From a virus: a stretch of 56,377 bases of DNA. Below the pieces are notes generated by a model. It was not told where the DNA came from. It did no database searches and saw only the letters and a list, made by a program, of their open reading frames with translations. Shown piece after piece: positions 1 through 56,377 of the stretch (the stretch's first letter is position 1; each line of letters starts with the position of its first letter). A program made the position numbers and the translations under genes. The stretch spans positions 1 through 56,377 of the IMG/VR virus record IMGVR_UViG_3300024254_000001; one strand, written 5' to 3'.

Positions 1-115
1 TAGCCGGAGCCGTAGTCGTAGCCGGAGCCGTAGCCGTAGCCGGAGCCGGAGCCGTAGCCGTCGCCGTAGCCGTAGCCGGAGCCGTCGCCGTCGGCGGAGC
101 CGTCGCCGTCGCCGA
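1..115. repeat. Degenerate hexanucleotide tandem repeat (GCC + GTA/GGA/GTC units), left end
   Basis: About 19 consecutive 6-nt units are visible directly. The same repeat family occurs at 56238-56377. Nt 1-25 are identical to nt 56353-56377. Confidence 0.95.
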
Positions 116-128
116 AATTAAAAGTCAC
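1..128 (-). CDS. 5' part of a Gly-X repeat protein ORF; it continues at the window end if the molecule is circular
   Basis: GTG 128-126 overlaps the TGA 127-125 of the upstream ORF, the same AAGTGA coupling seen at 950, 1162 and 10271. It translates MTFNFGDGDGSADGDGSGYGYGDGYGSGSGYGYGSGYDYGSG. The frame is open to nt 1. Confidence 0.5.
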   Translation of the reverse strand, partial: MTFNFGDGDGSADGDGSGYGYGDGYGSGSGYGYGSGYDYGSG

Positions 129-418
129 TTCCAGCCCTTCACAACTCGCAAAAAGAAAACCACGCGAGCAATAGGAACCAAGACCGTGCCGCAATCATCT
201 GCAACCGTGTCTTTCAATGGACCAGATATAAGCTGTCCCAACCCTTGCAAAGTGCCCCACCTCCTGATGTTTTTGCAGTTATCAATACAAAGCAACCCCT
301 CGCTGATTGAACACTCCCCAACATGAACGAACCCGTTGTCCACAACCACGATCTGCCTGCCTAAATCTTTATTTTGCATAAAGTAAAAAAGCCACACGGC
401 TCTACTGCCGTGGAACAC
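125..418 (-). CDS. Hypothetical early protein (97 aa)
   Basis: ORF in the co-oriented minus block. The sequence looks protein-like (VVVDNGFVHVGE...NIRRWGTLQGLGQL). GTG start. Confidence 0.6.
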   Translation of the reverse strand: MFHGSRAVWLFYFMQNKDLGRQIVVVDNGFVHVGECSISEGLLCIDNCKNIRRWGTLQGLGQLISGPLKDTVADDCGTVLVPIARVVFFLRVVKGWK

Positions 419-490
419 AACCCCGCGTTTTGGGCGGGACAGGGTTTCAAAGACGGTGAACCGCTTACGCTGGCGTTCGAACCGTGTGAC

Positions 491-518
491 TTTCAGATTT
501 CACGTTTCACTTTTCAGT
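491..518. repeat. Four tandem 7-bp units TTTCA[GC]N
   Basis: The units tttcaga tttcacg tttcact tttcagt are read directly. The site shares the 12-mer gatttcacgttt (496-507) with 12755-12766, upstream of the XRE gene. Confidence 0.7.
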
Positions 519-520
519 AA
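507..520 (-). promoter_or_regulatory. Variant copy of the early leader motif (TTACTGAAAAGTGA)
   Basis: Minus-sense TTACTGAAAAGTGA. It overlaps the heptad repeat. Confidence 0.35.
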
Positions 521-953
521 TCAGCCCAAGCTCAAACTGCTCAGGCTTTCCGAACCGCACAGTAAGCTTGCTTCGCGGCCTACCGCAACCGGTTTTATTA
601 CGGACTCGCGGTTTTAATTCAATGCACAAACCGTTGTCAGGAGATAGGTCAAGGTTCTCCGCAACATGGTACCGGCGTTTCAGCCATGCCGTTGCCTCAA
701 ACACGTGCCCAGGCTCAACCACGACCCGGCCCGTGCCCTCATCGCTGGCTGGAGCATCGCAGCCGATGAACCCCGGGCATTGCGCCAAGCTGAGTTGCAT
801 TCTGGCGGAATACTCGCGCCCCTCGCGCTCGCGCTCAGCTTGCGCCCAACGCTCGCGCTCCAGACGCCAAGGATCATCGGACTCTTGCCCGGCGAGATTG
901 AACACCTCACCGGCCCCAGGTAGCTCGAATTGAAGTTTGCGTTTCGCTCTCAC
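507..953 (-). CDS. Hypothetical protein (about 148 aa)
   Basis: The ORF-track entry 507..1007 was trimmed to the GTG at 953-951, which overlaps the upstream TGA (AAGTGA coupling). Confidence 0.6.
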   Translation of the reverse strand: MRAKRKLQFELPGAGEVFNLAGQESDDPWRLERERWAQAEREREGREYSARMQLSLAQCPGFIGCDAPASDEGTGRVVVEPGHVFEATAWLKRRYHVAENLDLSPDNGLCIELKPRVRNKTGCGRPRSKLTVRFGKPEQFELGLITEK

Positions 954-1165
954 TTCGCACCTCCAGGCAGCTTGTAACCGTTCATCGATCCAAATATGGC
1001 CCCACATGGGCAGCGCTTACCTCCGCCAGACAGGGACCACCCGCACCACGGGCAATAGAAATACCACACGATGCTTGAAGGACGCTCCAGCGAAGTACGA
1101 TGCACGGTGTACTTGCGCTTCTCACAAAGCGGATTGCGAGCATCGTTGAATGTGGTTTTCTTCAC
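950..1165 (-). CDS. Small Cys-rich (zinc-ribbon-like) protein, 71 aa
   Basis: Contains CPWCG...CPCG. The GTG start overlaps the upstream TGA. Confidence 0.6.
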   Translation of the reverse strand: MKKTTFNDARNPLCEKRKYTVHRTSLERPSSIVWYFYCPWCGWSLSGGGKRCPCGAIFGSMNGYKLPGGAK

Positions 1166-1341
1166 TTCTGACCTCCCACTTGCTCCAGCAAATGAGCATG
1201 ACGGAATGCAGCCATGACACGATGACGCTCCAGCACGTTTCCCTTCGTCTCGCTCTCAACGGACAATTCAAACTGGCCAACGGCACTATCCCGATACGCT
1301 TTGCGCGTTGCCTTTACCAACGGATCATTCTTTGGATTCAT
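1162..1341 (-). CDS. Small hypothetical protein (59 aa, below the ORF-track cutoff)
   Basis: ATG 1341-1339 lies 6 nt after the TTACTGAAAGGAAA motif. It translates MNPKNDPLVKATRKAYRDSAVGQFELSVESETKGNVLERHRVMAAFRHAHLLEQVGGQK. The stop overlaps the next GTG. Confidence 0.5.
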   Translation of the reverse strand: MNPKNDPLVKATRKAYRDSAVGQFELSVESETKGNVLERHRVMAAFRHAHLLEQVGGQK

Positions 1342-1347
1342 CTAACG

Positions 1348-1361
1348 TTTCCTTTCAGTAA
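1348..1361 (-). promoter_or_regulatory. Early leader motif TTACTGAAAGGAAA
   Basis: Exact 14-mer on the minus strand, 6 nt upstream of ATG 1341. Confidence 0.6.
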
Positions 1362-1469
1362 TTCCCGTCAACGTGATTGCTGACAGGCTCAGTCAAGCAC
1401 ATGCCATTCTTTAGCCCTTTCGGACACGAGCGCCAATTTTTACGCGCCCAGACATGTGCCTGAACGAGA

Positions 1470-1760
1470 TTACTTCGAATCCTTCCACCCCGGATTTTGT
1501 TCGAGCAGTAGAACGCTGCCCGAAACCCACTCCATGATTGGCGTAGTTGCGTTATAGCTGTCCCCGTATTTGCACTTTAACCAGATAGTGCGGGACTGCT
1601 CGCACCAAACAGTTTCCGGCAAATGGTCTAATTGAAACTCCAGCATCTTGCCGTCAGGCAAATGAACCTTGGCCGTGTACTTGCGCGGCTCACCCTGGAG
1701 CACACGCAGTAATTGATTGGCAGTTGATTGACTTGGCACCGTCACAATTTTGTCACTCAT
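1470..1760 (-). CDS. Hypothetical protein (96 aa)
   Basis: ORF preceded by the TTACTGAAAGGAAA motif, 2 nt from the ATG. Confidence 0.65.
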   Translation of the reverse strand: MSDKIVTVPSQSTANQLLRVLQGEPRKYTAKVHLPDGKMLEFQLDHLPETVWCEQSRTIWLKCKYGDSYNATTPIMEWVSGSVLLLEQNPGWKDSK

Positions 1761-1762
1761 AA

Positions 1763-1776
1763 TTTCCTTTCAGTAA
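1763..1776 (-). promoter_or_regulatory. Early leader motif TTACTGAAAGGAAA
   Basis: Exact 14-mer upstream of ATG 1760. Confidence 0.6.
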
Positions 1777-1840
1777 TCCGCTCACGAGACTGTAAGCAGA
1801 GCGGGACCACCGGGGCAACTCGCGCCCGGTGACCCTTGCT

Positions 1841-1993
1841 CTACCGACACTTTGCTTTCGACTCACGCTTGACTATCCGTTGCCACGTTGCCCAGGGACG
1901 GAAGCACCGCAACACTTTCCATTCCCCTTTTGACTTGGGATCAACGTGATAGCTTTTGCACGGCTGACACCAGCGCATTGCCCGAACACTCAT
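1841..1993 (-). CDS. Small Cys-rich ORF (50 aa, below the ORF-track cutoff)
   Basis: ATG 1993-1991 overlaps the TGA 1992-1990 of the upstream gene (ATGA). It translates MSVRAMRWCQPCKSYHVDPKSKGEWKVLRCFRPWATWQRIVKRESKAKCR. Confidence 0.4.
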   Translation of the reverse strand: MSVRAMRWCQPCKSYHVDPKSKGEWKVLRCFRPWATWQRIVKRESKAKCR

Positions 1994-2856
1994 ATTTTGT
2001 ATCCCTCCAATTTCTGGAGAATCGCCGCCGCATCAGTCGCCGCCGCCTTGCGCGTGACGTTCGACTTGCGCAGATGGTCAGGCGCGAGAGTCGCCAGACG
2101 CTCAATCTCTTTCACAAAGGCATCGATCGCCGGGTCACCGGCAATGTTCAGCTTAGGCGCGAGCTTCGCGATCTCTTTCACGTTTCCAACCAGGGAATCC
2201 CGGAAGGTAGGGGAATCCTTACCCTCTTTGGGCGCTTCACTGAGCTTCACCGCCATCGCCTTGACCGGCTCGATCAACCGGCGCATAAGCTCCCGTTGCG
2301 CTTCCTGCATCGCATCCGCAACGCGCATCGTGACGCCCTCCGAATCCACACCCAGGAGGCTCTTAACTGTCCCCTCGAAATGTGCCGCATCCGGCACCGG
2401 CAAAGGCTCAGTCTTGAAGTAGAACGATTCCATGACCTCATCGATCTCCGGGTAATCGCTGGCGTCAAATGTGCCGTTGTGCTCTTGCTTGGCCCACTCA
2501 ATCATTTCCGGGTACTTCGCCTTGAAATGACTGTCCACCAGATTGCGGAACTCACCGGCAAACTGCCGCATCCGATCGCCGTACTCCATTATCAGGGGAG
2601 CGGGGAGGATACCAATGCCAGCGTCAAACGGCAGCGTGACGGCAGCGTGGTACTCACGCGCTTTGTTCACGACCTTTTCAATCGGCTCAAGCGCCCAATC
2701 CGGGAAGCGCGTTTTGACCCACGCACCGGACTTCTGCCCCAGGCCATGCTCAGACTTAACCGACTCGCTGAGCTTGCGATCCTTGCGCGACTTGCCCGGC
2801 ACCCCGGCGCTCATCCGCATTAAAACTGCTCTTTCCGCCAACTTGTATTGCTGCAT
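1990..2856 (-). CDS. Conserved phage/plasmid protein, DUF3150-like (tentative)
   Basis: 288-aa ORF with the leader motif upstream. Overall resemblance to DUF3150-type proteins is from memory only. The antisense ORF 1888..2823 is treated as a shadow. Confidence 0.75.
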   Translation of the reverse strand: MQQYKLAERAVLMRMSAGVPGKSRKDRKLSESVKSEHGLGQKSGAWVKTRFPDWALEPIEKVVNKAREYHAAVTLPFDAGIGILPAPLIMEYGDRMRQFAGEFRNLVDSHFKAKYPEMIEWAKQEHNGTFDASDYPEIDEVMESFYFKTEPLPVPDAAHFEGTVKSLLGVDSEGVTMRVADAMQEAQRELMRRLIEPVKAMAVKLSEAPKEGKDSPTFRDSLVGNVKEIAKLAPKLNIAGDPAIDAFVKEIERLATLAPDHLRKSNVTRKAAATDAAAILQKLEGYKI

Positions 2857-2865
2857 AACTACGTT

Positions 2866-2879
2866 TTTCCTTTCAGTAA
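2866..2879 (-). promoter_or_regulatory. Early leader motif TTACTGAAAGGAAA
   Basis: Exact 14-mer, 9 nt upstream of ATG 2856. Confidence 0.6.
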
Positions 2880-2985
2880 ATCAGCCCTGGACGTTATTGC
2901 CCAGAGCCTCAGTTGCCCGTGAACTTACTTCGAACGAACCCGGTTGAACGCCGTCACCGACGCCCATCGTTCACGAGCAAATGAG

Positions 2986-3102
2986 TCAAGAATTTCGGAG
3001 CTTATCCGCGAGTATAAGCGCACAGGCCCGCTCGTAACGCGCTTTCTCAACTCCAGTATAGTCAAGGTCAGCGGCACCAACAGAAGCGTGAACTTGCTTC
3101 AT
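2986..3102 (-). CDS. Possible small ORF (38 aa)
   Basis: ATG 3102-3100 lies about 50 nt downstream of the bipartite motif at 3152-3176. That spacing matches the other three motif copies. It translates MKQVHASVGAADLDYTGVEKARYERACALILADKLRNS. Confidence 0.3.
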   Translation of the reverse strand: MKQVHASVGAADLDYTGVEKARYERACALILADKLRNS

Positions 3103-3151
3103 TATCTGATACCGCTTGACCACGTTACGCGCCCAGCGCAAACGCCGCCCG

Positions 3152-3176
3152 CCACTAGTGGGGGAGTGTGATGCTT
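3152..3176 (-). promoter_or_regulatory. Bipartite motif AAGCATCAC-N10-TAGTGG
   Basis: Minus-sense CAAGCATCACACTCCCCCACTAGTGG, immediately after the HNH stop codon. Confidence 0.4.
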
Positions 3177-3181
3177 GAGAA

Positions 3182-3613
3182 TTATTGACGATGCTTATAC
3201 TCACGTTTCCAGTTCCTTTCACAAGTGCGGCAACATCGTTGTCCCGTGTCGCGGCGTCTTCTCAGATTGTCCCCAGAAAGAGGATGACCATGCTTGCAAT
3301 GGGATGGATTTTGCAAGGGCGAACGCCGCATGTTTTCCAAATGCGTCACCGCCTCTAAGTGCGATGGACGCACACAGCCTCGATTGCGGCAAATATGGTC
3401 CAATTCCAAACCATCAGGAACCGGCCCGTTGACTTGCTGCCAAGCCCAGCGATGCGCGTAAACATCTAAACCGTTTGCAAAGAACAGAGGATAACCACCG
3501 TCATTGTGTCCACCAGTCCAAAGCCAACAAGACGTTGACAAATTGCGAGAAACACGGCGCACGAAACGCTTGGCAGCAGACTTGAGTTTACGAGGCATAG
3601 ATAACCTCTCCAA
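3182..3613 (-). CDS. HNH homing endonuclease (HNH_3-like)
   Basis: CWLWTGGHNDGGYP...YAHRWAW...LELDHICRNRGCVRPSHLEAVTHLENM is a typical free-standing phage HNH pattern. The start could be ATG 3598. Confidence 0.9.
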   Translation of the reverse strand: MERLSMPRKLKSAAKRFVRRVSRNLSTSCWLWTGGHNDGGYPLFFANGLDVYAHRWAWQQVNGPVPDGLELDHICRNRGCVRPSHLEAVTHLENMRRSPLQNPSHCKHGHPLSGDNLRRRRDTGQRCCRTCERNWKREYKHRQ

Positions 3614-4838
3614 ACGGCGCAGTTGCGTTGCTTCCGTAACAAATCCAGATTACGGGGAACGGAGGCTCTTTGCTGGGGAACTCCCCCATTAAGTCAGTGA
3701 GGATCACCACCGCTTTGGGCTGAGGATTCAACGCCTCGCACCGTTTCAGCACGTCCACGAAGCTTGTCCCGCCGCCCCCGGCAATCTTCCGGTCAATCGC
3801 ATCGCCGACCGTGTATTCCTTTTCCCACAATACCCGGGTGTCGAACCCGATGTCCACCAGCTTGGCCGGGCGCATTTCGTCCAAACAATTCTGCTTCTCA
3901 ACGTGGAACTTGTTGACCAATTCGCCGAACGTTGACCCGGACCAATCCGAGCCGAACACGACCGGCCCCATCTTCTCAGAGCGCAGAGACGGCATGATGA
4001 ACCCGCACCCCTCGAATTCCATGGCCGATGTCAGAAAATCCCAATCATCGGCGCACTGCTCACGCAGCCAGGAACGAAGCACGTCCACCCAATCAATCTT
4101 GGGTTTCACTACGCTATCTACCAGACGCTCCAGACTGCCCGGCAAACTGCCTTGGCCGGATGCGAGCTTGGCCGATTGCAGGAGGGTAGCCGTCCAATCA
4201 TTCTGCAATTGCTTGGGGGATGGTGACCCCGGGGCACCGTTCGCGCCCTTTGGTTTCTCGATTTGGCCAAAAGAGGGCATTGACCCGGGTTTTCCCGTAC
4301 CGGATTGCGCACCATTTGCCCCAGGACGCGTTTTTCCGGACCCTCCGCTACCTCCAGACCCTCCCGGACTTCCACCCTTGCCTTGCGGCTGGCGCGAAGC
4401 GAGACGACCGTAAATCACCTCCTCTGCCAACCCTGAAAACTGGGGGTCAATGCAGTAATCGCTCTCCGGCTTTGGGAAGGGGAACGGATCAGCCAGCTTT
4501 TTGCCGGTCACAATCGCGGCAAACTCTTTCAGCATGAGATTGACCGCGTGATCCGTCGCCTGATTCCAGACGTCCCAATCGGCCCCAACCGGCGCTCTCC
4601 AGAGATGCCCCAGGAGACAATGGCAGACTTCGTGACACAGCACCGTGACCAACTCTTGATCGCTCAGCTTATCGCAGAACGCTGGAGAGAATTTGATCCG
4701 CTCTCCGTCAGTGCAAGCGGTATCGATCTTGTCATCGAATTCCACCGGCAGCTTGGCCACACCCGGCGCAAAGAATGGCACCGTGAACAGTACTCGCATC
4801 TGCGCTTTCTCAATGCGCTTCATTCGAGCAGCGCTCAC
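3588..4838 (-). CDS. DUF2201-type protein: N-terminal HExxH metallopeptidase-like domain, Gly/Ser/Pro linker, C-terminal VWA-like domain
   Basis: Contains HEVCHCLLGH and WNQATDHAVN. The C-terminal part has FGSDWSGST...GGGGTSF...VVILTDLMGE...PVIWI. Confidence 0.85.
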   Translation of the reverse strand: MSAARMKRIEKAQMRVLFTVPFFAPGVAKLPVEFDDKIDTACTDGERIKFSPAFCDKLSDQELVTVLCHEVCHCLLGHLWRAPVGADWDVWNQATDHAVNLMLKEFAAIVTGKKLADPFPFPKPESDYCIDPQFSGLAEEVIYGRLASRQPQGKGGSPGGSGGSGGSGKTRPGANGAQSGTGKPGSMPSFGQIEKPKGANGAPGSPSPKQLQNDWTATLLQSAKLASGQGSLPGSLERLVDSVVKPKIDWVDVLRSWLREQCADDWDFLTSAMEFEGCGFIMPSLRSEKMGPVVFGSDWSGSTFGELVNKFHVEKQNCLDEMRPAKLVDIGFDTRVLWEKEYTVGDAIDRKIAGGGGTSFVDVLKRCEALNPQPKAVVILTDLMGEFPSKEPPFPVIWICYGSNATAPFGEVIYAS

Positions 4839-5038
4839 CGCTTTGCCCTCCGGAGCAAGCGATTGTACTTGGCAGCAAACACTTTGAACGCAGGTCTGTT
4901 CATGAGCGATCTTGTTGCGTCTCCAAACTGAACCACATCGCGTGTCGCTGGACGCGCTCCGTTAGCCACATCTATCTTTTGAGCAGCACGCGCCCGAGCC
5001 TTCCAGTAACGGATTTTACGCTTAAACTTCTCAGTCAT
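4835..5038 (-). CDS. Small basic protein (67 aa)
   Basis: ATG 5038-5036 lies 4 nt after the leader motif. The stop overlaps the VWA start. The longer 4835..5284 version overlaps the ATPase gene and was rejected. Confidence 0.5.
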   Translation of the reverse strand: MTEKFKRKIRYWKARARAAQKIDVANGARPATRDVVQFGDATRSLMNRPAFKVFAAKYNRLLRRAKR

Positions 5039-5042
5039 AACT

Positions 5043-5056
5043 TTTCCTTTCAGTAT
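5043..5056 (-). promoter_or_regulatory. Early leader motif (ATACTGAAAGGAAA)
   Basis: 13/14 match to the consensus, upstream of ATG 5038. Confidence 0.55.
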
Positions 5057-5097
5057 TCCGATCATCACCACGATAACCAGAGCGACATCATCGCCGC

Positions 5098-5123
5098 CCA
5101 CTAATGAGCGCACGATGATGCTT
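5098..5123 (-). promoter_or_regulatory. Bipartite motif AAGCATCAT-N11-TAGTGG within an imperfect hairpin (5078-5129)
   Basis: Minus-sense CAGAGCAAGCATCATCGTGCGCTCATTAGTGGGCGGCGATGATGTCGCTCTG. It lies just after the ATPase stop codon. Confidence 0.4.
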
Positions 5124-5135
5124 GCTCTGACGACC

Positions 5136-6188
5136 TTATGACGCCGCCGACATGACATCTTTCCCGTCACTGGAACAACTCCAGGCGGTAAAATCCCGGC
5201 TGGCATGAATTGGCTTGTGACCTTTGGGCAGCGTACCAGCCTTTTGACGAGCCGACTCAGCTTTGACGGCATCGCGAATCGCATAGGCCCGGAACATTTG
5301 CGGCAACCGATTAAGGTACTTCACCGCCTGCCCGAATGTCCCCGAATCCATTCGAGACGCTAGCGCCATGCTCACCAGGAACCTTGCACTTGGGTTCTCC
5401 GGCACCGGACTACCCTCCGGATCAATCAGACACGCGTTGACGTCTGGAAGCTCACTTATCAGCGCTCGAAACGCCAAGTAAGCAGTTGCCCGGCCCTTGC
5501 CAACGCATCCAGCCAGCACCTCAGCGTCATCGAACCCGTCATTGATCCATTCCGCCACATATTCCCAACCCCGGGGACACGCGCCGTCAATCGTGATGGA
5601 CTTGCTAGGTTTCCAATCATGCAGCGCATCCGGGGAATTCCTCAGATACGCCAGCAAGTCACTTGGCCAGCCTTTGCTCAGCCCATACGTGATCACATCG
5701 TCAATGTGCGTCTCAATTTCCACAATCGTGTGGAACCGCGATTTAAGAGGCTCAATCAGCCCTTGCACGTCAGCCCCATGGCCGACATCGTTTGTGTCCG
5801 CCCCGAACACCACGAACTCCGGCAACACCCGATTATCGATCTGCCCGAACTGGACCAAATCCACAATCGCTTTCAGCGTCTCACCGTTCGCCATGCCCAG
5901 GTCACGGAAATGCAGCAGCGTTGGACGAGTCGCCCGAAACGCACGCGCCACGCCGTCAAACAGAGCGTGACTCGCATCGCCGCCCTCCTCAACCGGTGGA
6001 CGGGGATACCCGCCGATCTTCACCGGTGATTGTGTAGGGGAGCACACCCCAATGTAATCCATGCCGACCGCTTGAGCCGACCGCATGAATTCAAACGTTT
6101 TGCCGACTCCAGGCTTGCCCTTGGCCAGCACCCGTTTGTGTTTACGCAAGGCACGTTCATAAAACGCGCCGAATTCTCCAATTCTCAC
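5136..6188 (-). CDS. MoxR/AAA_5-like AAA+ ATPase
   Basis: Walker A GKPGVGKT. The start was moved to GTG 6188-6186, 4 nt after the leader motif; the ORF-track ATG at 6221 would include the motif itself. Confidence 0.85.
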   Translation of the reverse strand: MRIGEFGAFYERALRKHKRVLAKGKPGVGKTFEFMRSAQAVGMDYIGVCSPTQSPVKIGGYPRPPVEEGGDASHALFDGVARAFRATRPTLLHFRDLGMANGETLKAIVDLVQFGQIDNRVLPEFVVFGADTNDVGHGADVQGLIEPLKSRFHTIVEIETHIDDVITYGLSKGWPSDLLAYLRNSPDALHDWKPSKSITIDGACPRGWEYVAEWINDGFDDAEVLAGCVGKGRATAYLAFRALISELPDVNACLIDPEGSPVPENPSARFLVSMALASRMDSGTFGQAVKYLNRLPQMFRAYAIRDAVKAESARQKAGTLPKGHKPIHASRDFTAWSCSSDGKDVMSAAS

Positions 6189-6192
6189 TATG

Positions 6193-6206
6193 TTTCCTTT
6201 CAGTAA
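6193..6206 (-). promoter_or_regulatory. Early leader motif TTACTGAAAGGAAA
   Basis: Exact 14-mer upstream of GTG 6188. Confidence 0.6.
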
Positions 6207-6232
6207 CCACGTATCAGTCATTTGATACGCTT

Positions 6233-6257
6233 CTACTATCCGCCCAGCGTGATGCTT
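6233..6257 (-). promoter_or_regulatory. Bipartite motif AAGCATCAC-N10-TAGTAG
   Basis: Minus-sense CTATCCGCAAGCATCACGCTGGGCGGATAGTAG. CTATCCGC/GCGGATAG can also pair as an 8-bp stem. Confidence 0.4.
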
Positions 6258-6275
6258 GCGGATAGGTGAAGCAGA

Positions 6276-6647
6276 TCAGACCGATTCGGCCTTTGAAATT
6301 GCGGCACGGGCTTTGTCCAACGCACTTTGCTGCGCCGCCGTACGTCCCTTGTTCTTGTCCGGCATCCCGTTCACGGTGACACAATACCGCAGAACACCCC
6401 GCAACGATTCGAGAAGGTCATTCTGCTTGCGTTTGACCCTCTCTTTCAGATACGCCAAGCACCCGCATTCCGGACATTCCCCCACCGGCACCTCGCAACC
6501 AGGATCGATGCGTTCGAACAGATTTTCAACCCCGCCCAACCCCTCGGGAATGTCCGATTCATGCCCCTCCCAATCACAACCGCCGCCGCATTCACAGGGA
6601 CGATCCACGGGAGCCGAAGCAACGACTTTAGCAGTTTGTTTGCTCAT
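6276..6647 (-). CDS. Cys-rich hypothetical protein (123 aa)
   Basis: Contains CECGGGCDWEGH...CEVPVGECPECGC. A leader-motif variant lies upstream. Confidence 0.7.
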   Translation of the reverse strand: MSKQTAKVVASAPVDRPCECGGGCDWEGHESDIPEGLGGVENLFERIDPGCEVPVGECPECGCLAYLKERVKRKQNDLLESLRGVLRYCVTVNGMPDKNKGRTAAQQSALDKARAAISKAESV

Positions 6648-6655
6648 AACTTCGA

Positions 6656-6669
6656 TTCTCTTTCAGTAA
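6656..6669 (-). promoter_or_regulatory. Early leader motif variant (TTACTGAAAGAGAA)
   Basis: 12/14 match, 8 nt upstream of ATG 6647. Confidence 0.5.
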
Positions 6670-6735
6670 ACGACTACCGGAATTGATAGCCGAGAGGGAT
6701 GCACCACGCAAGGCGATGCGTCACGCTCGATTCCA

Positions 6736-6885
6736 TCAGCCCTCCAACACCTCCACCCGCACAGCCAGCCCGCGCCGAAACGTCTCACGCGCTGCCATCC
6801 GATCAGCCTCATCGCGCTGCCCAAGATTGAAATACGCAATCGCAATCCAATGCACCCCGTCAAGCGTCACGCTCAGACGAATCAC
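6736..6885 (-). CDS. Possible small ORF (49 aa)
   Basis: GTG 6885-6883 overlaps the TGA 6884-6882 of the upstream ORF. It translates VIRLSVTLDGVHWIAIAYFNLGQRDEADRMAARETFRRGLAVRVEVLEG. Confidence 0.35.
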   Translation of the reverse strand: MIRLSVTLDGVHWIAIAYFNLGQRDEADRMAARETFRRGLAVRVEVLEG

Positions 6886-7076
6886 AGCCCACCTCCAATC
6901 CCATTCAACGGCGCATGCCACATCAGCCAGTCATTCAACGTCACACGCTTGTTCCGCTCAGCACCCCATCCACCCGCGTTAAACGGCTTGAAACTCATCA
7001 CCGCACTCCGCACCCATTTACGGAAGCTCACCGCTTCCACCACAAACCCAAACTCAAACTGTCCTTGATTTTTCAT
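6882..7076 (-). CDS. Hypothetical protein (64 aa), first gene of the leftward early block
   Basis: ATG 7076-7074 is preceded by the motif variant. The longer 7175 start would cover the promoter-like motif. Confidence 0.5.
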   Translation of the reverse strand: MKNQGQFEFGFVVEAVSFRKWVRSAVMSFKPFNAGGWGAERNKRVTLNDWLMWHAPLNGIGGGL

Positions 7077-7082
7077 ATATCG

Positions 7083-7096
7083 TTCTCTATCAGTAT
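7083..7096 (-). promoter_or_regulatory. Early leader motif variant (ATACTGATAGAGAA)
   Basis: 10/14 match, 6 nt upstream of ATG 7076. Confidence 0.4.
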
Positions 7097-7143
7097 TTAC
7101 GTTGACCGCATGTAACTCTCGCGCACCATGCACAAGCCTTACA

Positions 7144-7165
7144 CCATACCCAACCCGTGATGCTT
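7144..7165 (-). promoter_or_regulatory. Bipartite motif AAGCATCAC-N8-TATGGT in the divergent intergenic region
   Basis: Minus-sense GAAGCATCACGGGTTGGGTATGGT, about 68 nt upstream of ATG 7076. Confidence 0.35.
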
Positions 7166-7186
7166 CACGTACCAATCATTCCCTGC

Positions 7187-7660
7187 ATGAATTCCCTCGC
7201 TCTACCGCATAACTCCAAACCAGAACGTAAACGCCCAAACCGCTCAGAAGCCAAAATTGTCGGCAATGCCCGCCAAATCATGCACCTCATGCACCTCGAC
7301 GCACTCAACCCAAAGACCACACCAGCTATCCGGGCCACGATTGCCCGCTCCTACGCTCTGTTAGGCGATGCGATTCGAGTGTGGCGTGGCATTCCTTCCC
7401 CCGGTCAATTGCGCCCCGACCTTGACCCGCTCCAGCTTGCGAAAGCTTTGAAGCGTCAGCGTTCGCGGAGTGGCGTCACCGACATCGGAAGCACCTCGCA
7501 CTTCGAAGCACCGAACGAGGAAGCACCAGCATCGCCAGAAAAAGAGACGACGAAGCAAGAGCAGAAGACCGAGACGCCGCCGACCGATGGAAAAACTTCA
7601 AAGGAATCTCTTTCGGAGGGGGGGGCCGTCACCACGGGACCGGGAGGGGGAGGGAAGTGA
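7187..7660 (+). CDS. Hypothetical protein with a low-complexity acidic/Gly C-terminus
   Basis: ORF divergent from the early-left block. The ATG at 7187 was chosen over the GTG at 7157. No recognisable motif. Confidence 0.55.
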   Translation: MNSLALPHNSKPERKRPNRSEAKIVGNARQIMHLMHLDALNPKTTPAIRATIARSYALLGDAIRVWRGIPSPGQLRPDLDPLQLAKALKRQRSRSGVTDIGSTSHFEAPNEEAPASPEKETTKQEQKTETPPTDGKTSKESLSEGGAVTTGPGGGGK

Positions 7661-7672
7661 GGGGGGAGGGGG
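7642..7672 (+). other. G-quadruplex-forming tract
   Basis: GGGAGGGGGAGGGAAGTGAGGGGGGAGGGGG has five G3+ runs with 1-6-nt loops and spans the stop codon at 7658-7660. An extra G8 run lies at 7618-7625. GGGGG(7668-72)...CCCCC(7685-89) can also form a hairpin. Confidence 0.6.
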
Positions 7673-7774
7673 CTTTACTGACAACCCCCGATCTTATGTG
7701 CCTACCCGTATGCGAGGGTTGGATTACCTGGAGAGTGCTTGCTGGATGAGCGACTGGAGGTGACCCGAGGAGCC

Positions 7775-7953
7775 TGTCTGCGGACAGTCTGTGGACAGTT
7801 GGTGGGTTGAGGTTGTTGAGGTTTGCGGAATGAGGAGAAATCCCCCCTGTACCCCCTGTATGTGTCTGTGTAGCGGACGGGTGTGGACGAAAATGGACTA
7901 TCCACCGGATTTGTCCTTGCATGTCTCAGGTGGGTGGACAAGTCTTAGGACAA
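7775..7953. repeat. Iteron-like array of GGAC(A/G)(A/G) cores plus short direct repeats in a 290-bp non-coding gap
   Basis: GGAC cores lie at 7782, 7793, 7875, 7885, 7895, 7935 and 7948, with an inverted copy at 7912. CTGTC..GACAG is a palindrome at 7775-7787. TTGAGGTT occurs twice (7807-7825) and CTGTA three times (7847-7872). Confidence 0.5.
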
Positions 7954-8883
7954 ATGAAAGCTACTGTGATTCACCATTCTGCTGATTTCGATGGCCTGTT
8001 CTGCCGCGAGATTGCCGGCAAGTTTCTGCCCGATGCCGAGTTGATCGGGTGGGATTATGGGGACTCCAAAATCCCGGCACCGGAGGAGGGAACTATTTAC
8101 GTTTTGGACCTGTCTCCGGTGTGCCTTGGTCCATCCGCTCAGCCGGAAGCTATAACCGCGCCGGGCCGGATGCTGGATCGGGTTATATGGATTGACCATC
8201 ACAAGAGTGCCATTGATGAATACGACCGGACGATCCCCGGGTACCGCATTGACGGTGTGGCTGCATGTCGCCTCGCGTGGCAGTGGTTTTCGATTGGTGA
8301 GCACAACGCGCAGAATCAGACCAATGAACACCTGATAATTCCTTTGCCTGGAAAGCAGGACTTCGTTGACCGCAGTGTTTCCGAACCACTGGCTGTGCGT
8401 CTCGCCGGAGAGTACGATATTTGGGACAAGCGCGATCCGGATGCTGAGTTATTTCAGGCTGGATTAAGGAGCCGCGATCTTGCTGGTGAATGGGGTTGGT
8501 CAAAGCTTCTCGGAGACGATCCGCTTGAAGCTAAAATATGCGTCAACACCCTGCTTAAAAACGGAGAGGCAATTCAGTACGCGCAGACGCAACAGAACAA
8601 ATCCATCATCACTCACGCCGGTTTCACGGTTCAGTTTGAAGGGCTGACGTTCCTCGCCTGCAATCACGCTCGATTCAACTCGCACCTGTTCACGGCGGCG
8701 ATTAGACCGGAGCATGATGCGCTCATGGGCTTTTGTTGGGACGGGAAGCAATGGAAGTTTTCGATGTATCACGCGCCTGGAAAAGAGCAGTTCGACCTTT
8801 CTGCAATCGCCAAGGCGCGTGGCGGAGGCGGGCATAAGGGCGCGTGTGGATTCCAATGTGCGACATTGCCATTTTCGTTATGA
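7954..8883 (+). CDS. DHH/DHHA1 family phosphoesterase (NrnA/RecJ-like fold)
   Basis: Contains HHSADFDG (DxD), WIDHHKS (DHH) and GGGGHKGACGF (DHHA1 GGGH). The start was set at ATG 7954 (MKATVIHH). Confidence 0.9.
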   Translation: MKATVIHHSADFDGLFCREIAGKFLPDAELIGWDYGDSKIPAPEEGTIYVLDLSPVCLGPSAQPEAITAPGRMLDRVIWIDHHKSAIDEYDRTIPGYRIDGVAACRLAWQWFSIGEHNAQNQTNEHLIIPLPGKQDFVDRSVSEPLAVRLAGEYDIWDKRDPDAELFQAGLRSRDLAGEWGWSKLLGDDPLEAKICVNTLLKNGEAIQYAQTQQNKSIITHAGFTVQFEGLTFLACNHARFNSHLFTAAIRPEHDALMGFCWDGKQWKFSMYHAPGKEQFDLSAIAKARGGGGHKGACGFQCATLPFSL

Positions 8884-9539
8884 ATACCGGGAACTGGACG
8901 AAGCTGTACGGGAACACGATTTACTCGACGGTTTGGCAGGAACCACCGGCGATACGGTGTGTGTGGATCACGATGTTGGCGATAGCGGATTTTGAGGGGT
9001 ATGTGGGGGCGAGTGTGCCTGGGTTGGCGAAGGCGGCGAATGTGAGCCTGGAGGAGACGTTAGCGGCGTTGGAGCGGTTTTGCGGGCCGGACGAGTATTC
9101 GAGGACGAGGGACCACGACGGGAGGAGAATTGAGGAGGCGTCAGGGGGATGGAAGATATTGAATTTTGTGGCGCATCGTGATGGGAATGAAGACCAGCGT
9201 GAGAAATGGGCCAGACAGAAGCGGATTCAGCGGGCGAACAAAAAGAAGCAGGTTGGGAGTGATTTTCCAACGCGCAGCAAATCGTTGCCGGGGGAGAATG
9301 CTGCGGTCAAAGCGTTGGCCAATGGTGATGCGGCTGGCGCTGAGCGGATCACGGAGGCAGCGTTGCCGGAGTCAGTCTCGATCCCCGAAGTGCCGACTCG
9401 CGAGCAGGGTCAATCAAATCACGGCAGCTTGGCCCAGTCCACTCCAGACGCAGGGAATTCAGGGAATCCTCCCGGGCCGGTTGGGCAGGAGGGCGCGGAG
9501 TCAGGCGTATGGGTGGATGGGGTGTGGGTTCCGGATTGA
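8880..9539 (+). CDS. Phage winged-helix/replisome-organizer-like protein (tentative)
   Basis: ATGA overlap with the DHH stop. WTKLYGNTIYSTVWQEPPAIRCVWITMLAIADFEGYVGASVPGLAKAANVSLEE resembles a common prophage DNA-binding N-terminal domain, from memory. Confidence 0.65.
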   Translation: MNTGNWTKLYGNTIYSTVWQEPPAIRCVWITMLAIADFEGYVGASVPGLAKAANVSLEETLAALERFCGPDEYSRTRDHDGRRIEEASGGWKILNFVAHRDGNEDQREKWARQKRIQRANKKKQVGSDFPTRSKSLPGENAAVKALANGDAAGAERITEAALPESVSIPEVPTREQGQSNHGSLAQSTPDAGNSGNPPGPVGQEGAESGVWVDGVWVPD

Positions 9540-9904
9540 TACACTTTCCCCATTATCGCGCTGCGGGCCGCTTCAAAAAACGCTGAATCACCGCACGTGT
9601 TTGGGCTGCTGGAAATGGAATACGGCAATGGGCCAGGGTGCAATGCCGATTGCATTCCTTGGGCAAACATTCGTCTCTGCTCAGCGTCAACATCATTCTG
9701 GTCGGCGGCATCTTTGTAGAGCTTGGCGTAGCACTCGAACAGGTATTGAATTTGCCGGGCGGATAAGCTGGAGGCATCGCACACGACTCGAATTGCCGCC
9801 AACAGGTCAGCAATCGCATCGCCGGTTATGGCAACGTGGTGAGTCCGGATAACTGGCTCTTGGTTGATCGCGGCTTGCGCGGCGACAGCTTGCATTTGGC
9901 TCAT
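9419..9904 (-). CDS. Hypothetical protein (161 aa)
   Basis: ORF heading the minus block. Its 3' 120 nt overlap the convergent gene 8880..9539, so one of the two C-termini is doubtful. Confidence 0.5.
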   Translation of the reverse strand: MSQMQAVAAQAAINQEPVIRTHHVAITGDAIADLLAAIRVVCDASSLSARQIQYLFECYAKLYKDAADQNDVDAEQRRMFAQGMQSALHPGPLPYSISSSPNTCGDSAFFEAARSAIMGKVYQSGTHTPSTHTPDSAPSCPTGPGGFPEFPASGVDWAKLP

Positions 9905-9908
9905 AAAT

Positions 9909-10274
9909 TTATTTGGTGAGTGCGCTCAGCATTTTCCAATGGGTCACAGCTTGTTTGGACGATGGGAATTCCGGGGTTTCGTAATCGCAGCCCGTGCAAA
10001 AAATGCGGAATTTCGGGTGCATGGGACCGTTTGAATCTGTTTCTCGGTAGAGCCTGGGCATTCTCGACCCGCAATTGTGGCACGGCAAATTCATGTAATA
10101 AAACCTGTCCTCATCACGCAGATTAAATTCTGTCTCCTCCGTGTCGGACTGAGACATTGGCTTTGAAATAACGCGCCGGATGCCCGATTGCTTGATGACC
10201 CGATCGCGCTTCAACCGGCGCATCTCCCGGGCAGACGACAGGCTGGCGGTGTTGAAAAGTGGACGCTGCTTCAC
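9909..10274 (-). CDS. Zinc-ribbon protein, Lar-like (tentative)
   Basis: PCHNCGS...FCTGCDYETPEFPSSKQAVTHWKM resembles the Lar restriction-alleviation pattern (CxxC...CxxC...A..W). The GTG start overlaps the TGA of the short ORF 10271..10390. An alternative start is ATG 10157. Confidence 0.55.
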   Translation of the reverse strand: MKQRPLFNTASLSSAREMRRLKRDRVIKQSGIRRVISKPMSQSDTEETEFNLRDEDRFYYMNLPCHNCGSRMPRLYRETDSNGPMHPKFRIFCTGCDYETPEFPSSKQAVTHWKMLSALTK

Positions 10275-10292
10275 TTGGCCAGTTCAACAAAA

Positions 10293-10622
10293 TCAGCAAC
10301 CTTTTCCTTGGCTGCGATCAGCAGGTTTAGAGCCTCGGTTAGCAGTGTGTGGCAGAAGGGATTTGCGCGGCCTTTTGATTTGGATGGCATTAATCCATTG
10401 TAAGCCGGGATCGCCCTCGAAGTTAATGAACCCACGGTCGTCAAGTTCTTCCAGAATGCCCTCAGCCTGCTTGCGGTCTTTCAGGTCATAGTCAGGATCG
10501 CCAAACACTGCCTCCAAAGTCGCTTTTCGCCTCGCCGGTCGGCTTTTGCAGATGACAACGACATCCTCGTTTGGGTTCTCGCCTTTTATGACGAGTAAGT
10601 AATTCAGCGTTTTCGCGTTCAT
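10293..10622 (-). CDS. Hypothetical protein (109 aa); the C-terminus may be mis-framed
   Basis: ORF from the track. A conserved helix-coding segment (10284-10355) lies in another frame; see findings. Confidence 0.55.
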   Translation of the reverse strand: MNAKTLNYLLVIKGENPNEDVVVICKSRPARRKATLEAVFGDPDYDLKDRKQAEGILEELDDRGFINFEGDPGLQWINAIQIKRPRKSLLPHTANRGSKPADRSQGKGC

Positions 10623-11279
10623 TCAAAATGCCTCATCCGGGTCCATCCAGATCAACCCGCCCAGACGGAAATATTGTTGCGGCTGGTTTTCCAGGGCGAA
10701 GTCCACCGGCAGATTGAAGTCTGCTCCCGGCAGGTAGTACGCGTTGAAAAGGTTTGTCCCGCTCCGATACACCGCCCAAAGCTGGCCTTGCGAAGAATCG
10801 TTGTCAAAGACACTCACGGTCAAAGTGGTTTGCCATTGGCCGGAGAGATCGGTTTTGCACTGCACGCACCATTTGGATTTGCTCGTGAATTCCCCGCCCA
10901 TCACCGGGTCAGGGAAATGGTAAGCCGTGATGTCGTAACGCGGTACGTCCTCGACGTCAATTTTGAGCAGAGAGCTTTGGGGCGCTTGCAACCAAAGATG
11001 ATGAGGCGGCGGATTGGTCACCGGTGGACGGCTGGGGGGCGGGGAGGGGGGTGAATTCGTTCCGCCGTTATTGGGTGGCGGTAACGAGGGCAGCTTTTTG
11101 CATATCTTGAGCAACCCCCATACGATGACGGCTCCAACCGCCAGGACGGCACACGCGAGGAAAAGGAGTTTCGGTTGAGGCGGCGGCGGGGGTGGCGGGT
11201 CTTTGGGCTGCGCGATGCACGGCGTGGCAAACGAGATTACGAGCAGGAGCGTGACGATGTATTTAATGAGCGTGTTCAT
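10623..11279 (-). CDS. Exported/membrane protein with proline-rich segments (218 aa)
   Basis: The start was set at MNTLIKYIVTLLLVISFATPCIAQ (signal-like). This is followed by PPPPPPP, a hydrophobic helix LLFLACAVLAVGAVIVWGLL, and PSPPPSRPPVTNPPP. Confidence 0.65.
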   Translation of the reverse strand: MNTLIKYIVTLLLVISFATPCIAQPKDPPPPPPPQPKLLFLACAVLAVGAVIVWGLLKICKKLPSLPPPNNGGTNSPPSPPPSRPPVTNPPPHHLWLQAPQSSLLKIDVEDVPRYDITAYHFPDPVMGGEFTSKSKWCVQCKTDLSGQWQTTLTVSVFDNDSSQGQLWAVYRSGTNLFNAYYLPGADFNLPVDFALENQPQQYFRLGGLIWMDPDEAF

Positions 11280-11458
11280 TTTTTGATGATTAAGGCTGCG
11301 GTTGCTACGGTGAAGGTGACTGCTCCAAGACATTGCAGAATGAAAAAGCTCGTTGAAAAAGGGACATCGGCACGGGCGGCGTAGAGGACAAGACCAGCGT
11401 AGAGAATCATGGCGGCGAGGAATAGAAGACGGCGACCGAGCGGACTCAATTGGTTCAT
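11276..11458 (-). CDS. Small membrane protein with two predicted TM segments (60 aa)
   Basis: The sequence is hydrophobic (LLFLAAMILYAGLVLYAA ... FFILQCLGAVTFTVATAALII). The stop overlaps the next ATG. Confidence 0.6.
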   Translation of the reverse strand: MNQLSPLGRRLLFLAAMILYAGLVLYAARADVPFSTSFFILQCLGAVTFTVATAALIIKK

Positions 11459-11754
11459 GCAAATCCTTTCATTGGGACGTTCTCCGAGATAACCGCGATG
11501 ATGTTGCGAACGTCAGTGATTACGATCTTGTCCGGGAATTCATGCGCGTGCTCCGCTCCGGCCCTGATGATGACGTGCGAACCGTTTTGCACATGACCCT
11601 CATTCTGCCTCCAGGCGAGTTCGCTCATGTTGATGACGAGCCATTGAGTACGATCGTCCATGCGGGCCATGTCGTAATGAATCCCCCCGTCAGAGCGATT
11701 GCGCAAAAGCGGCTGGAGCGCCACAAGGTTTTTGGTCAGGCGAAGTGTTCTCAC
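11455..11754 (-). CDS. Hypothetical protein (99 aa)
   Basis: ORF with 4-nt overlaps to both neighbours. Confidence 0.6.
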   Translation of the reverse strand: MRTLRLTKNLVALQPLLRNRSDGGIHYDMARMDDRTQWLVINMSELAWRQNEGHVQNGSHVIIRAGAEHAHEFPDKIVITDVRNIIAVISENVPMKGFA

Positions 11755-11951
11755 GGCTTGTCCCAGTGGAACCCCGGTCCAGGGTTGGGCTTCTCAACCA
11801 TCCCGGCAGCGATAGCGGCCCGCTCCGTTTGCTGATGCTCTCTAACACAGAAGGCAATCAACACGATGATCAGGACAACACTGGCGAGCACGGTAGCGGC
11901 CCAAGTCAAATGAGTTTTAAAGTCGGTCATAACGTTTTGGAAATCACGCAA
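11751..11951 (-). CDS. Small single-pass membrane protein
   Basis: TM segment WAATVLASVVLIIVLIAFCV. The start may be ATG 11930. Confidence 0.55.
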   Translation of the reverse strand: MRDFQNVMTDFKTHLTWAATVLASVVLIIVLIAFCVREHQQTERAAIAAGMVEKPNPGPGFHWDKP

Positions 11952-12198
11952 GCGTCACGCATGGGACGTGCAAAGGAACTTGTATGAATGGTGAGGGTTC
12001 CACCGCTCGCGCTAAATTGTGGGGCACCCGCCCCGGTTGTTAGGGTTTTGCTCTGATTGGTCACAATGCTACTCCCGCAAGCCGGTGACGACAGACGGTT
12101 TTGCGATCAGAATTCCGTTGGCGCGTGCGCAGGCCATCGCAACCCGCAACTCTGCCGTGGTTAGCAGTGTCCTCTATTGGACCAGCACGCATAAAAAA

Positions 12199-12474
12199 TC
12201 ACTCGCCGTTGCCCGCCTCATCCTTTGGGGCGAGCTTGATCTTCTCAACTTGGGCCAAGGTGTACTTTCGATCGTCGTAGGTGTAAACCTTGAGGTTGTG
12301 CCGGTGAAACAGCGTGACAAGCACCGCCGACGCCGCCGACTCCTTTTCCGCCGCATTCATCCGCCGAGTCCGATGCCCGATCAATTCGTCAAAGGCATTG
12401 TCAACCGCCTTGATTGAAACCGGACTAACGCCCTCGCCCTGCACGCCGGGCAATTCTGCTTCATTACGAGCCAT
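12199..12474 (-). CDS. Hypothetical protein (91 aa)
   Basis: ORF immediately downstream of, and overlapping, the XRE gene. Confidence 0.6.
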   Translation of the reverse strand: MARNEAELPGVQGEGVSPVSIKAVDNAFDELIGHRTRRMNAAEKESAASAVLVTLFHRHNLKVYTYDDRKYTLAQVEKIKLAPKDEAGNGE

Positions 12475-12751
12475 GATTATTTTTACCTTTCTGTTCTACT
12501 TTGATGTTTGGTTTGACTGTTTGTTCACCGATTGCTTTGAGAAAACTGGAGACGTACCACGGCAACCAGGGGCGCTTGCCCTTTTCCAAATCGCACAGGC
12601 GCGTGGCGTGGATGCCCATTTCAGCCGCAACCCACTTCTGAGAAATGCCGCGTTTCTTTCGCATTTCGGCAAGTTGCGCCCCCTTTTTGATGTTTTTTAC
12701 AACGTGTTCCAGTCTGTGTTCCAGTCTGGGTTTTAGAAACTTGTTGGACAT
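12464..12751 (-). CDS. XRE/Cro-CI family helix-turn-helix regulator
   Basis: LAEMRKKRGISQKWVAAEMGIHATRLCDLEKGKR is a typical HTH_XRE. The gene is divergent from the rightward operon. Confidence 0.85.
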   Translation of the reverse strand: MSNKFLKPRLEHRLEHVVKNIKKGAQLAEMRKKRGISQKWVAAEMGIHATRLCDLEKGKRPWLPWYVSSFLKAIGEQTVKPNIKVEQKGKNNHGS

Positions 12752-12811
12752 TTCGATTTCACGTTTACAACAACAACAGGAATGAAGTCAACAACAATTA
12801 CAAGATTTGTC

Positions 12812-12840
12812 TTGAGTTATTACGGACAACGGCGTAAAAG
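12812..12840 (+). promoter_or_regulatory. Sigma70-like promoter candidate TTGAGT-N17-TAAAAG
   Basis: Read directly. The -10 ends 10 nt before ATG 12851, implying a very short or absent leader. The architecture matches the site at 24372-24400. Confidence 0.45.
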
Positions 12841-12850
12841 TGTTTCCAAT

Positions 12851-13597
12851 ATGAGCGACACACCTGCACCAACAACGGAAATCGCCACCATTCCAGCCTC
12901 CGGCGATCTGCAACTAACCGCCACTCAACCCGCCGAAATGGCTCAATGCCAGATTTCCCTGATTGAATGGACCAAGGCAAAAATCCTCGAAATGCAGGCC
13001 GAAGAACGCGAGATGTCGGAGGCGTATGAGCAGGCAGTAAAATCAAAATGGAAGTCGGAGCCGCTCAAACGATTCTGGGCCAAGGCGGTAAAGCGGGTTG
13101 AGTTTTACAAAAAGATGCTCTCTGCCCTGGAGCACGGCTTTGTCATCATTCCCAATTTCCCGGTGACCGTGTTCGCGATCCGGACCAACAGGGAAAATCC
13201 CCTTTCGATGATGACTTATCAATGGCAGGGCAGTCACGAGCAGAAACCCGAGGGACTTCCGGAGGGAACCGGCGTGTATAAGAACCCTTTTCCGCTAGTG
13301 TTCGAACGCGAGACGTCCGCTCCAACACCGGAAAACAAAGACCGAACCGTAAAACATTTCTCGGCGGAAAGCTGGAAGGAACTGGAATTCCCCGTAACCA
13401 TGGCAAAAGCGAACATCATCGAAGTCACCAGCCGGGCCATGGCGCTGAAACTGTTCGACGACTTCGGCATCATGCCCGAGCGCAAGAAAGAAGACCCGAT
13501 CATTGTGGGCAGGCTCAAAGACCCCAGGAGCACGAAGTATCAGCCGCGATATGTAACCTTCATGGTTGCGTGGTATCTGAACACGAAAGTCTTGTGA
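12851..13597 (+). CDS. Hypothetical protein (248 aa)
   Basis: ORF-track entry 12782..13597 trimmed to ATG 12851 (MSDTPAP). Confidence 0.7.
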   Translation: MSDTPAPTTEIATIPASGDLQLTATQPAEMAQCQISLIEWTKAKILEMQAEEREMSEAYEQAVKSKWKSEPLKRFWAKAVKRVEFYKKMLSALEHGFVIIPNFPVTVFAIRTNRENPLSMMTYQWQGSHEQKPEGLPEGTGVYKNPFPLVFERETSAPTPENKDRTVKHFSAESWKELEFPVTMAKANIIEVTSRAMALKLFDDFGIMPERKKEDPIIVGRLKDPRSTKYQPRYVTFMVAWYLNTKVL

Positions 13598-13628
13598 TGT
13601 TGTCCGGACGCGAGTAATTCTTTGACCT

Positions 13629-14351
13629 GTGCCTCGCTTAAAAAACAGACAATCCCAAGTGCCAAACGGGATGGCTTTTTTCATCCCTCACATAAAATGG
13701 TCACCGCCGCCGTACATGTCCATTGACCAGATCGCTCGAAACGCGATCAGTGTTTTGCAGGCTAATCCATCGGTGGCGGCAAAGCTTGGTTGGGATTTGT
13801 CCATCCCGGCGATGTCCGATCGCGTGGACGAATATAATGCCGCCCGTTGTCTTCAACTTGGTTATGCCCAATTCGTTTTGGCTGAGGGAGGTCAGCCCGA
13901 CATTCCCCCTTTTCTAGGGCACCCGAGCCAGAACCCCAACAACCCCAGCAATCTGCAAGCTGCTGCGGCAGGCGTTAAGAAAATCTGGCAGGGTATCCGC
14001 ACAATGAACGAGTGGGCCGATGCGGGATTCCCACACGTTGAGCCAGACAAATCCACTGCGAGAGCCGCTGTTTGCATCACGTGCCCGAAGAACACCGCTG
14101 GAGACTTTTCCAGTTGGTTCACCAAGCCAGCCGCCGAGGGAATACGCCGACTCACTGAGCGAGCCAAAGGGATAAACCTCACCACGCCGCACGATGAACA
14201 GTTGAACGTGTGCGACGTCTGCCTGTGCCCGATGAAACTCAAGGTCCACATTCCGATCGAAGTGCTCCGCAACGGAACCTCGAATGAAACGCTGGCCGAA
14301 CTGCGAGCCGTAACGGGTTGCTGGATTGTCAAAGAGATTGCTGGCTCGTGA
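13629..14351 (+). CDS. Hypothetical Cys-containing protein (first gene of the enzyme operon)
   Basis: Contains CITCPKN...CDVCLCP. The start may be ATG 13671. Confidence 0.7.
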   Translation: MPRLKNRQSQVPNGMAFFIPHIKWSPPPYMSIDQIARNAISVLQANPSVAAKLGWDLSIPAMSDRVDEYNAARCLQLGYAQFVLAEGGQPDIPPFLGHPSQNPNNPSNLQAAAAGVKKIWQGIRTMNEWADAGFPHVEPDKSTARAAVCITCPKNTAGDFSSWFTKPAAEGIRRLTERAKGINLTTPHDEQLNVCDVCLCPMKLKVHIPIEVLRNGTSNETLAELRAVTGCWIVKEIAGS

Positions 14352-14989
14352 AAGTCGCTTTGGTTTACGTATTTCCCACGGTCACCCCCGAGAAATACAT
14401 TCCTGCCGCTCGCAAGTTTGTGGAGAGCTACACGCGGCACCCTCCAGGCAGTCAGGATCACGACTTGCACGTAATCATCAATGGAGAAACCGCCGTGAAC
14501 ATCGAAAGGGTAAAGCGAATCTTTGACCCTCTCTCACCGAGTTTCAGTTATCACAACAATTGGGCCAAAGATTTGGGCGCGTTCATCGTGGCGGCAGAAT
14601 CGTTGCCGTGTGACTTGCTCGTGTGCGCTGGCTCTCACGTCAATTTCTGGGCATCGGGCTGGCTGGACGTGATGACGCGCTCGTACGCGGCAATCGGGCC
14701 AGCCGTTTACGGGGCATGGGCATTCCAGGAGCCGACCCCGCACATACGGACAACGCTTTTCTGGTGTCCTCCAGAATTGCTTGCGAGCTACCCCTATCTG
14801 AAATCAGACTCGGACAGATATTCATTTGAGCATGGACCAAACAGCATCGCGCTCTGGAGCCGGAAGAAAGGGTTTGAACCTTTTCAAGTCACTTGGCGCG
14901 GAGCTTACTCCATGAAACACTGGCACGCGATTGAGTTGCAGGAAGCTCTGGCCAGGGACCAGCATACCTTGAGAGATTTTGGACAATGA
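14348..14989 (+). CDS. Unknown enzyme-like protein, paralog A (possibly glycosyltransferase-like)
   Basis: GTGA overlap with the upstream stop. It aligns by eye along its whole length with 14986..15666 (VYVFP, D.GAF..AA, GWL, H.RTT.FWC.P.L, RY..EHGP). Confidence 0.8.
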   Translation: MKVALVYVFPTVTPEKYIPAARKFVESYTRHPPGSQDHDLHVIINGETAVNIERVKRIFDPLSPSFSYHNNWAKDLGAFIVAAESLPCDLLVCAGSHVNFWASGWLDVMTRSYAAIGPAVYGAWAFQEPTPHIRTTLFWCPPELLASYPYLKSDSDRYSFEHGPNSIALWSRKKGFEPFQVTWRGAYSMKHWHAIELQEALARDQHTLRDFGQ

Positions 14990-15666
14990 AAATCGCTGTT
15001 GTTTACGTGTTCCCGGAGAACGGTGGAAACGGTCACCTCGATCGTGCCCTGAAATTCGTCACGACCTATCAGGCCAACCCGCCCATGCACCTCCATGACA
15101 CAGTGGTTGTGTGCAACGGCGCTCGCGCAACTCCGGAGGCTAAATTCCTGTTTGAGTCCATGCCTGACTGTCAGTTCATCGAACACGATGATTCGGGTTT
15201 CGACATCGGCGCTTTTCAGTTGGCCGCTAAAACAGTGACGTGTGACATGATGGTGTTCTTTGGCGGCAACACGTACTTTCGCCGGGCCGGATGGCTCGCG
15301 AGAATGGCCAGCGTGTTCAGCACCTACGGGGATGCTCTTTACGGTTGCACTGGAAACCAGGGGGACACCCGTTTCAATGTGTTCCCTCACGTCAGGACAA
15401 CCGGTTTTTGGTGCAATCCAAAGCTGGTCAATGACCATCCGCTACGGGTCACCGATAACAGCCAGCGATACCCCTACGAGCACGGTCCCGAGGGTCTGAG
15501 CACCTGGACGTTGCGGACAGGAAAGCGAGTGTGGGTTGTGGGCTGGAGCGACATTAAGCCGCTGCATGACTGTGATTCTATGCCGGAGGGGTTTCACAAA
15601 GGGGTTCAGGCAAATATCCTTGTTGGCGACCGCTTAACCTGTGCGCCGTACTATCCTCACGAGTAA
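14986..15666 (+). CDS. Unknown enzyme-like protein, paralog B
   Basis: ATGA overlap. Paralogous to 14348..14989. Confidence 0.8.
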   Translation: MKIAVVYVFPENGGNGHLDRALKFVTTYQANPPMHLHDTVVVCNGARATPEAKFLFESMPDCQFIEHDDSGFDIGAFQLAAKTVTCDMMVFFGGNTYFRRAGWLARMASVFSTYGDALYGCTGNQGDTRFNVFPHVRTTGFWCNPKLVNDHPLRVTDNSQRYPYEHGPEGLSTWTLRTGKRVWVVGWSDIKPLHDCDSMPEGFHKGVQANILVGDRLTCAPYYPHE

Positions 15667-16344
15667 ATGCCTCAGCCGATTGCCGTTTTCTACCATTGCC
15701 TCTTTCAGATTGGCGATGAAATCCTGCCCAGTGCTCTGGCGGTTGTTCAGGAGCAAATGACTCAGCTTAAAGAAAGCGGGCTTGAAGATGCGGCTGCGGA
15801 AATTCATTGCGGTGTGAATGGTGGAAAGGAGAGCGAGGTTTACGGTCAGGCCATGCTGCCAGCCAAGGCGCACATCACGTATCACGGGCTGAAATCGCGC
15901 TCTGAAAATCTCACGCTTGTTCTCATGGAAAACTGGGTAAAGACTCACCCGGGATGGTCGGTCTTGTATTTTCACGCCAAAGGCAGCACTCACGCCATGG
16001 GCAGCGAGTACGGCACTTTTGCCGGGAACTGGCGCAGGCGGATGATGCACTACTGCGTGAAGCATTGGCGCTACTGCGTAAAAGACCTTGAGACTTATGA
16101 AGCCGTAGGATGCCACTGGCTGACTGGCCAAGGATGGGATCGCAGCCAGCATTACTTTGCCGGTACCTTTTTCTGGGTGCGCTCTGAATTCTGGGCGACC
16201 ATCCCGAGCATCTTCACCCGCCAACGGATAAAAGACTCCGGTATCGAATCGCTGGAGAGCCGCTATGAGGCAGAGGTTATCATGGGGAACGGTCCACGCC
16301 TGCCTTTCATCAAAAACTATTACGCCGGTCCAATCGGGACGTGA
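15667..16344 (+). CDS. Unknown enzyme-like protein (YFHAKG motif), possibly glycosyltransferase-like
   Basis: Starts directly after the upstream TAA. Contains VLYFHAKGSTH...NWRRRMMHYCVKHW. The function is a guess. Confidence 0.75.
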   Translation: MPQPIAVFYHCLFQIGDEILPSALAVVQEQMTQLKESGLEDAAAEIHCGVNGGKESEVYGQAMLPAKAHITYHGLKSRSENLTLVLMENWVKTHPGWSVLYFHAKGSTHAMGSEYGTFAGNWRRRMMHYCVKHWRYCVKDLETYEAVGCHWLTGQGWDRSQHYFAGTFFWVRSEFWATIPSIFTRQRIKDSGIESLESRYEAEVIMGNGPRLPFIKNYYAGPIGT

Positions 16345-16356
16345 TACTCTCTCACC

Positions 16357-17433
16357 GTGGCAATGACACCCGAGATGCAGAAGGCTTACGAGGATTCAGC
16401 GATTCCATTCTACGCTGGCGGCGGGGCAATCAGCGTTGAGCAGACCCGGCTAAAATCTTGGCGTTACTTCCTGGAGATAAATTCCGTTTGCAACCTGCAT
16501 TGCCCGACCTGTACCAAGGGCAACCAAAAAGGATACGACCATTTGACCGGCGTGATGGACCCCGAGTTAATGGAAAAGATTCTGGACAAGATTGCCTCCG
16601 AGAATCCTAACGCCATTGTTTTCACCTACGGCAACTCCGAGCCATTCCTGCATCCGCGTTTGCCGGAGTGCATTGCCGCTATCAAACGGCGTGGATTGCA
16701 CCCGGAGCTTTCCACCAACCTCAACGTGATCAACCGGGTGGATGAGCTTCTGGCAGCACAGCCAGACATGATAATCATCAGCCTCTCCGGGTTCACTCAG
16801 GAGGTTTACGTGAAAGGGCACGCGGGCGGGAACATTGAGAGAGTCAAAGCTAACATGCAGACCATTGCTGAGGCTAACGCCAGGGCCAACCCGAAGGTGA
16901 ACATTTCGGTCAATTACCACTTTTACAATGACAACGAGCACGAAGTTGCTCCGATGAAAGAATATGCCGAAGCCTTGGGATTGAATTTTTTCACCTCCGT
17001 TGCGCGAGCCATTTCGATGGAGAACGCGATCCAGTATTGCCGGTCCAAAGACCCGGAGGCTACCCCGTTCGAGGTTCAGGACGGTAGGCCAGACTGGAAC
17101 ACTGCGCTTCCTCCCGTTGGAGATACTTACGTTAAGACGATGGAGCGGCTGAGGATTCCGCCGACCAACGCCCGGGAAATGTACCAGCACCATCCGCGCT
17201 CCGAAGTGTGCCCGGTTGGCGCGGGTGGAATGTTCACTTTCATCCGGCATGACGGCAAAACCTCAATGTGCGCTTGCGTGGCAGATCGCCGGATAACAGT
17301 GGGTGACTATTTGGACACGACTCCGGACCAAATGATTGAGCAACGCACCGGTCACGCCATTTGCAAACAATGTCTTCACTACCGGACCAATCTTTACTTT
17401 CACATTGTTGACCGGGACAAATGGACGCCATGA
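16357..17433 (+). CDS. Radical SAM enzyme with a C-terminal Cys-rich (SPASM/twitch-like) region
   Basis: CNLHCPTC is the CX3CX2C motif. GNSEPFLHP follows. The C-terminus has CPVGAGG...CACVADR...CKQC. Confidence 0.9.
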   Translation: MAMTPEMQKAYEDSAIPFYAGGGAISVEQTRLKSWRYFLEINSVCNLHCPTCTKGNQKGYDHLTGVMDPELMEKILDKIASENPNAIVFTYGNSEPFLHPRLPECIAAIKRRGLHPELSTNLNVINRVDELLAAQPDMIIISLSGFTQEVYVKGHAGGNIERVKANMQTIAEANARANPKVNISVNYHFYNDNEHEVAPMKEYAEALGLNFFTSVARAISMENAIQYCRSKDPEATPFEVQDGRPDWNTALPPVGDTYVKTMERLRIPPTNAREMYQHHPRSEVCPVGAGGMFTFIRHDGKTSMCACVADRRITVGDYLDTTPDQMIEQRTGHAICKQCLHYRTNLYFHIVDRDKWTP

Positions 17434-18008
17434 CCCTGGACGAAATTGCGATCAAACATCAGACTGACAAGGCCAGCCAGTTCACGCGCACCTACGCGTT
17501 GCCTCACGACTACTGCCGCCACCTGGAACGATTCTTTGAGCCGATGCGTTACAAGGCAATCAAGCTGCTTGAAATCGGAATTGGCGGCGGCGAATCCGCC
17601 CGCACATGGCTGGAGTATTTTCCCAAGGCTCTAGTCCACGGAGTTGATTTGGTTCACGACACCAATCCTTTCAACACCCCACGCTCAAAAGACATTCCGC
17701 GCTACGTATTCAATCAGGGCGACCAGACCAGCGAAGTGTTTTGGAAGTGCTTCGTGGCCGATTACGGCAGTCAGTGGGACATCATCATTGACGATGGTTC
17801 GCACATCTCCGGCGACATCATTAAGACTTTCGGATACCTCTGGCCCCACGTGATTCCTGGTGGCATCTACGAGATCGAAGACCTGAACGTAGCTCCGGAA
17901 GCCAGGGCTTGGCTCCTTGAATTTGTGGTTGGGATAAACGCCGGTACCAGCGACGTGGATTCAATCTACTTTTCCAAAGAGCTTGCAGTTATCAGAAAAA
18001 AGGGGTAG
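17430..18008 (+). CDS. Class I SAM-dependent methyltransferase
   Basis: Contains HQTDKA, LLEIGIGGGESARTW (motif I) and IIIDDGSH. ATGA overlap with the radical SAM stop; an alternative ATG is at 17421. Confidence 0.85.
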   Translation: MTLDEIAIKHQTDKASQFTRTYALPHDYCRHLERFFEPMRYKAIKLLEIGIGGGESARTWLEYFPKALVHGVDLVHDTNPFNTPRSKDIPRYVFNQGDQTSEVFWKCFVADYGSQWDIIIDDGSHISGDIIKTFGYLWPHVIPGGIYEIEDLNVAPEARAWLLEFVVGINAGTSDVDSIYFSKELAVIRKKG

Positions 18009-18072
18009 AAAAAACGAACCGAGAGAGCGGCTGTAACCGCTTCCCGGCTCTGAACACAACGACGTTACCGTT

Positions 18073-18744
18073 ATGCCTGATAAAGCTTCTAAACCACCCG
18101 GAAAATGTTCTCAAGATTTAACTGGCCATAAATTCGGTCGGCTCACCGTTATTGCCTTTGCTGGCCGCAAGGTTGGACCCCCGCGTAACAGACCATTGCT
18201 TTGGCTTTGCGAGTGCGAATGCACCAACAAGATAACCACGACTACCGGATGCCTGAAATCTGGAAACACGCTTTCGTGCGGCTGTTATCAAAAAGAACAG
18301 GCGACCAAGACCGCCACCATTCATGGCGGTCACGATGATCCTCTCTATTCAGTTTGGATTCACATGAGAGAAAGATGCCAAAATCCAAATCTAGAATGCT
18401 ATGATAGGTACGGAGGGAGGGGAATTCATGTTTGCGAAGAATGGAAAGACTTCTCTGTTTTTAGATCGGACATGGGGCCAAGCTATAAGGAAGGACTGAC
18501 CTTGGATCGGCGGAACAATCTGGAAGGCTATTCCAAATCGAATTGCCGGTGGGCTACAACCGCAGAGCAAAACCGAAACCGGAGAGACAATAAATTTTTA
18601 GAATTCGGTGACGAAAACCTGTGCATGGCAGCTTGGGACGAACGCCTTGGATTTGCAAAAGGAACCGTGTCGCGTCGGATTGGGCGACACTGGACCATTG
18701 AGAAAGCATTGACAACGCCACTTCGAAAGCGTAATCCGGCTTGA
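18073..18744 (+). CDS. Free-standing homing-endonuclease-like DNA-binding protein
   Basis: YSVWIHMRERCQNPNLECYDRYGGRGIHVCEEWKDFSVFRSDMGP...LDRRNNLEGYSKSNCRWATTAEQNRN is a family commonly annotated as HNH/AP2-type in phages. A second copy lies at 54513..54965. Confidence 0.8.
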   Translation: MPDKASKPPGKCSQDLTGHKFGRLTVIAFAGRKVGPPRNRPLLWLCECECTNKITTTTGCLKSGNTLSCGCYQKEQATKTATIHGGHDDPLYSVWIHMRERCQNPNLECYDRYGGRGIHVCEEWKDFSVFRSDMGPSYKEGLTLDRRNNLEGYSKSNCRWATTAEQNRNRRDNKFLEFGDENLCMAAWDERLGFAKGTVSRRIGRHWTIEKALTTPLRKRNPA

Positions 18745-21038
18745 TGGAATTTCGTAACGCCGATGATGTAAGCTCGGTTTGTTGGATGTTGAAACAAGCC
18801 GACTTTTATCGTGGAAAAAACAGGGCGCTTATAGACGAGCTTTTCAACGGTACTCCCCCTTATTCTGATGCCGAAGTTGAGGATAACAACATCGCCGTGA
18901 ATGTGAATTTTCTCGAATCCACGAGACTCGCTCATGATTCAAGGGCACAATTCTCCAACGCTTTTCAGAAACCCGGCAAATTCTTCACCTGCCGCACGGA
19001 CATGGGTTCACGGCATAAGCGTGCTCAGTACGGCGTGATCGTCAGTAACGAGATCAACCGACCGATGAAGCGCAGCTTGCACTACATGGAGTGTTTGCGC
19101 TCGCAATTCGCGTTGGACATTTTGCACGGGATTGGCCCGGCGACCTGGGAGAACGGTGATTCATGGTGTCCCGACCCTCGCGGGGTGGAAGACATCTTGT
19201 TGCCCGCCAACACCGTTCTGACGTTCAAAAATCTTCCATTCTTCGCGCTCATGCGCAGCTTCACAGCACCGGAATTGATTAAGCTCACTCGCGGCCCGAT
19301 TACTGACAGGGGTTGGAAAATGGACGTGGTAAATTCCTGCCTGGAATACATTGACCGCGAATCTCAAGCGCTCTTTGGGAGCAATTACCCGGAGGTTTGG
19401 TCACCGGAAAAGATTGCGGAGCGAGTCAAAGGCGACGGCACTTACTATTCCGGGGATGCAGTTCCGACAATTGACACGTTCGACTTTTATTACTGGAGCG
19501 ATGAGGGCAAGCATGAGGGCTGGCGACGAAGAATAATCCTCGATGACTGGGGCGGCACGATGCAGGGCGGTACCGTAAGCTGGAGCCGAAACGCCAAGCT
19601 CGATTTCAGCAAGGGCAAGTTTCTCTATGACGGAGGGGCGCGGGTGTTTGCCGACCGCAGGGAGGAAATGTTTCATTGCCAATTCGCCGACCTGTCCGCC
19701 GTTGCGCCTTTCCGGTATCACTCCGTTCGCTCGCTGGGATTCCTGCTCTACGGCATTTGCCACCTGCAAAACCGGCTCCGTTGCAAAATGCAAGAGGCAG
19801 TATTTGAAACGCTGATGCAGTTGTTTCGGGTGAAGTCCATGGATGACGTGCAGCGGGCGCTCAACGTTCAGCTTTACAACCACGCTTTCATTGACGAGAC
19901 GATCAACCCCATCCCGGCGCAAGAGCGATGGCAACCCAACGTCAACCTTGCGGAATTGGGTCTGCGCGAAAACGCCAACCTGATTACTCAGAATTCCGGA
20001 GCGTTCACGCAGCAACAGAATTTGTCCCCCGACAAAACCGAGAAGACCAAGTTTCAAGTCATGGCCGAAATGAACGCCATGCAGGCGATGGTTTCGGCGG
20101 GCCTGAGCCAGTCATACGAATATCAAAATCATCAGTACCGGGAGATCGTTCGCCGGTTTATGAAGGACAATTCAAAAGACCCGGAAGTGCGGCAAGCTCG
20201 CGCCTCGATGCTTCGCCGGGGTGTTCCGGAAAAGCTTTTAGTCCCTGAGTATTGGGACGTTGAAAGCGAGCGCATCATGGGCGGGGGAAACAAGACCCTC
20301 GAAATGACGATCGCCGGGCAATTGATGGAGTGGCGCGATAAATTTGACCCCGACCCTCAGCGCCAGATTCTCCGTGATTCAGTACTGGCTATCACCGACG
20401 ATTCTGCCCGCGCCGAGGAACTGGTACCCGAGCAGCCTCAAATCAGCGATTCCATTCACGACACCGAAGCGGTGTTTGGAACTCTAATGACCGGAACCGC
20501 CGTCACTCCAAAGTCAGGGTTAAACGCCGTGGAAGTCGCCGGGAGAACCTTGGTGATGATTGAGAACAAGGTGAAACAAATCATGCAGCAAGGCGGCGTT
20601 GGCACACCGGCTGACATTCTCGGATTGTCCACGGCAGCAAATTACGCCGACCAGTACATTGCGCTCCTCTCCAAAGACCCCCAGGCCAAAGCGATTGTCA
20701 AAAAGCTGGGCGATGCCAAAGGCAAGATAATGAACGAAGTCAAAGCCATGGCTCAGCGCCAGCAGGAGATGGCCAAGAAAGCAGCCGCCCAGGCGCAACA
20801 GGGCAACGGCAGCGATCCGAAAGATGCGGCCAAGGTTCAGGCAATGCTGATGCAGGCCAGAGTCAAAGCCGATAACTCCAAACAGAGTCACGCCTTGAAG
20901 ACGGCTCAGCGCCAAATCCAGTTTGAGGCTCAAATGAAGCAGGACGAAGAAAAACACGCTGCCGACCTTGCCGCTAAGGAATTGGAGGCACGCCAACAGT
21001 TCCACCATAACCGGCTGAAAAGTTTAGGAGACGAGTAA
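18744..21038 (+). CDS. Portal protein (by position and size)
   Basis: About 764 aa, immediately upstream of the scaffold and capsid genes, with a coiled, charged C-terminus. No motif proof. Confidence 0.6.
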   Translation: MEFRNADDVSSVCWMLKQADFYRGKNRALIDELFNGTPPYSDAEVEDNNIAVNVNFLESTRLAHDSRAQFSNAFQKPGKFFTCRTDMGSRHKRAQYGVIVSNEINRPMKRSLHYMECLRSQFALDILHGIGPATWENGDSWCPDPRGVEDILLPANTVLTFKNLPFFALMRSFTAPELIKLTRGPITDRGWKMDVVNSCLEYIDRESQALFGSNYPEVWSPEKIAERVKGDGTYYSGDAVPTIDTFDFYYWSDEGKHEGWRRRIILDDWGGTMQGGTVSWSRNAKLDFSKGKFLYDGGARVFADRREEMFHCQFADLSAVAPFRYHSVRSLGFLLYGICHLQNRLRCKMQEAVFETLMQLFRVKSMDDVQRALNVQLYNHAFIDETINPIPAQERWQPNVNLAELGLRENANLITQNSGAFTQQQNLSPDKTEKTKFQVMAEMNAMQAMVSAGLSQSYEYQNHQYREIVRRFMKDNSKDPEVRQARASMLRRGVPEKLLVPEYWDVESERIMGGGNKTLEMTIAGQLMEWRDKFDPDPQRQILRDSVLAITDDSARAEELVPEQPQISDSIHDTEAVFGTLMTGTAVTPKSGLNAVEVAGRTLVMIENKVKQIMQQGGVGTPADILGLSTAANYADQYIALLSKDPQAKAIVKKLGDAKGKIMNEVKAMAQRQQEMAKKAAAQAQQGNGSDPKDAAKVQAMLMQARVKADNSKQSHALKTAQRQIQFEAQMKQDEEKHAADLAAKELEARQQFHHNRLKSLGDE

Positions 21039-21098
21039 ATGCCGGAGGGCTGGGCATGGGACGAAGACGATGACCCTCCGGAGGATTGCGACGAATGA
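21039..21098 (+). CDS. Micro-ORF, 19 aa, acidic (MPEGWAWDEDDDPPEDCDE)
   Basis: The ATG directly follows the portal TAA. Its TGA overlaps the ATP-grasp ATG (ATGA). It could be spurious. Confidence 0.3.
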   Translation: MPEGWAWDEDDDPPEDCDE

Positions 21099-22384
21099 AA
21101 CAAATCGGCGATGTAACATGCGCGATCATAGACTCCGGACTGTTCCTGCCAATGGCTCACCGGATGGCCGAGGAGGCTAAGCGGGTAATCTTCTGTCAGC
21201 CTTGCGAAAAAACCCCATGCACGGTCAAGAGCGCGTGCATTGGTGACGGTTTCCCCGGCATTGAGACAGTCCGAGACTTCTGGCCCTTGATTGATGAGAT
21301 CGATCTGTTCTGCTTCCCCGATGTCCACCATTCCGGCTTGCAGCTTTACCTGGAGTCCATCGGCAAAGCCGTTTGGGGATGCCGCAGTGCCGATGTCCTG
21401 GAGTTGAACCGGACCCGGATGATGAAGATGTTGGCAGAGCTTGGGCTGGACGTACCCGAGTACAAAACGGTTGTTGGACTCGATGAGCTTCGCCGGGTGT
21501 TGCAGGATGAGTCTGACAAGTACGTGAAAATCTCCCGCTACCGGGGCGACATGGAAACCTTTCACTGGCGGGACATGGCGCATGACGAAGGATGGCTTGA
21601 TTGGCTGGCGGTGAATTTCGGACCTTTGAAAAAACACGTCCGTTTCCTGGTGTTCGATTCCATTTTGACGGATTTGGAAATTGGAGGAGACACCTACTGC
21701 ATTGACGGCAAGTGGCCCGGCGTAATGTTGAACGGGATCGAGAGCAAGGATAAGAGCTACTTTGCAGCCGTCACGGATCGGATCGACGCCCCAGACCAAA
21801 CGCTGCACGTCATGGAGGCTTTCTCTCCTTTCCTCGCCAAAAGCCGGTACCGGCAATTTTGGTCAATGGAGGTTAGGGTGAAAGATGACAAATCGTACTT
21901 CATTGACGCGACCGTGAGGGGCGGATTGCCGTCCTCAGCTTCGCAGCAACTTCTCTGGGCGAACTACCCTCAAATCGTCTGGGCTGGAGCCAACGGTGAA
22001 TTGGTGGAACCGGAGCCGCTTGCCAAGTTCTCAATCGAAACCATGGTGAGCACCAAGAGCGAAAAGGATTCATGGGACACGGTAGAGCTTCCCGAGGAAC
22101 TAACCCGCAATTGCCGATTCTCCAACTGCGCCCTTGTGGATGGTAGGTACTGCTTCCCTCCCGACGAATTAACGAGCGGTGACCTAGGTTGGCTCTGTGC
22201 CACCGGGGACACCCCGCAGGAGGCTCTGAACGAAATCAAGCGGCTCGCGGATATGCTTCCCGATGGCCTGGACGCCAAGGTTGAGGATTTGTCCGGTGTG
22301 CTCAAAGAGATTGACACCGCCGCCAAGGAAGGCATAAGAATTACTGACAGTCCGGTGCCAGAGCCGGAAGCTGCGATACAATGA
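21095..22384 (+). CDS. ATP-grasp fold protein
   Basis: Layout by eye: Rossmann-like N-terminus, ELNRTRMMKMLAELGLDVPEY, KYVKISRYRGDMETF, LVFDSILTDLEIGGDTYCIDG, FWSMEVRVKDDKSYFIDATVRGGLP. Confidence 0.6.
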   Translation: MKQIGDVTCAIIDSGLFLPMAHRMAEEAKRVIFCQPCEKTPCTVKSACIGDGFPGIETVRDFWPLIDEIDLFCFPDVHHSGLQLYLESIGKAVWGCRSADVLELNRTRMMKMLAELGLDVPEYKTVVGLDELRRVLQDESDKYVKISRYRGDMETFHWRDMAHDEGWLDWLAVNFGPLKKHVRFLVFDSILTDLEIGGDTYCIDGKWPGVMLNGIESKDKSYFAAVTDRIDAPDQTLHVMEAFSPFLAKSRYRQFWSMEVRVKDDKSYFIDATVRGGLPSSASQQLLWANYPQIVWAGANGELVEPEPLAKFSIETMVSTKSEKDSWDTVELPEELTRNCRFSNCALVDGRYCFPPDELTSGDLGWLCATGDTPQEALNEIKRLADMLPDGLDAKVEDLSGVLKEIDTAAKEGIRITDSPVPEPEAAIQ

Positions 22385-22422
22385 ACTCCTCGAAAGGCTC
22401 ACCAGCAACCGTCCCGCAAGCG

Positions 22423-22527
22423 ATGGCAGATAGAACGCCGCAGTACGATCGGGTGTTCAAGCGTAAGCCGAAACCCGGGCGACCCCGCAAAGGTGACCAC
22501 AAGCACCAACAGTTTTGGGTGAAATAA
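22423..22527 (+). CDS. Small basic ORF (34 aa, below the ORF-track cutoff)
   Basis: MADRTPQYDRVFKRKPKPGRPRKGDHKHQQFWVK. Its C-terminus resembles that of the next ORF. Confidence 0.35.
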   Translation: MADRTPQYDRVFKRKPKPGRPRKGDHKHQQFWVK

Positions 22528-22529
22528 AG

Positions 22530-22754
22530 ATGCCAGAGGAAAATCCAGAGCGGCCCGGCCAGTTAATTTCCAGCCCGCATGTTCACGTAGCGACCCGCGA
22601 CCAACAAAAGCCGATGCTCAAACTGCTTGGGCGGATGGCGAAGATGAAGCACCCCGGAAAGCCAGCCAAGCCGCCGACACGCAGCCATTCCGCCAGGAAG
22701 GGGTTGCAGGCCAATCAAAACGTGGCAATCAAGCACAAGCAGATTTTTTGGTAA
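22530..22754 (+). CDS. Small basic protein (74 aa)
   Basis: MPEENPERPG...KPAKPPTRSHSARKGLQANQNVAIKHKQIFW. ATG at 22530. Confidence 0.5.
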   Translation: MPEENPERPGQLISSPHVHVATRDQQKPMLKLLGRMAKMKHPGKPAKPPTRSHSARKGLQANQNVAIKHKQIFW

Positions 22755-22776
22755 GTCCACAACAGAGCCATGCACC

Positions 22777-23082
22777 ATGCCAACACCAAACCTGACCCCG
22801 ATTAAAAGCCTCAGCCCCCGGGAGCAATTCCGGGAGCACGCGGATTCCATCACAAAACATCGCAACTTGGTTGACCTGCCCGAGTTTCAAAGGGCGGCTC
22901 AATACGCGATGCTCGAATTTCAAGCGCTCCTTTCCGCTCAAGTCAAAGACGCCAATAGCGCTCTGGCAGTGGGGTACAAGCTCCAGGGCGGACTTGAGCT
23001 AATCAGCATCCTGAGAAACCTTGCCGAGCCAACTCCAGCACTGCCCAAAATCGTTAATCAACAACTCAATCATCACGCCTGA
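22777..23082 (+). CDS. Hypothetical head-module protein (101 aa)
   Basis: ORF between the ATP-grasp and scaffold genes. Confidence 0.65.
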   Translation: MPTPNLTPIKSLSPREQFREHADSITKHRNLVDLPEFQRAAQYAMLEFQALLSAQVKDANSALAVGYKLQGGLELISILRNLAEPTPALPKIVNQQLNHHA

Positions 23083-23084
23083 TT

Positions 23085-24371
23085 ATGCCAGCCGCCGCAC
23101 CGCCAGCACCAACCGCACCTCCCGCTTCATCGGGTTCTGTAGCTCCCCCATCAGCCGGAGAAATCCACGTCACGCCACCGGCCTCCGGGACCGAAATAAA
23201 CCCGGCGATTCCCGCGCCGAAGCCGGGAAGCGCCAAGGACAAGATGTTTTCCGAATTGCGAAAGAAGGCTGGAGCGCCCGAGACACCTCCCAAGCCCGCC
23301 GCCGCAGACCCGAAAGCTCCAAAGCCAGGAGACGCGCCGGTACCCGACGATGCTCCCGCCGATCCGCCGACACAGCCCACCGGCGACAAACCCACCGACC
23401 CGAAAGCTGCCCCGACTGATAAAAAGGTCAGTCCGTGGAAGCTCGTTGACCAGTTCAAAGAACGCGCCAGCAAAGCCGAAGCTCGCGCCCTCGAATTGGA
23501 GAAACAGGTTTTGCCGGAAGCCAAGCGGAAAGAGGCTGAGGAGCGCATTTCCAAATACGAAACGCGTATCAAGGAAATGGAGGACGATCTTCGCTACTTC
23601 AACGCTGAGAAGTATGACCCGGACATAATCAAGGCCAACGCCGACTACGAGGGCGCATGGAAACGCGCTCTCCATGAACTGTCCGAATTGACCGTTGCGG
23701 ATGGTGAGAGCGGCCAACAGCGTCAGGTAAAAGCTGAGGACATACTTGCGTTGGTCAACATGCCCCTGGGGCAGGCTCGATCGGTTGCCAATTCCGTTTT
23801 CGGTGATTTCGCGGATGACGTCATGGCTCACCGAAAGGAGATCAAAACTCTGTTCGAGGGCAAAATGGCCAAGCTGGAGGAGTTGAAGAAAAACGGATCG
23901 GAGCGCGAGAAGCAGCGCAAGGAACAGTACGAGAAAGCCAACGGAGAATTGGCCGGGCAACTAAATTCTCTCTGGGAAAAAGAGGTGAATTCTGTTCTGG
24001 CCAACGAGAAGCACGGCAAGTTTTTCAAGCCGCGCGAGGGCGATGAGGATTGGAACACGAGAATTGATAAAGGGTTCAAGTTTGTTGATGAAACTTACGC
24101 TCTCAATGTCCGTGACCCCAGGTTGACCCCGGACCAGCGGGCGCTCGCCATTCGAAAACACGTTGCGGTGAGAAATCGCGCAGCCGCCTTTGAGGCAATC
24201 AGGTTCGATTACGAGCGGACGTTGACCAAGCTAGCCGAGGTGGAAAAGAAGCTCGCGCAATACGAAGAATCCACTCCCCCGATTGGCGGACAGACTCCGG
24301 CCAATGGCGCTCCAGTCACCGGAACCGCGAAAGAACAGATGTTCAGCGCCCTCAGAAAACTTGCAAAATAG
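23085..24371 (+). CDS. Scaffolding protein (by composition and position)
   Basis: Pro/Ala-rich N-terminus, then a long Lys/Glu-rich helical region. It lies directly upstream of the putative capsid gene. Confidence 0.6.
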   Translation: MPAAAPPAPTAPPASSGSVAPPSAGEIHVTPPASGTEINPAIPAPKPGSAKDKMFSELRKKAGAPETPPKPAAADPKAPKPGDAPVPDDAPADPPTQPTGDKPTDPKAAPTDKKVSPWKLVDQFKERASKAEARALELEKQVLPEAKRKEAEERISKYETRIKEMEDDLRYFNAEKYDPDIIKANADYEGAWKRALHELSELTVADGESGQQRQVKAEDILALVNMPLGQARSVANSVFGDFADDVMAHRKEIKTLFEGKMAKLEELKKNGSEREKQRKEQYEKANGELAGQLNSLWEKEVNSVLANEKHGKFFKPREGDEDWNTRIDKGFKFVDETYALNVRDPRLTPDQRALAIRKHVAVRNRAAAFEAIRFDYERTLTKLAEVEKKLAQYEESTPPIGGQTPANGAPVTGTAKEQMFSALRKLAK

Positions 24372-24400
24372 TTGACAGGGGTTCAAACGAGGAGTAAAAG
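24372..24400 (+). promoter_or_regulatory. Sigma70-like promoter candidate TTGACA-N17-TAAAAG
   Basis: Read directly, in the 169-bp gap before the capsid gene. Confidence 0.45.
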
Positions 24401-24540
24401 CCTGAATTACTGTCAGCGGTTGGCCGGTGAGTGGCAGCGGCCCGAAGGTCTAACAGAGCCTCAAAGTCTGTGCCCGCTTCAACGGCGTAGCTTCTAAACG
24501 CTGAAACGTCCCAGTATTAACATTTTACGTTTTAGAAAAT

Positions 24541-26073
24541 ATGTCATGCCCTACGTCAGGAATTATCCAGGCTTGTGATTTCATCCAGGCGATGGTGGAT
24601 CAAACCCCCAAGTTCGATGAAATGATCATGGAAGACATTCGGCCAAACGATGGCTGGCTGTACAACGTGTCCACCGGGAGCACACCCAACGGAACCCCCG
24701 TTGAGATCACCCAAGACCGCTTTCGCTCTGTCTGGCCCAACACCACGAAGCAATGGACCCGAAAGGTTGCCAATGGTCCGGGTTGCAGTGGTAACCCTTG
24801 CGACTTCACCGAGCATCAGATCGGCTGGGGCGCGGATCGGTTGACCTACTTCGCCGAGCAGCAGTCCTGGGCGACCCCGCTCCTGTGCTATGACCAAGAC
24901 ATGCACATTACGCACGCCGAACAGCACATCTCGCAAATCATATCCGAGATTCTGAAACCGGCGACTACGGCAATCAGCAGCAATTTTCTGCGCAAACGCC
25001 ACCTGTTTTGGTCCAACGTCAAAGGCGTGGCCAATGCCAACTTTGGCGTGCCCGCAACGGACGGTGTTTTCACCTTCACCTGGACTTTGGGCGGCGTGAA
25101 CGGCGACGAAGAAATTTTCTTCGACACCTCTGCCAATCCCTCCCGGATTTTCAAGCTTGTGCCGCAGATGCTCCAGAAGCGTTTCAACCCGCTCATGCTG
25201 CGCGGTTACGCTGGCAAAAATCCGTTCAAGGATACCTCCCCGTTCATTGAGTTTGTGTCCGACATGGACACGACCTGGGAGCTTGACCACCTGGGCGGAC
25301 AGACCGGCGTTGGCGGGGCGAACAACCCCAACGTGCTGGGCAACTGGCGTTTCACGCAGTTCGATGACAGCACCAAATACTGGCGCTATGGTTTCTCCGG
25401 CCAGATCGGAAACTTCATGGTGCGAGTTGACCCAATGGGACTCCGGTTCAACTTCGTCACCGACCTGGGGGCGGCGGCGGCTCCGAACCGTTTCCGTTAT
25501 CAAGTGGTGTTGCCGTATAAGAACAGCGTCACCACCGGCGCAGGCGGCTCCGCAGGCATCGGGTCGGACTACAACCCCGACTTTGACCGGGCGCAGTTCC
25601 GACTGTCCCAAATCCACCACAAGAAAGGCATGGAATTGCTTGTGCCCGAAGGTGGACCGCTCAACCCGGAATTGCCTTTCGGTCACCGGGACTTTGGCGG
25701 CAAGTGGCAGTTTGTGATGGACAACCTTGGCGCAGACCAAAGCGGCAACGTGATCCAGAACAAACGCCGGAACAAAGGTCAGTTCATCGCGGACTTCAAT
25801 TATTATGTCCGCCCGATGCACTACGAATTCCTGGAGGTGTATTTCCACCGGGGAGAACAGTTCTGCATCCCGGAAATCTCGACCTGTAACACTGCGCCAG
25901 GATACCCGGCTCAGAATTACGAATCCGGATTGCCCTCTTGCCCGCCTCCAGCGGCGTACAACCCGCTCTACACTGGAGCAGCCTTTGGTATGGGTGTGCC
26001 GACCGGCTCACAGGATGGCCCAGTGCCTCAGCCGCCTACGGCAATGCCGCAGACGCCCGCAAGCGACCTGTAA
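24541..26073 (+). CDS. Major capsid protein (by position)
   Basis: 510-aa ORF after the scaffold gene, with its own promoter-like site and long leader. The antisense 430-aa ORF is treated as a shadow. Confidence 0.55.
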   Translation: MSCPTSGIIQACDFIQAMVDQTPKFDEMIMEDIRPNDGWLYNVSTGSTPNGTPVEITQDRFRSVWPNTTKQWTRKVANGPGCSGNPCDFTEHQIGWGADRLTYFAEQQSWATPLLCYDQDMHITHAEQHISQIISEILKPATTAISSNFLRKRHLFWSNVKGVANANFGVPATDGVFTFTWTLGGVNGDEEIFFDTSANPSRIFKLVPQMLQKRFNPLMLRGYAGKNPFKDTSPFIEFVSDMDTTWELDHLGGQTGVGGANNPNVLGNWRFTQFDDSTKYWRYGFSGQIGNFMVRVDPMGLRFNFVTDLGAAAAPNRFRYQVVLPYKNSVTTGAGGSAGIGSDYNPDFDRAQFRLSQIHHKKGMELLVPEGGPLNPELPFGHRDFGGKWQFVMDNLGADQSGNVIQNKRRNKGQFIADFNYYVRPMHYEFLEVYFHRGEQFCIPEISTCNTAPGYPAQNYESGLPSCPPPAAYNPLYTGAAFGMGVPTGSQDGPVPQPPTAMPQTPASDL

Positions 26074-26155
26074 TTTGGTGCAGGCTAAGTGTCCCTCGCT
26101 GGTTTAGGCTTCTCCAGCGGGGGGCACTCCCCAATAACTCAACCAAATATCCTCT

Positions 26156-26464
26156 ATGGCAGACGAAGAACTTTACGGGGGCGAAGGTCCAACCATGGGC
26201 CAGGAACAGTCACCGGATACACAGAAACCGGCAGACGGCGAGGAAAAGGAACACAAGACTTTCCTGCTCAATAAGGAAATCGATCCATCCTTCAAGGTCG
26301 GAGAGGAGATGGTTGTAAAAATCGTGGCGATCCATGATAAAGAGTACGAAGTTGAATACGCCGAATCGCCGGAGGGCAAAGACAAAGGCGAGGAAAACAT
26401 GGCTCCAACGCCTCCAGAAAGCGAAGGCGGCGGCGGGGGCGCTCCTCCGTCAATGTACGGGTAA
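26156..26464 (+). CDS. Small acidic protein (102 aa), possible head decoration/accessory
   Basis: ORF following the capsid gene. Glu/Lys/Gly-rich. Confidence 0.6.
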   Translation: MADEELYGGEGPTMGQEQSPDTQKPADGEEKEHKTFLLNKEIDPSFKVGEEMVVKIVAIHDKEYEVEYAESPEGKDKGEENMAPTPPESEGGGGGAPPSMYG

Positions 26465-26474
26465 GTGAAGCTGA

Positions 26475-26822
26475 GTGCTCACATGCGACCCATCCGCACT
26501 TGCCGACCTTGCCAAGTGTCAATTATCTTGCGTGAGAGGGGCGAGCGTTTCGGTTCGCTCGTTCCTCTTATGCAGTTACGCTAGTTCTATGGCTGTAAAT
26601 TGTGACCCATCATCGCTCGCCAATGCGGCGACATGCTTCGATTCCTGCATTCCGCCAGGGCATCAGTTGGCAGTGCAAACCTATTTGCTTGCTGTGATAG
26701 CAGGAGGAAGCATGGACCCGTCCACGCTGGCCAATAACGCTCGATGCTTCCTTGACTGCATTCCCCAGGGAGAGCAATTGGCAGTTCAGAATTATTTGCT
26801 CTGCCAGATAGTGAACAAGTGA
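26475..26822 (+). CDS. Cys-repeat protein (three CDPSxLA...C...C...YLL(C) units)
   Basis: Internal repeats of about 37-40 aa are read directly. It ends at a TGA in frame with the next ORF. Confidence 0.7.
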   Translation: MLTCDPSALADLAKCQLSCVRGASVSVRSFLLCSYASSMAVNCDPSSLANAATCFDSCIPPGHQLAVQTYLLAVIAGGSMDPSTLANNARCFLDCIPQGEQLAVQNYLLCQIVNK

Positions 26823-26825
26823 CCT

Positions 26826-28316
26826 GTGGCAATTTCATGCGATCCATCTGTCCTTGCCCAAGCTGCCCGGTGCTTCAATGATTGCCACCATTCGCACGCG
26901 CTTGCGCAATCGGTAAAGACTTACCTCCTTTGTCAGTACTCCAATTCGGCACCGTCCTCAGTTGCCGCGCCGTCAAACCCGGATATTGACGATGCGAGTA
27001 TTTCGACGTCAGTGACGTTTACCTGGACCAACAACGCCTCGCCTGCCGCCACCACTAACGAGATTTGGTCACAGAAGAATGGGGGAGCTTACGCCTTGCT
27101 TGGGACCGTGGCGGGCAACGTTGCGACGTTCACGGATAATGCTCCCGGGCTGGTCAATGGAGACGAGCGGTTTTACAAAGTGCGAGCGTGCAATGGGACA
27201 ACCTGCTCCGCATTCACCGACCCTCGATCAGTTGCGCTCAGGCTAGGAACTCTTGGGATCGCCAATTACAACTCTCCATTCCTGGTGATTCATTTCGGGA
27301 ATTTCGACACCGCATCGGCTGGAGTTGTCCTGACAGTCAATTTTGCATTACTAAGGCGGGTCAAGAGCGCAGGGCTGGATTTGGGGTCGGTGTTTTTGGA
27401 CAACGAAGCGAACCTTGTATCTGTTTCGATGCCCTCTTTACAAACTGTACCGGACAGTTTCCTTGGGTTCACTTGTCCCAAATTCACAACTTTGGTTTTG
27501 ACGTCCCTGCAAACAATCGGGAACAGCTTTCAATTTGGGGGAGCAAACATCACTGGAAACTTTGCCTTACCGGCACTCACTAGTGTTGTGGGCCTCTTTG
27601 ATGTGGACAGTAACCCATTGCTTACCGGGTTGTCTGTACCGGTACTTTCAACTGTTGGAGCAGACTGCTTTGTACACCTAACAGCCATTTCCAATGCTAG
27701 TTTTCCGTCACTGCAAAGCGTGGGAGGCAATTTCCGGCTTGGGGAAAACGTCAACCTATTGACCGTTTCGTGTCCGGCTCTCACAACGATTGGAGGCGGA
27801 CTGAGTACTTTCAATAGCGCTGGGATGACCTCCATGAGTTTTCCAGTGTTGGCAAACATGGGAGGGGCCTCAATTTCCTGTTCCGGATGCACTGCTTTGC
27901 TTGCCGCAAATTTCCCGGCGCTGATAGCAGTTGGGGCTGGCATTGGAATGGACGTGGATTTTTCCAACTGCACTGCGCTTGCGTCAATCAGCTTCCCTAA
28001 CATGTTTTTGATTGGGGATTTCGCTTTCAGCGGGTGCGCAGTGTTGACATCGGTGACCTTGACCAACGCAACGTTTTCGGATGGTGGATTCATTCTAGAT
28101 TTCTTTGGCGATGCGGTTGCAGCCGGAAACTCGCTGGCTGGCACTGGCATAAACGGAATTCTTCACCGGGGGGCTGTTTCTCCAGGCCCGTTGACATCGG
28201 ACAATTTCAACTTGAATGGCGGCACCAACGCCGGAGCAGCGGCTTTGTCGGCTCAAGGCACTGCCGATGCAGCGTTTTTGACTGGAAACGGAAACACGGT
28301 CACGTTGAATCCATGA
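26826..28316 (+). CDS. Fibre/receptor-binding candidate: fourth Cys-repeat unit + FN3-like domain + BspA-type leucine-rich repeats
   Basis: ISCDPSVLAQAARCFNDC...YLLC is the fourth repeat unit. VTFTWTNNASPAATTNEIWSQKNGGAYALLGTV...RFYKVRACNG looks FN3-like. The LRR_5-like repeats include NFSNCTALASISFPNMFLIGDFAFSGCAVLTSVTL. Confidence 0.8.
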   Translation: MAISCDPSVLAQAARCFNDCHHSHALAQSVKTYLLCQYSNSAPSSVAAPSNPDIDDASISTSVTFTWTNNASPAATTNEIWSQKNGGAYALLGTVAGNVATFTDNAPGLVNGDERFYKVRACNGTTCSAFTDPRSVALRLGTLGIANYNSPFLVIHFGNFDTASAGVVLTVNFALLRRVKSAGLDLGSVFLDNEANLVSVSMPSLQTVPDSFLGFTCPKFTTLVLTSLQTIGNSFQFGGANITGNFALPALTSVVGLFDVDSNPLLTGLSVPVLSTVGADCFVHLTAISNASFPSLQSVGGNFRLGENVNLLTVSCPALTTIGGGLSTFNSAGMTSMSFPVLANMGGASISCSGCTALLAANFPALIAVGAGIGMDVDFSNCTALASISFPNMFLIGDFAFSGCAVLTSVTLTNATFSDGGFILDFFGDAVAAGNSLAGTGINGILHRGAVSPGPLTSDNFNLNGGTNAGAAALSAQGTADAAFLTGNGNTVTLNP

Positions 28317-28522
28317 GCGATGCAATTTGGATTGCATTAATTACGGCTACGCCGCCGACCCTGGTTGGCCTCGCGGGAGTGTTTGTCAGCCTGCACAACA
28401 AGCGGGCAATTCAGGAAGTCCACAAGTCCACCAACAGCCGACTGGATCAACTTGTGAAGGTTACCAAAAGCGAGGCACACGCGGCAGGAATGAAAGAGCA
28501 GGCGGACAAGGGAAAATCGTAG
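28313..28522 (+). CDS. Small single-TM protein (holin-like, tentative)
   Basis: ATGA overlap with the fibre stop. MSDAIWIALITATPPTLVGLAGVFVSL is followed by a charged tail. Confidence 0.5.
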   Translation: MSDAIWIALITATPPTLVGLAGVFVSLHNKRAIQEVHKSTNSRLDQLVKVTKSEAHAAGMKEQADKGKS

Positions 28523-28576
28523 GCATCGGGGACTTACCCCATAAACCCACTTACAACCTCTTGTTAAATTCGAAAC

Positions 28577-28768
28577 GTGCAGCACAATCGGGACATGCGA
28601 ATTGACCTGTTTAAAGGAGCGTTGGGCATTGGCTCTGTGACGATCGGTTCTGCCGTGTCCACTGTCCAAACCCTGGAGCCGTGGTTGCGGCTTGTTTCGC
28701 TGATTGTTGGAATCCTGGTCGGGCTGGCTTCGTTTTGGTCAATCGTCAGGAAGTGGAAAACCAAATAG
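28577..28768 (+). CDS. Small two-TM membrane protein (holin/spanin-like, tentative)
   Basis: Hydrophobic segments GALGIGSVTIGSAV and LVSLIVGILVGLASFWSIV, with a basic C-terminus. Confidence 0.5.
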   Translation: MQHNRDMRIDLFKGALGIGSVTIGSAVSTVQTLEPWLRLVSLIVGILVGLASFWSIVRKWKTK

Positions 28769-28809
28769 CGCTTGCCATTTGGAGCGCCAAGGTGTCTTTA
28801 ACTGGCTCC

Positions 28810-29028
28810 ATGAAGATTCGTATTCTCCTCACCTTGTCCGCCCTCGTTACTCTTAGCGGCTGCTCGTCAACGAACATTGCCGAACTCACCAAAGCTCTTG
28901 CCAACGACCCGGCGATCGTGAAAGTCAAAATTGGGTCGGTTTACGGCACTGTGGATTTCACTCGCATCGGGTGCGTGACTAACGGTGTGAGCATCACTCC
29001 AGACGGAACGATAACGGTCAAGCCGTGA
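28810..29028 (+). CDS. Small lipoprotein (lipobox LSGC)
   Basis: MKIRILLTLSALVTLSGCSS is a signal peptidase II-type signal. The o-spanin-like position is an inference. Confidence 0.6.
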   Translation: MKIRILLTLSALVTLSGCSSTNIAELTKALANDPAIVKVKIGSVYGTVDFTRIGCVTNGVSITPDGTITVKP

Positions 29029-29094
29029 ACCATCGGGGCAATCCCCCTTGTTTGCGCCATTGCTTAATCCCAGAGAACACCGCACTTTGATAGC

Positions 29095-29412
29095 GTGCAC
29101 GATCGCGATGACAAATTAGTTCAGGTACTTGAACGCATCGCGTGCGAACTTGAAACTTCCAATCATCTCAAACATAAAATTATGACTGCTCTCGACACAC
29201 TCACAGCCAGTATTAACGCGGCAACTCAATCCGCAACGGCGCTCACCGCCGCCGTGGACACTGCCGTAACCGAAATCACGACACCCGCCGCCAGCGATGC
29301 ACAGTTGCTTTCGTTGTCCACCGCTGTTACCGCTCTGCAAGGGGCAATTGACGCGCAGACCGCAAGGCTCGTCACTGCCACCACGCCGCCAGCTAATCCC
29401 CCGACGACCTAA
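29095..29412 (+). CDS. Ala/Thr-rich hypothetical protein
   Basis: ORF from the track. The start may be ATG 29182. Confidence 0.45.
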   Translation: MHDRDDKLVQVLERIACELETSNHLKHKIMTALDTLTASINAATQSATALTAAVDTAVTEITTPAASDAQLLSLSTAVTALQGAIDAQTARLVTATTPPANPPTT

Positions 29413-29504
29413 GCGAAATTAAACCGTTGACGGCTTTGCCGGATGCGGCGTAATTTGCGGACTTCGAGTAAGACGGATTAGAGTGATTAGCGACTAGCTC
29501 ATAC

Positions 29505-29533
29505 AAAGCCCGGTCCAGAGGGGGCCGGGCTTT
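29505..29533. terminator. Bidirectional hairpin terminator between convergent genes
   Basis: AAAGCCCGG-N11-CCGGGCTTT gives a 9-bp stem, with flanking T-containing tails on both strands. Confidence 0.6.
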
Positions 29534-29543
29534 CTGCTGTACA

Positions 29544-31460
29544 TCACCGGCTGTGGTTCAGCGATCCGGACTTCCAGCATTCACGAGCTTTTTCGCGGAC
29601 TTCCTGCTTCCACCGGTGATCCTCCTCCTTGAAAGATTTGGTGACCAGACGCCGGATTGAAAACCCGAGTCTGCGAGCGCCCTCGACAGCGGTTACCAGG
29701 GCATCGAAAAGGTCTGGAGAGCGGCCAGTCTTCAACTTCATTTCCTCTTTCGTCTCAGCCTCAATCTTGTTTCCTCCAACCGTCTTCCACTCGCGAGCGC
29801 AGCCCTCCTGCATCATGTCCTCAGTCATTCCCCGAAACTGATAAGCCTCGATGATTAGGCGAACGGTGTACCACAATTCCGTGACGAATTTGGAGTAATA
29901 GTCCCGAGCCAAAACGTCTATGTCAGCCGATACTTGCCGCTCACTGGGCTTCCCGCCGAAATCAATCGCGTTTACCTGGGGCGACCAGAGACGGCTGTAA
30001 GCGGTGACCAGAGACGTTCTCATGCCCGCATCGAAGAAATGGTTTTCCGGGGGTATCCCTCGACGCTCATGCTCCCCTTTAACGAACATCACAATTTGGT
30101 CTTCTGGCGACTCAAAATCGCTGGAGGCAATTGGGATTATCAAAACGTCAATCAGTGCCATGATTTGGCGCTTTTCGGCATTGGGATAAGTCTGATTGAT
30201 GATGGCTGAGGCAGCAGCATCTCCCGGGTCTGTTTCGGCCTCCTCCCCAAAATCCAATTCGAGGAACACGCACCGGTCACCTCCAACCGACCTGTAGGCA
30301 GCGTCAACGGCGGTAACCTTGGTGCGATTAGAATTCTTCCAAACAGGCTCCTCCATCGCTTTGTGTTTGAGGCAAAGCTGGCGGGTGATGATTCGGCGGC
30401 TTCCCTGTCCGCGAGGCATCCGCCCCTCGTTGAACATCGTGTAATGCCAGTCATCCTTGCCCCACGTTGCAAGGTCATCCTGCATCTGTTTGCGCGTGAT
30501 GAGGAATGGAAATGGAACCGGCTCGCTGGGGTCAGCATCCATGTTCGGGCAGTCGGAGCCGGGGAACTGAATGCAGATGCCGCCCTCAAAGCGTGTCTTC
30601 CAGGTTTTGGTTTTCGGAGTTTGGTCAATGCCGCCCTCCCAACCGCCGAGCGTTACATGCGGCTCGCAGAGGATTCCCAGGGCATCGGTTGTTTGGGCCG
30701 GGTTGCCCATGCCGGTAACTTTGGTATCGCCTTGTTGATCCAGCGTGGCGATCGCGTCAATGAACGTTTTGGGCAGAGCGCCCAACTCATCACCGAGCAA
30801 CCTCACGCGTTTGTTTTTGATGCCTTGAAAGTCGCCCACGCCTACGAACTGATTTCCCTTTTTACAGGGAACACCAATGAAACCATTCCGGAAGTCACGT
30901 CCATCCTCGCTCTGCTCACGGTCATCGGTGACCAGCCGTTGACGACCCTCAATCAAGTGGCCCGGCAACCATCGGAACCGACTGATTGCCTTGCGATGGA
31001 AAGCTTTTATGTCGCCCCAAATTCGATCCTCCAGCCGCTCCTTTGTCGTTGAGCAAACCAGGATGGTTGTGCAGGACGAGAAAGCGTAATAGTCAACCAA
31101 GTGGCATATGGCAGCGCACGCGCTCTTGCCGGAATTCTTTGGCCCCATCACTCCCACGTATTTGTGAGACAACCAATTCTCGATGAAAATGTTGAACCAG
31201 CGATGCTGCTTTATCTCCGGCCAGATTAGCTTGATGGCTTCTTTGTAATGAAACAGGTTGCCCTTGCCTGCCTTGCCTCCTTTTTCTTTTTCCCATTCGC
31301 CGCCCTTGGCGATCATGGTCAACTCGATTGATACCGGGTGAGCCTCCGCACGCCACCAAAGACCGTATTTTTCCATGTGCCGACCCTGAGCGGATTTCTC
31401 CATGTTCGGTCTGGTACAGGAGTTTGCGGACTTCTTAAAACCGGAGAATCCTTTAGGCAT
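29544..31460 (-). CDS. terL: Terminase large subunit
   Basis: Walker A GPKNSGKS and Walker B-like VRLLGDELG. The nuclease half has AVDAAYRSVGGDRCVF. The start may be an internal ATG (MEKS.. or MEKYGLWW). Confidence 0.85.
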   Translation of the reverse strand: MPKGFSGFKKSANSCTRPNMEKSAQGRHMEKYGLWWRAEAHPVSIELTMIAKGGEWEKEKGGKAGKGNLFHYKEAIKLIWPEIKQHRWFNIFIENWLSHKYVGVMGPKNSGKSACAAICHLVDYYAFSSCTTILVCSTTKERLEDRIWGDIKAFHRKAISRFRWLPGHLIEGRQRLVTDDREQSEDGRDFRNGFIGVPCKKGNQFVGVGDFQGIKNKRVRLLGDELGALPKTFIDAIATLDQQGDTKVTGMGNPAQTTDALGILCEPHVTLGGWEGGIDQTPKTKTWKTRFEGGICIQFPGSDCPNMDADPSEPVPFPFLITRKQMQDDLATWGKDDWHYTMFNEGRMPRGQGSRRIITRQLCLKHKAMEEPVWKNSNRTKVTAVDAAYRSVGGDRCVFLELDFGEEAETDPGDAAASAIINQTYPNAEKRQIMALIDVLIIPIASSDFESPEDQIVMFVKGEHERRGIPPENHFFDAGMRTSLVTAYSRLWSPQVNAIDFGGKPSERQVSADIDVLARDYYSKFVTELWYTVRLIIEAYQFRGMTEDMMQEGCAREWKTVGGNKIEAETKEEMKLKTGRSPDLFDALVTAVEGARRLGFSIRRLVTKSFKEEDHRWKQEVREKARECWKSGSLNHSR

Positions 31461-31533
31461 GGTGCGTTTTCACTTGTGGTAATGTAGTGTTAAGGACAGG
31501 CTGAAATCCATGGCTAACCAACCGCCTCCGGTT

Positions 31534-32070
31534 TTAAAGGTGTCGCCAAGTGATTCGTGCGGCGATCATGGTAATGCTCGATTTGGTCACCCCGTATTTT
31601 TCCGCGAGCTTTGGTGCGTTACCCGGAAAGTAATCACGCCGAATCGCCAGTACTTCAGAGTTTGTAAGCTTGGAGCACCCATGAGACTCACCTTGGCGTG
31701 GTGGAACTCTCTTTTTGGAATACGCATCCTGCATGTTTTGAAGGTGTGTCCCCAAAAAGAGATGTCTTGGATTCCAGCAGGCTGGAACATCGCACTTATG
31801 ACACACCTCTTTTCCTCTTGGAATTTTCCCTTTATGGTGCATCCACGAAAGCCGGTTTACGCGCACGGTTTTTCCGTTCACAACAATACAGCCATAGCCT
31901 CTCTCGTTAGATTTAGCGCCGGTCCAAATCCAACACGGAGTTGGGAGTGGCCCCGGAACCTTTTTGGTTTTCTCAAGAAGCCTCCTCTTGATGCAGGATT
32001 TGGGAAAGGCGAGCCGCACAGCACCGAAACTGCCATCCGAACGCCGTTTCGTTGTGTATCTGAATTTCAT
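31534..32070 (-). CDS. HNH homing endonuclease
   Basis: CWIWTGAKSNERGYG...NRLSWMHHKGKIPRGKEVCHKCDVPACWNPRHLFLGTHLQNM, with a C-terminal HTH-like tail. It lies directly upstream of terL. Confidence 0.9.
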   Translation of the reverse strand: MKFRYTTKRRSDGSFGAVRLAFPKSCIKRRLLEKTKKVPGPLPTPCWIWTGAKSNERGYGCIVVNGKTVRVNRLSWMHHKGKIPRGKEVCHKCDVPACWNPRHLFLGTHLQNMQDAYSKKRVPPRQGESHGCSKLTNSEVLAIRRDYFPGNAPKLAEKYGVTKSSITMIAARITWRHL

Positions 32071-32109
32071 TCTTGCTAGACTATGTGTTTATTCATCCGA
32101 GTCAATTGA

Positions 32110-34224
32110 ATGGCAACACAATCACCGATTCTTACTGATGGCTCCCTGAACTTTCAGGGCGGTGTAAATTCTCTAGTTCCCGCCACTGTGGCAACACAAG
32201 CAAACCCAAATGGATTACAAAGGGACCAAACGGCGTGGCTCGTAAATGCCACTGTTCGAGATGGTGGGATTTCTCCCCGCGCCGGTTGGAACCAATTGCA
32301 AAAACTGCTCGATACCCTCGACAAGAGTTTAGTTGGCACGATCGGGTATCAGGGCGGATTTCTCTACCGACCTTTGGACGGAAACCCGTACCTTATATTT
32401 TCAGTTGGGGGAGTCATCTACCGCACGGACCCTGATGGAGTCTCGCCGATCAATCTTTCCGCAGCATTCGGACTCACCAATCCCTCCGGTGTTGCTCACG
32501 CGTATTTTTGTCAGGGAGAACAGTTCTTAGTGATTCAGGCGGGCGACGGCGTAACGCTGCCTCTGTTTTGGGATGGCACGACGTTGAGACGGTCAAACGG
32601 GTTATCGCCCTCGCAATCGGCCTCGACGTCAACAAAGCTCCAACTCATCAGCGCTAATGACCTCCAGGCATTCACGGTACCGATACAAGGTGATTCTGTT
32701 AAGTTGACATGGGGAAGCGTGGCAGGGCTGGCCCAAGACGATATTGTAATAATCTACCGACACAACACCACCACCTCTTTTGGAACGTACGGAGTTACCA
32801 GTATTGCGGGCAACACGCTGGTTCTTAAAAAGCAGGATTTCAACGCGGGACCGTTCAATGTGAATTTCACCTTTGACCTGTTCAAATCCGGCTCTGCCAC
32901 TCCAGCCAAGATCGCCGAATTGCCTGCCGGTTTTGCGATGGATTATTACATGCAACGGATTTGGTACGTGTTCGGCGACCAACGCACCTATACGGCTGGA
33001 GACATCGTTGGAAACACTACCTCCGGAACCCAGGCGTACAACTTCACTGATTCGATTTTGAGAATCAGCGAGAATCCGTTGGCTCTTGGCGGTGATGGTT
33101 TCCACATTCCGAGCGACGGCGGCAACATTCGCGCCCTGACTCACACCGCCAACATTGACGCAGCTTTAGGCCAGGGGTTGCTCTACATCAGCACCCGAAA
33201 ACAGATTTACTCTCTGCAAGTGCCGGTCAGCCGGGCCGACTGGATTAACGCCAACAGCACCAACGCCCCGCTTCAAACCGTGGTGCAACTGGTCAACGGA
33301 GCAACCGGCGATCGCTGCATCGTTCCGGTCAACGGCGATCTTTATTATCAGTCGCTTGAGCCTGCAATCCGGAGTCTTGTGATCGCAACGCGCTACTTTG
33401 GTCAGCCCGGCAATACGCCGATCTCCAACCCCGAGACTCGAATACTGCAATTCAACGACCGGGCATTGCTGTCCTTTGCTACTGGAATCTCATTCAACAA
33501 TCGCCTGCTCGAATCGGCGTTACCCAAACTGACTTCCAAAGGCGTCATCCATCAGGCGATTGTCCCGCTCGATTTCACCCCGCTCAACAAACCTCCGCAG
33601 CAACAGGGATTGCCTCCTGTTTGGGAGGGACACTACGAAGGGCTGGACATTCTGCAATTGTTTGTTGGGGACTTTGGCGGGCTGGAGAGGGCATTTGCGA
33701 TCGTAGTTTCCAAAGTGGATGGCGGTTTGTGGCTTTGGGAATTGACGCAGGGCGCTTTGACGGAGAGCGGCGATAGCCGGATCACGTGGCAGATGGAATT
33801 CCCCGCGTTCAATTGGGGCGACGATTTCACGTTGAAGCGTCTGGTTGGAGGTGAACTTTGGATTGACCGATTATCGGGTACGGCCGAGTTTACGCTGGAA
33901 TACCGACCGGACTCGTACTCGTGTTACATACCATGGCTCGCCTGGAAAGTATGCAGTTCTCGCGATTGCGAGGAGAACATTCCGACCAATTGCCCACCGG
34001 TAAGTTACCCGCCGCAGCCAGCAACCCAGAACGGACTTGGCTACCGTCAAACGATAGGATTCCCAAAGCCTCCCACAATCTGCGACAAGCAAATGGGACG
34101 TCCATCCGATGTCGGTCACCAATTCCAATGCCGGTTGACCGTGAAAGGCAGTTGCCGGATACGCGGAATTTTCCTGCACGCCACAAGGTTCGAGCGCCAG
34201 CTTTACGACAATCTGCCTTGCTAA
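32110..34224 (+). CDS. Tail tubular protein B / nozzle-like protein (T7 gp12-like N-terminus, tentative)
   Basis: The N-terminal pattern SLNFQGGVNS...N..V.DGGISPRAG resembles the T7 gp12 pattern NLKGGISQQP...GLQKRPP, from memory. 704 aa. Confidence 0.5.
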   Translation: MATQSPILTDGSLNFQGGVNSLVPATVATQANPNGLQRDQTAWLVNATVRDGGISPRAGWNQLQKLLDTLDKSLVGTIGYQGGFLYRPLDGNPYLIFSVGGVIYRTDPDGVSPINLSAAFGLTNPSGVAHAYFCQGEQFLVIQAGDGVTLPLFWDGTTLRRSNGLSPSQSASTSTKLQLISANDLQAFTVPIQGDSVKLTWGSVAGLAQDDIVIIYRHNTTTSFGTYGVTSIAGNTLVLKKQDFNAGPFNVNFTFDLFKSGSATPAKIAELPAGFAMDYYMQRIWYVFGDQRTYTAGDIVGNTTSGTQAYNFTDSILRISENPLALGGDGFHIPSDGGNIRALTHTANIDAALGQGLLYISTRKQIYSLQVPVSRADWINANSTNAPLQTVVQLVNGATGDRCIVPVNGDLYYQSLEPAIRSLVIATRYFGQPGNTPISNPETRILQFNDRALLSFATGISFNNRLLESALPKLTSKGVIHQAIVPLDFTPLNKPPQQQGLPPVWEGHYEGLDILQLFVGDFGGLERAFAIVVSKVDGGLWLWELTQGALTESGDSRITWQMEFPAFNWGDDFTLKRLVGGELWIDRLSGTAEFTLEYRPDSYSCYIPWLAWKVCSSRDCEENIPTNCPPVSYPPQPATQNGLGYRQTIGFPKPPTICDKQMGRPSDVGHQFQCRLTVKGSCRIRGIFLHATRFERQLYDNLPC

Positions 34225-34231
34225 CGTTGCT

Positions 34232-35209
34232 ATGAAAATACCGTGCCCAGTAAAAGCGCCGTGTCTGGATGACGCAAACCCGTTCCAGAATTTAAGCTCC
34301 GAAGCTCCCGACATTAACCGGTTCTTCGCGTATGGCAGTGGGCCGGGCAGAGTCGGTCACGGAACCACGACCGGCCCGGGAAGCGTTGGACCCGGACCCG
34401 GCCAGAATTGGAATGCTTCGTGCCAGACTCCAGATGGGCCAATCAGTTGCGCAGCCGCCACAATTGAGGAAGCAGAGTTGTGCGTGGAAAGACTTGGCCA
34501 ACTATGTGCCGCCCCACCGGACGCACCTCCGGACCCGGATCAACCGCAAGACCCGTCAGGGCCAACCGATCCAGTTGAACCGCTTTTCTTCAATGCGTTC
34601 CAGTTCTGCCAAAGCACTTGCCCAGACGGAACACCGTTCACCTTCCAGGTCATGGCGGGCGCTTTCGTTGCCACATCGCAAATCGTTGCCGACCGGGAGG
34701 CGTTTAGTTTTGCGTGCCGCCAAGCGCAGCTTCAAAGGGTCTGCCTCAGTGCCTTGACGCCAACAAACGCGTGCGCTGGAAAAGCGTATAGCGGGACGTT
34801 GCACGTAACTGGAGGAACTGGATTCACGTTCTCAATCGTTGGCGGTTCGCTGCCTCCAGGTATCAATATGTCGTTTGTCGGAAACACGGTGTTGCTTTCC
34901 GGGACCCCAACCACACCCGGAAATTACAGCTTCACTATTCGGGCATTGAACAATGTGGGTCATGCCGTGGTGAGGGGTTACACCATTTTCGTTTTGGGAT
35001 TCACGAACCCGCCGCCGACCAACTTTATTCAAAACACCCCCTACAGCTTTCAGATGACCGCAGCCGGTGGCGTTGCTCCTTACACCTTTGCGATTCAGGA
35101 CGGCTCGTTGCCGGTTGGATTAACGATGTCGGATGCCGGTCTTATCAGTGGCACACCAACGTCAAATTCGGATACGAGCTTTACCTGTGCCGTGACTGAT
35201 TCAGCGTGA
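34232..35209 (+). CDS. Structural protein with two He_PIG-type Ig-like domains
   Basis: The two domains read GKAYSGTLHVTGGTGFTFSIVGGSLPPGINMS...LSGTPTTPGNYSFTIRA and NTPYSFQMTAAGGVAPYTFAIQDGSLPVGLTMSDAGLISGTPTS. Confidence 0.75.
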   Translation: MKIPCPVKAPCLDDANPFQNLSSEAPDINRFFAYGSGPGRVGHGTTTGPGSVGPGPGQNWNASCQTPDGPISCAAATIEEAELCVERLGQLCAAPPDAPPDPDQPQDPSGPTDPVEPLFFNAFQFCQSTCPDGTPFTFQVMAGAFVATSQIVADREAFSFACRQAQLQRVCLSALTPTNACAGKAYSGTLHVTGGTGFTFSIVGGSLPPGINMSFVGNTVLLSGTPTTPGNYSFTIRALNNVGHAVVRGYTIFVLGFTNPPPTNFIQNTPYSFQMTAAGGVAPYTFAIQDGSLPVGLTMSDAGLISGTPTSNSDTSFTCAVTDSA

Positions 35210-36000
35210 GCACTTGCGCCAGCGATTTTGCTATTCATGTGGTGGGGCAAACGTGTCCCTCTCTCAACACGGGCGGAACTATCACCAACGCCGACCCAAT
35301 CAGCCCTTACGATGGCCCGCCGTGGCATTATATTGTTTTCCCGGTTCAGATGTTCACAGGGGTAGCGATGAACATTTACATTACGCAATGGAGCGGAAAT
35401 GCCTTTTCGGGCCAATTCAACTTCGTTGACCCGTTCAACAACGTCCTAGTGGGGCCTCAGAACTTTTCAACGAACACAGTTTTTCGAGTCACGCCACCAG
35501 CAGACGGCATTTACTCCTTGGTATTTGAGGCATTTGACCCGGCAATAGATGGCAACGGGACAGTCGCATTTTTCACTGACTGCGAGGATGCAGACATACC
35601 TTGCGTGTTGCCTGGAGGTTTGCCCGCTCGCATCCGCATCCAGGGTTACGTAGATGGAATTTTTGACCTGAGCGCGTGCGCGAGCGCCGCCAGCGTCTTG
35701 CCTGTTTGGGACGGAACGATGCCGGATTATTTGGGAGGGGGCGATTGGGAAGCGGATGGAGTTAATTTCCCAAGCAACTTTTCGATTCAAGGCAAGAGAC
35801 TCGCTGAGGCTTTTGTGGTGTACCAAGCTTGCAGCCCGGCAGGCCCGGCGACTTGGACCTTGTTCATTGAGCTTGGAGATACATTCGATTCTGAGCCGTG
35901 GGTAGGTGTTCTGCTCACGGGAAACACCCCGGCAGGCGTTTACCGAAGATTAAGCGGTTGCTCTCCCGGCCCGGCGACCATAACCGTTGAGGCTTACTAA
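35206..36000 (+). CDS. Hypothetical structural protein (264 aa), MSTC N-terminus
   Basis: GTGA overlap with the upstream stop. It shares the N-terminal MSTC..F motif with the next ORF. Confidence 0.7.
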   Translation: MSTCASDFAIHVVGQTCPSLNTGGTITNADPISPYDGPPWHYIVFPVQMFTGVAMNIYITQWSGNAFSGQFNFVDPFNNVLVGPQNFSTNTVFRVTPPADGIYSLVFEAFDPAIDGNGTVAFFTDCEDADIPCVLPGGLPARIRIQGYVDGIFDLSACASAASVLPVWDGTMPDYLGGGDWEADGVNFPSNFSIQGKRLAEAFVVYQACSPAGPATWTLFIELGDTFDSEPWVGVLLTGNTPAGVYRRLSGCSPGPATITVEAY

Positions 36001-36504
36001 ATGTCCACCTGCCTGGAACAATTCGACATGACACCGGCAAGTGATGTTTGCCCAAACTGGGCAACGTTGTTCTGGGGAATTCCCACGTTCACAACCAACG
36101 GCGCGGGTCTGGCGACGTTCACGCCGAATTCAGCGGCCTCCGATACTGCCGTTGCTACAGCAACCGCGCCCATGGGCTTCAACGATCGGGGAACCTCGAC
36201 CAACACCGGAACGTTGACCTATAACGGTCATGGATGCCATTGCAAGCTGCACATTGTTGTGACGCAGACCGGCACAGTGGGGCATCAAGCCGGGCAACTC
36301 ATTGTGACCACTTCGTTGGGGCCTGCTCTATACGTCAACAATCTCCTGAACACCAACGGAACCACGGATGCGACTTTCGATCTGCCCGACACTGGAGGCG
36401 CAAACATCACAGTCAGCGTGATGATTAGCATCTCATCTGGGCAACTTGGCGTCGTGATTGGGCTTCAAGCTCTGACTCTGACTGCCACCGTTGGCAATGT
36501 TTAG
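36001..36504 (+). CDS. Hypothetical structural protein (167 aa), MSTC N-terminus
   Basis: The ATG directly follows the upstream TAA. Confidence 0.7.
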   Translation: MSTCLEQFDMTPASDVCPNWATLFWGIPTFTTNGAGLATFTPNSAASDTAVATATAPMGFNDRGTSTNTGTLTYNGHGCHCKLHIVVTQTGTVGHQAGQLIVTTSLGPALYVNNLLNTNGTTDATFDLPDTGGANITVSVMISISSGQLGVVIGLQALTLTATVGNV

Positions 36505-36542
36505 TCTTTGACTCATGGGCTGATTCAGCCGATAACAGCGAT

Positions 36543-37604
36543 ATGCCGCAACGTCTCAGGCTTTACGATGCGCGAGTTTCCAGACTCCCGGGCCTTGTGG
36601 GGTTGTGCCGCGAGGACATTGTTGGAGTCGCCAACGTAGTGAACAGCGTTCAGGAGCGGCTGCTTTACGCCAAAGAGGCAGGCGACGAAGGTTGGTACGG
36701 GAGTTACGCGGAGGTGTTAATGCAGGCATCGCGATTGACCCCTTACGTGACGCTTCCCCGGGAGATTGCGAGAATCGAATTTGCGGACGTGTGCGACAAG
36801 CCGGTTGCGCTCAATAACCAGTTCCAGAGCTACCTGAGATTTGGCAACGGACGTCTTCCCAAACTGTGCCGGAACAGTTTCCACGGATGCCTGACAACCG
36901 TGTGGACGCGCAACGATGCAGTCACGTTCATTGATCCGCCAACCCAACCATTCTTTTTGCAGGCGATCGCGCTCGACCCTGCCGATGTTCAGAGCGCGAG
37001 GCGGTTGCTCTTTCAAGGTACGGATGCCAACGGCGAGGTGATTTACTCGCAGGACGCAAACAATCAGGTTACCGGCGAATACGTCACGCTCGCATCACCG
37101 TTTGGCGGGTCTGTGAATTCTTTCAGCCGGTTGACCGGCATTCAGAAAGACGTGACCGTTGGAGCGGTTCAGATTTTTTCCGTGGACGCTGCTACCGGGG
37201 TCACCACGATGATTCTCACCATGGAGCCGGGTGAGCAATCCTCGCTCTACAAACGTTATTACTTTAACGCCCTCCCATGTGCCTGCCCGAGCACTCAGGG
37301 TTGTGTCACGCCGCAGACAATTCCCATTCGCGCCCTGGTAAAGCTCGACTTGATTCCGGCGACCGTGGACCAGGATTATTTGCTCATCCAGAGTTTGGAG
37401 GCGTTGACCGAGGAAGCTCAGTCACAACGAATGGCCGGTATTGACGGCATGGAGGCGAAAACCGAATCGGGTAACCGGCACAAGACGGCAGTTCAGTTTC
37501 TGAACGGCCAATTGACTCATTATGTGGGGAAGAACAGCCCGGCCCTTGTGTTCAAACCCTTTGGAAGTGCCCGGTTGGAGCGCGTCAAGATTGGAATGCA
37601 GTGA
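36543..37604 (+). CDS. Hypothetical virion protein (353 aa)
   Basis: ORF in the structural block. No motif recognised. Confidence 0.75.
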   Translation: MPQRLRLYDARVSRLPGLVGLCREDIVGVANVVNSVQERLLYAKEAGDEGWYGSYAEVLMQASRLTPYVTLPREIARIEFADVCDKPVALNNQFQSYLRFGNGRLPKLCRNSFHGCLTTVWTRNDAVTFIDPPTQPFFLQAIALDPADVQSARRLLFQGTDANGEVIYSQDANNQVTGEYVTLASPFGGSVNSFSRLTGIQKDVTVGAVQIFSVDAATGVTTMILTMEPGEQSSLYKRYYFNALPCACPSTQGCVTPQTIPIRALVKLDLIPATVDQDYLLIQSLEALTEEAQSQRMAGIDGMEAKTESGNRHKTAVQFLNGQLTHYVGKNSPALVFKPFGSARLERVKIGMQ

Positions 37605-37613
37605 CATAATTTT

Positions 37614-38660
37614 ATGCCAGCAAGCGACGTTTTAAACAGATTCTTTGGTACCGGGATGACCGTTGGCGGCGGGGCGCGGGGTGTCGGCCCGGCGAGTGGC
37701 GCGTTGCTCCCCGGCGTGCAAAACAAATACGATCCAGCTTATGGTGGCGTGCCGGGAGTCCCAAATCCGGTGTCAACCGCAGGGCAGGCAATCACCGGAA
37801 ACCTCGCCAATCTTCCGCAGATCGCCCAACTCACCCAAGGTCTGGACACCGCATCCGGCGCGGGGGTCATGGCTGCGCTCGCTCAAGAGATTCCGGGGAT
37901 TCAAGGTTTGATCGGAGGCGCTACTAACACTCTGAACGAGTTTAATTCGGGTCAAGTGCCGCAAGATGTCATTGACCAAATCGCTCAGGGTTCGGCGGAA
38001 ATTGGGGCAGGACGTGGCATGGGGCCGATGTCACCATTCAGCAATGCGAATTACCTCCGCGCATTGGGCCTGACATCGCTTGGCATGAAGGAAAAGGGGT
38101 TGTCCGGAACTAACGCCTTAATGGGTTCAGTTCCGCGAGCGCCAGCGTTTGACCCTTCCTCGATGACGGTTAATCCCAGGGACCAACAGGAAGCCGAATA
38201 CATGGCGGAAGTCATGGCCAACGCGCCGGTACCCGCAGCAGCCGCGAAAGCCAATTTGGCGGCGTTGAATGCAGGGACAGGATTCCGGCCTCCGGGAGTC
38301 GGCGGGCCGGTCGGTGGATTCAATGTGCCGATTCACGGTGGGCCTGGATTCCCAGACGTGCCAATGGCGGGCGCGATGACCGGATTTAACCCAGACGCAA
38401 CCACGGCAGTCATGGGAGCATCCGGACCCAGCGGTGTGGATTCCGTTGGCAGCTACTATCAGACGCCGCAAGCTTACGACAATTGGAACAAGCTCGCTGC
38501 CACATGGGCGACGTCACCCACCGGTAATCCCGCCGAGTACGACCCGGAGATTGACGCCATGAACCAGAACATCATCAGCGACATTCCGGCTGAGCCGATT
38601 TATCCCGATGACCAGTACGCTCAGCAATGGCAGGACTTTTACGACATGGGAGGAGTCTAA
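37614..38660 (+). CDS. Gly/Ala/Pro-rich internal-virion-protein-like ORF (348 aa)
   Basis: Called from composition and from its position upstream of the giant protein. Confidence 0.7.
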   Translation: MPASDVLNRFFGTGMTVGGGARGVGPASGALLPGVQNKYDPAYGGVPGVPNPVSTAGQAITGNLANLPQIAQLTQGLDTASGAGVMAALAQEIPGIQGLIGGATNTLNEFNSGQVPQDVIDQIAQGSAEIGAGRGMGPMSPFSNANYLRALGLTSLGMKEKGLSGTNALMGSVPRAPAFDPSSMTVNPRDQQEAEYMAEVMANAPVPAAAAKANLAALNAGTGFRPPGVGGPVGGFNVPIHGGPGFPDVPMAGAMTGFNPDATTAVMGASGPSGVDSVGSYYQTPQAYDNWNKLAATWATSPTGNPAEYDPEIDAMNQNIISDIPAEPIYPDDQYAQQWQDFYDMGGV

Positions 38661-38663
38661 AAG

Positions 38664-39662
38664 ATGGTAATCCCTCCATGGATTAAAGCCGCCGACCCTG
38701 CCGCTCACATGGCGCAGGGGATGCACATTGGTTTGCAGGCGAGCGAGCAGGAATTGGCAGAGCGGACAAGGCAACACGCAGCGGCGATGCGTGCCGCACA
38801 GTTCCAGCAGGAGATGGACGCGCAAGCCGCTTCTCAACGGTTCAAGGAAATACAGGCGGCACGCCAGGAACAGGAGCAGGCACAGGCACAGGCTTTCCAG
38901 GAACAGAAATTTTCTCTCATTGCCTCGCAAGCCGCCCAGAAACATCAGGCGATGCAGGAATATCAGGCAGCAATCAACAGCGGCATGGACCCCAACGAGG
39001 CGATTCTTAAATTTGGACCCGCGATGTCAGCCAACACTGGCACAGCAGCCGCGTTGCGGGCGCGTGAGCGTGAAATGCGGACACCCAAATCCTGGAACGA
39101 GGTAACGATGCCCAGCGGATTGAAGACGCTCCAGAGCAGCACCGGTGATTTGAGGTTTGCACCCCGCAGTGCGTCAGGCGAGCCAGCCGCTATGCCAACG
39201 GTTGTGGACGTGAACGGCATCCCAATGTTGCAAGTGCCCAATGCTAATGGTGGATTCCATTATCAGAACGCGCCCCGTCAACCGGCTGTGAAGTCCGGGT
39301 TGACGCCGATGCAAACGATGATGGAGCGCGATCGCACTGAGAAAGCTCTGGCGGCGTTGATCGATGGTAACCCCACTTTGGATTTGGCTGAGGACGCCAA
39401 ACCCCCGACCAAGGCGAGTGAGTTAGGCAAAACCAGATGGAAGGCGGCAAAATCGCAGGCCGATAAGCTCAGGAAGCGCATTCAGGAGATGGAGGATCGA
39501 CTAGCTGGAGGCAACGAAGACACAGCCGCAACAGCTTCCCCGCCGCATGATGAGCCTGGAAATCCGGACGGTGAACCGGTGGATTCGGGTACCACACCGG
39601 CACCGGGACCAACAACCAGCAAAGCTTTTAAGGTTGGCGGCTATACCGTGACTCCGCTATAA
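38664..39662 (+). CDS. Gln/Ala-rich coiled protein (332 aa)
   Basis: ORF in the structural block with a helical low-complexity N-terminal half. Confidence 0.7.
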   Translation: MVIPPWIKAADPAAHMAQGMHIGLQASEQELAERTRQHAAAMRAAQFQQEMDAQAASQRFKEIQAARQEQEQAQAQAFQEQKFSLIASQAAQKHQAMQEYQAAINSGMDPNEAILKFGPAMSANTGTAAALRAREREMRTPKSWNEVTMPSGLKTLQSSTGDLRFAPRSASGEPAAMPTVVDVNGIPMLQVPNANGGFHYQNAPRQPAVKSGLTPMQTMMERDRTEKALAALIDGNPTLDLAEDAKPPTKASELGKTRWKAAKSQADKLRKRIQEMEDRLAGGNEDTAATASPPHDEPGNPDGEPVDSGTTPAPGPTTSKAFKVGGYTVTPL

Positions 39663-39669
39663 GCGGGGA

Positions 39670-42600
39670 ATGGCCTCGTACGAAGTCAGCGCACCGGACG
39701 GGAGACGTTTCCGAATTGAGGGCGACCAGCCTCCCGGCGAAGACGATCTAGACAAGATTTTCAACCAGCCAGCCGTACCAACGTTCGAGCCTCGCGCCGA
39801 CATCGCCCCGGAAACCCCGCGAGACGTTGAGGAAGCTCAGCGAATGGGGTCACCTACCCGCGAGCTTGCGCATACTTTTGACGTAGCTGGACGTGGATTG
39901 GTCGGAGGCTTGGCAGATTTGGGCAAGGTGTTCTTCCGCCCGGTGACCGAGGAACTTTATCCGGAGCAGGCTACCCCGGGACCGGTAACCGCCCCTTTTG
40001 AAAACCTGGAGGTAGCGGGAGACACGAGGGTACCATTGCCTGCCAAAAACTTGGCTCCCCTTCCTGCTTCTGCTCAGTTCGCCGGTCATGCAGCGCAAGG
40101 GTTGATCGAAACTACTCCCAAAATCGCCGGTGTCGCCGGGCTGGAAATGGCTGGCATCCCCGCGCCGATCGCAGCCGGAGCAGTCTTTGGACAAACCGAG
40201 CAAGGTTTTGACCCCAAACAGGCGGCAATTGCAGCGGGCCTGCCACTGCTTGGGCGCGTGTCCGGTGGCACAGTCGGCACAGTAGCAAAACTCTTGGGGG
40301 TTGAATCTCCGAAGGCTTTGAACTGGATGAAGGGGATCGCCGGTACCGCCGGGCCAGCCGGAGCGATGTTGGCCGAAGGCGAGCGGGAGATTTCCAAACT
40401 GCCAAAAAAACAACAAGAAACCGCACGTAATCAATTGTGGGAAAGCATCGCCGGGCAAGCGGCTCTTGGCCCCATGGGAGTGCGGTTTGAGAAAGGACTA
40501 AATGCCAGCCAAAACAGAACGTCAACGCAGGTTCATGGCGATGTGCGCCCACAACCCGGGGAAGGCGCAGGGCAAGTGCCCCTCGAAAGCAGTCGCCAGG
40601 GAGTTCAGCCACAAAGCGAAGCGGGCGCATCCCAAGAGGGACAAGCGCGGGTTTTACTGAGTGACGAGGAATACTTGGCACACGAGCGGCAGGCGATTGA
40701 GGAAGCCGAAAGGCTTGGCTCACCGGCAACCGCCGTGGATGAGTTTTCCGGTCAAACCGAAGACCAGCCGTTTGCCGGAGCATTCATGTTGCCGACACAG
40801 AGCGGCATGGAGATTCGCTCACCGAATTTCCGTAGCTGGCTCGAAAGCATCCCGAAAGAGAAACGGGCACAGGCAATCACTCAGCGAGTGCTGGAGGAGC
40901 ACATTCACCGGCACGTCTCAAATGAGGACGCAGCCGCATATAACAAGACACTCACCGGCCTGGAGCGAGCGATTGAGCACCGGGCTTATACCGGAGAATG
41001 GTCACCGGAGACGTTGCAGCAAAAACGCGGGGTAAAATTCTCCGAATCACAGCTTGGTCATGAGGCAATCCGGCGCAGGATGCAGCGCTTGATGGGCGGC
41101 AGTAGCAGCGAGGTTGCCGAGGCAGCTTTGCGCGAGCGTTGGACACTCAAGAGTTTGGAAGCGCTCTCGGACATGGTACGCAATGTGCGGGAAGGATTCG
41201 GCACAAAAGCCAGCGGTGAAGGCGTGAAACTCCTCAACAAACTGGAAGACAACTTGAGCGCTGCCAGGGCGGCAGTGTCCGGACAGCAGCAGCCGGGAGC
41301 TTTCCAAAAAGAGGACACCTCCGATGCTGTTCAGCAATTCGAGGAGCGGTTGAAAGCTGGCCAAGGCGGCAACAAAATCTCGACCGAAGCGGGACTTGGC
41401 GCGAAATCCATATCCGACCTGGAGGCTCTAAAATCCATTCGGGAAACCGCGATCGAGAAGCGTGATGACGTGATGAAGCGTCTTCATTCTGCGACTCCGG
41501 ACAAGCAGGGCGCTTTATTCGCCGAAGCGATGAAGCTCAACAGCGATCTCCAGCTTGCGCGTGAGGCAATTGAGGTGGCGACCGATACCGGAAGCTGGCA
41601 GGAGTCTGAGCAGCATGTTGCTCCTCTGGGCGACCGGCCCATGAACTGGCGCGACAATCCGGAAGTGGCTGACTGGCTCAAAGAGCACGGCAAAGGTCTT
41701 GGCATAACGCTGCCCGATGAATTGGCACAACAACCCGCAGCCTTTCAAAAGGATTACGATGAGCGGCTTGGCGACATTGTTCGCGGCAACGAATCTCAGG
41801 CAGCGGAGTTTCGGCGACTGGCAAAGGAGGCAGGCACGCCTGTAATGCGAGTCCGCTACCAGCGAGAGGCGGACAAATTGCAGCGGGCGGCAGATGCGAT
41901 TAAGGCAGCAGTTCCAGAGTGGGAACACCGCTCAACGCCAGCAGCATTCCAGAAAGAATTTGGCCTTCCGCCCGGCAAACCGGGTGAGGAAAGGGGAGGT
42001 GTTCCACCGTTAAAGGGGGAGTTACCTTTAACCTCAACCACACCCGGCGAGGCACGTCCATCGGCAACTGAGCTTGGCGCGAAAGCTTTCACCGCTCGCG
42101 ACCTGGAGCAAGCTGGTGAAGCGCACATTAAGGAGCAGACGTCACGCGTCCTGTCTCAACTGGAGGCTGGCAAGCGGGTAACTCCGATCTCGTTCGATGA
42201 TTACCAAACCGCCATGCAGCACAAATATGGCGATTTGAAGCCCGGCCAACTGTTCGAAGGTTACCAGGACACGCTCAACAAAACCCTCCTGTCGGCCTCC
42301 GGACGTGAACTGGAGGCGTTGGCCAAGTCGGTGGGGGTCAAGACCAGCGGGAAGATCGCCGACCCGAGTACGGTTCAGGGTTTCGGCTTAAAACTGGAGC
42401 CTGGGAGCCGGAAAGTGGCGGAACAGATGCGAGCCGAGGAAAAGGGCGCTTCTCAACGTCAACGTTACCGTAACTCCGTAATCAGCCGGGTTGCTGAGAA
42501 ATTGCTGTCCGATGCCGCTCCGGAGACAAAAACCCCATCACGTACCAATATCTCTCCAGAAGATTTGAGGCTGGCGGATGAAACCAAGCAACCGGGGTTC

Positions 42601-45600
42601 TTTGACATCTCCAGGCAGGACACCACAAGCCCCGGCGTTCTGGCGCAAAGGCTGGTCCAGGACGCCAGAAGGTCAGGACGTGACCCAGTGATCCTTACCA
42701 AGCGTCTGACGGCTCTAATGGACAAGCAGAGCGGAAGGGTCTATCTCGTCTCGACCTATCCGAGCGGCAGAACCGGCGCGATGCTGCTTGACCCGTCTGT
42801 GTCCACAATCAGGGCACACCGCCCACTGTCCCAAATATTGGCACGATACCGCCCGCTTGCCTCGCTGCTCCTGGATGAACCTGTCCAAAACTTCAAACAG
42901 GCATTTGATTCCGTTGGCGATTTCGAGGCTAAGCTGGCGACCGATGCCCGGCGAGCTTCGCAGCAAGTGTTTGAGGAGCCTTTGCGAGAGGGTGAGCAGC
43001 CGGAACCCGGCTCCTGGGAGCACGGAGCGCCGATCACCGATGCGGAAGCAGCCTCGATCATGGACCATATCACGAGCGAGGTTGGCAAGTTCAATGAGGT
43101 AACCGATGTGCAAGCATCACTTGCCGCCCTGAAAGAGGACAGCAATCCCCAGGTTTTGTCCGCTTACCGGAAGCTCTCAGAGGAGTTGCTTCGCCGGAAC
43201 CCGGATTTGTCGGATGAAGGTTTGATCAATCAATTGGCACAGAATATTTATGACAACCACGCAACTGCCCCGGACCTTGAAACGTTTGTCAAAAGGACAA
43301 TGGCGCAAGGACGTGCCGAAAATCGCCCGAGTGCTCCGCTTGCAGGAGAGCCGGGACCGTCTAAAACGTCCAAAGAATTAACGATGCCGATTCGGCGGCG
43401 ACCCCCGACCGATATACGACCGGAGAACATTCCCGCCGAAGCAGCCGCGAGACTGGCAACGGGAACCAGACCAGCCCCAACCGCTCCAGAGGGGAGTCTA
43501 GTGCCAACTTCGCCCGCTGGAGCAATCCGGCTTGGTGAAGGTGAACCGCCAGCCGCCTTTGATAAAGCGCTTGCCGCCGCAAAAGATGAAGTGGAGCGCG
43601 TCAGGGATGCCGCCAAACTCCTGACAAGCCGCAGTGCAATGGTCGGCGATGTGGCTAAGACCATCGATCAGGTTGATAACCGGAAGAACAACGAGGCGAT
43701 CCAGCAGGAGAACAATATCCGGCTGGCATCAGTCAGGAAGCCGACCGGCGTAGCTCGATTTACTCAGCCGTGGCAGCGAGGCAATAAAGAGGTGCTGGCC
43801 GCTGCCAACGCCGTTGTGGAATCCCAGGGCATCCAGTCAAAGCTCGCCGACTTCCGAGCGAAGCTCCAGCAGGCCAAACTCAACGCTGAAACGATGGCTC
43901 AGAGTGGGTCATGGCGCGAGCGACGGCTGGCCAAGGCTTACGAGAAAGACATTGCCGCGAGCTTGGCTGAGGTGGAGTACGCCGATGCACATTGGAATGA
44001 CCCTGAGTTAAAGGAGACGGCTCGCCGGGTGAAACGCGCCCTCGACCAGCAATACGCTTTGGAGAAATCAAGCGGGTTCGACCTGAACAAAGAGCCGGGT
44101 TACGTCCCTCACCGGTTGCTTGGTGTCTGGGGTGGGGCGGAAACGCTTTTCCAGTTGCCCCGAGTCATCGGCACCAAATACCGGATGCCGCGAACATTCC
44201 CCACGCACTACGATGCTCTGGAATCTGGCCCTTACATGCGGGTCACCCACGACGTTGCCTCCCTGGTTGGCCATCGCGTGCGGCAAGGCTTGGGCAACAT
44301 CTACCGGCATGAATGGAAAGCCGGATTGCTCCAGGTCAAATTTCCCGATGGCACTCCGATGGCGCTTCCGGCCAAACAGGGCAAGCACGGAGCGCAATCC
44401 CCCAACCCTGCCTACAAAGTAATTGATACGAACGGATTGGGGCCGATCGCGGTTCACGAGGACATTTACAAACCTCTGCGCTCGCTCCTCGCGCCGAGCT
44501 ATTTCGATGACGCACCGATTCCCCGAGCAGCGTTGCACCTGGAGCAGATGTTGAAGCACAGCCTTCTAATCGGTGACTTTTTCCACTTCGCCCGCATGGC
44601 GTATTACGGAGGCTCCATCATCGGCAAACAGGTCTTAGGTCTGGGCGATGCTGGACGGCTTGGCAAATCCGGATGGTCAGCGCTCGACATCGCGGAGCCG
44701 AATGTGAGGGAGGCGATTCGCAAGGGTGTCATCAGCCAGAAGGATGCCGATTGGGCCAATGCCAGGGTCAACGGGATAACCCGCAGACAGATTGTAGAAA
44801 TGGCGTACAAAAACTTTGGAGCGAACTTGGGCAAGGTGTCCGATGCGCTTTACAAAGACCTGCTCACCGACCTGACGCCGACCGCTGGCCCGGTTCAGCG
44901 TGGCATCCATAGGCTGGTTGATCCGAGTGTGGGGCGGTACAACCGTTTCCTGTTCGAGCGCATGACCCGGGGCATCATGGCTGAATCCATTGTCAGCGAA
45001 TTCGAGCGGCAGAGCAAAGCGAAGCCCAATGCGAGTCCGGACGCTCTCATGCGGGACATTTCCCGAGACGTCAACGAGCGATTTGGCAACATCGGCAGGC
45101 AGGGAGTTTTCAAGAGCAAAACCGCTCAGGATTTCGCCCGATTCCTCATGCTCGCTCCGCAATGGGTGGAAGGCATGGCACGAACGGAAGCCCGTTCCTA
45201 CGGCAGACTCACCGGCGCTTCCAAACTGCTTGGCCAGCGTCAGGACGTCACGCCACTGGGAACCACAGGCCGGAGCGTTGGCAAAGGATTGGTGTTCATG
45301 TTCGGATTGACGCAAGCGATCAATATGCTGACTCGCGGCAAGCCGACCTGGAAGAACGATGAGGAAGGGCACAAGATGGATGCCTGGATTCCGTCCTGGG
45401 GCAGCAACAAGGAAGGATTTTGGTTCAGCCCGCTCTCAGTGTTCAACGAAGTCACCCACGACCTTTACCGCCTTGGTGAAGCGAAATTACAGGGCAACAA
45501 ACCGGTGGGCGATGCTGCGATTGACATTCTCTCCAACAAAGAGAGTCCCATCAGCCGCGCTTTGGTTGTGATGGGCACCGGCAAAACTTCGCGAGGCGAG

Positions 45601-46161
45601 AGGATTACGAGCACTGCCGGGAGGTACCTGACTGAACCCGCCAAAGCAATGGCTCCGATGCCGATCACATTCGGCAAGTATGGACAGGCGGCGGGTCACG
45701 CTCTGGCACCGAGCCTTGTGCCGCCAGTTGCCCCAGGGGCGATGCAGCGTCAGGCGTTTGGCACCGCAGGTTTGAAGATTGAACCGGCGCAAAGTCAACC
45801 GGCGAGGGTTCGCAGGATGGCTGAGCAGTTCATGCGCGAATCGGGTTTGAAGAAAGAGACGGGTTGGGAGCAGGTAATGACCGATGAACAGAGCTACACC
45901 AAGCTTCGTCAGGCCATTCGGGACGGGGACAACGTTCGCGCCAAGAAGGTGTATGACTCGCTGCTTAAAGGCAGGACACCGCAACAGATCGTCAAATACA
46001 TGAAGCAGGCCAGCCGGGCACCGTTCACCGGAAATTCCAAAGCTGAAAAAGGTTTCATTGGCTCGCTCGATGACAAAGGGATTGAGGCGTACGACGCCGC
46101 CAGACAGCAGATGATGGATGATTTTGAGAGGTTCGCAGATTGGTATAACCAACAGGAATAG
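39670..46161 (+). CDS. Giant virion/ejection-type protein (2163 aa)
   Basis: Single uninterrupted 6.5-kb ORF with Gly/Ala-rich hydrophobic segments near the N-terminus. The motif P-[AG]-A-F-[QD]-K occurs four times. No polymerase or lysozyme motif was recognised by eye. Confidence 0.9.
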   Translation: MASYEVSAPDGRRFRIEGDQPPGEDDLDKIFNQPAVPTFEPRADIAPETPRDVEEAQRMGSPTRELAHTFDVAGRGLVGGLADLGKVFFRPVTEELYPEQATPGPVTAPFENLEVAGDTRVPLPAKNLAPLPASAQFAGHAAQGLIETTPKIAGVAGLEMAGIPAPIAAGAVFGQTEQGFDPKQAAIAAGLPLLGRVSGGTVGTVAKLLGVESPKALNWMKGIAGTAGPAGAMLAEGEREISKLPKKQQETARNQLWESIAGQAALGPMGVRFEKGLNASQNRTSTQVHGDVRPQPGEGAGQVPLESSRQGVQPQSEAGASQEGQARVLLSDEEYLAHERQAIEEAERLGSPATAVDEFSGQTEDQPFAGAFMLPTQSGMEIRSPNFRSWLESIPKEKRAQAITQRVLEEHIHRHVSNEDAAAYNKTLTGLERAIEHRAYTGEWSPETLQQKRGVKFSESQLGHEAIRRRMQRLMGGSSSEVAEAALRERWTLKSLEALSDMVRNVREGFGTKASGEGVKLLNKLEDNLSAARAAVSGQQQPGAFQKEDTSDAVQQFEERLKAGQGGNKISTEAGLGAKSISDLEALKSIRETAIEKRDDVMKRLHSATPDKQGALFAEAMKLNSDLQLAREAIEVATDTGSWQESEQHVAPLGDRPMNWRDNPEVADWLKEHGKGLGITLPDELAQQPAAFQKDYDERLGDIVRGNESQAAEFRRLAKEAGTPVMRVRYQREADKLQRAADAIKAAVPEWEHRSTPAAFQKEFGLPPGKPGEERGGVPPLKGELPLTSTTPGEARPSATELGAKAFTARDLEQAGEAHIKEQTSRVLSQLEAGKRVTPISFDDYQTAMQHKYGDLKPGQLFEGYQDTLNKTLLSASGRELEALAKSVGVKTSGKIADPSTVQGFGLKLEPGSRKVAEQMRAEEKGASQRQRYRNSVISRVAEKLLSDAAPETKTPSRTNISPEDLRLADETKQPGFFDISRQDTTSPGVLAQRLVQDARRSGRDPVILTKRLTALMDKQSGRVYLVSTYPSGRTGAMLLDPSVSTIRAHRPLSQILARYRPLASLLLDEPVQNFKQAFDSVGDFEAKLATDARRASQQVFEEPLREGEQPEPGSWEHGAPITDAEAASIMDHITSEVGKFNEVTDVQASLAALKEDSNPQVLSAYRKLSEELLRRNPDLSDEGLINQLAQNIYDNHATAPDLETFVKRTMAQGRAENRPSAPLAGEPGPSKTSKELTMPIRRRPPTDIRPENIPAEAAARLATGTRPAPTAPEGSLVPTSPAGAIRLGEGEPPAAFDKALAAAKDEVERVRDAAKLLTSRSAMVGDVAKTIDQVDNRKNNEAIQQENNIRLASVRKPTGVARFTQPWQRGNKEVLAAANAVVESQGIQSKLADFRAKLQQAKLNAETMAQSGSWRERRLAKAYEKDIAASLAEVEYADAHWNDPELKETARRVKRALDQQYALEKSSGFDLNKEPGYVPHRLLGVWGGAETLFQLPRVIGTKYRMPRTFPTHYDALESGPYMRVTHDVASLVGHRVRQGLGNIYRHEWKAGLLQVKFPDGTPMALPAKQGKHGAQSPNPAYKVIDTNGLGPIAVHEDIYKPLRSLLAPSYFDDAPIPRAALHLEQMLKHSLLIGDFFHFARMAYYGGSIIGKQVLGLGDAGRLGKSGWSALDIAEPNVREAIRKGVISQKDADWANARVNGITRRQIVEMAYKNFGANLGKVSDALYKDLLTDLTPTAGPVQRGIHRLVDPSVGRYNRFLFERMTRGIMAESIVSEFERQSKAKPNASPDALMRDISRDVNERFGNIGRQGVFKSKTAQDFARFLMLAPQWVEGMARTEARSYGRLTGASKLLGQRQDVTPLGTTGRSVGKGLVFMFGLTQAINMLTRGKPTWKNDEEGHKMDAWIPSWGSNKEGFWFSPLSVFNEVTHDLYRLGEAKLQGNKPVGDAAIDILSNKESPISRALVVMGTGKTSRGERITSTAGRYLTEPAKAMAPMPITFGKYGQAAGHALAPSLVPPVAPGAMQRQAFGTAGLKIEPAQSQPARVRRMAEQFMRESGLKKETGWEQVMTDEQSYTKLRQAIRDGDNVRAKKVYDSLLKGRTPQQIVKYMKQASRAPFTGNSKAEKGFIGSLDDKGIEAYDAARQQMMDDFERFADWYNQQE

Positions 46162-46349
46162 GGTGAAGCGCAAGGGATACGCCAGGGGTGAAGCGAGGCG
46201 CGAGCCTTGGGAGGATTACGCTGAGAGAGCTATTGGGCTGGTGAACGAGGTTGCCTCGACCGGCGAGAGTGGGCAGTACGCAATCAAGAGGAAGCTTCGT
46301 GAGTTGATTGCCGAGTGTTGGCAGGAGGCGACTGGTAAAATCGTGAGGC

Positions 46350-46784
46350 TCAACCCCCCCGGGCACACTCAGCCTGAACCATCGCCTGAATTAGCTCGTC
46401 TTGCGGCTTTGGGTCAGGATCGGGGTCAACGTCTTCCAAAGGTTCACCGCTAATGCTGCCTTCCGTGGTGTAAACAGTACAAACCCTGTCTTCCTCCGGG
46501 AAAAGCATATCAATCGTTTTGCCCTGGAACAGCGCTTTGTGGCAGAAGCCAAATCCTTTGACGACCTTGATTCCTATGCCGGTTTCCATCTGTTCGAACA
46601 ATCGCTTTTTGTCGATCGCTTCGACCTGACGAACCCGGTAAAACACAAGGTCCAAATCCTTTCGTGTCCCTTCCTTGTAAAGCAATCCACCGGTGAGCGC
46701 GACAAAGCACCCGTGGTTTTCGCTGAAATTGTGGATGGCTCTGCACACTTCAAAAGCCTCCTCTCTGTTCCATTCAGTATTCAT
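46350..46784 (-). CDS. Minimal nucleotidyltransferase-fold (pol-beta superfamily) protein
   Basis: LTGGLLYKEGTRKDLDLVFY fits the G[GS]-x9-13-DxD pattern, and a later acidic residue lies in TIDMLFPEE. Confidence 0.6.
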   Translation of the reverse strand: MNTEWNREEAFEVCRAIHNFSENHGCFVALTGGLLYKEGTRKDLDLVFYRVRQVEAIDKKRLFEQMETGIGIKVVKGFGFCHKALFQGKTIDMLFPEEDRVCTVYTTEGSISGEPLEDVDPDPDPKPQDELIQAMVQAECARGG

Positions 46785-47146
46785 TTGTTCATCAGTCCAG
46801 TAACAGGGTCATAGCCGGTGGAAATGTAGAATCGGTACCGGTCTTTGATAGGGATCACGACATTGGTTTGACCGGGCGCGAAAATGCCGTCATTGCGCCA
46901 GCCATCCGGGAACTTTATTGCCAGATTGGTTGTGGAATAAATGACCACATCGTTGGTCTGCGCAACCCAGGAAAACATGAGGTTGGTTTTGGCCGGTAGA
47001 GGAATCGCATTGGTGGCACGCATATCCTTCAACGCTTGCAGCTTGGCGCGAATAGTGGCGAGATTGTGAATGCTGACGAGATTGTTTGTGTTGGTCTGCG
47101 CGTGAACGCAGAGCGGCAGAGCTATGAGGAGACAGGGGAGTTTCAT
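46781..47146 (-). CDS. Secreted protein (signal peptide)
   Basis: MKLPCLLIALPLCVHAQT is an N-terminal signal-like sequence. Confidence 0.65.
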   Translation of the reverse strand: MKLPCLLIALPLCVHAQTNTNNLVSIHNLATIRAKLQALKDMRATNAIPLPAKTNLMFSWVAQTNDVVIYSTTNLAIKFPDGWRNDGIFAPGQTNVVIPIKDRYRFYISTGYDPVTGLMNK

Positions 47147-47427
47147 GATTTTTTGAGTTGTTCTGCAACAGGGTCGGAGTGATTGCGCCGGAACCGTTCA
47201 AACATTTCTGCATGACCATCCGCATTCCGGTTGTCCATTTTCAACGCAATACTTTCCAACGTGTCAATCCATCCAGGCCGGGCAATGGATAGCTCCGCGA
47301 GCGCTAAAAGAATCATCTGCCGCTCAGCATCCTCGACCGTGAAAGTGAAATTCTGCGCGTAACGTATCGCTGCCAGCGCTTCCTCCGATGATTTGAACGC
47401 GTCACCCGTTGGAAATTTACTACTCAA
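47143..47427 (-). CDS. Hypothetical protein (94 aa), TTG start
   Basis: ORF from the track. AAGGTG lies 5 nt upstream of the TTG. Confidence 0.5.
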   Translation of the reverse strand: MSSKFPTGDAFKSSEEALAAIRYAQNFTFTVEDAERQMILLALAELSIARPGWIDTLESIALKMDNRNADGHAEMFERFRRNHSDPVAEQLKKS

Positions 47428-47436
47428 AATGGCACC

Positions 47437-47889
47437 TTAGATTCTGTAGATTTCGATCCTGGTTTCTTCTGCCGCCCCTTCATCAGCTTTTTGTTGGCTG
47501 ACTTCAATCTTCGCTGTTCCCGGAGAGTCCTTTGGTAAGACTCCAGAGTAGCGGCAGCAGTCAACATGGTACTTCTCACACAAGTTGTCTTCGTCAAGGA
47601 GTCGCTTGCGGACTGATATAACGCGGACAAGAAAGCGCCCTGAATTTCCTCTTTGAGCTTGTACCTTGCCCAATGCTCCATCCCTAGCAATTCGTTCCAG
47701 CTTGGGAGCCTGCCCGCCACCGTCAGGGAGAATATCAGTTCGCCCTGTTTCGTGGGCTGCGGCTCGAATGTCAGTTGCTCGCTCATCATCGTTCCTTATC
47801 AATTCTCCGTTGACCACCTTGAACCCGGCGCGGCTCCATGCCTCAGAAGGTTTCTCGCTCATCCGTAACCTCCTCCGCATTTCGGGCAA
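47437..47889 (-). CDS. RusA-like (Holliday-junction resolvase-like) protein; frame ambiguity with 47424..47789
   Basis: The C-terminal RFLVRVISVRKRLLDEDNLCEKYHVDCCRYSGVLPKDSPGTAKIEVSQQKA...TRIEI fits the RusA pattern D.DN..K..D.L...G...DS....V. Confidence 0.5.
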   Translation of the reverse strand: MPEMRRRLRMSEKPSEAWSRAGFKVVNGELIRNDDERATDIRAAAHETGRTDILPDGGGQAPKLERIARDGALGKVQAQRGNSGRFLVRVISVRKRLLDEDNLCEKYHVDCCRYSGVLPKDSPGTAKIEVSQQKADEGAAEETRIEIYRI

Positions 47890-48013
47890 TACCAGCCCCG
47901 TTTTTTGATTACAAAAAATCCGTTACCAGTCTGCAAGCTCTCGCCAGGAACAAGCCTCACGAGCAAAGCCTTGTCGCACCCAAATTTGGTGCAACGCAGA
48001 GGATAAGCGCGTT

Positions 48014-48313
48014 TCATGATTTCGGCCTCGAAACGCCGCTGTAACCGATGCGCGGTATTTCAATGTCGTAATCCACCCCACACCGAAATTGCATCGCGTT
48101 TTTTAGCCCGTGGTTGGTCCGGATTGAATAAGGCGTCCACATGGCGACTTTGCCTTGCCACCAAAGCGAGTCACCGGGGTTTATCCTCTCCGATTGCGCA
48201 TTACGCTCGACGTACAAAGCCCGCTTGTCGTGGCACAACTCGTGGCGCTCGACGCACATGACCCAAACCCTGTCGGATAACACGATTTTTTCTATGACGA
48301 CGCCTCCGATCAT
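48014..48313 (-). CDS. Hypothetical protein (99 aa)
   Basis: ORF with a 4-nt overlap to the upstream gene. Confidence 0.55.
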   Translation of the reverse strand: MIGGVVIEKIVLSDRVWVMCVERHELCHDKRALYVERNAQSERINPGDSLWWQGKVAMWTPYSIRTNHGLKNAMQFRCGVDYDIEIPRIGYSGVSRPKS

Positions 48314-49188
48314 ACGACCATTAGTTTCTCCAATCGCATCAGTCGGAATTCTAGGGCGTTTATTTCATACCAAACGCACCCCGGAACATGCGGGAAGAAA
48401 TACGGGTAAGTCGGCGCAGTTTGAGCGCACTTGCAGCGCACTTGCAGGGTGGATTTCTGGATTTCGCTCGGCAGCGTATGCCCCGAACCGCTTGTTGCAG
48501 GTGGAACCGTGTAAAATCTTTCGTTCTCAACGAACCTAATGTCCACGGTGGCATCGTCCTCGATACGTTGGTCTGGGTTATTTCCAGACCCTTCGAGGTA
48601 TATGCCGTAACCGCGCTTTACATCCGAAAGCCTCATTCGTATCTGACTCCCGGTGGTCGGGCTTGCTGTGTCAAACCGTTCCCCATCCACGAAGTAGGGA
48701 TACGTTTGAGCGGGTTTGGCGTCTGGTTTGGTGTCGTTCATCTTAGGATGTTTGAGAACCATCGCCGATATGTCTTCGGCCCACTTTTGAAGACTTGGGC
48801 CGTCGCTATACGAGCCGTCAGATTCCAAAATCCGAACAGCCCCGCACGAGCAGTATTCAGCTAATGAATCTGGAATTGGCTGCCAGTGGTTCTTGCCACA
48901 TTTTTTGCAAAGGTGGATGCGCCGAGATTCGGACTCGGTATGCCCTTTTGCGAGGTCATTATCCCCGCCAGCAGATACCGCCGTGGTCGCACCACCGACT
49001 TGCGCACCCTCAAGCTCAACAAAATCAGCAACCTTGTTTTGCGCGGACTTTAACAGCACTACAGCCTCAGTAAGCAGTGTGTGGCAGCCCGCCGCCTCCA
49101 CGGCATCTATGGCATTTGCAATCGCCTTTTCCGCAGTACTGTACTGTAACGTGTCGCACCGTCTCGGTATTCCGTTAGTGATTTTCAT
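48310..49188 (-). CDS. Hypothetical protein with a Zn-ribbon and a beta-grasp (multiubiquitin-like?) segment
   Basis: Contains CKKCGKNHW...CSCG. YPYFVDGERFDTASPTTGSQIRMRLSDVKRGYGIYLEGSGNNPDQRIEDDATVDI...ERFYTVPPATSG resembles the Multiubiquitin pattern, from memory. Confidence 0.7.
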   Translation of the reverse strand: MKITNGIPRRCDTLQYSTAEKAIANAIDAVEAAGCHTLLTEAVVLLKSAQNKVADFVELEGAQVGGATTAVSAGGDNDLAKGHTESESRRIHLCKKCGKNHWQPIPDSLAEYCSCGAVRILESDGSYSDGPSLQKWAEDISAMVLKHPKMNDTKPDAKPAQTYPYFVDGERFDTASPTTGSQIRMRLSDVKRGYGIYLEGSGNNPDQRIEDDATVDIRFVENERFYTVPPATSGSGHTLPSEIQKSTLQVRCKCAQTAPTYPYFFPHVPGCVWYEINALEFRLMRLEKLMVV

Positions 49189-49351
49189 TACTTCTCTCCT
49201 TTAGGTTATCAAGTGTAGCTAGCGCGTGCGTAGCATTGAGCGCAGCCTGTGTGAATTTAAGTGCCTCATCCGCACTCCTGGAGTTAGCTGCTTTTTCAGC
49301 GGCAGCGCGTATCGCTTCTTCGAGTATCGCTTCTTCGCGTTTGTATTTCAT
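49175..49351 (-). CDS. Small helical ORF (58 aa, below the ORF-track cutoff)
   Basis: MKYKREEAILEEAIRAAAEKAANSRSADEALKFTQAALNATHALATLDNLKERSNENH. It overlaps the next start by 14 nt. Confidence 0.4.
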   Translation of the reverse strand: MKYKREEAILEEAIRAAAEKAANSRSADEALKFTQAALNATHALATLDNLKERSNENH

Positions 49352-49360
49352 GGTTTTATC

Positions 49361-49630
49361 TCATGTTTTATTTTTCCGTTCATCTCGCTCCCTACTGTAA
49401 CCCTCCTGAATACCTGCCTCCATAAGCGCTTTCATTTCGGCAACGACACCGGCGCGGTCACCGTTGGCAATGTAGTTGGTTCGTCCCGGAGCGCCCCCAA
49501 ATGGAAACGTGAGCAGCGCAAAGCCCCAGCCTTGCGGCAATTGCTCGTCAATCAGGCGAGCTATGGTCTGCATCTGGTCACGGACATTTGAGTCTTTACC
49601 GCCCTCCGGCGCGGCTTCGTTAGTGTTCAT
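49361..49630 (-). CDS. Hypothetical protein (89 aa)
   Basis: ORF with a 4-nt overlap to the upstream gene. Confidence 0.6.
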   Translation of the reverse strand: MNTNEAAPEGGKDSNVRDQMQTIARLIDEQLPQGWGFALLTFPFGGAPGRTNYIANGDRAGVVAEMKALMEAGIQEGYSRERDERKNKT

Positions 49631-50292
49631 GCTGGCAATAGTTCCATCGCTTTTTCTACCTGGAAATTGAGCATCGATCGCTGGTTGTCAGGACAACCCT
49701 GCTCCAGAAGCGGCAACCCGGTTTCAATGCTGTGCAGTATCTCCGCTCGCGTTGCGGGCCTGCCCTCGCGCCACCACGTCACGCTATCAGGTTTCCCGAT
49801 GCGGATTAGCTTCTTTCCCGCACCATCTGGGAAGAACGTCCATTGCTTGGTTTCCCAAATCGCCATTGCGCCAGGGTTTCTTTCAATCATTACGCCAGCC
49901 GGAGCAGAGCCGAATTTTTCCAGCACCTCATTCTCACGCCGCGTCATGCCGGGCCTGCTCAGGAACGGGCATCCTTTAACCGACCATTCGGCACATTCCA
50001 AATGTGAGGGCGGCTCAGACGTCACGCGATTGACCACGCACATAGGCCCGATGACGAACGCCTTGCGCTCTCCGGCCATCTTGCCGCCGCAAACCCAGCA
50101 TAGCTTTTGCGCAACGCACAGTTGATACTTGGCGCGATCGGCCATCTGAAACTCCGGTTTGCCGTTCACCCAGGCGACAAAGAACGGCACCGGGTAACCG
50201 CGCTTCTGGTCTATCGGCAACCGTTTGAGACGTTCAGTGAGAGGAGGCAAGTCGCCGCGCAACGTGCCGTTGTGGAATGGACATTCACTCAT
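49627..50292 (-). CDS. Conserved Cys-containing hypothetical protein (221 aa)
   Basis: Contains GYPVPFFVAW...LCWVCGG...FVIGPMC...EPPSHLECAEWSVKGCPFL. This looks like a recurrent phage family of unknown function. Confidence 0.75.
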   Translation of the reverse strand: MSECPFHNGTLRGDLPPLTERLKRLPIDQKRGYPVPFFVAWVNGKPEFQMADRAKYQLCVAQKLCWVCGGKMAGERKAFVIGPMCVVNRVTSEPPSHLECAEWSVKGCPFLSRPGMTRRENEVLEKFGSAPAGVMIERNPGAMAIWETKQWTFFPDGAGKKLIRIGKPDSVTWWREGRPATRAEILHSIETGLPLLEQGCPDNQRSMLNFQVEKAMELLPA

Positions 50293-50341
50293 AAAGTTTT
50301 TTTAATTTGTCGTAAGCGGCCATCACACCACGGAACGATAA

Positions 50342-50521
50342 TCATACCCCAGCCCCCTCCCGGAGCTTGCGAAAGTATTCCTTCCGCGCTTCCGGTGTCA
50401 GGCCGATAATCAGCCCGGCGCTCTTGAACTCAGGAGATAGCTCACCCTGGGCAGCTTTGGCTTTCTTAGCGGCCCGCGAGCGATTCAACCGCTCCATCTC
50501 TTTGATCTCTTTCAGCGTCAT
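50342..50521 (-). CDS. Small basic ORF (59 aa, below the ORF-track cutoff)
   Basis: MTLKEIKEMERLNRSRAAKKAKAAQGELSPEFKSAGLIIGLTPEARKEYFRKLREGAGV. GGAGGG lies upstream of the ATG. Confidence 0.4.
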   Translation of the reverse strand: MTLKEIKEMERLNRSRAAKKAKAAQGELSPEFKSAGLIIGLTPEARKEYFRKLREGAGV

Positions 50522-50648
50522 AAAATTATCCCTCCGTGGATGCTTGATTGCGGTTTAATACCGTCTGCCCAACCGTTTGACCCACCTACAAGAATGGGCA
50601 TCAAGACAATTCCCGCCGCCACGGATCGGCGGATGCAATGGGCAAAAT

Positions 50649-50849
50649 TCATATTGGAGGGTTCTCCATTTCGTGCTCAAACATGCGCTTGAAAAGATTG
50701 TCCGTAAACCTCAAGCACAGGTCACAGACCAACACCAGCCCACCACTCGGACCTTCCCAGCAATGCGTTATAGGATATTCACAGTGGAAGCACGGGCCAA
50801 GTGTCCTTGCAATCGGAGGAGGCACGAATTTTTTACGCTGGCGGCTCAT
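50649..50849 (-). CDS. Small zinc-ribbon protein (66 aa)
   Basis: MSRQRKKF...CFHCEYPITHC...CDLC. ATGA overlap with the upstream micro-gene. Confidence 0.5.
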   Translation of the reverse strand: MSRQRKKFVPPPIARTLGPCFHCEYPITHCWEGPSGGLVLVCDLCLRFTDNLFKRMFEHEMENPPI

Positions 50850-51010
50850 TTGTGAAACTGTCCACAGAGCAGGCACGGCTTGCGCTTGCGAGTCTTGCGC
50901 TTCCGACCAGCCCAAGAATCAATCTTTTTGTGTTTCGGAGCAATGCGCTTGCACACATGGATCGAAAAGCGCGAGGCAACGATGCCGCCGCAGTCAGGAC
51001 AGAAAATCAT
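50846..51010 (-). CDS. Small zinc-ribbon protein (54 aa, below the ORF-track cutoff)
   Basis: MIFCPDCGGIVASRFSIHVCKRIAPKHKKIDSWAGRKRKTRKRKPCLLCGQFHK. ATGA overlaps at both ends. Confidence 0.45.
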   Translation of the reverse strand: MIFCPDCGGIVASRFSIHVCKRIAPKHKKIDSWAGRKRKTRKRKPCLLCGQFHK

Positions 51011-51417
51011 ATCACCAACCCCAAATCTTTCCTCAGTTCATCACGGCGCATCTTCAACCGCTTCCGTTCACCCTTGTACTCCTCCCAGAACCCGTCCCCC
51101 AACTTTTTCAGCCGGTCCATTACGCGCTCGTATTCCTTCTGCTTTACCATCATCAAGGCTCCGCTCATTGGAGGATGACCATTTCCATTGGCCCCAGGTC
51201 TGCCGCGATCTTCCCACTCCAAACGCCAGTGTAACACCGCCCCAGCAAATGATTTCATCGGAATTCTCGCCCTCCCGCAAACCCACCCAACCTTCGAGTA
51301 GTGCGCGAACAGCTTGTCGCCCTCGCGCTCCGGCATCCCCTCAGCAATCGCAGCCCTCCGGCATTCTTCCAATGACGGCTCCAGCAACATTGCTGTACGT
51401 GTACCTGAGGACTTCAT
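51007..51417 (-). CDS. Hypothetical protein (136 aa)
   Basis: ORF preceded by a leader-motif variant. Confidence 0.65.
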   Translation of the reverse strand: MKSSGTRTAMLLEPSLEECRRAAIAEGMPEREGDKLFAHYSKVGWVCGRARIPMKSFAGAVLHWRLEWEDRGRPGANGNGHPPMSGALMMVKQKEYERVMDRLKKLGDGFWEEYKGERKRLKMRRDELRKDLGLVI

Positions 51418-51432
51418 TTGCCTTATTCAGTA
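51418..51432 (-). promoter_or_regulatory. Early leader motif variant (TACTGAATAAGGCAA)
   Basis: Immediately upstream of ATG 51417. Confidence 0.4.
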
Positions 51433-51467
51433 CGGTACCAGATCAAAACTTTAAATATTTCACAGCG

Positions 51468-51506
51468 CAAAGCCCCCTTAGCCCCATTGGCTAAGGGCAG
51501 GCTTTG
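51468..51506. terminator. Strong 16-bp interrupted hairpin
   Basis: CAAAGCC-CCCTTAGCC-loop-GGCTAAGGG-CA-GGCTTTG gives 7+9 bp. No adjacent U-tract, so terminator function is uncertain. Confidence 0.4.
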
Positions 51507-51832
51507 AACTGAGCCTAAAAGCATCTCAGCTAACAAGAATCTCCAAAACAGGAGACTCAGGGCTTTTCCAGTGTGTTACAGCTTCCTCCGCTGTAGTGCT
51601 TGCTATCGGAGGAAGTTTCGGAGCCGGGACCACCTGCACGCCATCCCGCCAGCAATCGCTCACCCATGGGCTGGTTGTCTCGCCACTCACGGCCATCGTT
51701 CACACCAGCTTGCGGCTGGTTCACCGTCAATCCGTGGAGCACAGTCAGTGGAGAGTACCTGCCGAGGACTATGGGATACGCCTCAGCCCGGGCTGGCTCA
51801 CCGCACGCGGCCCCAGCAGGTACAAAAAAAGT

Positions 51833-51949
51833 GCCCGGGCTGAAATCGCGCAAGAAGATGAACCGCAGCGCAAGCCTTTTTAGGGCACCCGGGCAAACTG
51901 AATTTGATGCTTTGCGGTTCATTTATCAAGCCCTGATTTCAGTCTGGGC
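51833..51949. other. Nested inverted repeats (long imperfect hairpin/cruciform)
   Basis: The inner repeat is a perfect 10 bp, ATGAACCGCA (51858-67) / TGCGGTTCAT (51913-22). The outer repeat is GCTGAAATC (51839-47) / GATTTCAG (51935-42) plus flanking GC pairs. Confidence 0.55.
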
Positions 51950-51965
51950 TGCACTGACGGTGACG

Positions 51966-51994
51966 TTTTTACCAGAGCCTCCAAAATCCGTCAA
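51966..51994 (-). promoter_or_regulatory. Sigma70-like promoter candidate TTGACG-N17-TAAAAA (minus strand)
   Basis: Read on the reverse complement. It would transcribe into the inverted-repeat region. Confidence 0.35.
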
Positions 51995-52036
51995 TGGGGG
52001 ATTTTTACGAGTTATTGGAAAGTTATTCACAACGAT

Positions 52037-52246
52037 TCACCACAATGCCCCGGCACCCTCCCCAGACTGCGCTATCCGAGCGTAAGTCAATCTGCCAGTC
52101 AGGTATTTGACCGCTTGCAGCTTGCTCATGTAACGAATGTCAGGAAGCTCTTTGACCGTTTCCCAGCCAGACGTGATGTTGTTAAATTGCCCCACAAACA
52201 AATCCGGCCTCTGGCGCTTGAGCCTATTCCATTTTTTTCGGGTCAT
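52037..52246 (-). CDS. Small hypothetical protein (69 aa), possibly DNA-binding
   Basis: ORF with an ATGA overlap to the upstream micro-gene. Confidence 0.5.
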   Translation of the reverse strand: MTRKKWNRLKRQRPDLFVGQFNNITSGWETVKELPDIRYMSKLQAVKYLTGRLTYARIAQSGEGAGALW

Positions 52247-52419
52247 GGGCTTTCAGCAATCGTGTGGTAAGTGGCATACGACTGAGCTTTCTCAACCTCC
52301 AGGCGTTGATTGTCAGGCCAGTGTTGTTTCCAGTAAGCGTTTTCCATGGCCCAACGAAGCCAACCAATTGCCCGCTCAGCCTTTTTGGTCAACACAACGT
52401 CATCACCGATTAGATACAT
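52243..52419 (-). CDS. Small ORF (58 aa, below the ORF-track cutoff)
   Basis: MYLIGDDVVLTKKAERAIGWLRWAMENAYWKQHWPDNQRLEVEKAQSYATYHTIAESP. Confidence 0.4.
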   Translation of the reverse strand: MYLIGDDVVLTKKAERAIGWLRWAMENAYWKQHWPDNQRLEVEKAQSYATYHTIAESP

Positions 52420-52633
52420 TCAACTCCCTCCAAACGTTCTCCGCTTGTTTCTCCAACGATTTCAACGTGTCCCCAGGCACCCGGCCCGCCGCAAGCTCGC
52501 CTGAGTTAAACTCACGCTCATTGCACAGCAACTTAATCTTGCCGCGAGCGCCGGAGAATCGCACCACGCATTTGGGGTAACCACGATGGAGCAGCGAGCG
52601 CCAGCCTGATTTCTTCCAGCCGTTGGATTTCAT
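52403..52633 (-). CDS. Hypothetical protein (76 aa)
   Basis: ORF from the track. It overlaps the next ORF by 17 nt. Confidence 0.45.
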   Translation of the reverse strand: MKSNGWKKSGWRSLLHRGYPKCVVRFSGARGKIKLLCNEREFNSGELAAGRVPGDTLKSLEKQAENVWRELNVSNR

Positions 52634-52959
52634 ATCTTGGCCAGTTTGCAGTACGCTTCGACCTCCTCAGCGCTCATCACCTTGCCGTAATCAGTCTCCC
52701 ATTCGCGCATGACTTTGCCCGGTGGAATGCGGCTGATTGCCACAACGATTTTCCCCGTGATAACTTCATTGCACAGGTCACAGTGAATATCAGACACCGG
52801 TGTAAAGTCGCCATTCACCGCAATCCCGTGACCACCGGGAACCCGGCTGTTTGAGAGATAGACCCCTCGACTTGTCCATCCGTCACGCTGCTCCGAATCG
52901 TGTAGCTGCCCGGCAAGCGCAGCCGTCCCGCACTGGAAACATAGAATCTGGCGACTCAT
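52630..52959 (-). CDS. Cys-containing hypothetical protein (109 aa)
   Basis: Contains CFQCG...CDLC. 4-nt overlaps with both neighbours. Confidence 0.6.
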   Translation of the reverse strand: MSRQILCFQCGTAALAGQLHDSEQRDGWTSRGVYLSNSRVPGGHGIAVNGDFTPVSDIHCDLCNEVITGKIVVAISRIPPGKVMREWETDYGKVMSAEEVEAYCKLAKI

Positions 52960-53423
52960 TTACCATCCTCCGGCAGTACGAAGCGTTTCATTTTCGACGC
53001 ACATGCGTTCTCAGCGTTTTCGATTTCAGCGCTCTTTTGGGCAAGCTCTTGAAGTTCCTTCACCAACGCATCGTTGTGAGCGTTACACGGGTAAATGTGC
53101 CGGGAATCCACCTTTCTCCGTTCAGCCTTTGTCCCAAATGGATAATTCACCCAAACGTCTCGGGACGTCTGCCATTTTGGAGGTATCGCAATGCTGGTGA
53201 CTTCTACAAGCACCGGATTTTCACGGTAATCCATGTACCACGCCTTGAACCGTTCAAACGGAGCCGTCTCTTTCGGCTCCGGCTTATCAATGCACTGCTT
53301 GGCCAGTTCGAGAGAATCAAGCTGGCGCTCTCTGCCCCGCACCTCACACACCCACTTGTTTGTGCGAGGCTCGTAAACGATTTCCACATCATGCCAGACA
53401 ACTTTGATTTCCGTTGCTTTCAT
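52956..53423 (-). CDS. Hypothetical protein (155 aa)
   Basis: ORF with 4-nt overlaps. Confidence 0.65.
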   Translation of the reverse strand: MKATEIKVVWHDVEIVYEPRTNKWVCEVRGRERQLDSLELAKQCIDKPEPKETAPFERFKAWYMDYRENPVLVEVTSIAIPPKWQTSRDVWVNYPFGTKAERRKVDSRHIYPCNAHNDALVKELQELAQKSAEIENAENACASKMKRFVLPEDGK

Positions 53424-54529
53424 ACACCCTCCTTTTTCATCAATGACGGAGCGTTCTGAGTGACTTCAACAAGACCCTCCGTGACTGCTCGCACAGATTT
53501 ATCCAGCGCATTGCCTTTCGCGCCGGTGACTGTGTTCAACTGATTTCGCAGCTTCGTCTTGCCCACAACGATGCACCGCATGAATTGCTCCAGCGTGCCA
53601 CCCAGGGCAGCGAACCGGGTGAAGCACTGTTGCGGGTCGGTGATCGTCTCGCGCTTGTTGCCAGGGCGAAGCTCCCACCCCGGTGGCACATGCTCTTTCA
53701 GAAACGCTTTGATTTGGTCCAGCAAATCATAAGCAGGCCCCAACGCCTCAGCCGCTTGCGCCCGTTGCTCCGGAGTCCAACTAATCATTGGCACGTCCAG
53801 AGCCGAGAGCATTTGCGGTGGGACGATCGTTCCGGCCCATTTCTGGTATTCCACGCACTTGGTCTTGGCCAAACAGAATTGACACTGCGCTTCGCCGGGC
53901 ACCCGTTGACCATTGGGGTCATTGGAGCGCAGCACGCGGATGAACATTTCATGCTGCGAACGGTCCAGGTCTTCTGTCACGTAAACGCACACCTCCGGCG
54001 TATGCGTCACGAACGGTTGCACGATGACCGCAGCAACCTCAGTGATCGGCATAAGCTCCCCCCGAGCCAGAACAGCCAGATCGCGCAGTTGCAGATTGCG
54101 AGGAGAGGCTGGAGTGTCGCCACTTAATGTTTTGTAATCTGCGATCAGCAGGCGCGTTGCCGCCCGGTAAATCACATCGGCCTCTCCGGAGTGCTCGACA
54201 ACGCCGCCATCGGCCCGCTGGATTTTAACCCAGAATCGTTTGTGCCGAAACACGCGCACCGGGTCTTTGCTGTCCCCGAGGAACTGCGCAACGGTTTTCT
54301 TTTCGATGTCCTGACAGGCATCAAACACCTCGCGCTCCTCCAGGGTGAGCTTGTCAGCAAGGGCATTATCAGCGAGAGCTTCGTGAATGCGCGAACCGGA
54401 ACTGGCTTCCTCTGATTTTGGAGGCTCAGACATCCCGCGTTGTGCGAGAAAGCGACCGGGACAGAGGGAGTCCGCCAAGGCCGAACTAGCACTAGTTGCT
54501 CCTCTGCGCGGGTCATTTACTGTGTGCAT
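53420..54529 (-). CDS. PD-(D/E)XK exonuclease, Cas4-like (4-Cys cluster)
   Basis: N-terminal Cys in SLCPGRF. EADVIY...LLIADYKT supplies the D...D/ExK motif. The C-terminus has CQFCLAKTKC. Confidence 0.8.
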   Translation of the reverse strand: MHTVNDPRRGATSASSALADSLCPGRFLAQRGMSEPPKSEEASSGSRIHEALADNALADKLTLEEREVFDACQDIEKKTVAQFLGDSKDPVRVFRHKRFWVKIQRADGGVVEHSGEADVIYRAATRLLIADYKTLSGDTPASPRNLQLRDLAVLARGELMPITEVAAVIVQPFVTHTPEVCVYVTEDLDRSQHEMFIRVLRSNDPNGQRVPGEAQCQFCLAKTKCVEYQKWAGTIVPPQMLSALDVPMISWTPEQRAQAAEALGPAYDLLDQIKAFLKEHVPPGWELRPGNKRETITDPQQCFTRFAALGGTLEQFMRCIVVGKTKLRNQLNTVTGAKGNALDKSVRAVTEGLVEVTQNAPSLMKKEGV

Positions 54530-54965
54530 ATTGGACCATCCTTTCAGTAGTTAAAATTTTAGCCGTTGGCCAACCAAGACGAACACGGTTCCTTAATGTA
54601 GTCACCGGGAGTCCAGAAATCTCCGACCACTCAACCACAGAAAAAGTACTCCCTTCAAACGTCAATAACCGATTGCTGCTCCTGTTTCTCGCCTGCTCTT
54701 TGCGAGTCGCCCAACAACAATTAGCCGATTGGTAGCCCAGCCGACGATCCTTCCTTTCAATCGTGTGCCTAGGAGACGGTTTTGGCCCCATGTCCGAAAG
54801 AAATGTTTCAAAGCTGTTCCACCGCTCGCAAATCGTAATGCCGGAACCGCCATAGCACGGGTAATCAGCATGGCGTGGATTTAGGCATCTGGAGCGCATA
54901 GCATACCAACTTATGTATTCAGAAGTCTCGTTGCCGTGTCGCGCATGTCCGTGAGTCTTTTTCAC
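54513..54965 (-). CDS. Free-standing homing-endonuclease-like DNA-binding protein (second copy of the family)
   Basis: YISWYAMRSRCLNPRHADYPCYGGSGITICERWNSFETFLSDMGP...NCCWATRKEQARN. It is inserted between the annealing-protein and nuclease genes. Confidence 0.8.
   Translation of the reverse strand: MKKTHGHARHGNETSEYISWYAMRSRCLNPRHADYPCYGGSGITICERWNSFETFLSDMGPKPSPRHTIERKDRRLGYQSANCCWATRKEQARNRSSNRLLTFEGSTFSVVEWSEISGLPVTTLRNRVRLGWPTAKILTTERMVQYAHSK
54536..54550 (-). promoter_or_regulatory. Early leader motif variant (CTACTGAAAGGATGG)
   Basis: Lies 6 nt upstream of ATG 54529. Confidence 0.5.
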
Positions 54966-56125
54966 TTCCCACCTCTCATTTCCTTAATCTTCGCGGCAAC
55001 CGGCGTGAACTGTGCCGCCGTGGATTCCACAACGGTTGGCAGGCCGATCATAACTTCCTCCAGGCTGGAGTGACTGCCATCAGTCGCCCCGGTGGCAACC
55101 CAGTACTCCAGCATTTCGGTTTCCTTTATGCCGCCCATCTTGAGCAGATTGCGCAGAGCCTTGAGCGGATTGTAAGCCGACTTCGTTTCAGGCTCAGGGG
55201 CAGGCGCAGAAGGTTCGGGGTAAATCGCCTGTGACCCCGGAGGATCGCCCGCGAGCTTTTCTCTGGTTTCCGCCGCCGCCTGAGCAGCCGCTTGCAACTT
55301 AGCCAGAGCTTGCGCCTTGGTGTCAGCCGACTTGGGGGCAAAATCCGGTGAGGACGTAGCAGGCTTGAAATAATCCTCACGTGTGCCAACGCCATCCCGG
55401 AGCGACTTGAAAATCCGTTTGAGGGACGCGATCTGATTCTCGCTCACCGCATCCAGCTTGTTGCCCAAACGCGCCTCAATCATTTCCTGTGTAACGGCAA
55501 ACTCTTGAAACGCGGCGACCATCTTGACGGCACGATCTTTCAAATGCTCATTCCCGGCACCCGCTTTGAGCGTTGCCCGGCATTGATCCACCGCAGCAAT
55601 CACGACGTCAGAATCAATAACCTCCTCCAGGCAGGCGCGAACCCGGCGAGCCGCCGCATTGGCCAGCAACTCGTAAATGTCCCGCTCATCTTTCAACTCG
55701 TAACTGCCATCCCGCGTGTCCCGCTTGTGAGTGACCTTGAATGTGCGCTCCGCTTGAGTATTGGTTTGCATGTCCCAGGCAAAGGCGCGTACGGAACTGA
55801 TACCGTTGCCGCGCTCCGTCTCAGTCCACCCATGGCGAATGTTGCCCCACCGGCTGGCGATTGCGCGAAGCAGGTCAATCGTTGGACCGGTGATCCGAGT
55901 GCCGCCCCGGTTGTATTCGTACTCGGAAACCTCAGCCAATTCCACGCGCTTGCAGGCAGTGAGAATTTTCCCGAGCAGCTTAACCTCATCACGCGGGAAC
56001 CGTTGCGCGATAACCAGGGCAGCTTGAATTTCCTGAGTGGCGCGAGCTACCGCACCGGCATCGTTTTGGGCAAGGGCCATCGCCCCGGCACTCTCATCGA
56101 ACAGTTGAACTTTGTCGTTACTCAT
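54962..56125 (-). CDS. Putative single-strand annealing/recombination protein (tentative)
   Basis: Called from its position upstream of the nuclease. The segment YEYNRGGTRITGPTIDLLRAIASRWGNIRHG...AFAWDMQTNT resembles phage recombinase-associated families, from memory. ATG 56125 is preferred over GTG 56161. Confidence 0.6.
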   Translation of the reverse strand: MSNDKVQLFDESAGAMALAQNDAGAVARATQEIQAALVIAQRFPRDEVKLLGKILTACKRVELAEVSEYEYNRGGTRITGPTIDLLRAIASRWGNIRHGWTETERGNGISSVRAFAWDMQTNTQAERTFKVTHKRDTRDGSYELKDERDIYELLANAAARRVRACLEEVIDSDVVIAAVDQCRATLKAGAGNEHLKDRAVKMVAAFQEFAVTQEMIEARLGNKLDAVSENQIASLKRIFKSLRDGVGTREDYFKPATSSPDFAPKSADTKAQALAKLQAAAQAAAETREKLAGDPPGSQAIYPEPSAPAPEPETKSAYNPLKALRNLLKMGGIKETEMLEYWVATGATDGSHSSLEEVMIGLPTVVESTAAQFTPVAAKIKEMRGGK

Positions 56126-56135
56126 ATTTTCGATT

Positions 56136-56377
56136 TCAATAAGCCTTTGGTTTAACAGCACAGAGCAAGGCGGTTTCTGTGTGTTGCGCTAAAAGAATTC
56201 GACTTACTAATTCATCGCAATCGTGACGAGCTAGTTTGGAGCCGTAGCCGTCGCCGGAGCCGTAGCCGTCGCCGTCGCCGGAGCCGTGGCCGTAGCCGTC
56301 GCCGTAGCCGTCGCCGTAGCCGTAGCCGTAGCCGTAGGCGGAGCCGTCGCCGTAGCCGGAGCCGTAGTCGTAGCCGG
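56136..56377 (-). CDS. 3' part of the Gly-X repeat protein ORF (continues from nt 1-128)
   Basis: In frame with 1..128 across the 25-nt end overlap. It translates ...GDGSAYGYGYGYGDGYGDGYGHGSGDGDGYGSGDGYGSKLARHDCDELVSRILLAQHTETALLCAVKPKAY, with the stop at 56138-56136. Confidence 0.5.
   Translation of the reverse strand, partial: GYDYGSGYGDGSAYGYGYGYGDGYGDGYGHGSGDGDGYGSGDGYGSKLARHDCDELVSRILLAQHTETALLCAVKPKAY
56238..56377. repeat. Degenerate hexanucleotide tandem repeat, right end
   Basis: About 23 units of GCC+GTA/GGA/GTC (rarely GTG or GGC variants). The last 25 nt equal the first 25 nt of the window. Confidence 0.95.

Follow-up and report, generated by a model that had tools for sequence, protein, structure and literature searches.

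Virion glycosylation operons have been described in mycobacteriophages of Cluster O (Corndog-type) and Cluster F (Che8-type) (Freeman et al. 2023, cited in PMC11600133 and PMC12619734). PMC11600133 reports that in the Cluster O phages three tandem glycosyltransferases and an O-methyltransferase modify the capsid and the tail tube. In the chlorovirus PBCV-1, a single protein, A064R, joins a beta-L-rhamnosyltransferase GT-A domain, an alpha-L-rhamnosyltransferase domain 2, which is cation-independent and founded a new GT family, and a 2-O-methyltransferase domain, and together with A061L it builds the end of the capsid glycan in the cytoplasm (PMC9614988).

The window analysed here, a stretch of 56,377 nucleotides (IMG/VR virus record IMGVR_UViG_3300024254_000001), carries six consecutive genes that we compare with these systems:

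A, 13629-14351, plus strand: protein of 240 aa with six invariant Cys
B, 14348-14989, plus strand: predicted GT-A-fold glycosyltransferase, 213 aa from GTG, with a TTG at 14318 likewise open
C, 14986-15666, plus strand: predicted GT-A-fold glycosyltransferase, 226 aa
D, 15667-16344, plus strand: DUF8361 protein, probable glycosyltransferase, 225 aa
E, 16357-17433, plus strand: predicted radical SAM enzyme, 358 aa, or 356 aa from the ATG at 16363 taken by gene callers
F, 17430-18008, or from the alternative start at 17421, plus strand: predicted sugar O-methyltransferase, 192 or 195 aa

These six are real genes: tens to hundreds of metagenome homologues were found for each and their order recurs in about 30 independent uncultured viral contigs, from phages of about 50-58 kb. 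A sequence-only reading of this DNA had proposed that translationally coupled genes for two paralogues, a radical SAM protein and a class I methyltransferase form an enzyme operon, and the ORFs, junctions and homology bear it out. The six co-directional ORFs, their overlaps and their motifs are present in the sequence, with a GTGA overlap at the A/B junction, ATGA overlaps at B/C and E/F, and a TAA directly followed by ATG at C/D; its gaps of 0-12 nt hold except between D and E, where the gap is 12-18 nt depending on the start. We found no transmembrane segment in A to F and, between 13.8 and 17.9 kb, no strong-stemmed terminator-like site on the plus strand. The genes lie on the same strand as the downstream block, with near-continuous coding, and an XRE-type regulator lies immediately upstream.

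Next, we consider the three transferase-like proteins. B and C are 34-36% identical (tblastn E about 3e-32) and have in common the motifs VYVFP, DxGAF, GWL, HxRTTxFWCxP and RYxxEHGP, and they are true paralogues. When the AF2 model of C (pLDDT 95, pTM 0.92) was compared with the PDB by Foldseek, the top matches were all GT-A glycosyltransferases, including SpsA (E 1.6e-7), WrtF fucosyltransferase, XXYLT1 and EXTL2. C is thus modelled as a GT-A-fold glycosyltransferase, and B, which aligns full-length with the C family, is predicted to be one likewise. Neither shows a canonical DXD motif past the fourth strand, and none of B, C and D has a sequence-level match to any curated glycosyltransferase family, a Pfam RgpF match of C (E 0.039) being weak and under the cutoff. 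A distant cellular relative of C (P0117) sits in a dTDP-6-deoxyhexose O-antigen cluster with RmlA/B/C/D-type genes and Methyltransf_24 and Methyltransf_14 methyltransferases.

D belongs to DUF8361 by precomputed PF27674 matches. Its AF2 model (pLDDT 92.8) has a nucleotide-diphospho-sugar-transferase fold, so that D, called unrelated to B and C in the sequence-only reading, shares this general type with them, and the predicted structures of C and D together remove the label of unknown enzymes from B, C and D. In the PDB the model of D matches IspD, TarI, GtrB and ArnC at a TM-score of about 0.45, and because cytidylyltransferases are as close as glycosyltransferases, D could activate a sugar instead of transferring it. 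The best matches in BFVD are viral (TM 0.72-0.79) and include a protein of Synechococcus phage S-SRM01, a Klosneuvirus glycosyltransferase and the 638-aa viral protein M1IF74 (TM 0.77), likened to A064R by size. The S-SRM01 homologue is found among sulfotransferase, glycosyltransferase and NDP-sugar epimerase genes, and the YFHAKG..H motif of D is kept across homologues. D is a probable glycosyltransferase of the A064R domain-2 type, likened to domain 2 because the solved domain-1 structure is missing among its top 50 PDB matches.

F is predicted to O-methylate sugars as a SAM-dependent class I enzyme of MycE/TylE type that comprises the catalytic domain only. Using phmmer against the PDB, we find that it matches 3ssm (MycE; E 1.1e-19) and 8ia9 (TylE, demethylmacrocin O-methyltransferase; E 4e-13), both deoxysugar 2-O-methyltransferases, over the catalytic domain, the SAM and acidic motifs being aligned. 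It also matches Pfam Methyltransf_24 (E 7e-4) and the methyltransferase family phrog_21658 (E 2e-23), and its LEIGIGGG and IIIDDGSH motifs are conserved in homologues. The closest cultured-phage relatives are Mycobacterium prophage methyltransferases (41-42% identity), which have a glycosyltransferase adjacent and HNH, terminase and portal genes downstream.

E carries the CX3CX2C motif CNLHCPTC (C45, C49, C52) and scores 42.3 bits with Pfam Radical_SAM against a cutoff of 29.5; this motif and the C-terminal CPVG/CAC/CKQC are both kept in homologues. The radical SAM half of the label "radical SAM/SPASM-like" is upheld and the SPASM half is not, as the Pfam SPASM model gives no match; five C-terminal Cys, C285-X14-G-X4-C305-x-C307 ... 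C336-X2-C339, are conserved among homologues and show the CX9-15GX4C spacing that Twitch/SPASM domains typically have. By its sequence, E is assigned as a radical SAM enzyme whose auxiliary Cys form a single Twitch-like set and fall short of a full SPASM domain. Among PDB structures, DesII is the best match by profile (E 1.7e-6, over the radical SAM core alone), and the NCBIfam DesII model gives 31.7 bits against a cutoff of 450. The closest cellular relatives (L040, 46% identity; L041, 32%) lie in NDP-deoxysugar/O-antigen clusters, with nucleotidyltransferase, 4,6-dehydratase, C-methyltransferase and GT2/Wzm-Wzt genes as neighbours. The 46% homologue comes from a bacterial MAG and directly follows a C-like ORF or domain; around it lie two GT2 genes together with NTP_transferase, 4,6-dehydratase, epimerase and Methyltransf_14 C-methyltransferase genes. 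The 32% homologue has an NTP_transferase on one side and a 4,6-dehydratase on the other, with Wzm/Wzt adjacent. We predict that E tailors a nucleotide-sugar or a transferred sugar. It is the module's most conserved, slowest-evolving gene (median identity 67%), and co-occurrence across neighbourhoods is partial: the module recurs, and about a third of related modules lack E, which is therefore not essential to the cassette. The radical SAM clade of E is uncharacterised. Given the folds of B, C and D, the type of F and the relatives of C, E and F in O-antigen/NDP-deoxysugar clusters, the earlier idea of an undescribed kind of modification system gives way to a known kind of system whose new element is the radical SAM step.

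The membership of A in the cassette is uncertain. A has six invariant Cys (C149, C152, C195, C198, C200, C231; alignment of 25 homologues), an N-terminal domain that is conserved and a Pro-rich linker that varies, and has no match in Pfam, PHROG, NCBIfam or the PDB. Its family is large, standalone and unannotated, with 971 representative clusters. As a member of the module, A is seen in this phage lineage only, where it comes first at the 5' end; other lineages carrying C, D and E (L003, L017, L035, L038, L040) lack it, and it occurs independently of E. It may be a partner specific to this lineage or a conserved gene unrelated to the cassette.

Upon comparing related loci, we observe the module just upstream of a conserved 765-aa protein in 21 of them; this protein opens the morphogenesis block, which is assigned by position. 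Family and structure searches gave no identity for the 765-aa and 510-aa downstream proteins. Of the proposed placement between an XRE switch and head genes, the XRE-type regulator is confirmed, and the head genes, "portal" and "capsid" included, are assigned by position only. Related modules vary in transferase copy number and are extended by genes for an NDP-hexose C-methyltransferase, an RmlD-like reductase, TylF, DUF5672 and a GT2/GT9 fusion; C5 and N4/N6 DNA methyltransferase genes are inserted in the module of two loci (L013, L027) and lie nearby in a third (L038). In unrelated phages the module lies between portal and terminase (L017) or adjoins a gene whose product is homologous to the 510-aa protein of the window (L035), and in S-SRM01 the locus of the D homologue is beside tail-fibre genes. 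No prophage copy of the cassette was found in 185,579 reference genomes and no integrase among the window ORFs scanned, which argues against a role in lysogenic conversion. An O-antigen/capsule pathway carried as a simple moron, which the sequence-only reading had set against its own proposal, nearly applies as regards the pathway and does not as regards the moron, since the module is conserved and fixed in position across an entire lineage of uncultured phages.

Taken together, B-F very probably form a glycan-building cassette, and we tentatively favour a fuller reading in which it is soluble and cytoplasmic and has virion proteins as acceptor, a substrate already among those listed from the sequence. 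B-F would be expressed within a long rightward operon that runs on into the morphogenesis genes, and B, C and D would add sugars sequentially. The donors would probably be 6-deoxyhexose nucleotides of rhamnose type; they would be drawn from the host pool, because the scanned window ORFs encode no nucleotidyltransferase or 4,6-dehydratase. E would abstract a hydrogen atom from one donor sugar or transferred sugar, so that the sugar is most plausibly dehydrogenated to a keto form, epimerised or deoxygenated, in the manner of DesII and BtrN, radical SAM enzymes that act on sugars, the latter a Twitch-domain sugar dehydrogenase. F would then O-methylate a sugar hydroxyl and cap the chain. The product would most likely be a short O-methylated 6-deoxyhexose-type glycan on the phage's own virion proteins, a target suggested by gene position and analogy: the lack of transmembrane segments, the strand shared with the downstream block without a strong terminator-like site, the position by the 765-aa protein, the portal/terminase, 510-aa-homologue and tail-fibre neighbours in unrelated phages, the Mycobacterium prophage relatives of F, the absence of a prophage copy and integrase, and the parallels of mycobacteriophage capsid and tail-tube glycosylation, as in Cluster O, and of PBCV-1 A064R.

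The relatives of these enzyme families in host O-antigen clusters fit the remodelling of a host envelope glycan equally well. On the whole we consider it unlikely that the cassette acts during infection on an O-antigen, capsule or S-layer glycan, extending lipid-linked intermediates on the inner side of the membrane with methylated deoxysugars and thereby blocking superinfection or changing a receptor. Relatives of C, E, F and the associated C-methyltransferase in Wzm/Wzt-type clusters speak for it, as do the upstream XRE-type regulator and the transferase copy number and accessory genes that differ among close relatives, as in serotype-determining loci. However, the cassette encodes no membrane protein, flippase, polymerase or initiating transferase, it shares its direction with the morphogenesis genes and is not beside an integrase or attachment site, and the searches of scanned ORFs and reference genomes found neither an integrase nor an integrated copy. 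The cassette might instead make or alter a soluble glycoside or nucleotide-sugar without a macromolecular acceptor, draining or rewiring the host sugar-nucleotide pool or yielding a glycosylated small molecule. This is improbable in our estimate: the solved relatives of F act on macrolide-bound sugars and D resembles nucleotidyltransferases in the PDB as much as glycosyltransferases, but three transferase-fold proteins of variable copy number suggest an oligosaccharide, neither the window nor its relatives carry aglycone-biosynthesis genes, and adjacency to morphogenesis genes is consistent across unrelated phages.

Glycosylation of phage DNA bases as an anti-restriction hypermodification, with E and F tailoring the attached sugar, seems quite improbable. 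DNA modification is the classical role of phage-encoded glycosyltransferases, diverse DNA glycans are known (cited in PMC12619734), and DNA methyltransferase genes occur within or near some modules; these, however, are at variable sites and insert-like, and the enzymes are related to O-antigen and macrolide-sugar enzymes, not to T4-type GT-B DNA glucosyltransferases. The scanned window ORFs include no dCMP/dUMP hydroxymethylase, so no hydroxymethyl acceptor base is evident, and no DNA polymerase; the reported absence of 7-deazaguanine partners also holds, with no QueC, QueD, FolE, DpdA or other queuosine-pathway gene found and a sole QueE-like match at E 0.005. It is highly improbable that E is a peptide-modifying maturase of sactipeptide/SPASM type acting on a protein of the phage, for instance the Cys-rich A at the operon head, with the transferases decorating the product. 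The NCBIfam matches of E to radical SAM maturase families such as W_rSAM_matur (E 2e-20) and StsB (E 5e-10) that would favour this span the radical SAM core alone (residues about 37-210) and fall far under the family cutoffs. The cluster motif of E begins at residue 45 with no N-terminal RRE-type extension, its conserved C-terminal Cys number five and no more, its occurrence is independent of A, and its cellular relatives have sugar, not peptide, neighbours; as the sequence-only reading had noticed, no precursor peptide is present, nor is an RRE domain.

With respect to known systems, E resembles DesII, its best solved relative by profile, and BtrN in its CX3CX2C motif, its single C-terminal auxiliary Cys set and the NDP-sugar neighbours of its relatives, whereas the similarity to DesII is confined to the radical SAM core. 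C, E and F, as well as the accessory C-methyltransferase and the RmlD-like reductase, have relatives in ABC-transporter-dependent O-antigen clusters for methylated or C-methylated 6-deoxyhexoses (RmlA-D type, Methyltransf_14); unlike such clusters, the phage cassette lacks Wzm/Wzt, an initiating transferase, a nucleotidyltransferase and a dehydratase and is embedded in a late-type phage operon. The A064R/A061L system likewise combines a GT-A transferase and a deoxysugar O-methyltransferase with a second transferase whose family escapes sequence searches, to which the structural match of D to M1IF74 may point, but there as one fusion protein and without a radical SAM enzyme, whereas the genes here are separate. 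Unlike the mycobacteriophage operons, the present cassette includes a radical SAM enzyme and the 6-Cys protein A, its B, C and D have no detectable cultured-phage sequence match except a few distant ones for D, and its glycan is a predicted one. In common with those operons, a tailed phage encodes tandem soluble glycosyltransferases together with an O-methyltransferase, whose closest cultured-phage relatives are themselves mycobacterial and adjoin a glycosyltransferase.

We found the six plus-strand ORFs that the sequence-only reading had claimed as a coupled enzyme operon, referred to here as the cassette, at the following positions:

13629-14351, plus strand: A, a protein with six cysteines
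14348-14989, plus strand: B, a putative transferase
14986-15666, plus strand: C, a putative transferase and paralogue of B
15667-16344, plus strand: D, a DUF8361 protein
16357-17433, plus strand: E, a radical SAM enzyme
17430 (or 17421)-18008, plus strand: F, a predicted methyltransferase

The GTGA, ATGA, TAA-ATG and ATGA junctions described in that reading can all be read in the sequence, and every motif that it quoted was recovered and is kept among homologues. The junction sequence leaves a gap of 12-18 nt between D and E. The window represents almost all of a 56,471-bp metagenomic contig, and the base composition of the cassette is that of the remaining window. In A-F hydropathy stays below a transmembrane-like level over every 19 residues, with a maximum of 1.75 in one core strand of B. 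Downstream, the cassette and the morphogenesis block, which is opened by a conserved 765-aa protein, lie on the same strand with no convincing terminator between them. Searches of cultured-phage DNA and proteins with the region, C, the terminase and the 765-aa protein returned no match, and judged by sequence similarity the whole phage lineage is without a cultured relative, itself a new element.

Next, we investigated E, which carries a CX3CX2C motif (CNLHCPTC) whose cysteines C45, C49 and C52 are unchanged across 17 sequences. It matches Pfam PF04055 (Radical_SAM) at 42.3 bits, over a cutoff of 29.5, and its PHROGs match is a generic radical SAM family. The proposed label of a radical SAM/SPASM-like protein thus stands in its radical SAM part, with PF04055 above cutoff, and falls in its SPASM part, with PF13186 (SPASM) giving no match at E <= 0.1. 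The NCBIfam SPASM-family matches cover the core only, and E lacks the seven-cysteine C-terminal motif for two auxiliary clusters. Five C-terminal cysteines are conserved (C285, C305, C307, C336 and C339), and the conserved spacing C285-X14-G-X4-C305 fits the Twitch hairpin CX9-15GX4C, with cysteines enough for one auxiliary cluster. From this pattern we read E as carrying one predicted Twitch-like auxiliary cluster, and not a full SPASM domain. By profile, the best match of E among solved structures is DesII, an enzyme whose substrate is a TDP-deoxysugar.

Upon scanning 185,579 reference genomes with E, we detected cellular relatives and no prophage copy. The nearest, in a bacterial MAG (46% identity), overlaps an ORF with a C-like domain directly upstream. 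Its flanks hold a pair of GT2 genes together with genes for a sugar-phosphate nucleotidyltransferase, a 4,6-dehydratase, an epimerase and two methyltransferases, one of them a Methyltransf_14 C-methyltransferase. A second relative, in a Thermodesulfobacteriota MAG (32% identity), lies between a nucleotidyltransferase and a 4,6-dehydratase, with Wzm/Wzt, a sulfotransferase, a Methyltransf_14 C-methyltransferase and a second radical SAM/SPASM protein nearby. Because E stands repeatedly next to nucleotide-sugar genes in bacteria, it probably points to a step in deoxysugar chemistry that has yet to be described. Relatives in Thiorhodococcus (26% identity), with peptidase and ATP-grasp neighbours, are too distant to inform function. 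Our literature search on radical SAM, Twitch and nucleotide-sugar found nothing relevant, and the E clade, having no characterised member, is a new element. Separately, a related 137-kb contig (L038) carrying C, D and E holds a second, divergent E-like gene (4557-5387, 29% identity), near which we observe a TylF methyltransferase, a tyrosine-phosphatase-like gene and an RmlD-like reductase.

The paralogy claimed for B and C is true, as B aligns with C over the full length (34-36% identity, E ~3e-32). We modelled C with AF2 (pLDDT 95, pTM 0.92), and in a Foldseek search against the PDB the top 50 matches were GT-A enzymes (E down to 1.6e-7, TM 0.45-0.60), including SpsA, the WrtF fucosyltransferase, xyloside xylosyltransferase, EXTL2 and RmlT. 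On this model, C is predicted to have a GT-A fold, consisting of a single Rossmann-like alpha/beta/alpha nucleotide-sugar-binding domain, and B would share the fold since it is homologous to C. Across the B/C alignment D73 is invariant within GxDIG and the HDD/HDN/RDN stretch is variable; as aligned, the strand that usually ends in DXD reads MMVFFGGN. No curated glycosyltransferase family in Pfam, PHROG or NCBIfam matched B or C significantly, with the match of C to Pfam RgpF (E 0.039, 13 bits) being below the cutoff of 25. A distant cellular relative of C is found in a cluster with Wzt, RmlA-, RmlB-, RmlC- and RmlD-type genes, GT2, GT4, Methyltransf_14 and Methyltransf_24.

For D, structure prediction was needed because profile comparisons were uninformative: against the B/C family D reached a probability of 2.6%, and spectrin matches in the profile search against the PDB were discarded as chance. 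Pfam PF27674 (DUF8361) has precomputed matches on D (weak) and on most D homologues, a local Pfam search of D returned no match, and a literature search on DUF8361 found nothing relevant. The AF2 model of D (pLDDT 92.8) displays a nucleotide-diphospho-sugar-transferase fold. Among PDB structures, cytidylyltransferases (IspD, TarI) and GT-A enzymes (GtrB, ArnC) are about equally far from it (TM ~0.45), and it fits predicted viral structures in BFVD much better (TM 0.72-0.79). The latter include a protein of Synechococcus phage S-SRM01, 638-aa and 445-aa proteins and a Klosneuvirus glycosyltransferase. In S-SRM01, genes of sulfotransferase, glycosyltransferase and nucleotide-sugar epimerase type surround the homologue of D, which adjoins tail-fibre genes. 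The 638-aa protein, M1IF74 (TM 0.77, 19% identity), has the same length as A064R of chlorovirus PBCV-1. Domain 2 of A064R is an alpha-L-rhamnosyltransferase that was missed by sequence searches and founded a new GT family, its rhamnosyl transfer being inverting and cation-independent (PMC9614988). As the solved domain 1 of A064R is missing from the top 50 PDB matches of D, we tentatively infer that D resembles domain 2.

F matches 3ssm, which we take to be the 6-deoxyallose 2-O-methyltransferase MycE, with E 1.1e-19 over F residues 16-153, and 8ia9, the demethylmacrocin O-methyltransferase TylE, with E 4e-13. Its LEIGIGG, IIIDDGSH and YEIED align with LEIGVGG, VIDDGSH and YVIED of 3ssm, which are SAM-binding and acidic metal-site motifs. 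By homology of the catalytic domain, F is a predicted MycE/TylE-type sugar O-methyltransferase; it does not have the ~180-residue N-terminal auxiliary domain of MycE/TylE, being 192 residues long and aligning to no more than residues 190-326 of the 419-residue chain. The PHROGs match of F is a methyltransferase family and its Pfam Methyltransf_24 match is below threshold. The nearest cultured-phage relatives of F are Mycobacterium prophage methyltransferases, located beside a glycosyltransferase and upstream of HNH/terminase/portal genes. A has six invariant cysteines and received no annotation from Pfam on 25 members, from a PDB profile search or from an exhaustive HMMER search. The standalone family to which it belongs is large, with 971 representative clusters, and is a new element. 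The family is confined to the phage lineage of the window, and other phage types have C, D and/or E without A.

We then compared the cassette across related phages, for which a single-protein query yielded two loci only. Among 33 viral loci fetched, A, B/C, D, E and F are seen repeatedly in this order, shortly upstream of the 765-aa protein. The number of B/C-type genes ranges from one to three and that of D from one to two; E is missing in approximately a third of the modules and F in approximately half. C, D and E each have between 100 and more than 600 metagenomic homologues, many of them on 50-58 kb contigs. The median identity to the window is 67% for E, 53% for F, 51% for D, 47% for C, 40% for the 765-aa protein and 33% for A. 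E is the slowest-evolving gene, and in all 14 loci having both it is more conserved than the 765-aa protein. An NDP-hexose C-methyltransferase (Methyltransf_14) is an accessory gene in many loci, and further accessory genes include an RmlD-like reductase, a TylF O-methyltransferase, DUF5672 and a GT2/GT9 fusion. Loci without A include L003 and L038, which have C, D and/or E; L017, in which a Mu-type portal gene and a terminase gene enclose C, E and a C-methyltransferase; and L035, where the module adjoins a homologue of a 510-aa protein encoded further downstream in the window.

DNA methyltransferases and HNH endonucleases occur in relatives at variable positions, as inserts. Within the module, the sites occupied by HNH homologues differ between loci (L011, L021-L023), as would be the case for mobile homing endonucleases, and C5 and N4/N6 DNA methyltransferase genes are located in or near the module (L013 7656-8915; L027 6517-7353 and 8021-9106; L038 14626-16065). 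The window itself has two HNH endonuclease genes, 18073-18744 and 54513-54965 (phrog_374/phrog_3377; E 6e-66 and 3.5e-45), of which the former stands between the cassette and the 765-aa gene.

Across the remaining window, where "portal" and "capsid" labels are by position only, we observed several further features. Directly after the 765-aa protein comes a 432-aa cysteine-rich protein (21086-22384), which has no Pfam or PHROG match and is conserved at this place, with 38-71% identity, in 11 related loci. The 510-aa protein (24541-26073) is a capsid candidate by position alone. Its C-terminal ~70 residues (~25860-26070) are Pro/Thr/Ser-rich, with 21% Pro compared to 6% elsewhere in the protein, and its GVPTGSQDGP motif is common to the L036 and L037 homologues. 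We speculate, by analogy with mycobacteriophage capsid C-terminal glycosylation, that this tail could be a glycan acceptor. Two adjacent ORFs have in common a ~35-residue cysteine-containing repeat (CDPSxLAxxAxCFxxCIPxGxxLAVxxYLLC), with three copies in 26475-26822 and one at the start of 26826-28316, the latter with a weak tail-fibre-J-like match. The large terminase gene (29544-31460, minus strand; phrog_2, E 1.3e-9) lies amid the plus-strand morphogenesis block. A single ORF of 2163 aa (39670-46161) lies where AT skew is strongly positive, and probably encodes a giant protein of the tail or fibre. A minus-strand gene pair (3588-6221) encodes a DUF2201 metallopeptidase/VWA-like protein (Pfam E 8e-34) together with an ATPase (phrog_1297, E 6e-38), and a DHH phosphoesterase-like gene (7921-8883) is close by. 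The early region also encodes a minus-strand protein (10623-11462) that has hydrophobic stretches and long runs of proline (PPPPPPPQP, PPSPPPSRPPVTNPPP), and may be a membrane or surface protein. No tRNA genes were found in the window.

In the working that we propose, B, C and D would transfer sugars one after another, F would O-methylate a sugar and E would perform a radical tailoring step, acting on a sugar either while it is a nucleotide-linked donor or once it has been transferred. The sugars are probably 6-deoxyhexoses of rhamnose type, since RmlC/D-type enzymes, C-methyltransferases and TylF/MycE-type methyltransferases keep recurring alongside. Among the window ORFs scanned there is no nucleotidyltransferase or dehydratase, and host nucleotide-sugars would therefore be drawn on.

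As acceptor we tentatively favour virion proteins, a reading to which we give a little less than an even chance. A-F are soluble proteins, the cassette continues on one strand into the morphogenesis block, and its position is kept throughout the lineage. Portal, terminase, capsid-candidate or tail-fibre genes adjoin the module in unrelated phages, the systems on record that come closest serve virion glycosylation, and the setting of the Mycobacterium prophage relatives of F points the same way. That the cassette instead remodels host envelope glycans is suggested by the O-antigen ancestry of its enzymes; the membrane components are missing and we see no lysogeny signal, which makes this reading unlikely. 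A GtrABC-type seroconversion module, with its membrane-embedded GtrA flippase, GtrB and GtrC, was rejected, as A-F contain no membrane proteins. Production of a soluble product is improbable.

Glycosylation of DNA appears highly improbable, given that neither a hydroxymethylase nor a polymerase was found among the ORFs scanned, even with DNA methyltransferases lying within some relatives' modules. The window ORFs scanned likewise contain no QueE or dNMP hydroxymethylase and, in agreement with the sequence-only reading, no QueC, QueD, FolE or DpdA. A queuosine/7-deazaguanine role was rejected, with the QueE-like PHROG match of E being marginal (E 0.005) and the partner genes missing from the ORFs scanned. 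Maturation of a peptide by E is extremely improbable, and a RiPP maturase role was discarded as the RRE domain is missing and the neighbours of E relatives are sugar genes. Returning to virion proteins as the acceptor, a fuller joint reading seems to us unlikely: E would found an uncharacterised Twitch-type clade that performs a new radical step on a 6-deoxyhexose, nucleotide-linked or transferred, to give an unusual sugar coating the virions of a widespread uncultured lineage, with A as a new acceptor-recognition or iron-sulfur partner.

To our knowledge, virus-made glycans are documented in few systems only, namely mycobacteriophages, chloroviruses and some giant viruses. The presence of the cassette on hundreds of metagenomic contigs suggests that they are common in a large, wholly uncultured phage lineage. 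A testable function is given to four families without informative annotation (B/C, DUF8361, the E clade and A), and the cassette is a good place from which to study both an undescribed sugar-radical reaction and the phage-made glycans of uncultured phages. Virion glycans influence antibody recognition and possibly host range. The use of a DUF8361/A064R-like transferase in tailed phages would, on the modelled structure, be a further new element, and the relation of D to A064R, if confirmed, would connect the glycosylation enzymes of bacteriophages and chloroviruses.

Overall, what had been put forward as an undescribed modification system appears less exotic, and would work like known virus-encoded glycosylation systems. 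Phage virion glycosylation systems combine tandem glycosyltransferases with an O-methyltransferase, a set matched here by the predicted enzymes B, C, D and F. According to PMC11600133, Cluster O mycobacteriophages have three tandem glycosyltransferases and an O-methyltransferase, and PMC12619734 places mycobacteriophage glycans on the C-terminal ends of the subunits that form capsid and tail tube. Chlorovirus A064R is also counted among the closest described virion glycosylation systems, and the cassette would work similarly to bacterial deoxysugar O-antigen tailoring.

Follow-up and report, generated by a model that had tools for sequence, protein, structure and literature searches.

The window analysed here, a stretch of viral DNA 56,377 nt in length (IMG/VR record IMGVR_UViG_3300024254_000001), carries on its minus strand an open reading frame (ORF) that is divided between the two ends and specifies a protein built largely of Gly-X dipeptides. 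The 5' part (1..128, minus) comprises a GTG start codon (128-126), the codons for MTFNF (128-114) and a first set of repeat units (113-1); the 3' part (56136..56377, minus) continues the repeat units (56238-56377) and ends with the codons of a C-terminal tail (56139-56237) and a TGA stop (56136-56138). The two ends of the window share an exact overlap of 25 nt, TAGCCGGAGCCGTAGTCGTAGCCGG, bases 1-25 duplicating 56353-56377, and because this overlap holds the array's only GACTAC (Asp-Tyr) unit it is a true overlap, of a contig that closes into a circle, rather than a coincidental match of repeats. With the window ends joined across it, the ORF measures 345 nt, or 114 codons plus stop, reproducing the length given in a preliminary description of this DNA. 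The product reads V/MTFNF, then 38 dipeptide units, a count that depends on the 25-nt join, and finally the 33-residue tail KLARHDCDELVSRILLAQHTETALLCAVKPKAY.

The hexamer arrays, delimited by TRF at 1-114 and 56240-56376 with a period of 6, consist of GGCTAC (14 units), GGCGAC (10), GGCTCC (10) and GGCCAC (1), along with three units that depart from GGC at the Gly codon (GCCGAC, GCCTAC and GACTAC). The preliminary description had depicted about 76 residues of strict (Gly-X)n in which all differences between units fall in the X codon, with GCC and CAC as rare X codons. The extent of 38 units and 76 residues holds, as does the single CAC codon, but 3 of the 38 units carry Ala or Asp at the Gly position, which contradicts the confinement of changes to X, and GCC proves to be a variant of the Gly position. 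The 76-residue tract (G35 Y16 D12 S10 A2 H1) has a net charge of -12 and holds 13 [G/S]Y[G/S] motifs. In the AlphaFold model, residues 1-83 of the protein have pLDDT values of 35-42 and a tail helix (residues 88-108) has values of 74-87; the tract is predicted to be disordered. Searches of Pfam, PHROGs and NCBIfam with the Gly-X ORF returned sub-threshold compositional matches only, and those to TrAA12, keratin head, phrog_18306 and a Ser-rich protein are considered meaningless.

Directly upstream lies a gene for an 84-residue protein (P0121; 125..379, minus), hereafter the partner, which profile relatives, AlphaFold and Foldseek identify as a DUF6948-like small beta-barrel. The GTG of the Gly-X ORF overlaps the partner's TGA (127-125) within AAGTGA, as the preliminary description had noted, and the same hexamer recurs at 955-950 and 1167-1162. 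An SD-like AAGGG (135..139, minus), read from the sequence, sits inside the end of the partner gene, 6 nt 5' of the GTG, at a position where the related contig L077 has GGAGGG; relatives carry an ATG at the same spot, within AAATGA, followed by the same MTFNF. Judged by the GTGA overlap and the internal SD, the Gly-X gene is translationally coupled to its partner. In the 127-nt gap upstream of the partner, a consensus scan picked out a terminator-like hairpin followed by a T run (385..412, minus), which may perhaps mark the start of a separate transcription unit for the partner and Gly-X genes.

On the other side, the Gly-X stop lies 10 nt, and not 11 as first counted, from the ATG (56125-56123) of a RecT-like recombinase gene (phrog_3657; 54962..56125, minus), whose orthologue in L077 carries PF03837 RecT. 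This gene is a neighbour outside the conserved pair described below. The preliminary description had tied the G-X repeat to recombination genes, and yet a Gly-X ORF lies upstream of just one of 71 IMG/VR relatives of the recombinase (L011), which rejects the recombinase as a meaningful partner. By this comparison of gene neighbourhoods the adjacency is incidental, and the real partner is the upstream 84-aa gene. The genes downstream of the pair vary between phages. The DNA of the recombinase and tail region found no match among 50,697 cultured phage records.

The repeat array at contig ends

The placement of the Gly-X array at the two ends of the window had suggested a terminal repeat, and the relatives of this phage account for that placement differently. 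The partner has 34 close protein relatives; its close relatives, at 66-89% identity, sit on contigs of 55-58 kb, which match the window in size. Five of the seven such contigs that were fetched, including those of 56,416 and 55,458 nt, end inside the Gly-X array, a few dozen bases past the partner gene. Among these seven places the sole contig that crosses the array is JGI 3300043607 (57,857 nt; L077/L082), which reads ATG-MTFNF-(74 tract residues)-TIARHDCDILISRILLAQHMGTAALCGMK..., compared with 76 tract residues in the window, and continues with RecT and then a DUF2800/PD-(D/E)XK exonuclease, the gene order of the window. Its tail, aligned with that of the window as ARHDCD.L.SRILLAQH, has 15 identical, 4 synonymous and 5 non-synonymous codons out of 24. 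Additionally, cultured phages with finished genomes, namely RcapNL and the circular Barba records, carry the homologous array internally.

The 'terminal' position is therefore an assembly break and no genome terminus: the Gly-X gene is found at contig ends because short-read assemblers break in the repeat. A phage terminal repeat or pac element is rejected on the same grounds, the array being internal in complete genomes and the contigs of relatives breaking there, and further by the overlap itself, which amounts to only 25 nt and falls within the ORF. Two consequences reach beyond this locus. Since contigs from this group of phages break systematically at the gene, protein catalogues under-represent the Gly-X product, and 'terminal repeats' that are called from the broken contigs are artefacts.

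A conserved pair of barrel and Gly-X genes

The partner protein (MQNKDLGRQ...VVKGWK) bears the motif WGTxxGLGxLxxGPxxxT, and its AlphaFold model is a five-strand barrel with one short helix at a pLDDT of 94. Foldseek aligned this model with phage and DUF6948 proteins at TM 0.81-0.84, the comparison with BFVD giving TM 0.83 and 0.81 to DUF6948-annotated phage proteins; the best PDB fold matches, to SmB, LSm, SmAP and 3by7, are modest (TM 0.55-0.63, E ~4e-3), and the partner sequence itself had no match in the PDB. The window partner did not match the Pfam DUF6948 model (PF22253) even at E<=1. Against a gathering score of 27 bits for PF22253, RcapNL gp47 scores 22.5 bits and P0154 18.6 bits, and the partner in L011 reaches 56.9 bits (E 2.4e-15). 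The window partner thus has the DUF6948 fold while staying below the Pfam model, and the L011 partner is a true DUF6948 member that likewise precedes a Gly-X gene. A BLASTP comparison of these two partners returned nothing, their link being recovered only through Pfam and fold comparison, and a protein-pattern scan of genome contigs with the partner retrieved no relative. The partner profile, by comparison, has 250 IMG/VR relatives, and an exhaustive HMMER search yielded 1514 partner clusters at E<=1e-3. Tandem-duplicated barrels exist among these clusters, and the top matches of the exhaustive search that align in two stretches, considered as possible tract fusions, are in fact such duplications.

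Downstream of these partners the Gly-X gene recurs with great regularity. In 77 of 80 IMG/VR loci, these being the best 80 of the 250 partner relatives (38-79% identity), the partner is succeeded at about 0-50 nt by a same-strand (G-[YSDN])n ORF; the three exceptions comprise a tract that is cut short (L091), a contig whose end comes 22 nt past the partner (L107) and a tract located 324 nt downstream (L154). The bona fide DUF6948 branch of L011 type has a Gly/Ser/Tyr/Asp-rich ORF directly downstream in 20 of 20 loci, and one protein, P0008, unites the tract, a window-like tail and the barrel domain in the same polypeptide (2e-8 by BLASTP with the window partner). A leader of the form M-[ED]-R-x-[LV]-T-L-D-G begins the Gly-X protein in about half of 63 non-redundant loci, and the window lineage has MTFNF or MTIHV. 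Tract length ranges between loci from about 12 to 124 residues, 48 of the 57 complete ORFs beside a partner end no more than 7 residues past the tract, and the C-terminal helix of the window protein is absent from most family members. In a set of 5.8 billion proteins, 238 carry the tract, HMMER E-values on such low-complexity sequence being unreliable as proof of homology, and in-frame fusions join it to at least five different domains, among them DUF7666, DUF6745 and a 'WRSD...LHAT' domain whose sequence retrieved nothing from the PDB. When the neighbouring genes were clustered, no third gene emerged that most loci share. A RiPP precursor peptide was also considered, since the N-terminus is leader-like, and was rejected in view of the lack of a conserved third gene and of any enzyme family near the pair.

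The pair is also present in cultured phages. With the partner as query, tblastn identified Rhodobacter phage RcapNL and 115 Rheinheimera Barba phages, which are myophages, and in all of these a Gly-X ORF lies downstream of the partner. In RcapNL, gp47 is followed by gp46 (MTPRTPDSVEEAGSSCPVFHTGSRYGYGYGYGDGYGYGYGDGDGDGYGYGYGYGDGYGDGYGDGYGDGYGDGYGF), and in the Barba phages gp018 is followed by gp017 (MEPESLAIKITGNGYGNGYGYG...GYGD), both Gly-X coding sequences being annotated as hypothetical. RNA-seq of Barba18A placed gp017 and gp018 in the first temporal cluster, together with replication genes, with average log cpm values of 10.1 and 13.0, respectively, at the first time point (PMC9305737, Table S2). 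The Barba homologue is thus transcribed early, RNA-seq reporting on transcription rather than translation. This agrees with the earlier proposal of an early gene, as does the position of the window ORF in an early replication/recombination block.

Since the array is free of stops in all three sense frames, the open frame is by itself no proof of coding; that proof is supplied by the comparative data. GGG replaces GGC in eight loci with the residue pattern kept, some lineages use TAT/GAT in place of TAC/GAC, and TCT stands for TCC in L011 and L080. Frame and position are constant across distant phages whose codons differ, which, together with the coupled start and the in-frame conserved ends, bears out the earlier view that selection acts on the protein. 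As read from these sequence comparisons, the Gly-X ORF is the second gene of a conserved barrel and Gly-X pair in hundreds of phages and prophages, and we regard a real gene for a small Gly-X protein, set in a conserved two-gene module, as very probable. Neither the Pfam, PHROG and NCBIfam models nor a literature search offered a description of the tract or the pair. The module is undescribed and widespread, extending well beyond the window, and its homologues are already deposited as 'hypothetical protein'.

A proposed binding-tail model and its alternatives

Adjacency, the stop/start overlap, the P0008 fusion, the conserved leader and the tandem barrels all point to joint action of the barrel and Gly-X products, and we propose that the two would function together. 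In this model the conserved peptide at the N-terminus of the repeat protein would be held by the barrel, which is probably oligomeric, as are other barrels of the Sm/SH3 type. The long, flexible tract would then form a multivalent tail for binding, in which Tyr side chains make the contacts, Gly residues act as spacers, and Asp and Ser keep the tract soluble and negative. Such a tail might gather or trap positively charged or aromatic-rich partners, for example nucleic-acid-handling proteins, early in infection, by condensate-like or decoy binding. The tract itself evolves through the gain and loss of whole 6-nt units, with in-frame length variants as the outcome. Taken whole, from coding gene through module to barrel-displayed binding tail, this account stands at about an even chance. 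The mechanistic component in itself, a barrel partner displaying a multivalent Tyr-sticker tail, is put forward tentatively and is rather doubtful. Its most specific form, in which a ring-forming barrel displays acidic Tyr-sticker tails to create a selective condensate or a decoy for nucleic acids or tyrosine clusters, with length tuned by slippage, we hold to be unlikely. By analogy of composition, the 13 [G/S]Y[G/S] motifs would fit the idea of phase separation, hydrogel or amyloid formation; Asp, at one residue in six, should oppose self-association, and its abundance speaks against the FUS or PEX13 type in particular.

The alternative that survives best, although we consider it unlikely, is that the tract is a tolerated, self-expanding Gly-rich spacer whose exact sequence matters little beyond solubility and the absence of stop codons, the N-terminal peptide and the sequence after the tract doing the work. 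Variation in length favours this possibility, since tracts differ about tenfold from locus to locus, and isolates that are otherwise nearly identical differ by single units. Six Barba isolates, 99.5-100% identical in the flanking sequence, have three alleles between them, of 210, 216 and 216 nt; the two 216-nt alleles have an extra GGCTAC at different places, and a Tyr-to-Asn change also distinguishes tracts among the isolates. Unit-wise slippage occurs in Barba over short time scales, and the 2019 Barba genomics paper makes no mention of the repeat or of indels. The tract is moreover joined, N- or C-terminally, to many different domains, and each locus uses uniform codons, the pattern expected after recent slippage. 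A spacer, however, sits poorly with a tract that in most members is nearly the whole protein, and with its narrow composition. Y, S, D and N are kept down to 35-40% partner identity, and H, C and F are rare though one mutation away. The X residues coincide with those that lie one step from TAC, and the protein set has 849 Asp against 52 His and 863 Ser against 29 Cys. If transitions predominate among mutations, the opposite would be expected, and the excess of D over H and of S over C thus points to selection on the residue.

The length alleles also bear on the suggestion, made in the preliminary description, that the repeat is a contingency locus. Length variants exist in the Barba homologue, where the alleles differ by exactly 6 nt and stay in frame. 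Because the unit is 6 nt, and hence a multiple of 3, slippage alters length only and cannot switch the gene off, and an on/off phase-variable locus is rejected.

Less probable still is that the Gly-X protein mimics the tyrosine cluster of host BY-kinases, as a substrate or inhibitor competing for the kinase or its phosphatase, which would disturb capsule/exopolysaccharide control or other phosphotyrosine signalling. The C-terminal (Gly-Tyr)n tails of BY-kinases (Wzc/Etk/CapB) are autophosphorylation sites and, to our knowledge, the only bacterial (GY)n tracts with a known function. In support of mimicry, a genome scan with the DNA pattern gave many Wzz+GNVR+P-loop proteins ending in GYGYGYGYGYGYG (L190, L192 and L281), and the Asp residues interspersed with Tyr could make the tract look like a cluster with some of its tyrosines phosphorylated. 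Mimicry would, however, leave the obligatory barrel partner and the early replication-gene context unexplained; the phage tracts are 5-10 times as long as the kinase tails, and some lineages are Asn- or Ser-rich and poorer in Tyr. The Gly-X ORF is not itself a BY-kinase: at 114 aa it has no Pfam domain and no kinase domain.

That the repeat acts as DNA, as a packaging or terminal repeat, as origin iterons or as a recombination hotspot, with the ORF incidental, seems very improbable, even though several properties of the nucleotide sequence are suggestive. The array occupies both contig ends beside recombination genes, and the tract codons are frozen to an extent that does not follow the usage of the phage genome: GGC makes up 100% of Gly codons in the tract even in phages of 31-38% GC, as in L136 (31% GC), where it fills 36 of 36 tract codons versus 6 of 66 elsewhere, and in Barba the tract is all GGC plus NAC, versus 7 of 50 elsewhere. 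Between the window and L077 the tract shows almost no synonymous change, whereas synonymous differences number 34 over 82 codons of the partner gene. Concerted evolution by slippage, or translational selection for cognate codons, would each explain this freezing, which is also compatible with a nucleotide-level constraint. Against a DNA-level role, the assemblies of relatives likewise break at this point, complete genomes of cultured phages carry the repeat internally, the overlap is only 25 nt, and the array invariably has the same orientation, immediately following the partner. The GGG and TAT/GAT/TCT lineages leave no conserved DNA motif, and what is conserved is the frame, the start, the leader and the in-frame fusions. 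Finally, a role at the level of RNA or translation, as a structured regulator or a Gly/Tyr/Asp tRNA sink tuning the downstream recombination genes, could draw on the extreme choice of GGC plus NAC codons and on the short spacing to the recombinase, but is every bit as remote, for the tract mRNA folds worse than 200 of 200 dinucleotide shuffles (z = +2.7), the genes that follow vary from phage to phage, and in-frame fusions to protein domains would be hard to explain.

Significance and comparison with known systems

The follow-up of an odd single ORF has defined a testable family that spans at least 250 viral contigs and prophages of several phyla, and two cultured systems carry the module, RcapNL with Rhodobacter capsulatus and the Barba phages with Rheinheimera BAL341. 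Low-complexity sequences rich in Tyr and Gly have a central place in the biology of eukaryotic condensates, and we know of no described phage counterpart, our literature search having found none. If the binding-tail model is true, the Gly-X protein would be a phage counterpart of the eukaryotic YG, FG and [G/S]Y[G/S] phase-forming domains. The likenesses to FUS, PEX13, silk, BY-kinases and Sm proteins that we draw here are analogies of composition only, and each fails in at least one defining feature.

The BY-kinases detected in our scan (L190, L192 and L281) resemble the phage tract in their literal (Gly-Tyr)n runs, but their tails comprise about 6-12 units at the end of a kinase of 750-930 aa, whereas the phage protein has 38 units that include Asp and Ser. 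Silk fibroin (GAGAGS/GAGAGY) has the same (Gly-X)n periodicity, with Ser and Tyr among the X residues; in silk, however, X is mostly Ala and the chains form beta-sheet crystallites, while the phage X positions are not Ala-rich and include many Asp. A silk-type beta-sheet former was rejected, X being mainly Tyr, Asp and Ser and DSSP finding no strand in the low-confidence AlphaFold model. For the pair as a whole there is an analogy with the Sm and LSm proteins and Hfq, in which a small Sm-like barrel bears a Gly-containing dipeptide or low-complexity tail: Sm D1 and D3 have RG dipeptide tails, and Acinetobacter Hfq has a Gly-rich tail. The phage pair departs from this arrangement in that the tail is a separate polypeptide and is acidic rather than basic, and the fold match is modest.

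Two further eukaryotic systems offer parallels to the tract. The YG domain of PEX13, which is Tyr/Gly-rich, forms the nuclear-pore-like conduit of peroxisomes (PMC12173945). Both this domain and the phage tract are Tyr/Gly-rich and of low complexity, and a cohesive phase, demonstrated for PEX13, is conceivable here; PEX13 also carries a small SH3 barrel, whereas the phage barrel is encoded by the adjoining gene. Unlike the phage protein, PEX13 is a eukaryotic membrane protein with few acidic residues and no strict (G-X)n order. The low-complexity domains of the FUS family, with their [G/S]Y[G/S] motifs, were reportedly described by Kato and co-workers in 2012. Like the phage tract, they consist of Gly, Ser and Tyr, with predicted disorder and many [G/S]Y[G/S] triplets, and in them Tyr is the multivalent contact residue. 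The phage tract differs from the FUS family in its strict dipeptide periodicity, in the lack of Gln, Asn and Pro, in the frequency of Asp (one residue in six) and in its charge of -12; it also forms part of a free-standing protein of 114 aa that has a dedicated barrel partner and shares no homology with the FUS family.

Coding of the repeat tract and duplications within the pair

Codon choice in the (Gly-[Tyr/Asp/Ser])n tract is frozen. GGC makes up 100% of its glycine codons, also where the phage genome, at 31-38% GC, elsewhere avoids this codon (L136, L162 and other AT-rich loci), and synonymous divergence between the tracts of the window and its close relative L077 is almost nil, whereas the neighbouring gene is saturated with synonymous change. 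On a 2.3-kb contig, L076, whose 5' end is the same as in contigs L074 and L075 with which it was compared, the tract comprises just 15 residues and is fused to a 'WRSD' domain (L076:2129-2299); either the assembly collapsed the repeat, or the Gly-X gene of this lineage bears a C-terminal 'WRSD' domain.

The DUF6948-like barrel gene that forms a pair with the Gly-X ORF (the partner gene; window 125-379, minus strand) is followed in some phages by two or three successive Gly-X ORFs (L086/L087, L093, L099/L100, L115, L153), and the repeat gene itself has therefore been locally duplicated. In many relatives of the partner (P0155-P0183), the barrel domain is tandemly duplicated inside a single protein of 170-250 aa, an arrangement hinting that the barrel functions as a dimer or ring.

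Early-region genes and sequences around the pair

A gap of 127 nt lies 5' of the partner gene (window 380-506) and contains a terminator-like hairpin with a T run (window 385-412, minus strand), together with 2.7 copies of TTTCACG at window 498-516; this gap may be a regulatory region that opens a separate transcription unit. The early region also encodes two HNH endonucleases (window 3185-3613 and 54513-54965, both minus strand). One of them separates the PD-(D/E)XK exonuclease gene from that of the RecT-like recombinase, a position in which a homing endonuclease would be expected. L077 has no gene at this position. A gene for a DUF2201_N/DUF2201 protein (SprT-like metallopeptidase plus VWA-like), often accompanied by an AAA ATPase, precedes the pair by a few kb both in the window (3591-4838, minus strand) and in several unrelated contigs with Gly-X proteins; the loci concerned are L072, L073, L074, L077 and L079.

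Bacterial genomes and Rhodobacter phage RcapNL

The most frequent bacterial matches to the DNA pattern of the repeat are Wzc-type BY-kinases (Wzz + GNVR + P-loop) whose C-terminal end is a literal (Gly-Tyr)n run, about 6-12 units long, as at L190:2616-5069 (minus strand), L192:4931-7171 (plus strand) and L281:2763-5561 (minus strand), loci drawn from Bacteroidales, Sphingomonas and one other genome. Among the 120 bacterial genome loci matching the Gly-X DNA pattern, 15 have a DUF6948-like gene immediately upstream (L203, L210, L218, L221, L232, L238, L249, L251, L252, L261, L278, L282, L295, L296, L303). They represent copies of the pair in prophages of Cereibacter, Bacteroides, Sphingomonas, Clostridia and other taxa.

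Rhodobacter phage RcapNL encodes homologues of the partner and Gly-X proteins as gp47 and gp46, and about 1.4 kb from these genes lies a three-gene minus-strand block (L161:1-1042), which could correspond to a directon already described in this phage. The validated anti-CRISPR AcrIC9 comes from RcapNL, where it was described within a three-gene directon (PMC7391736).
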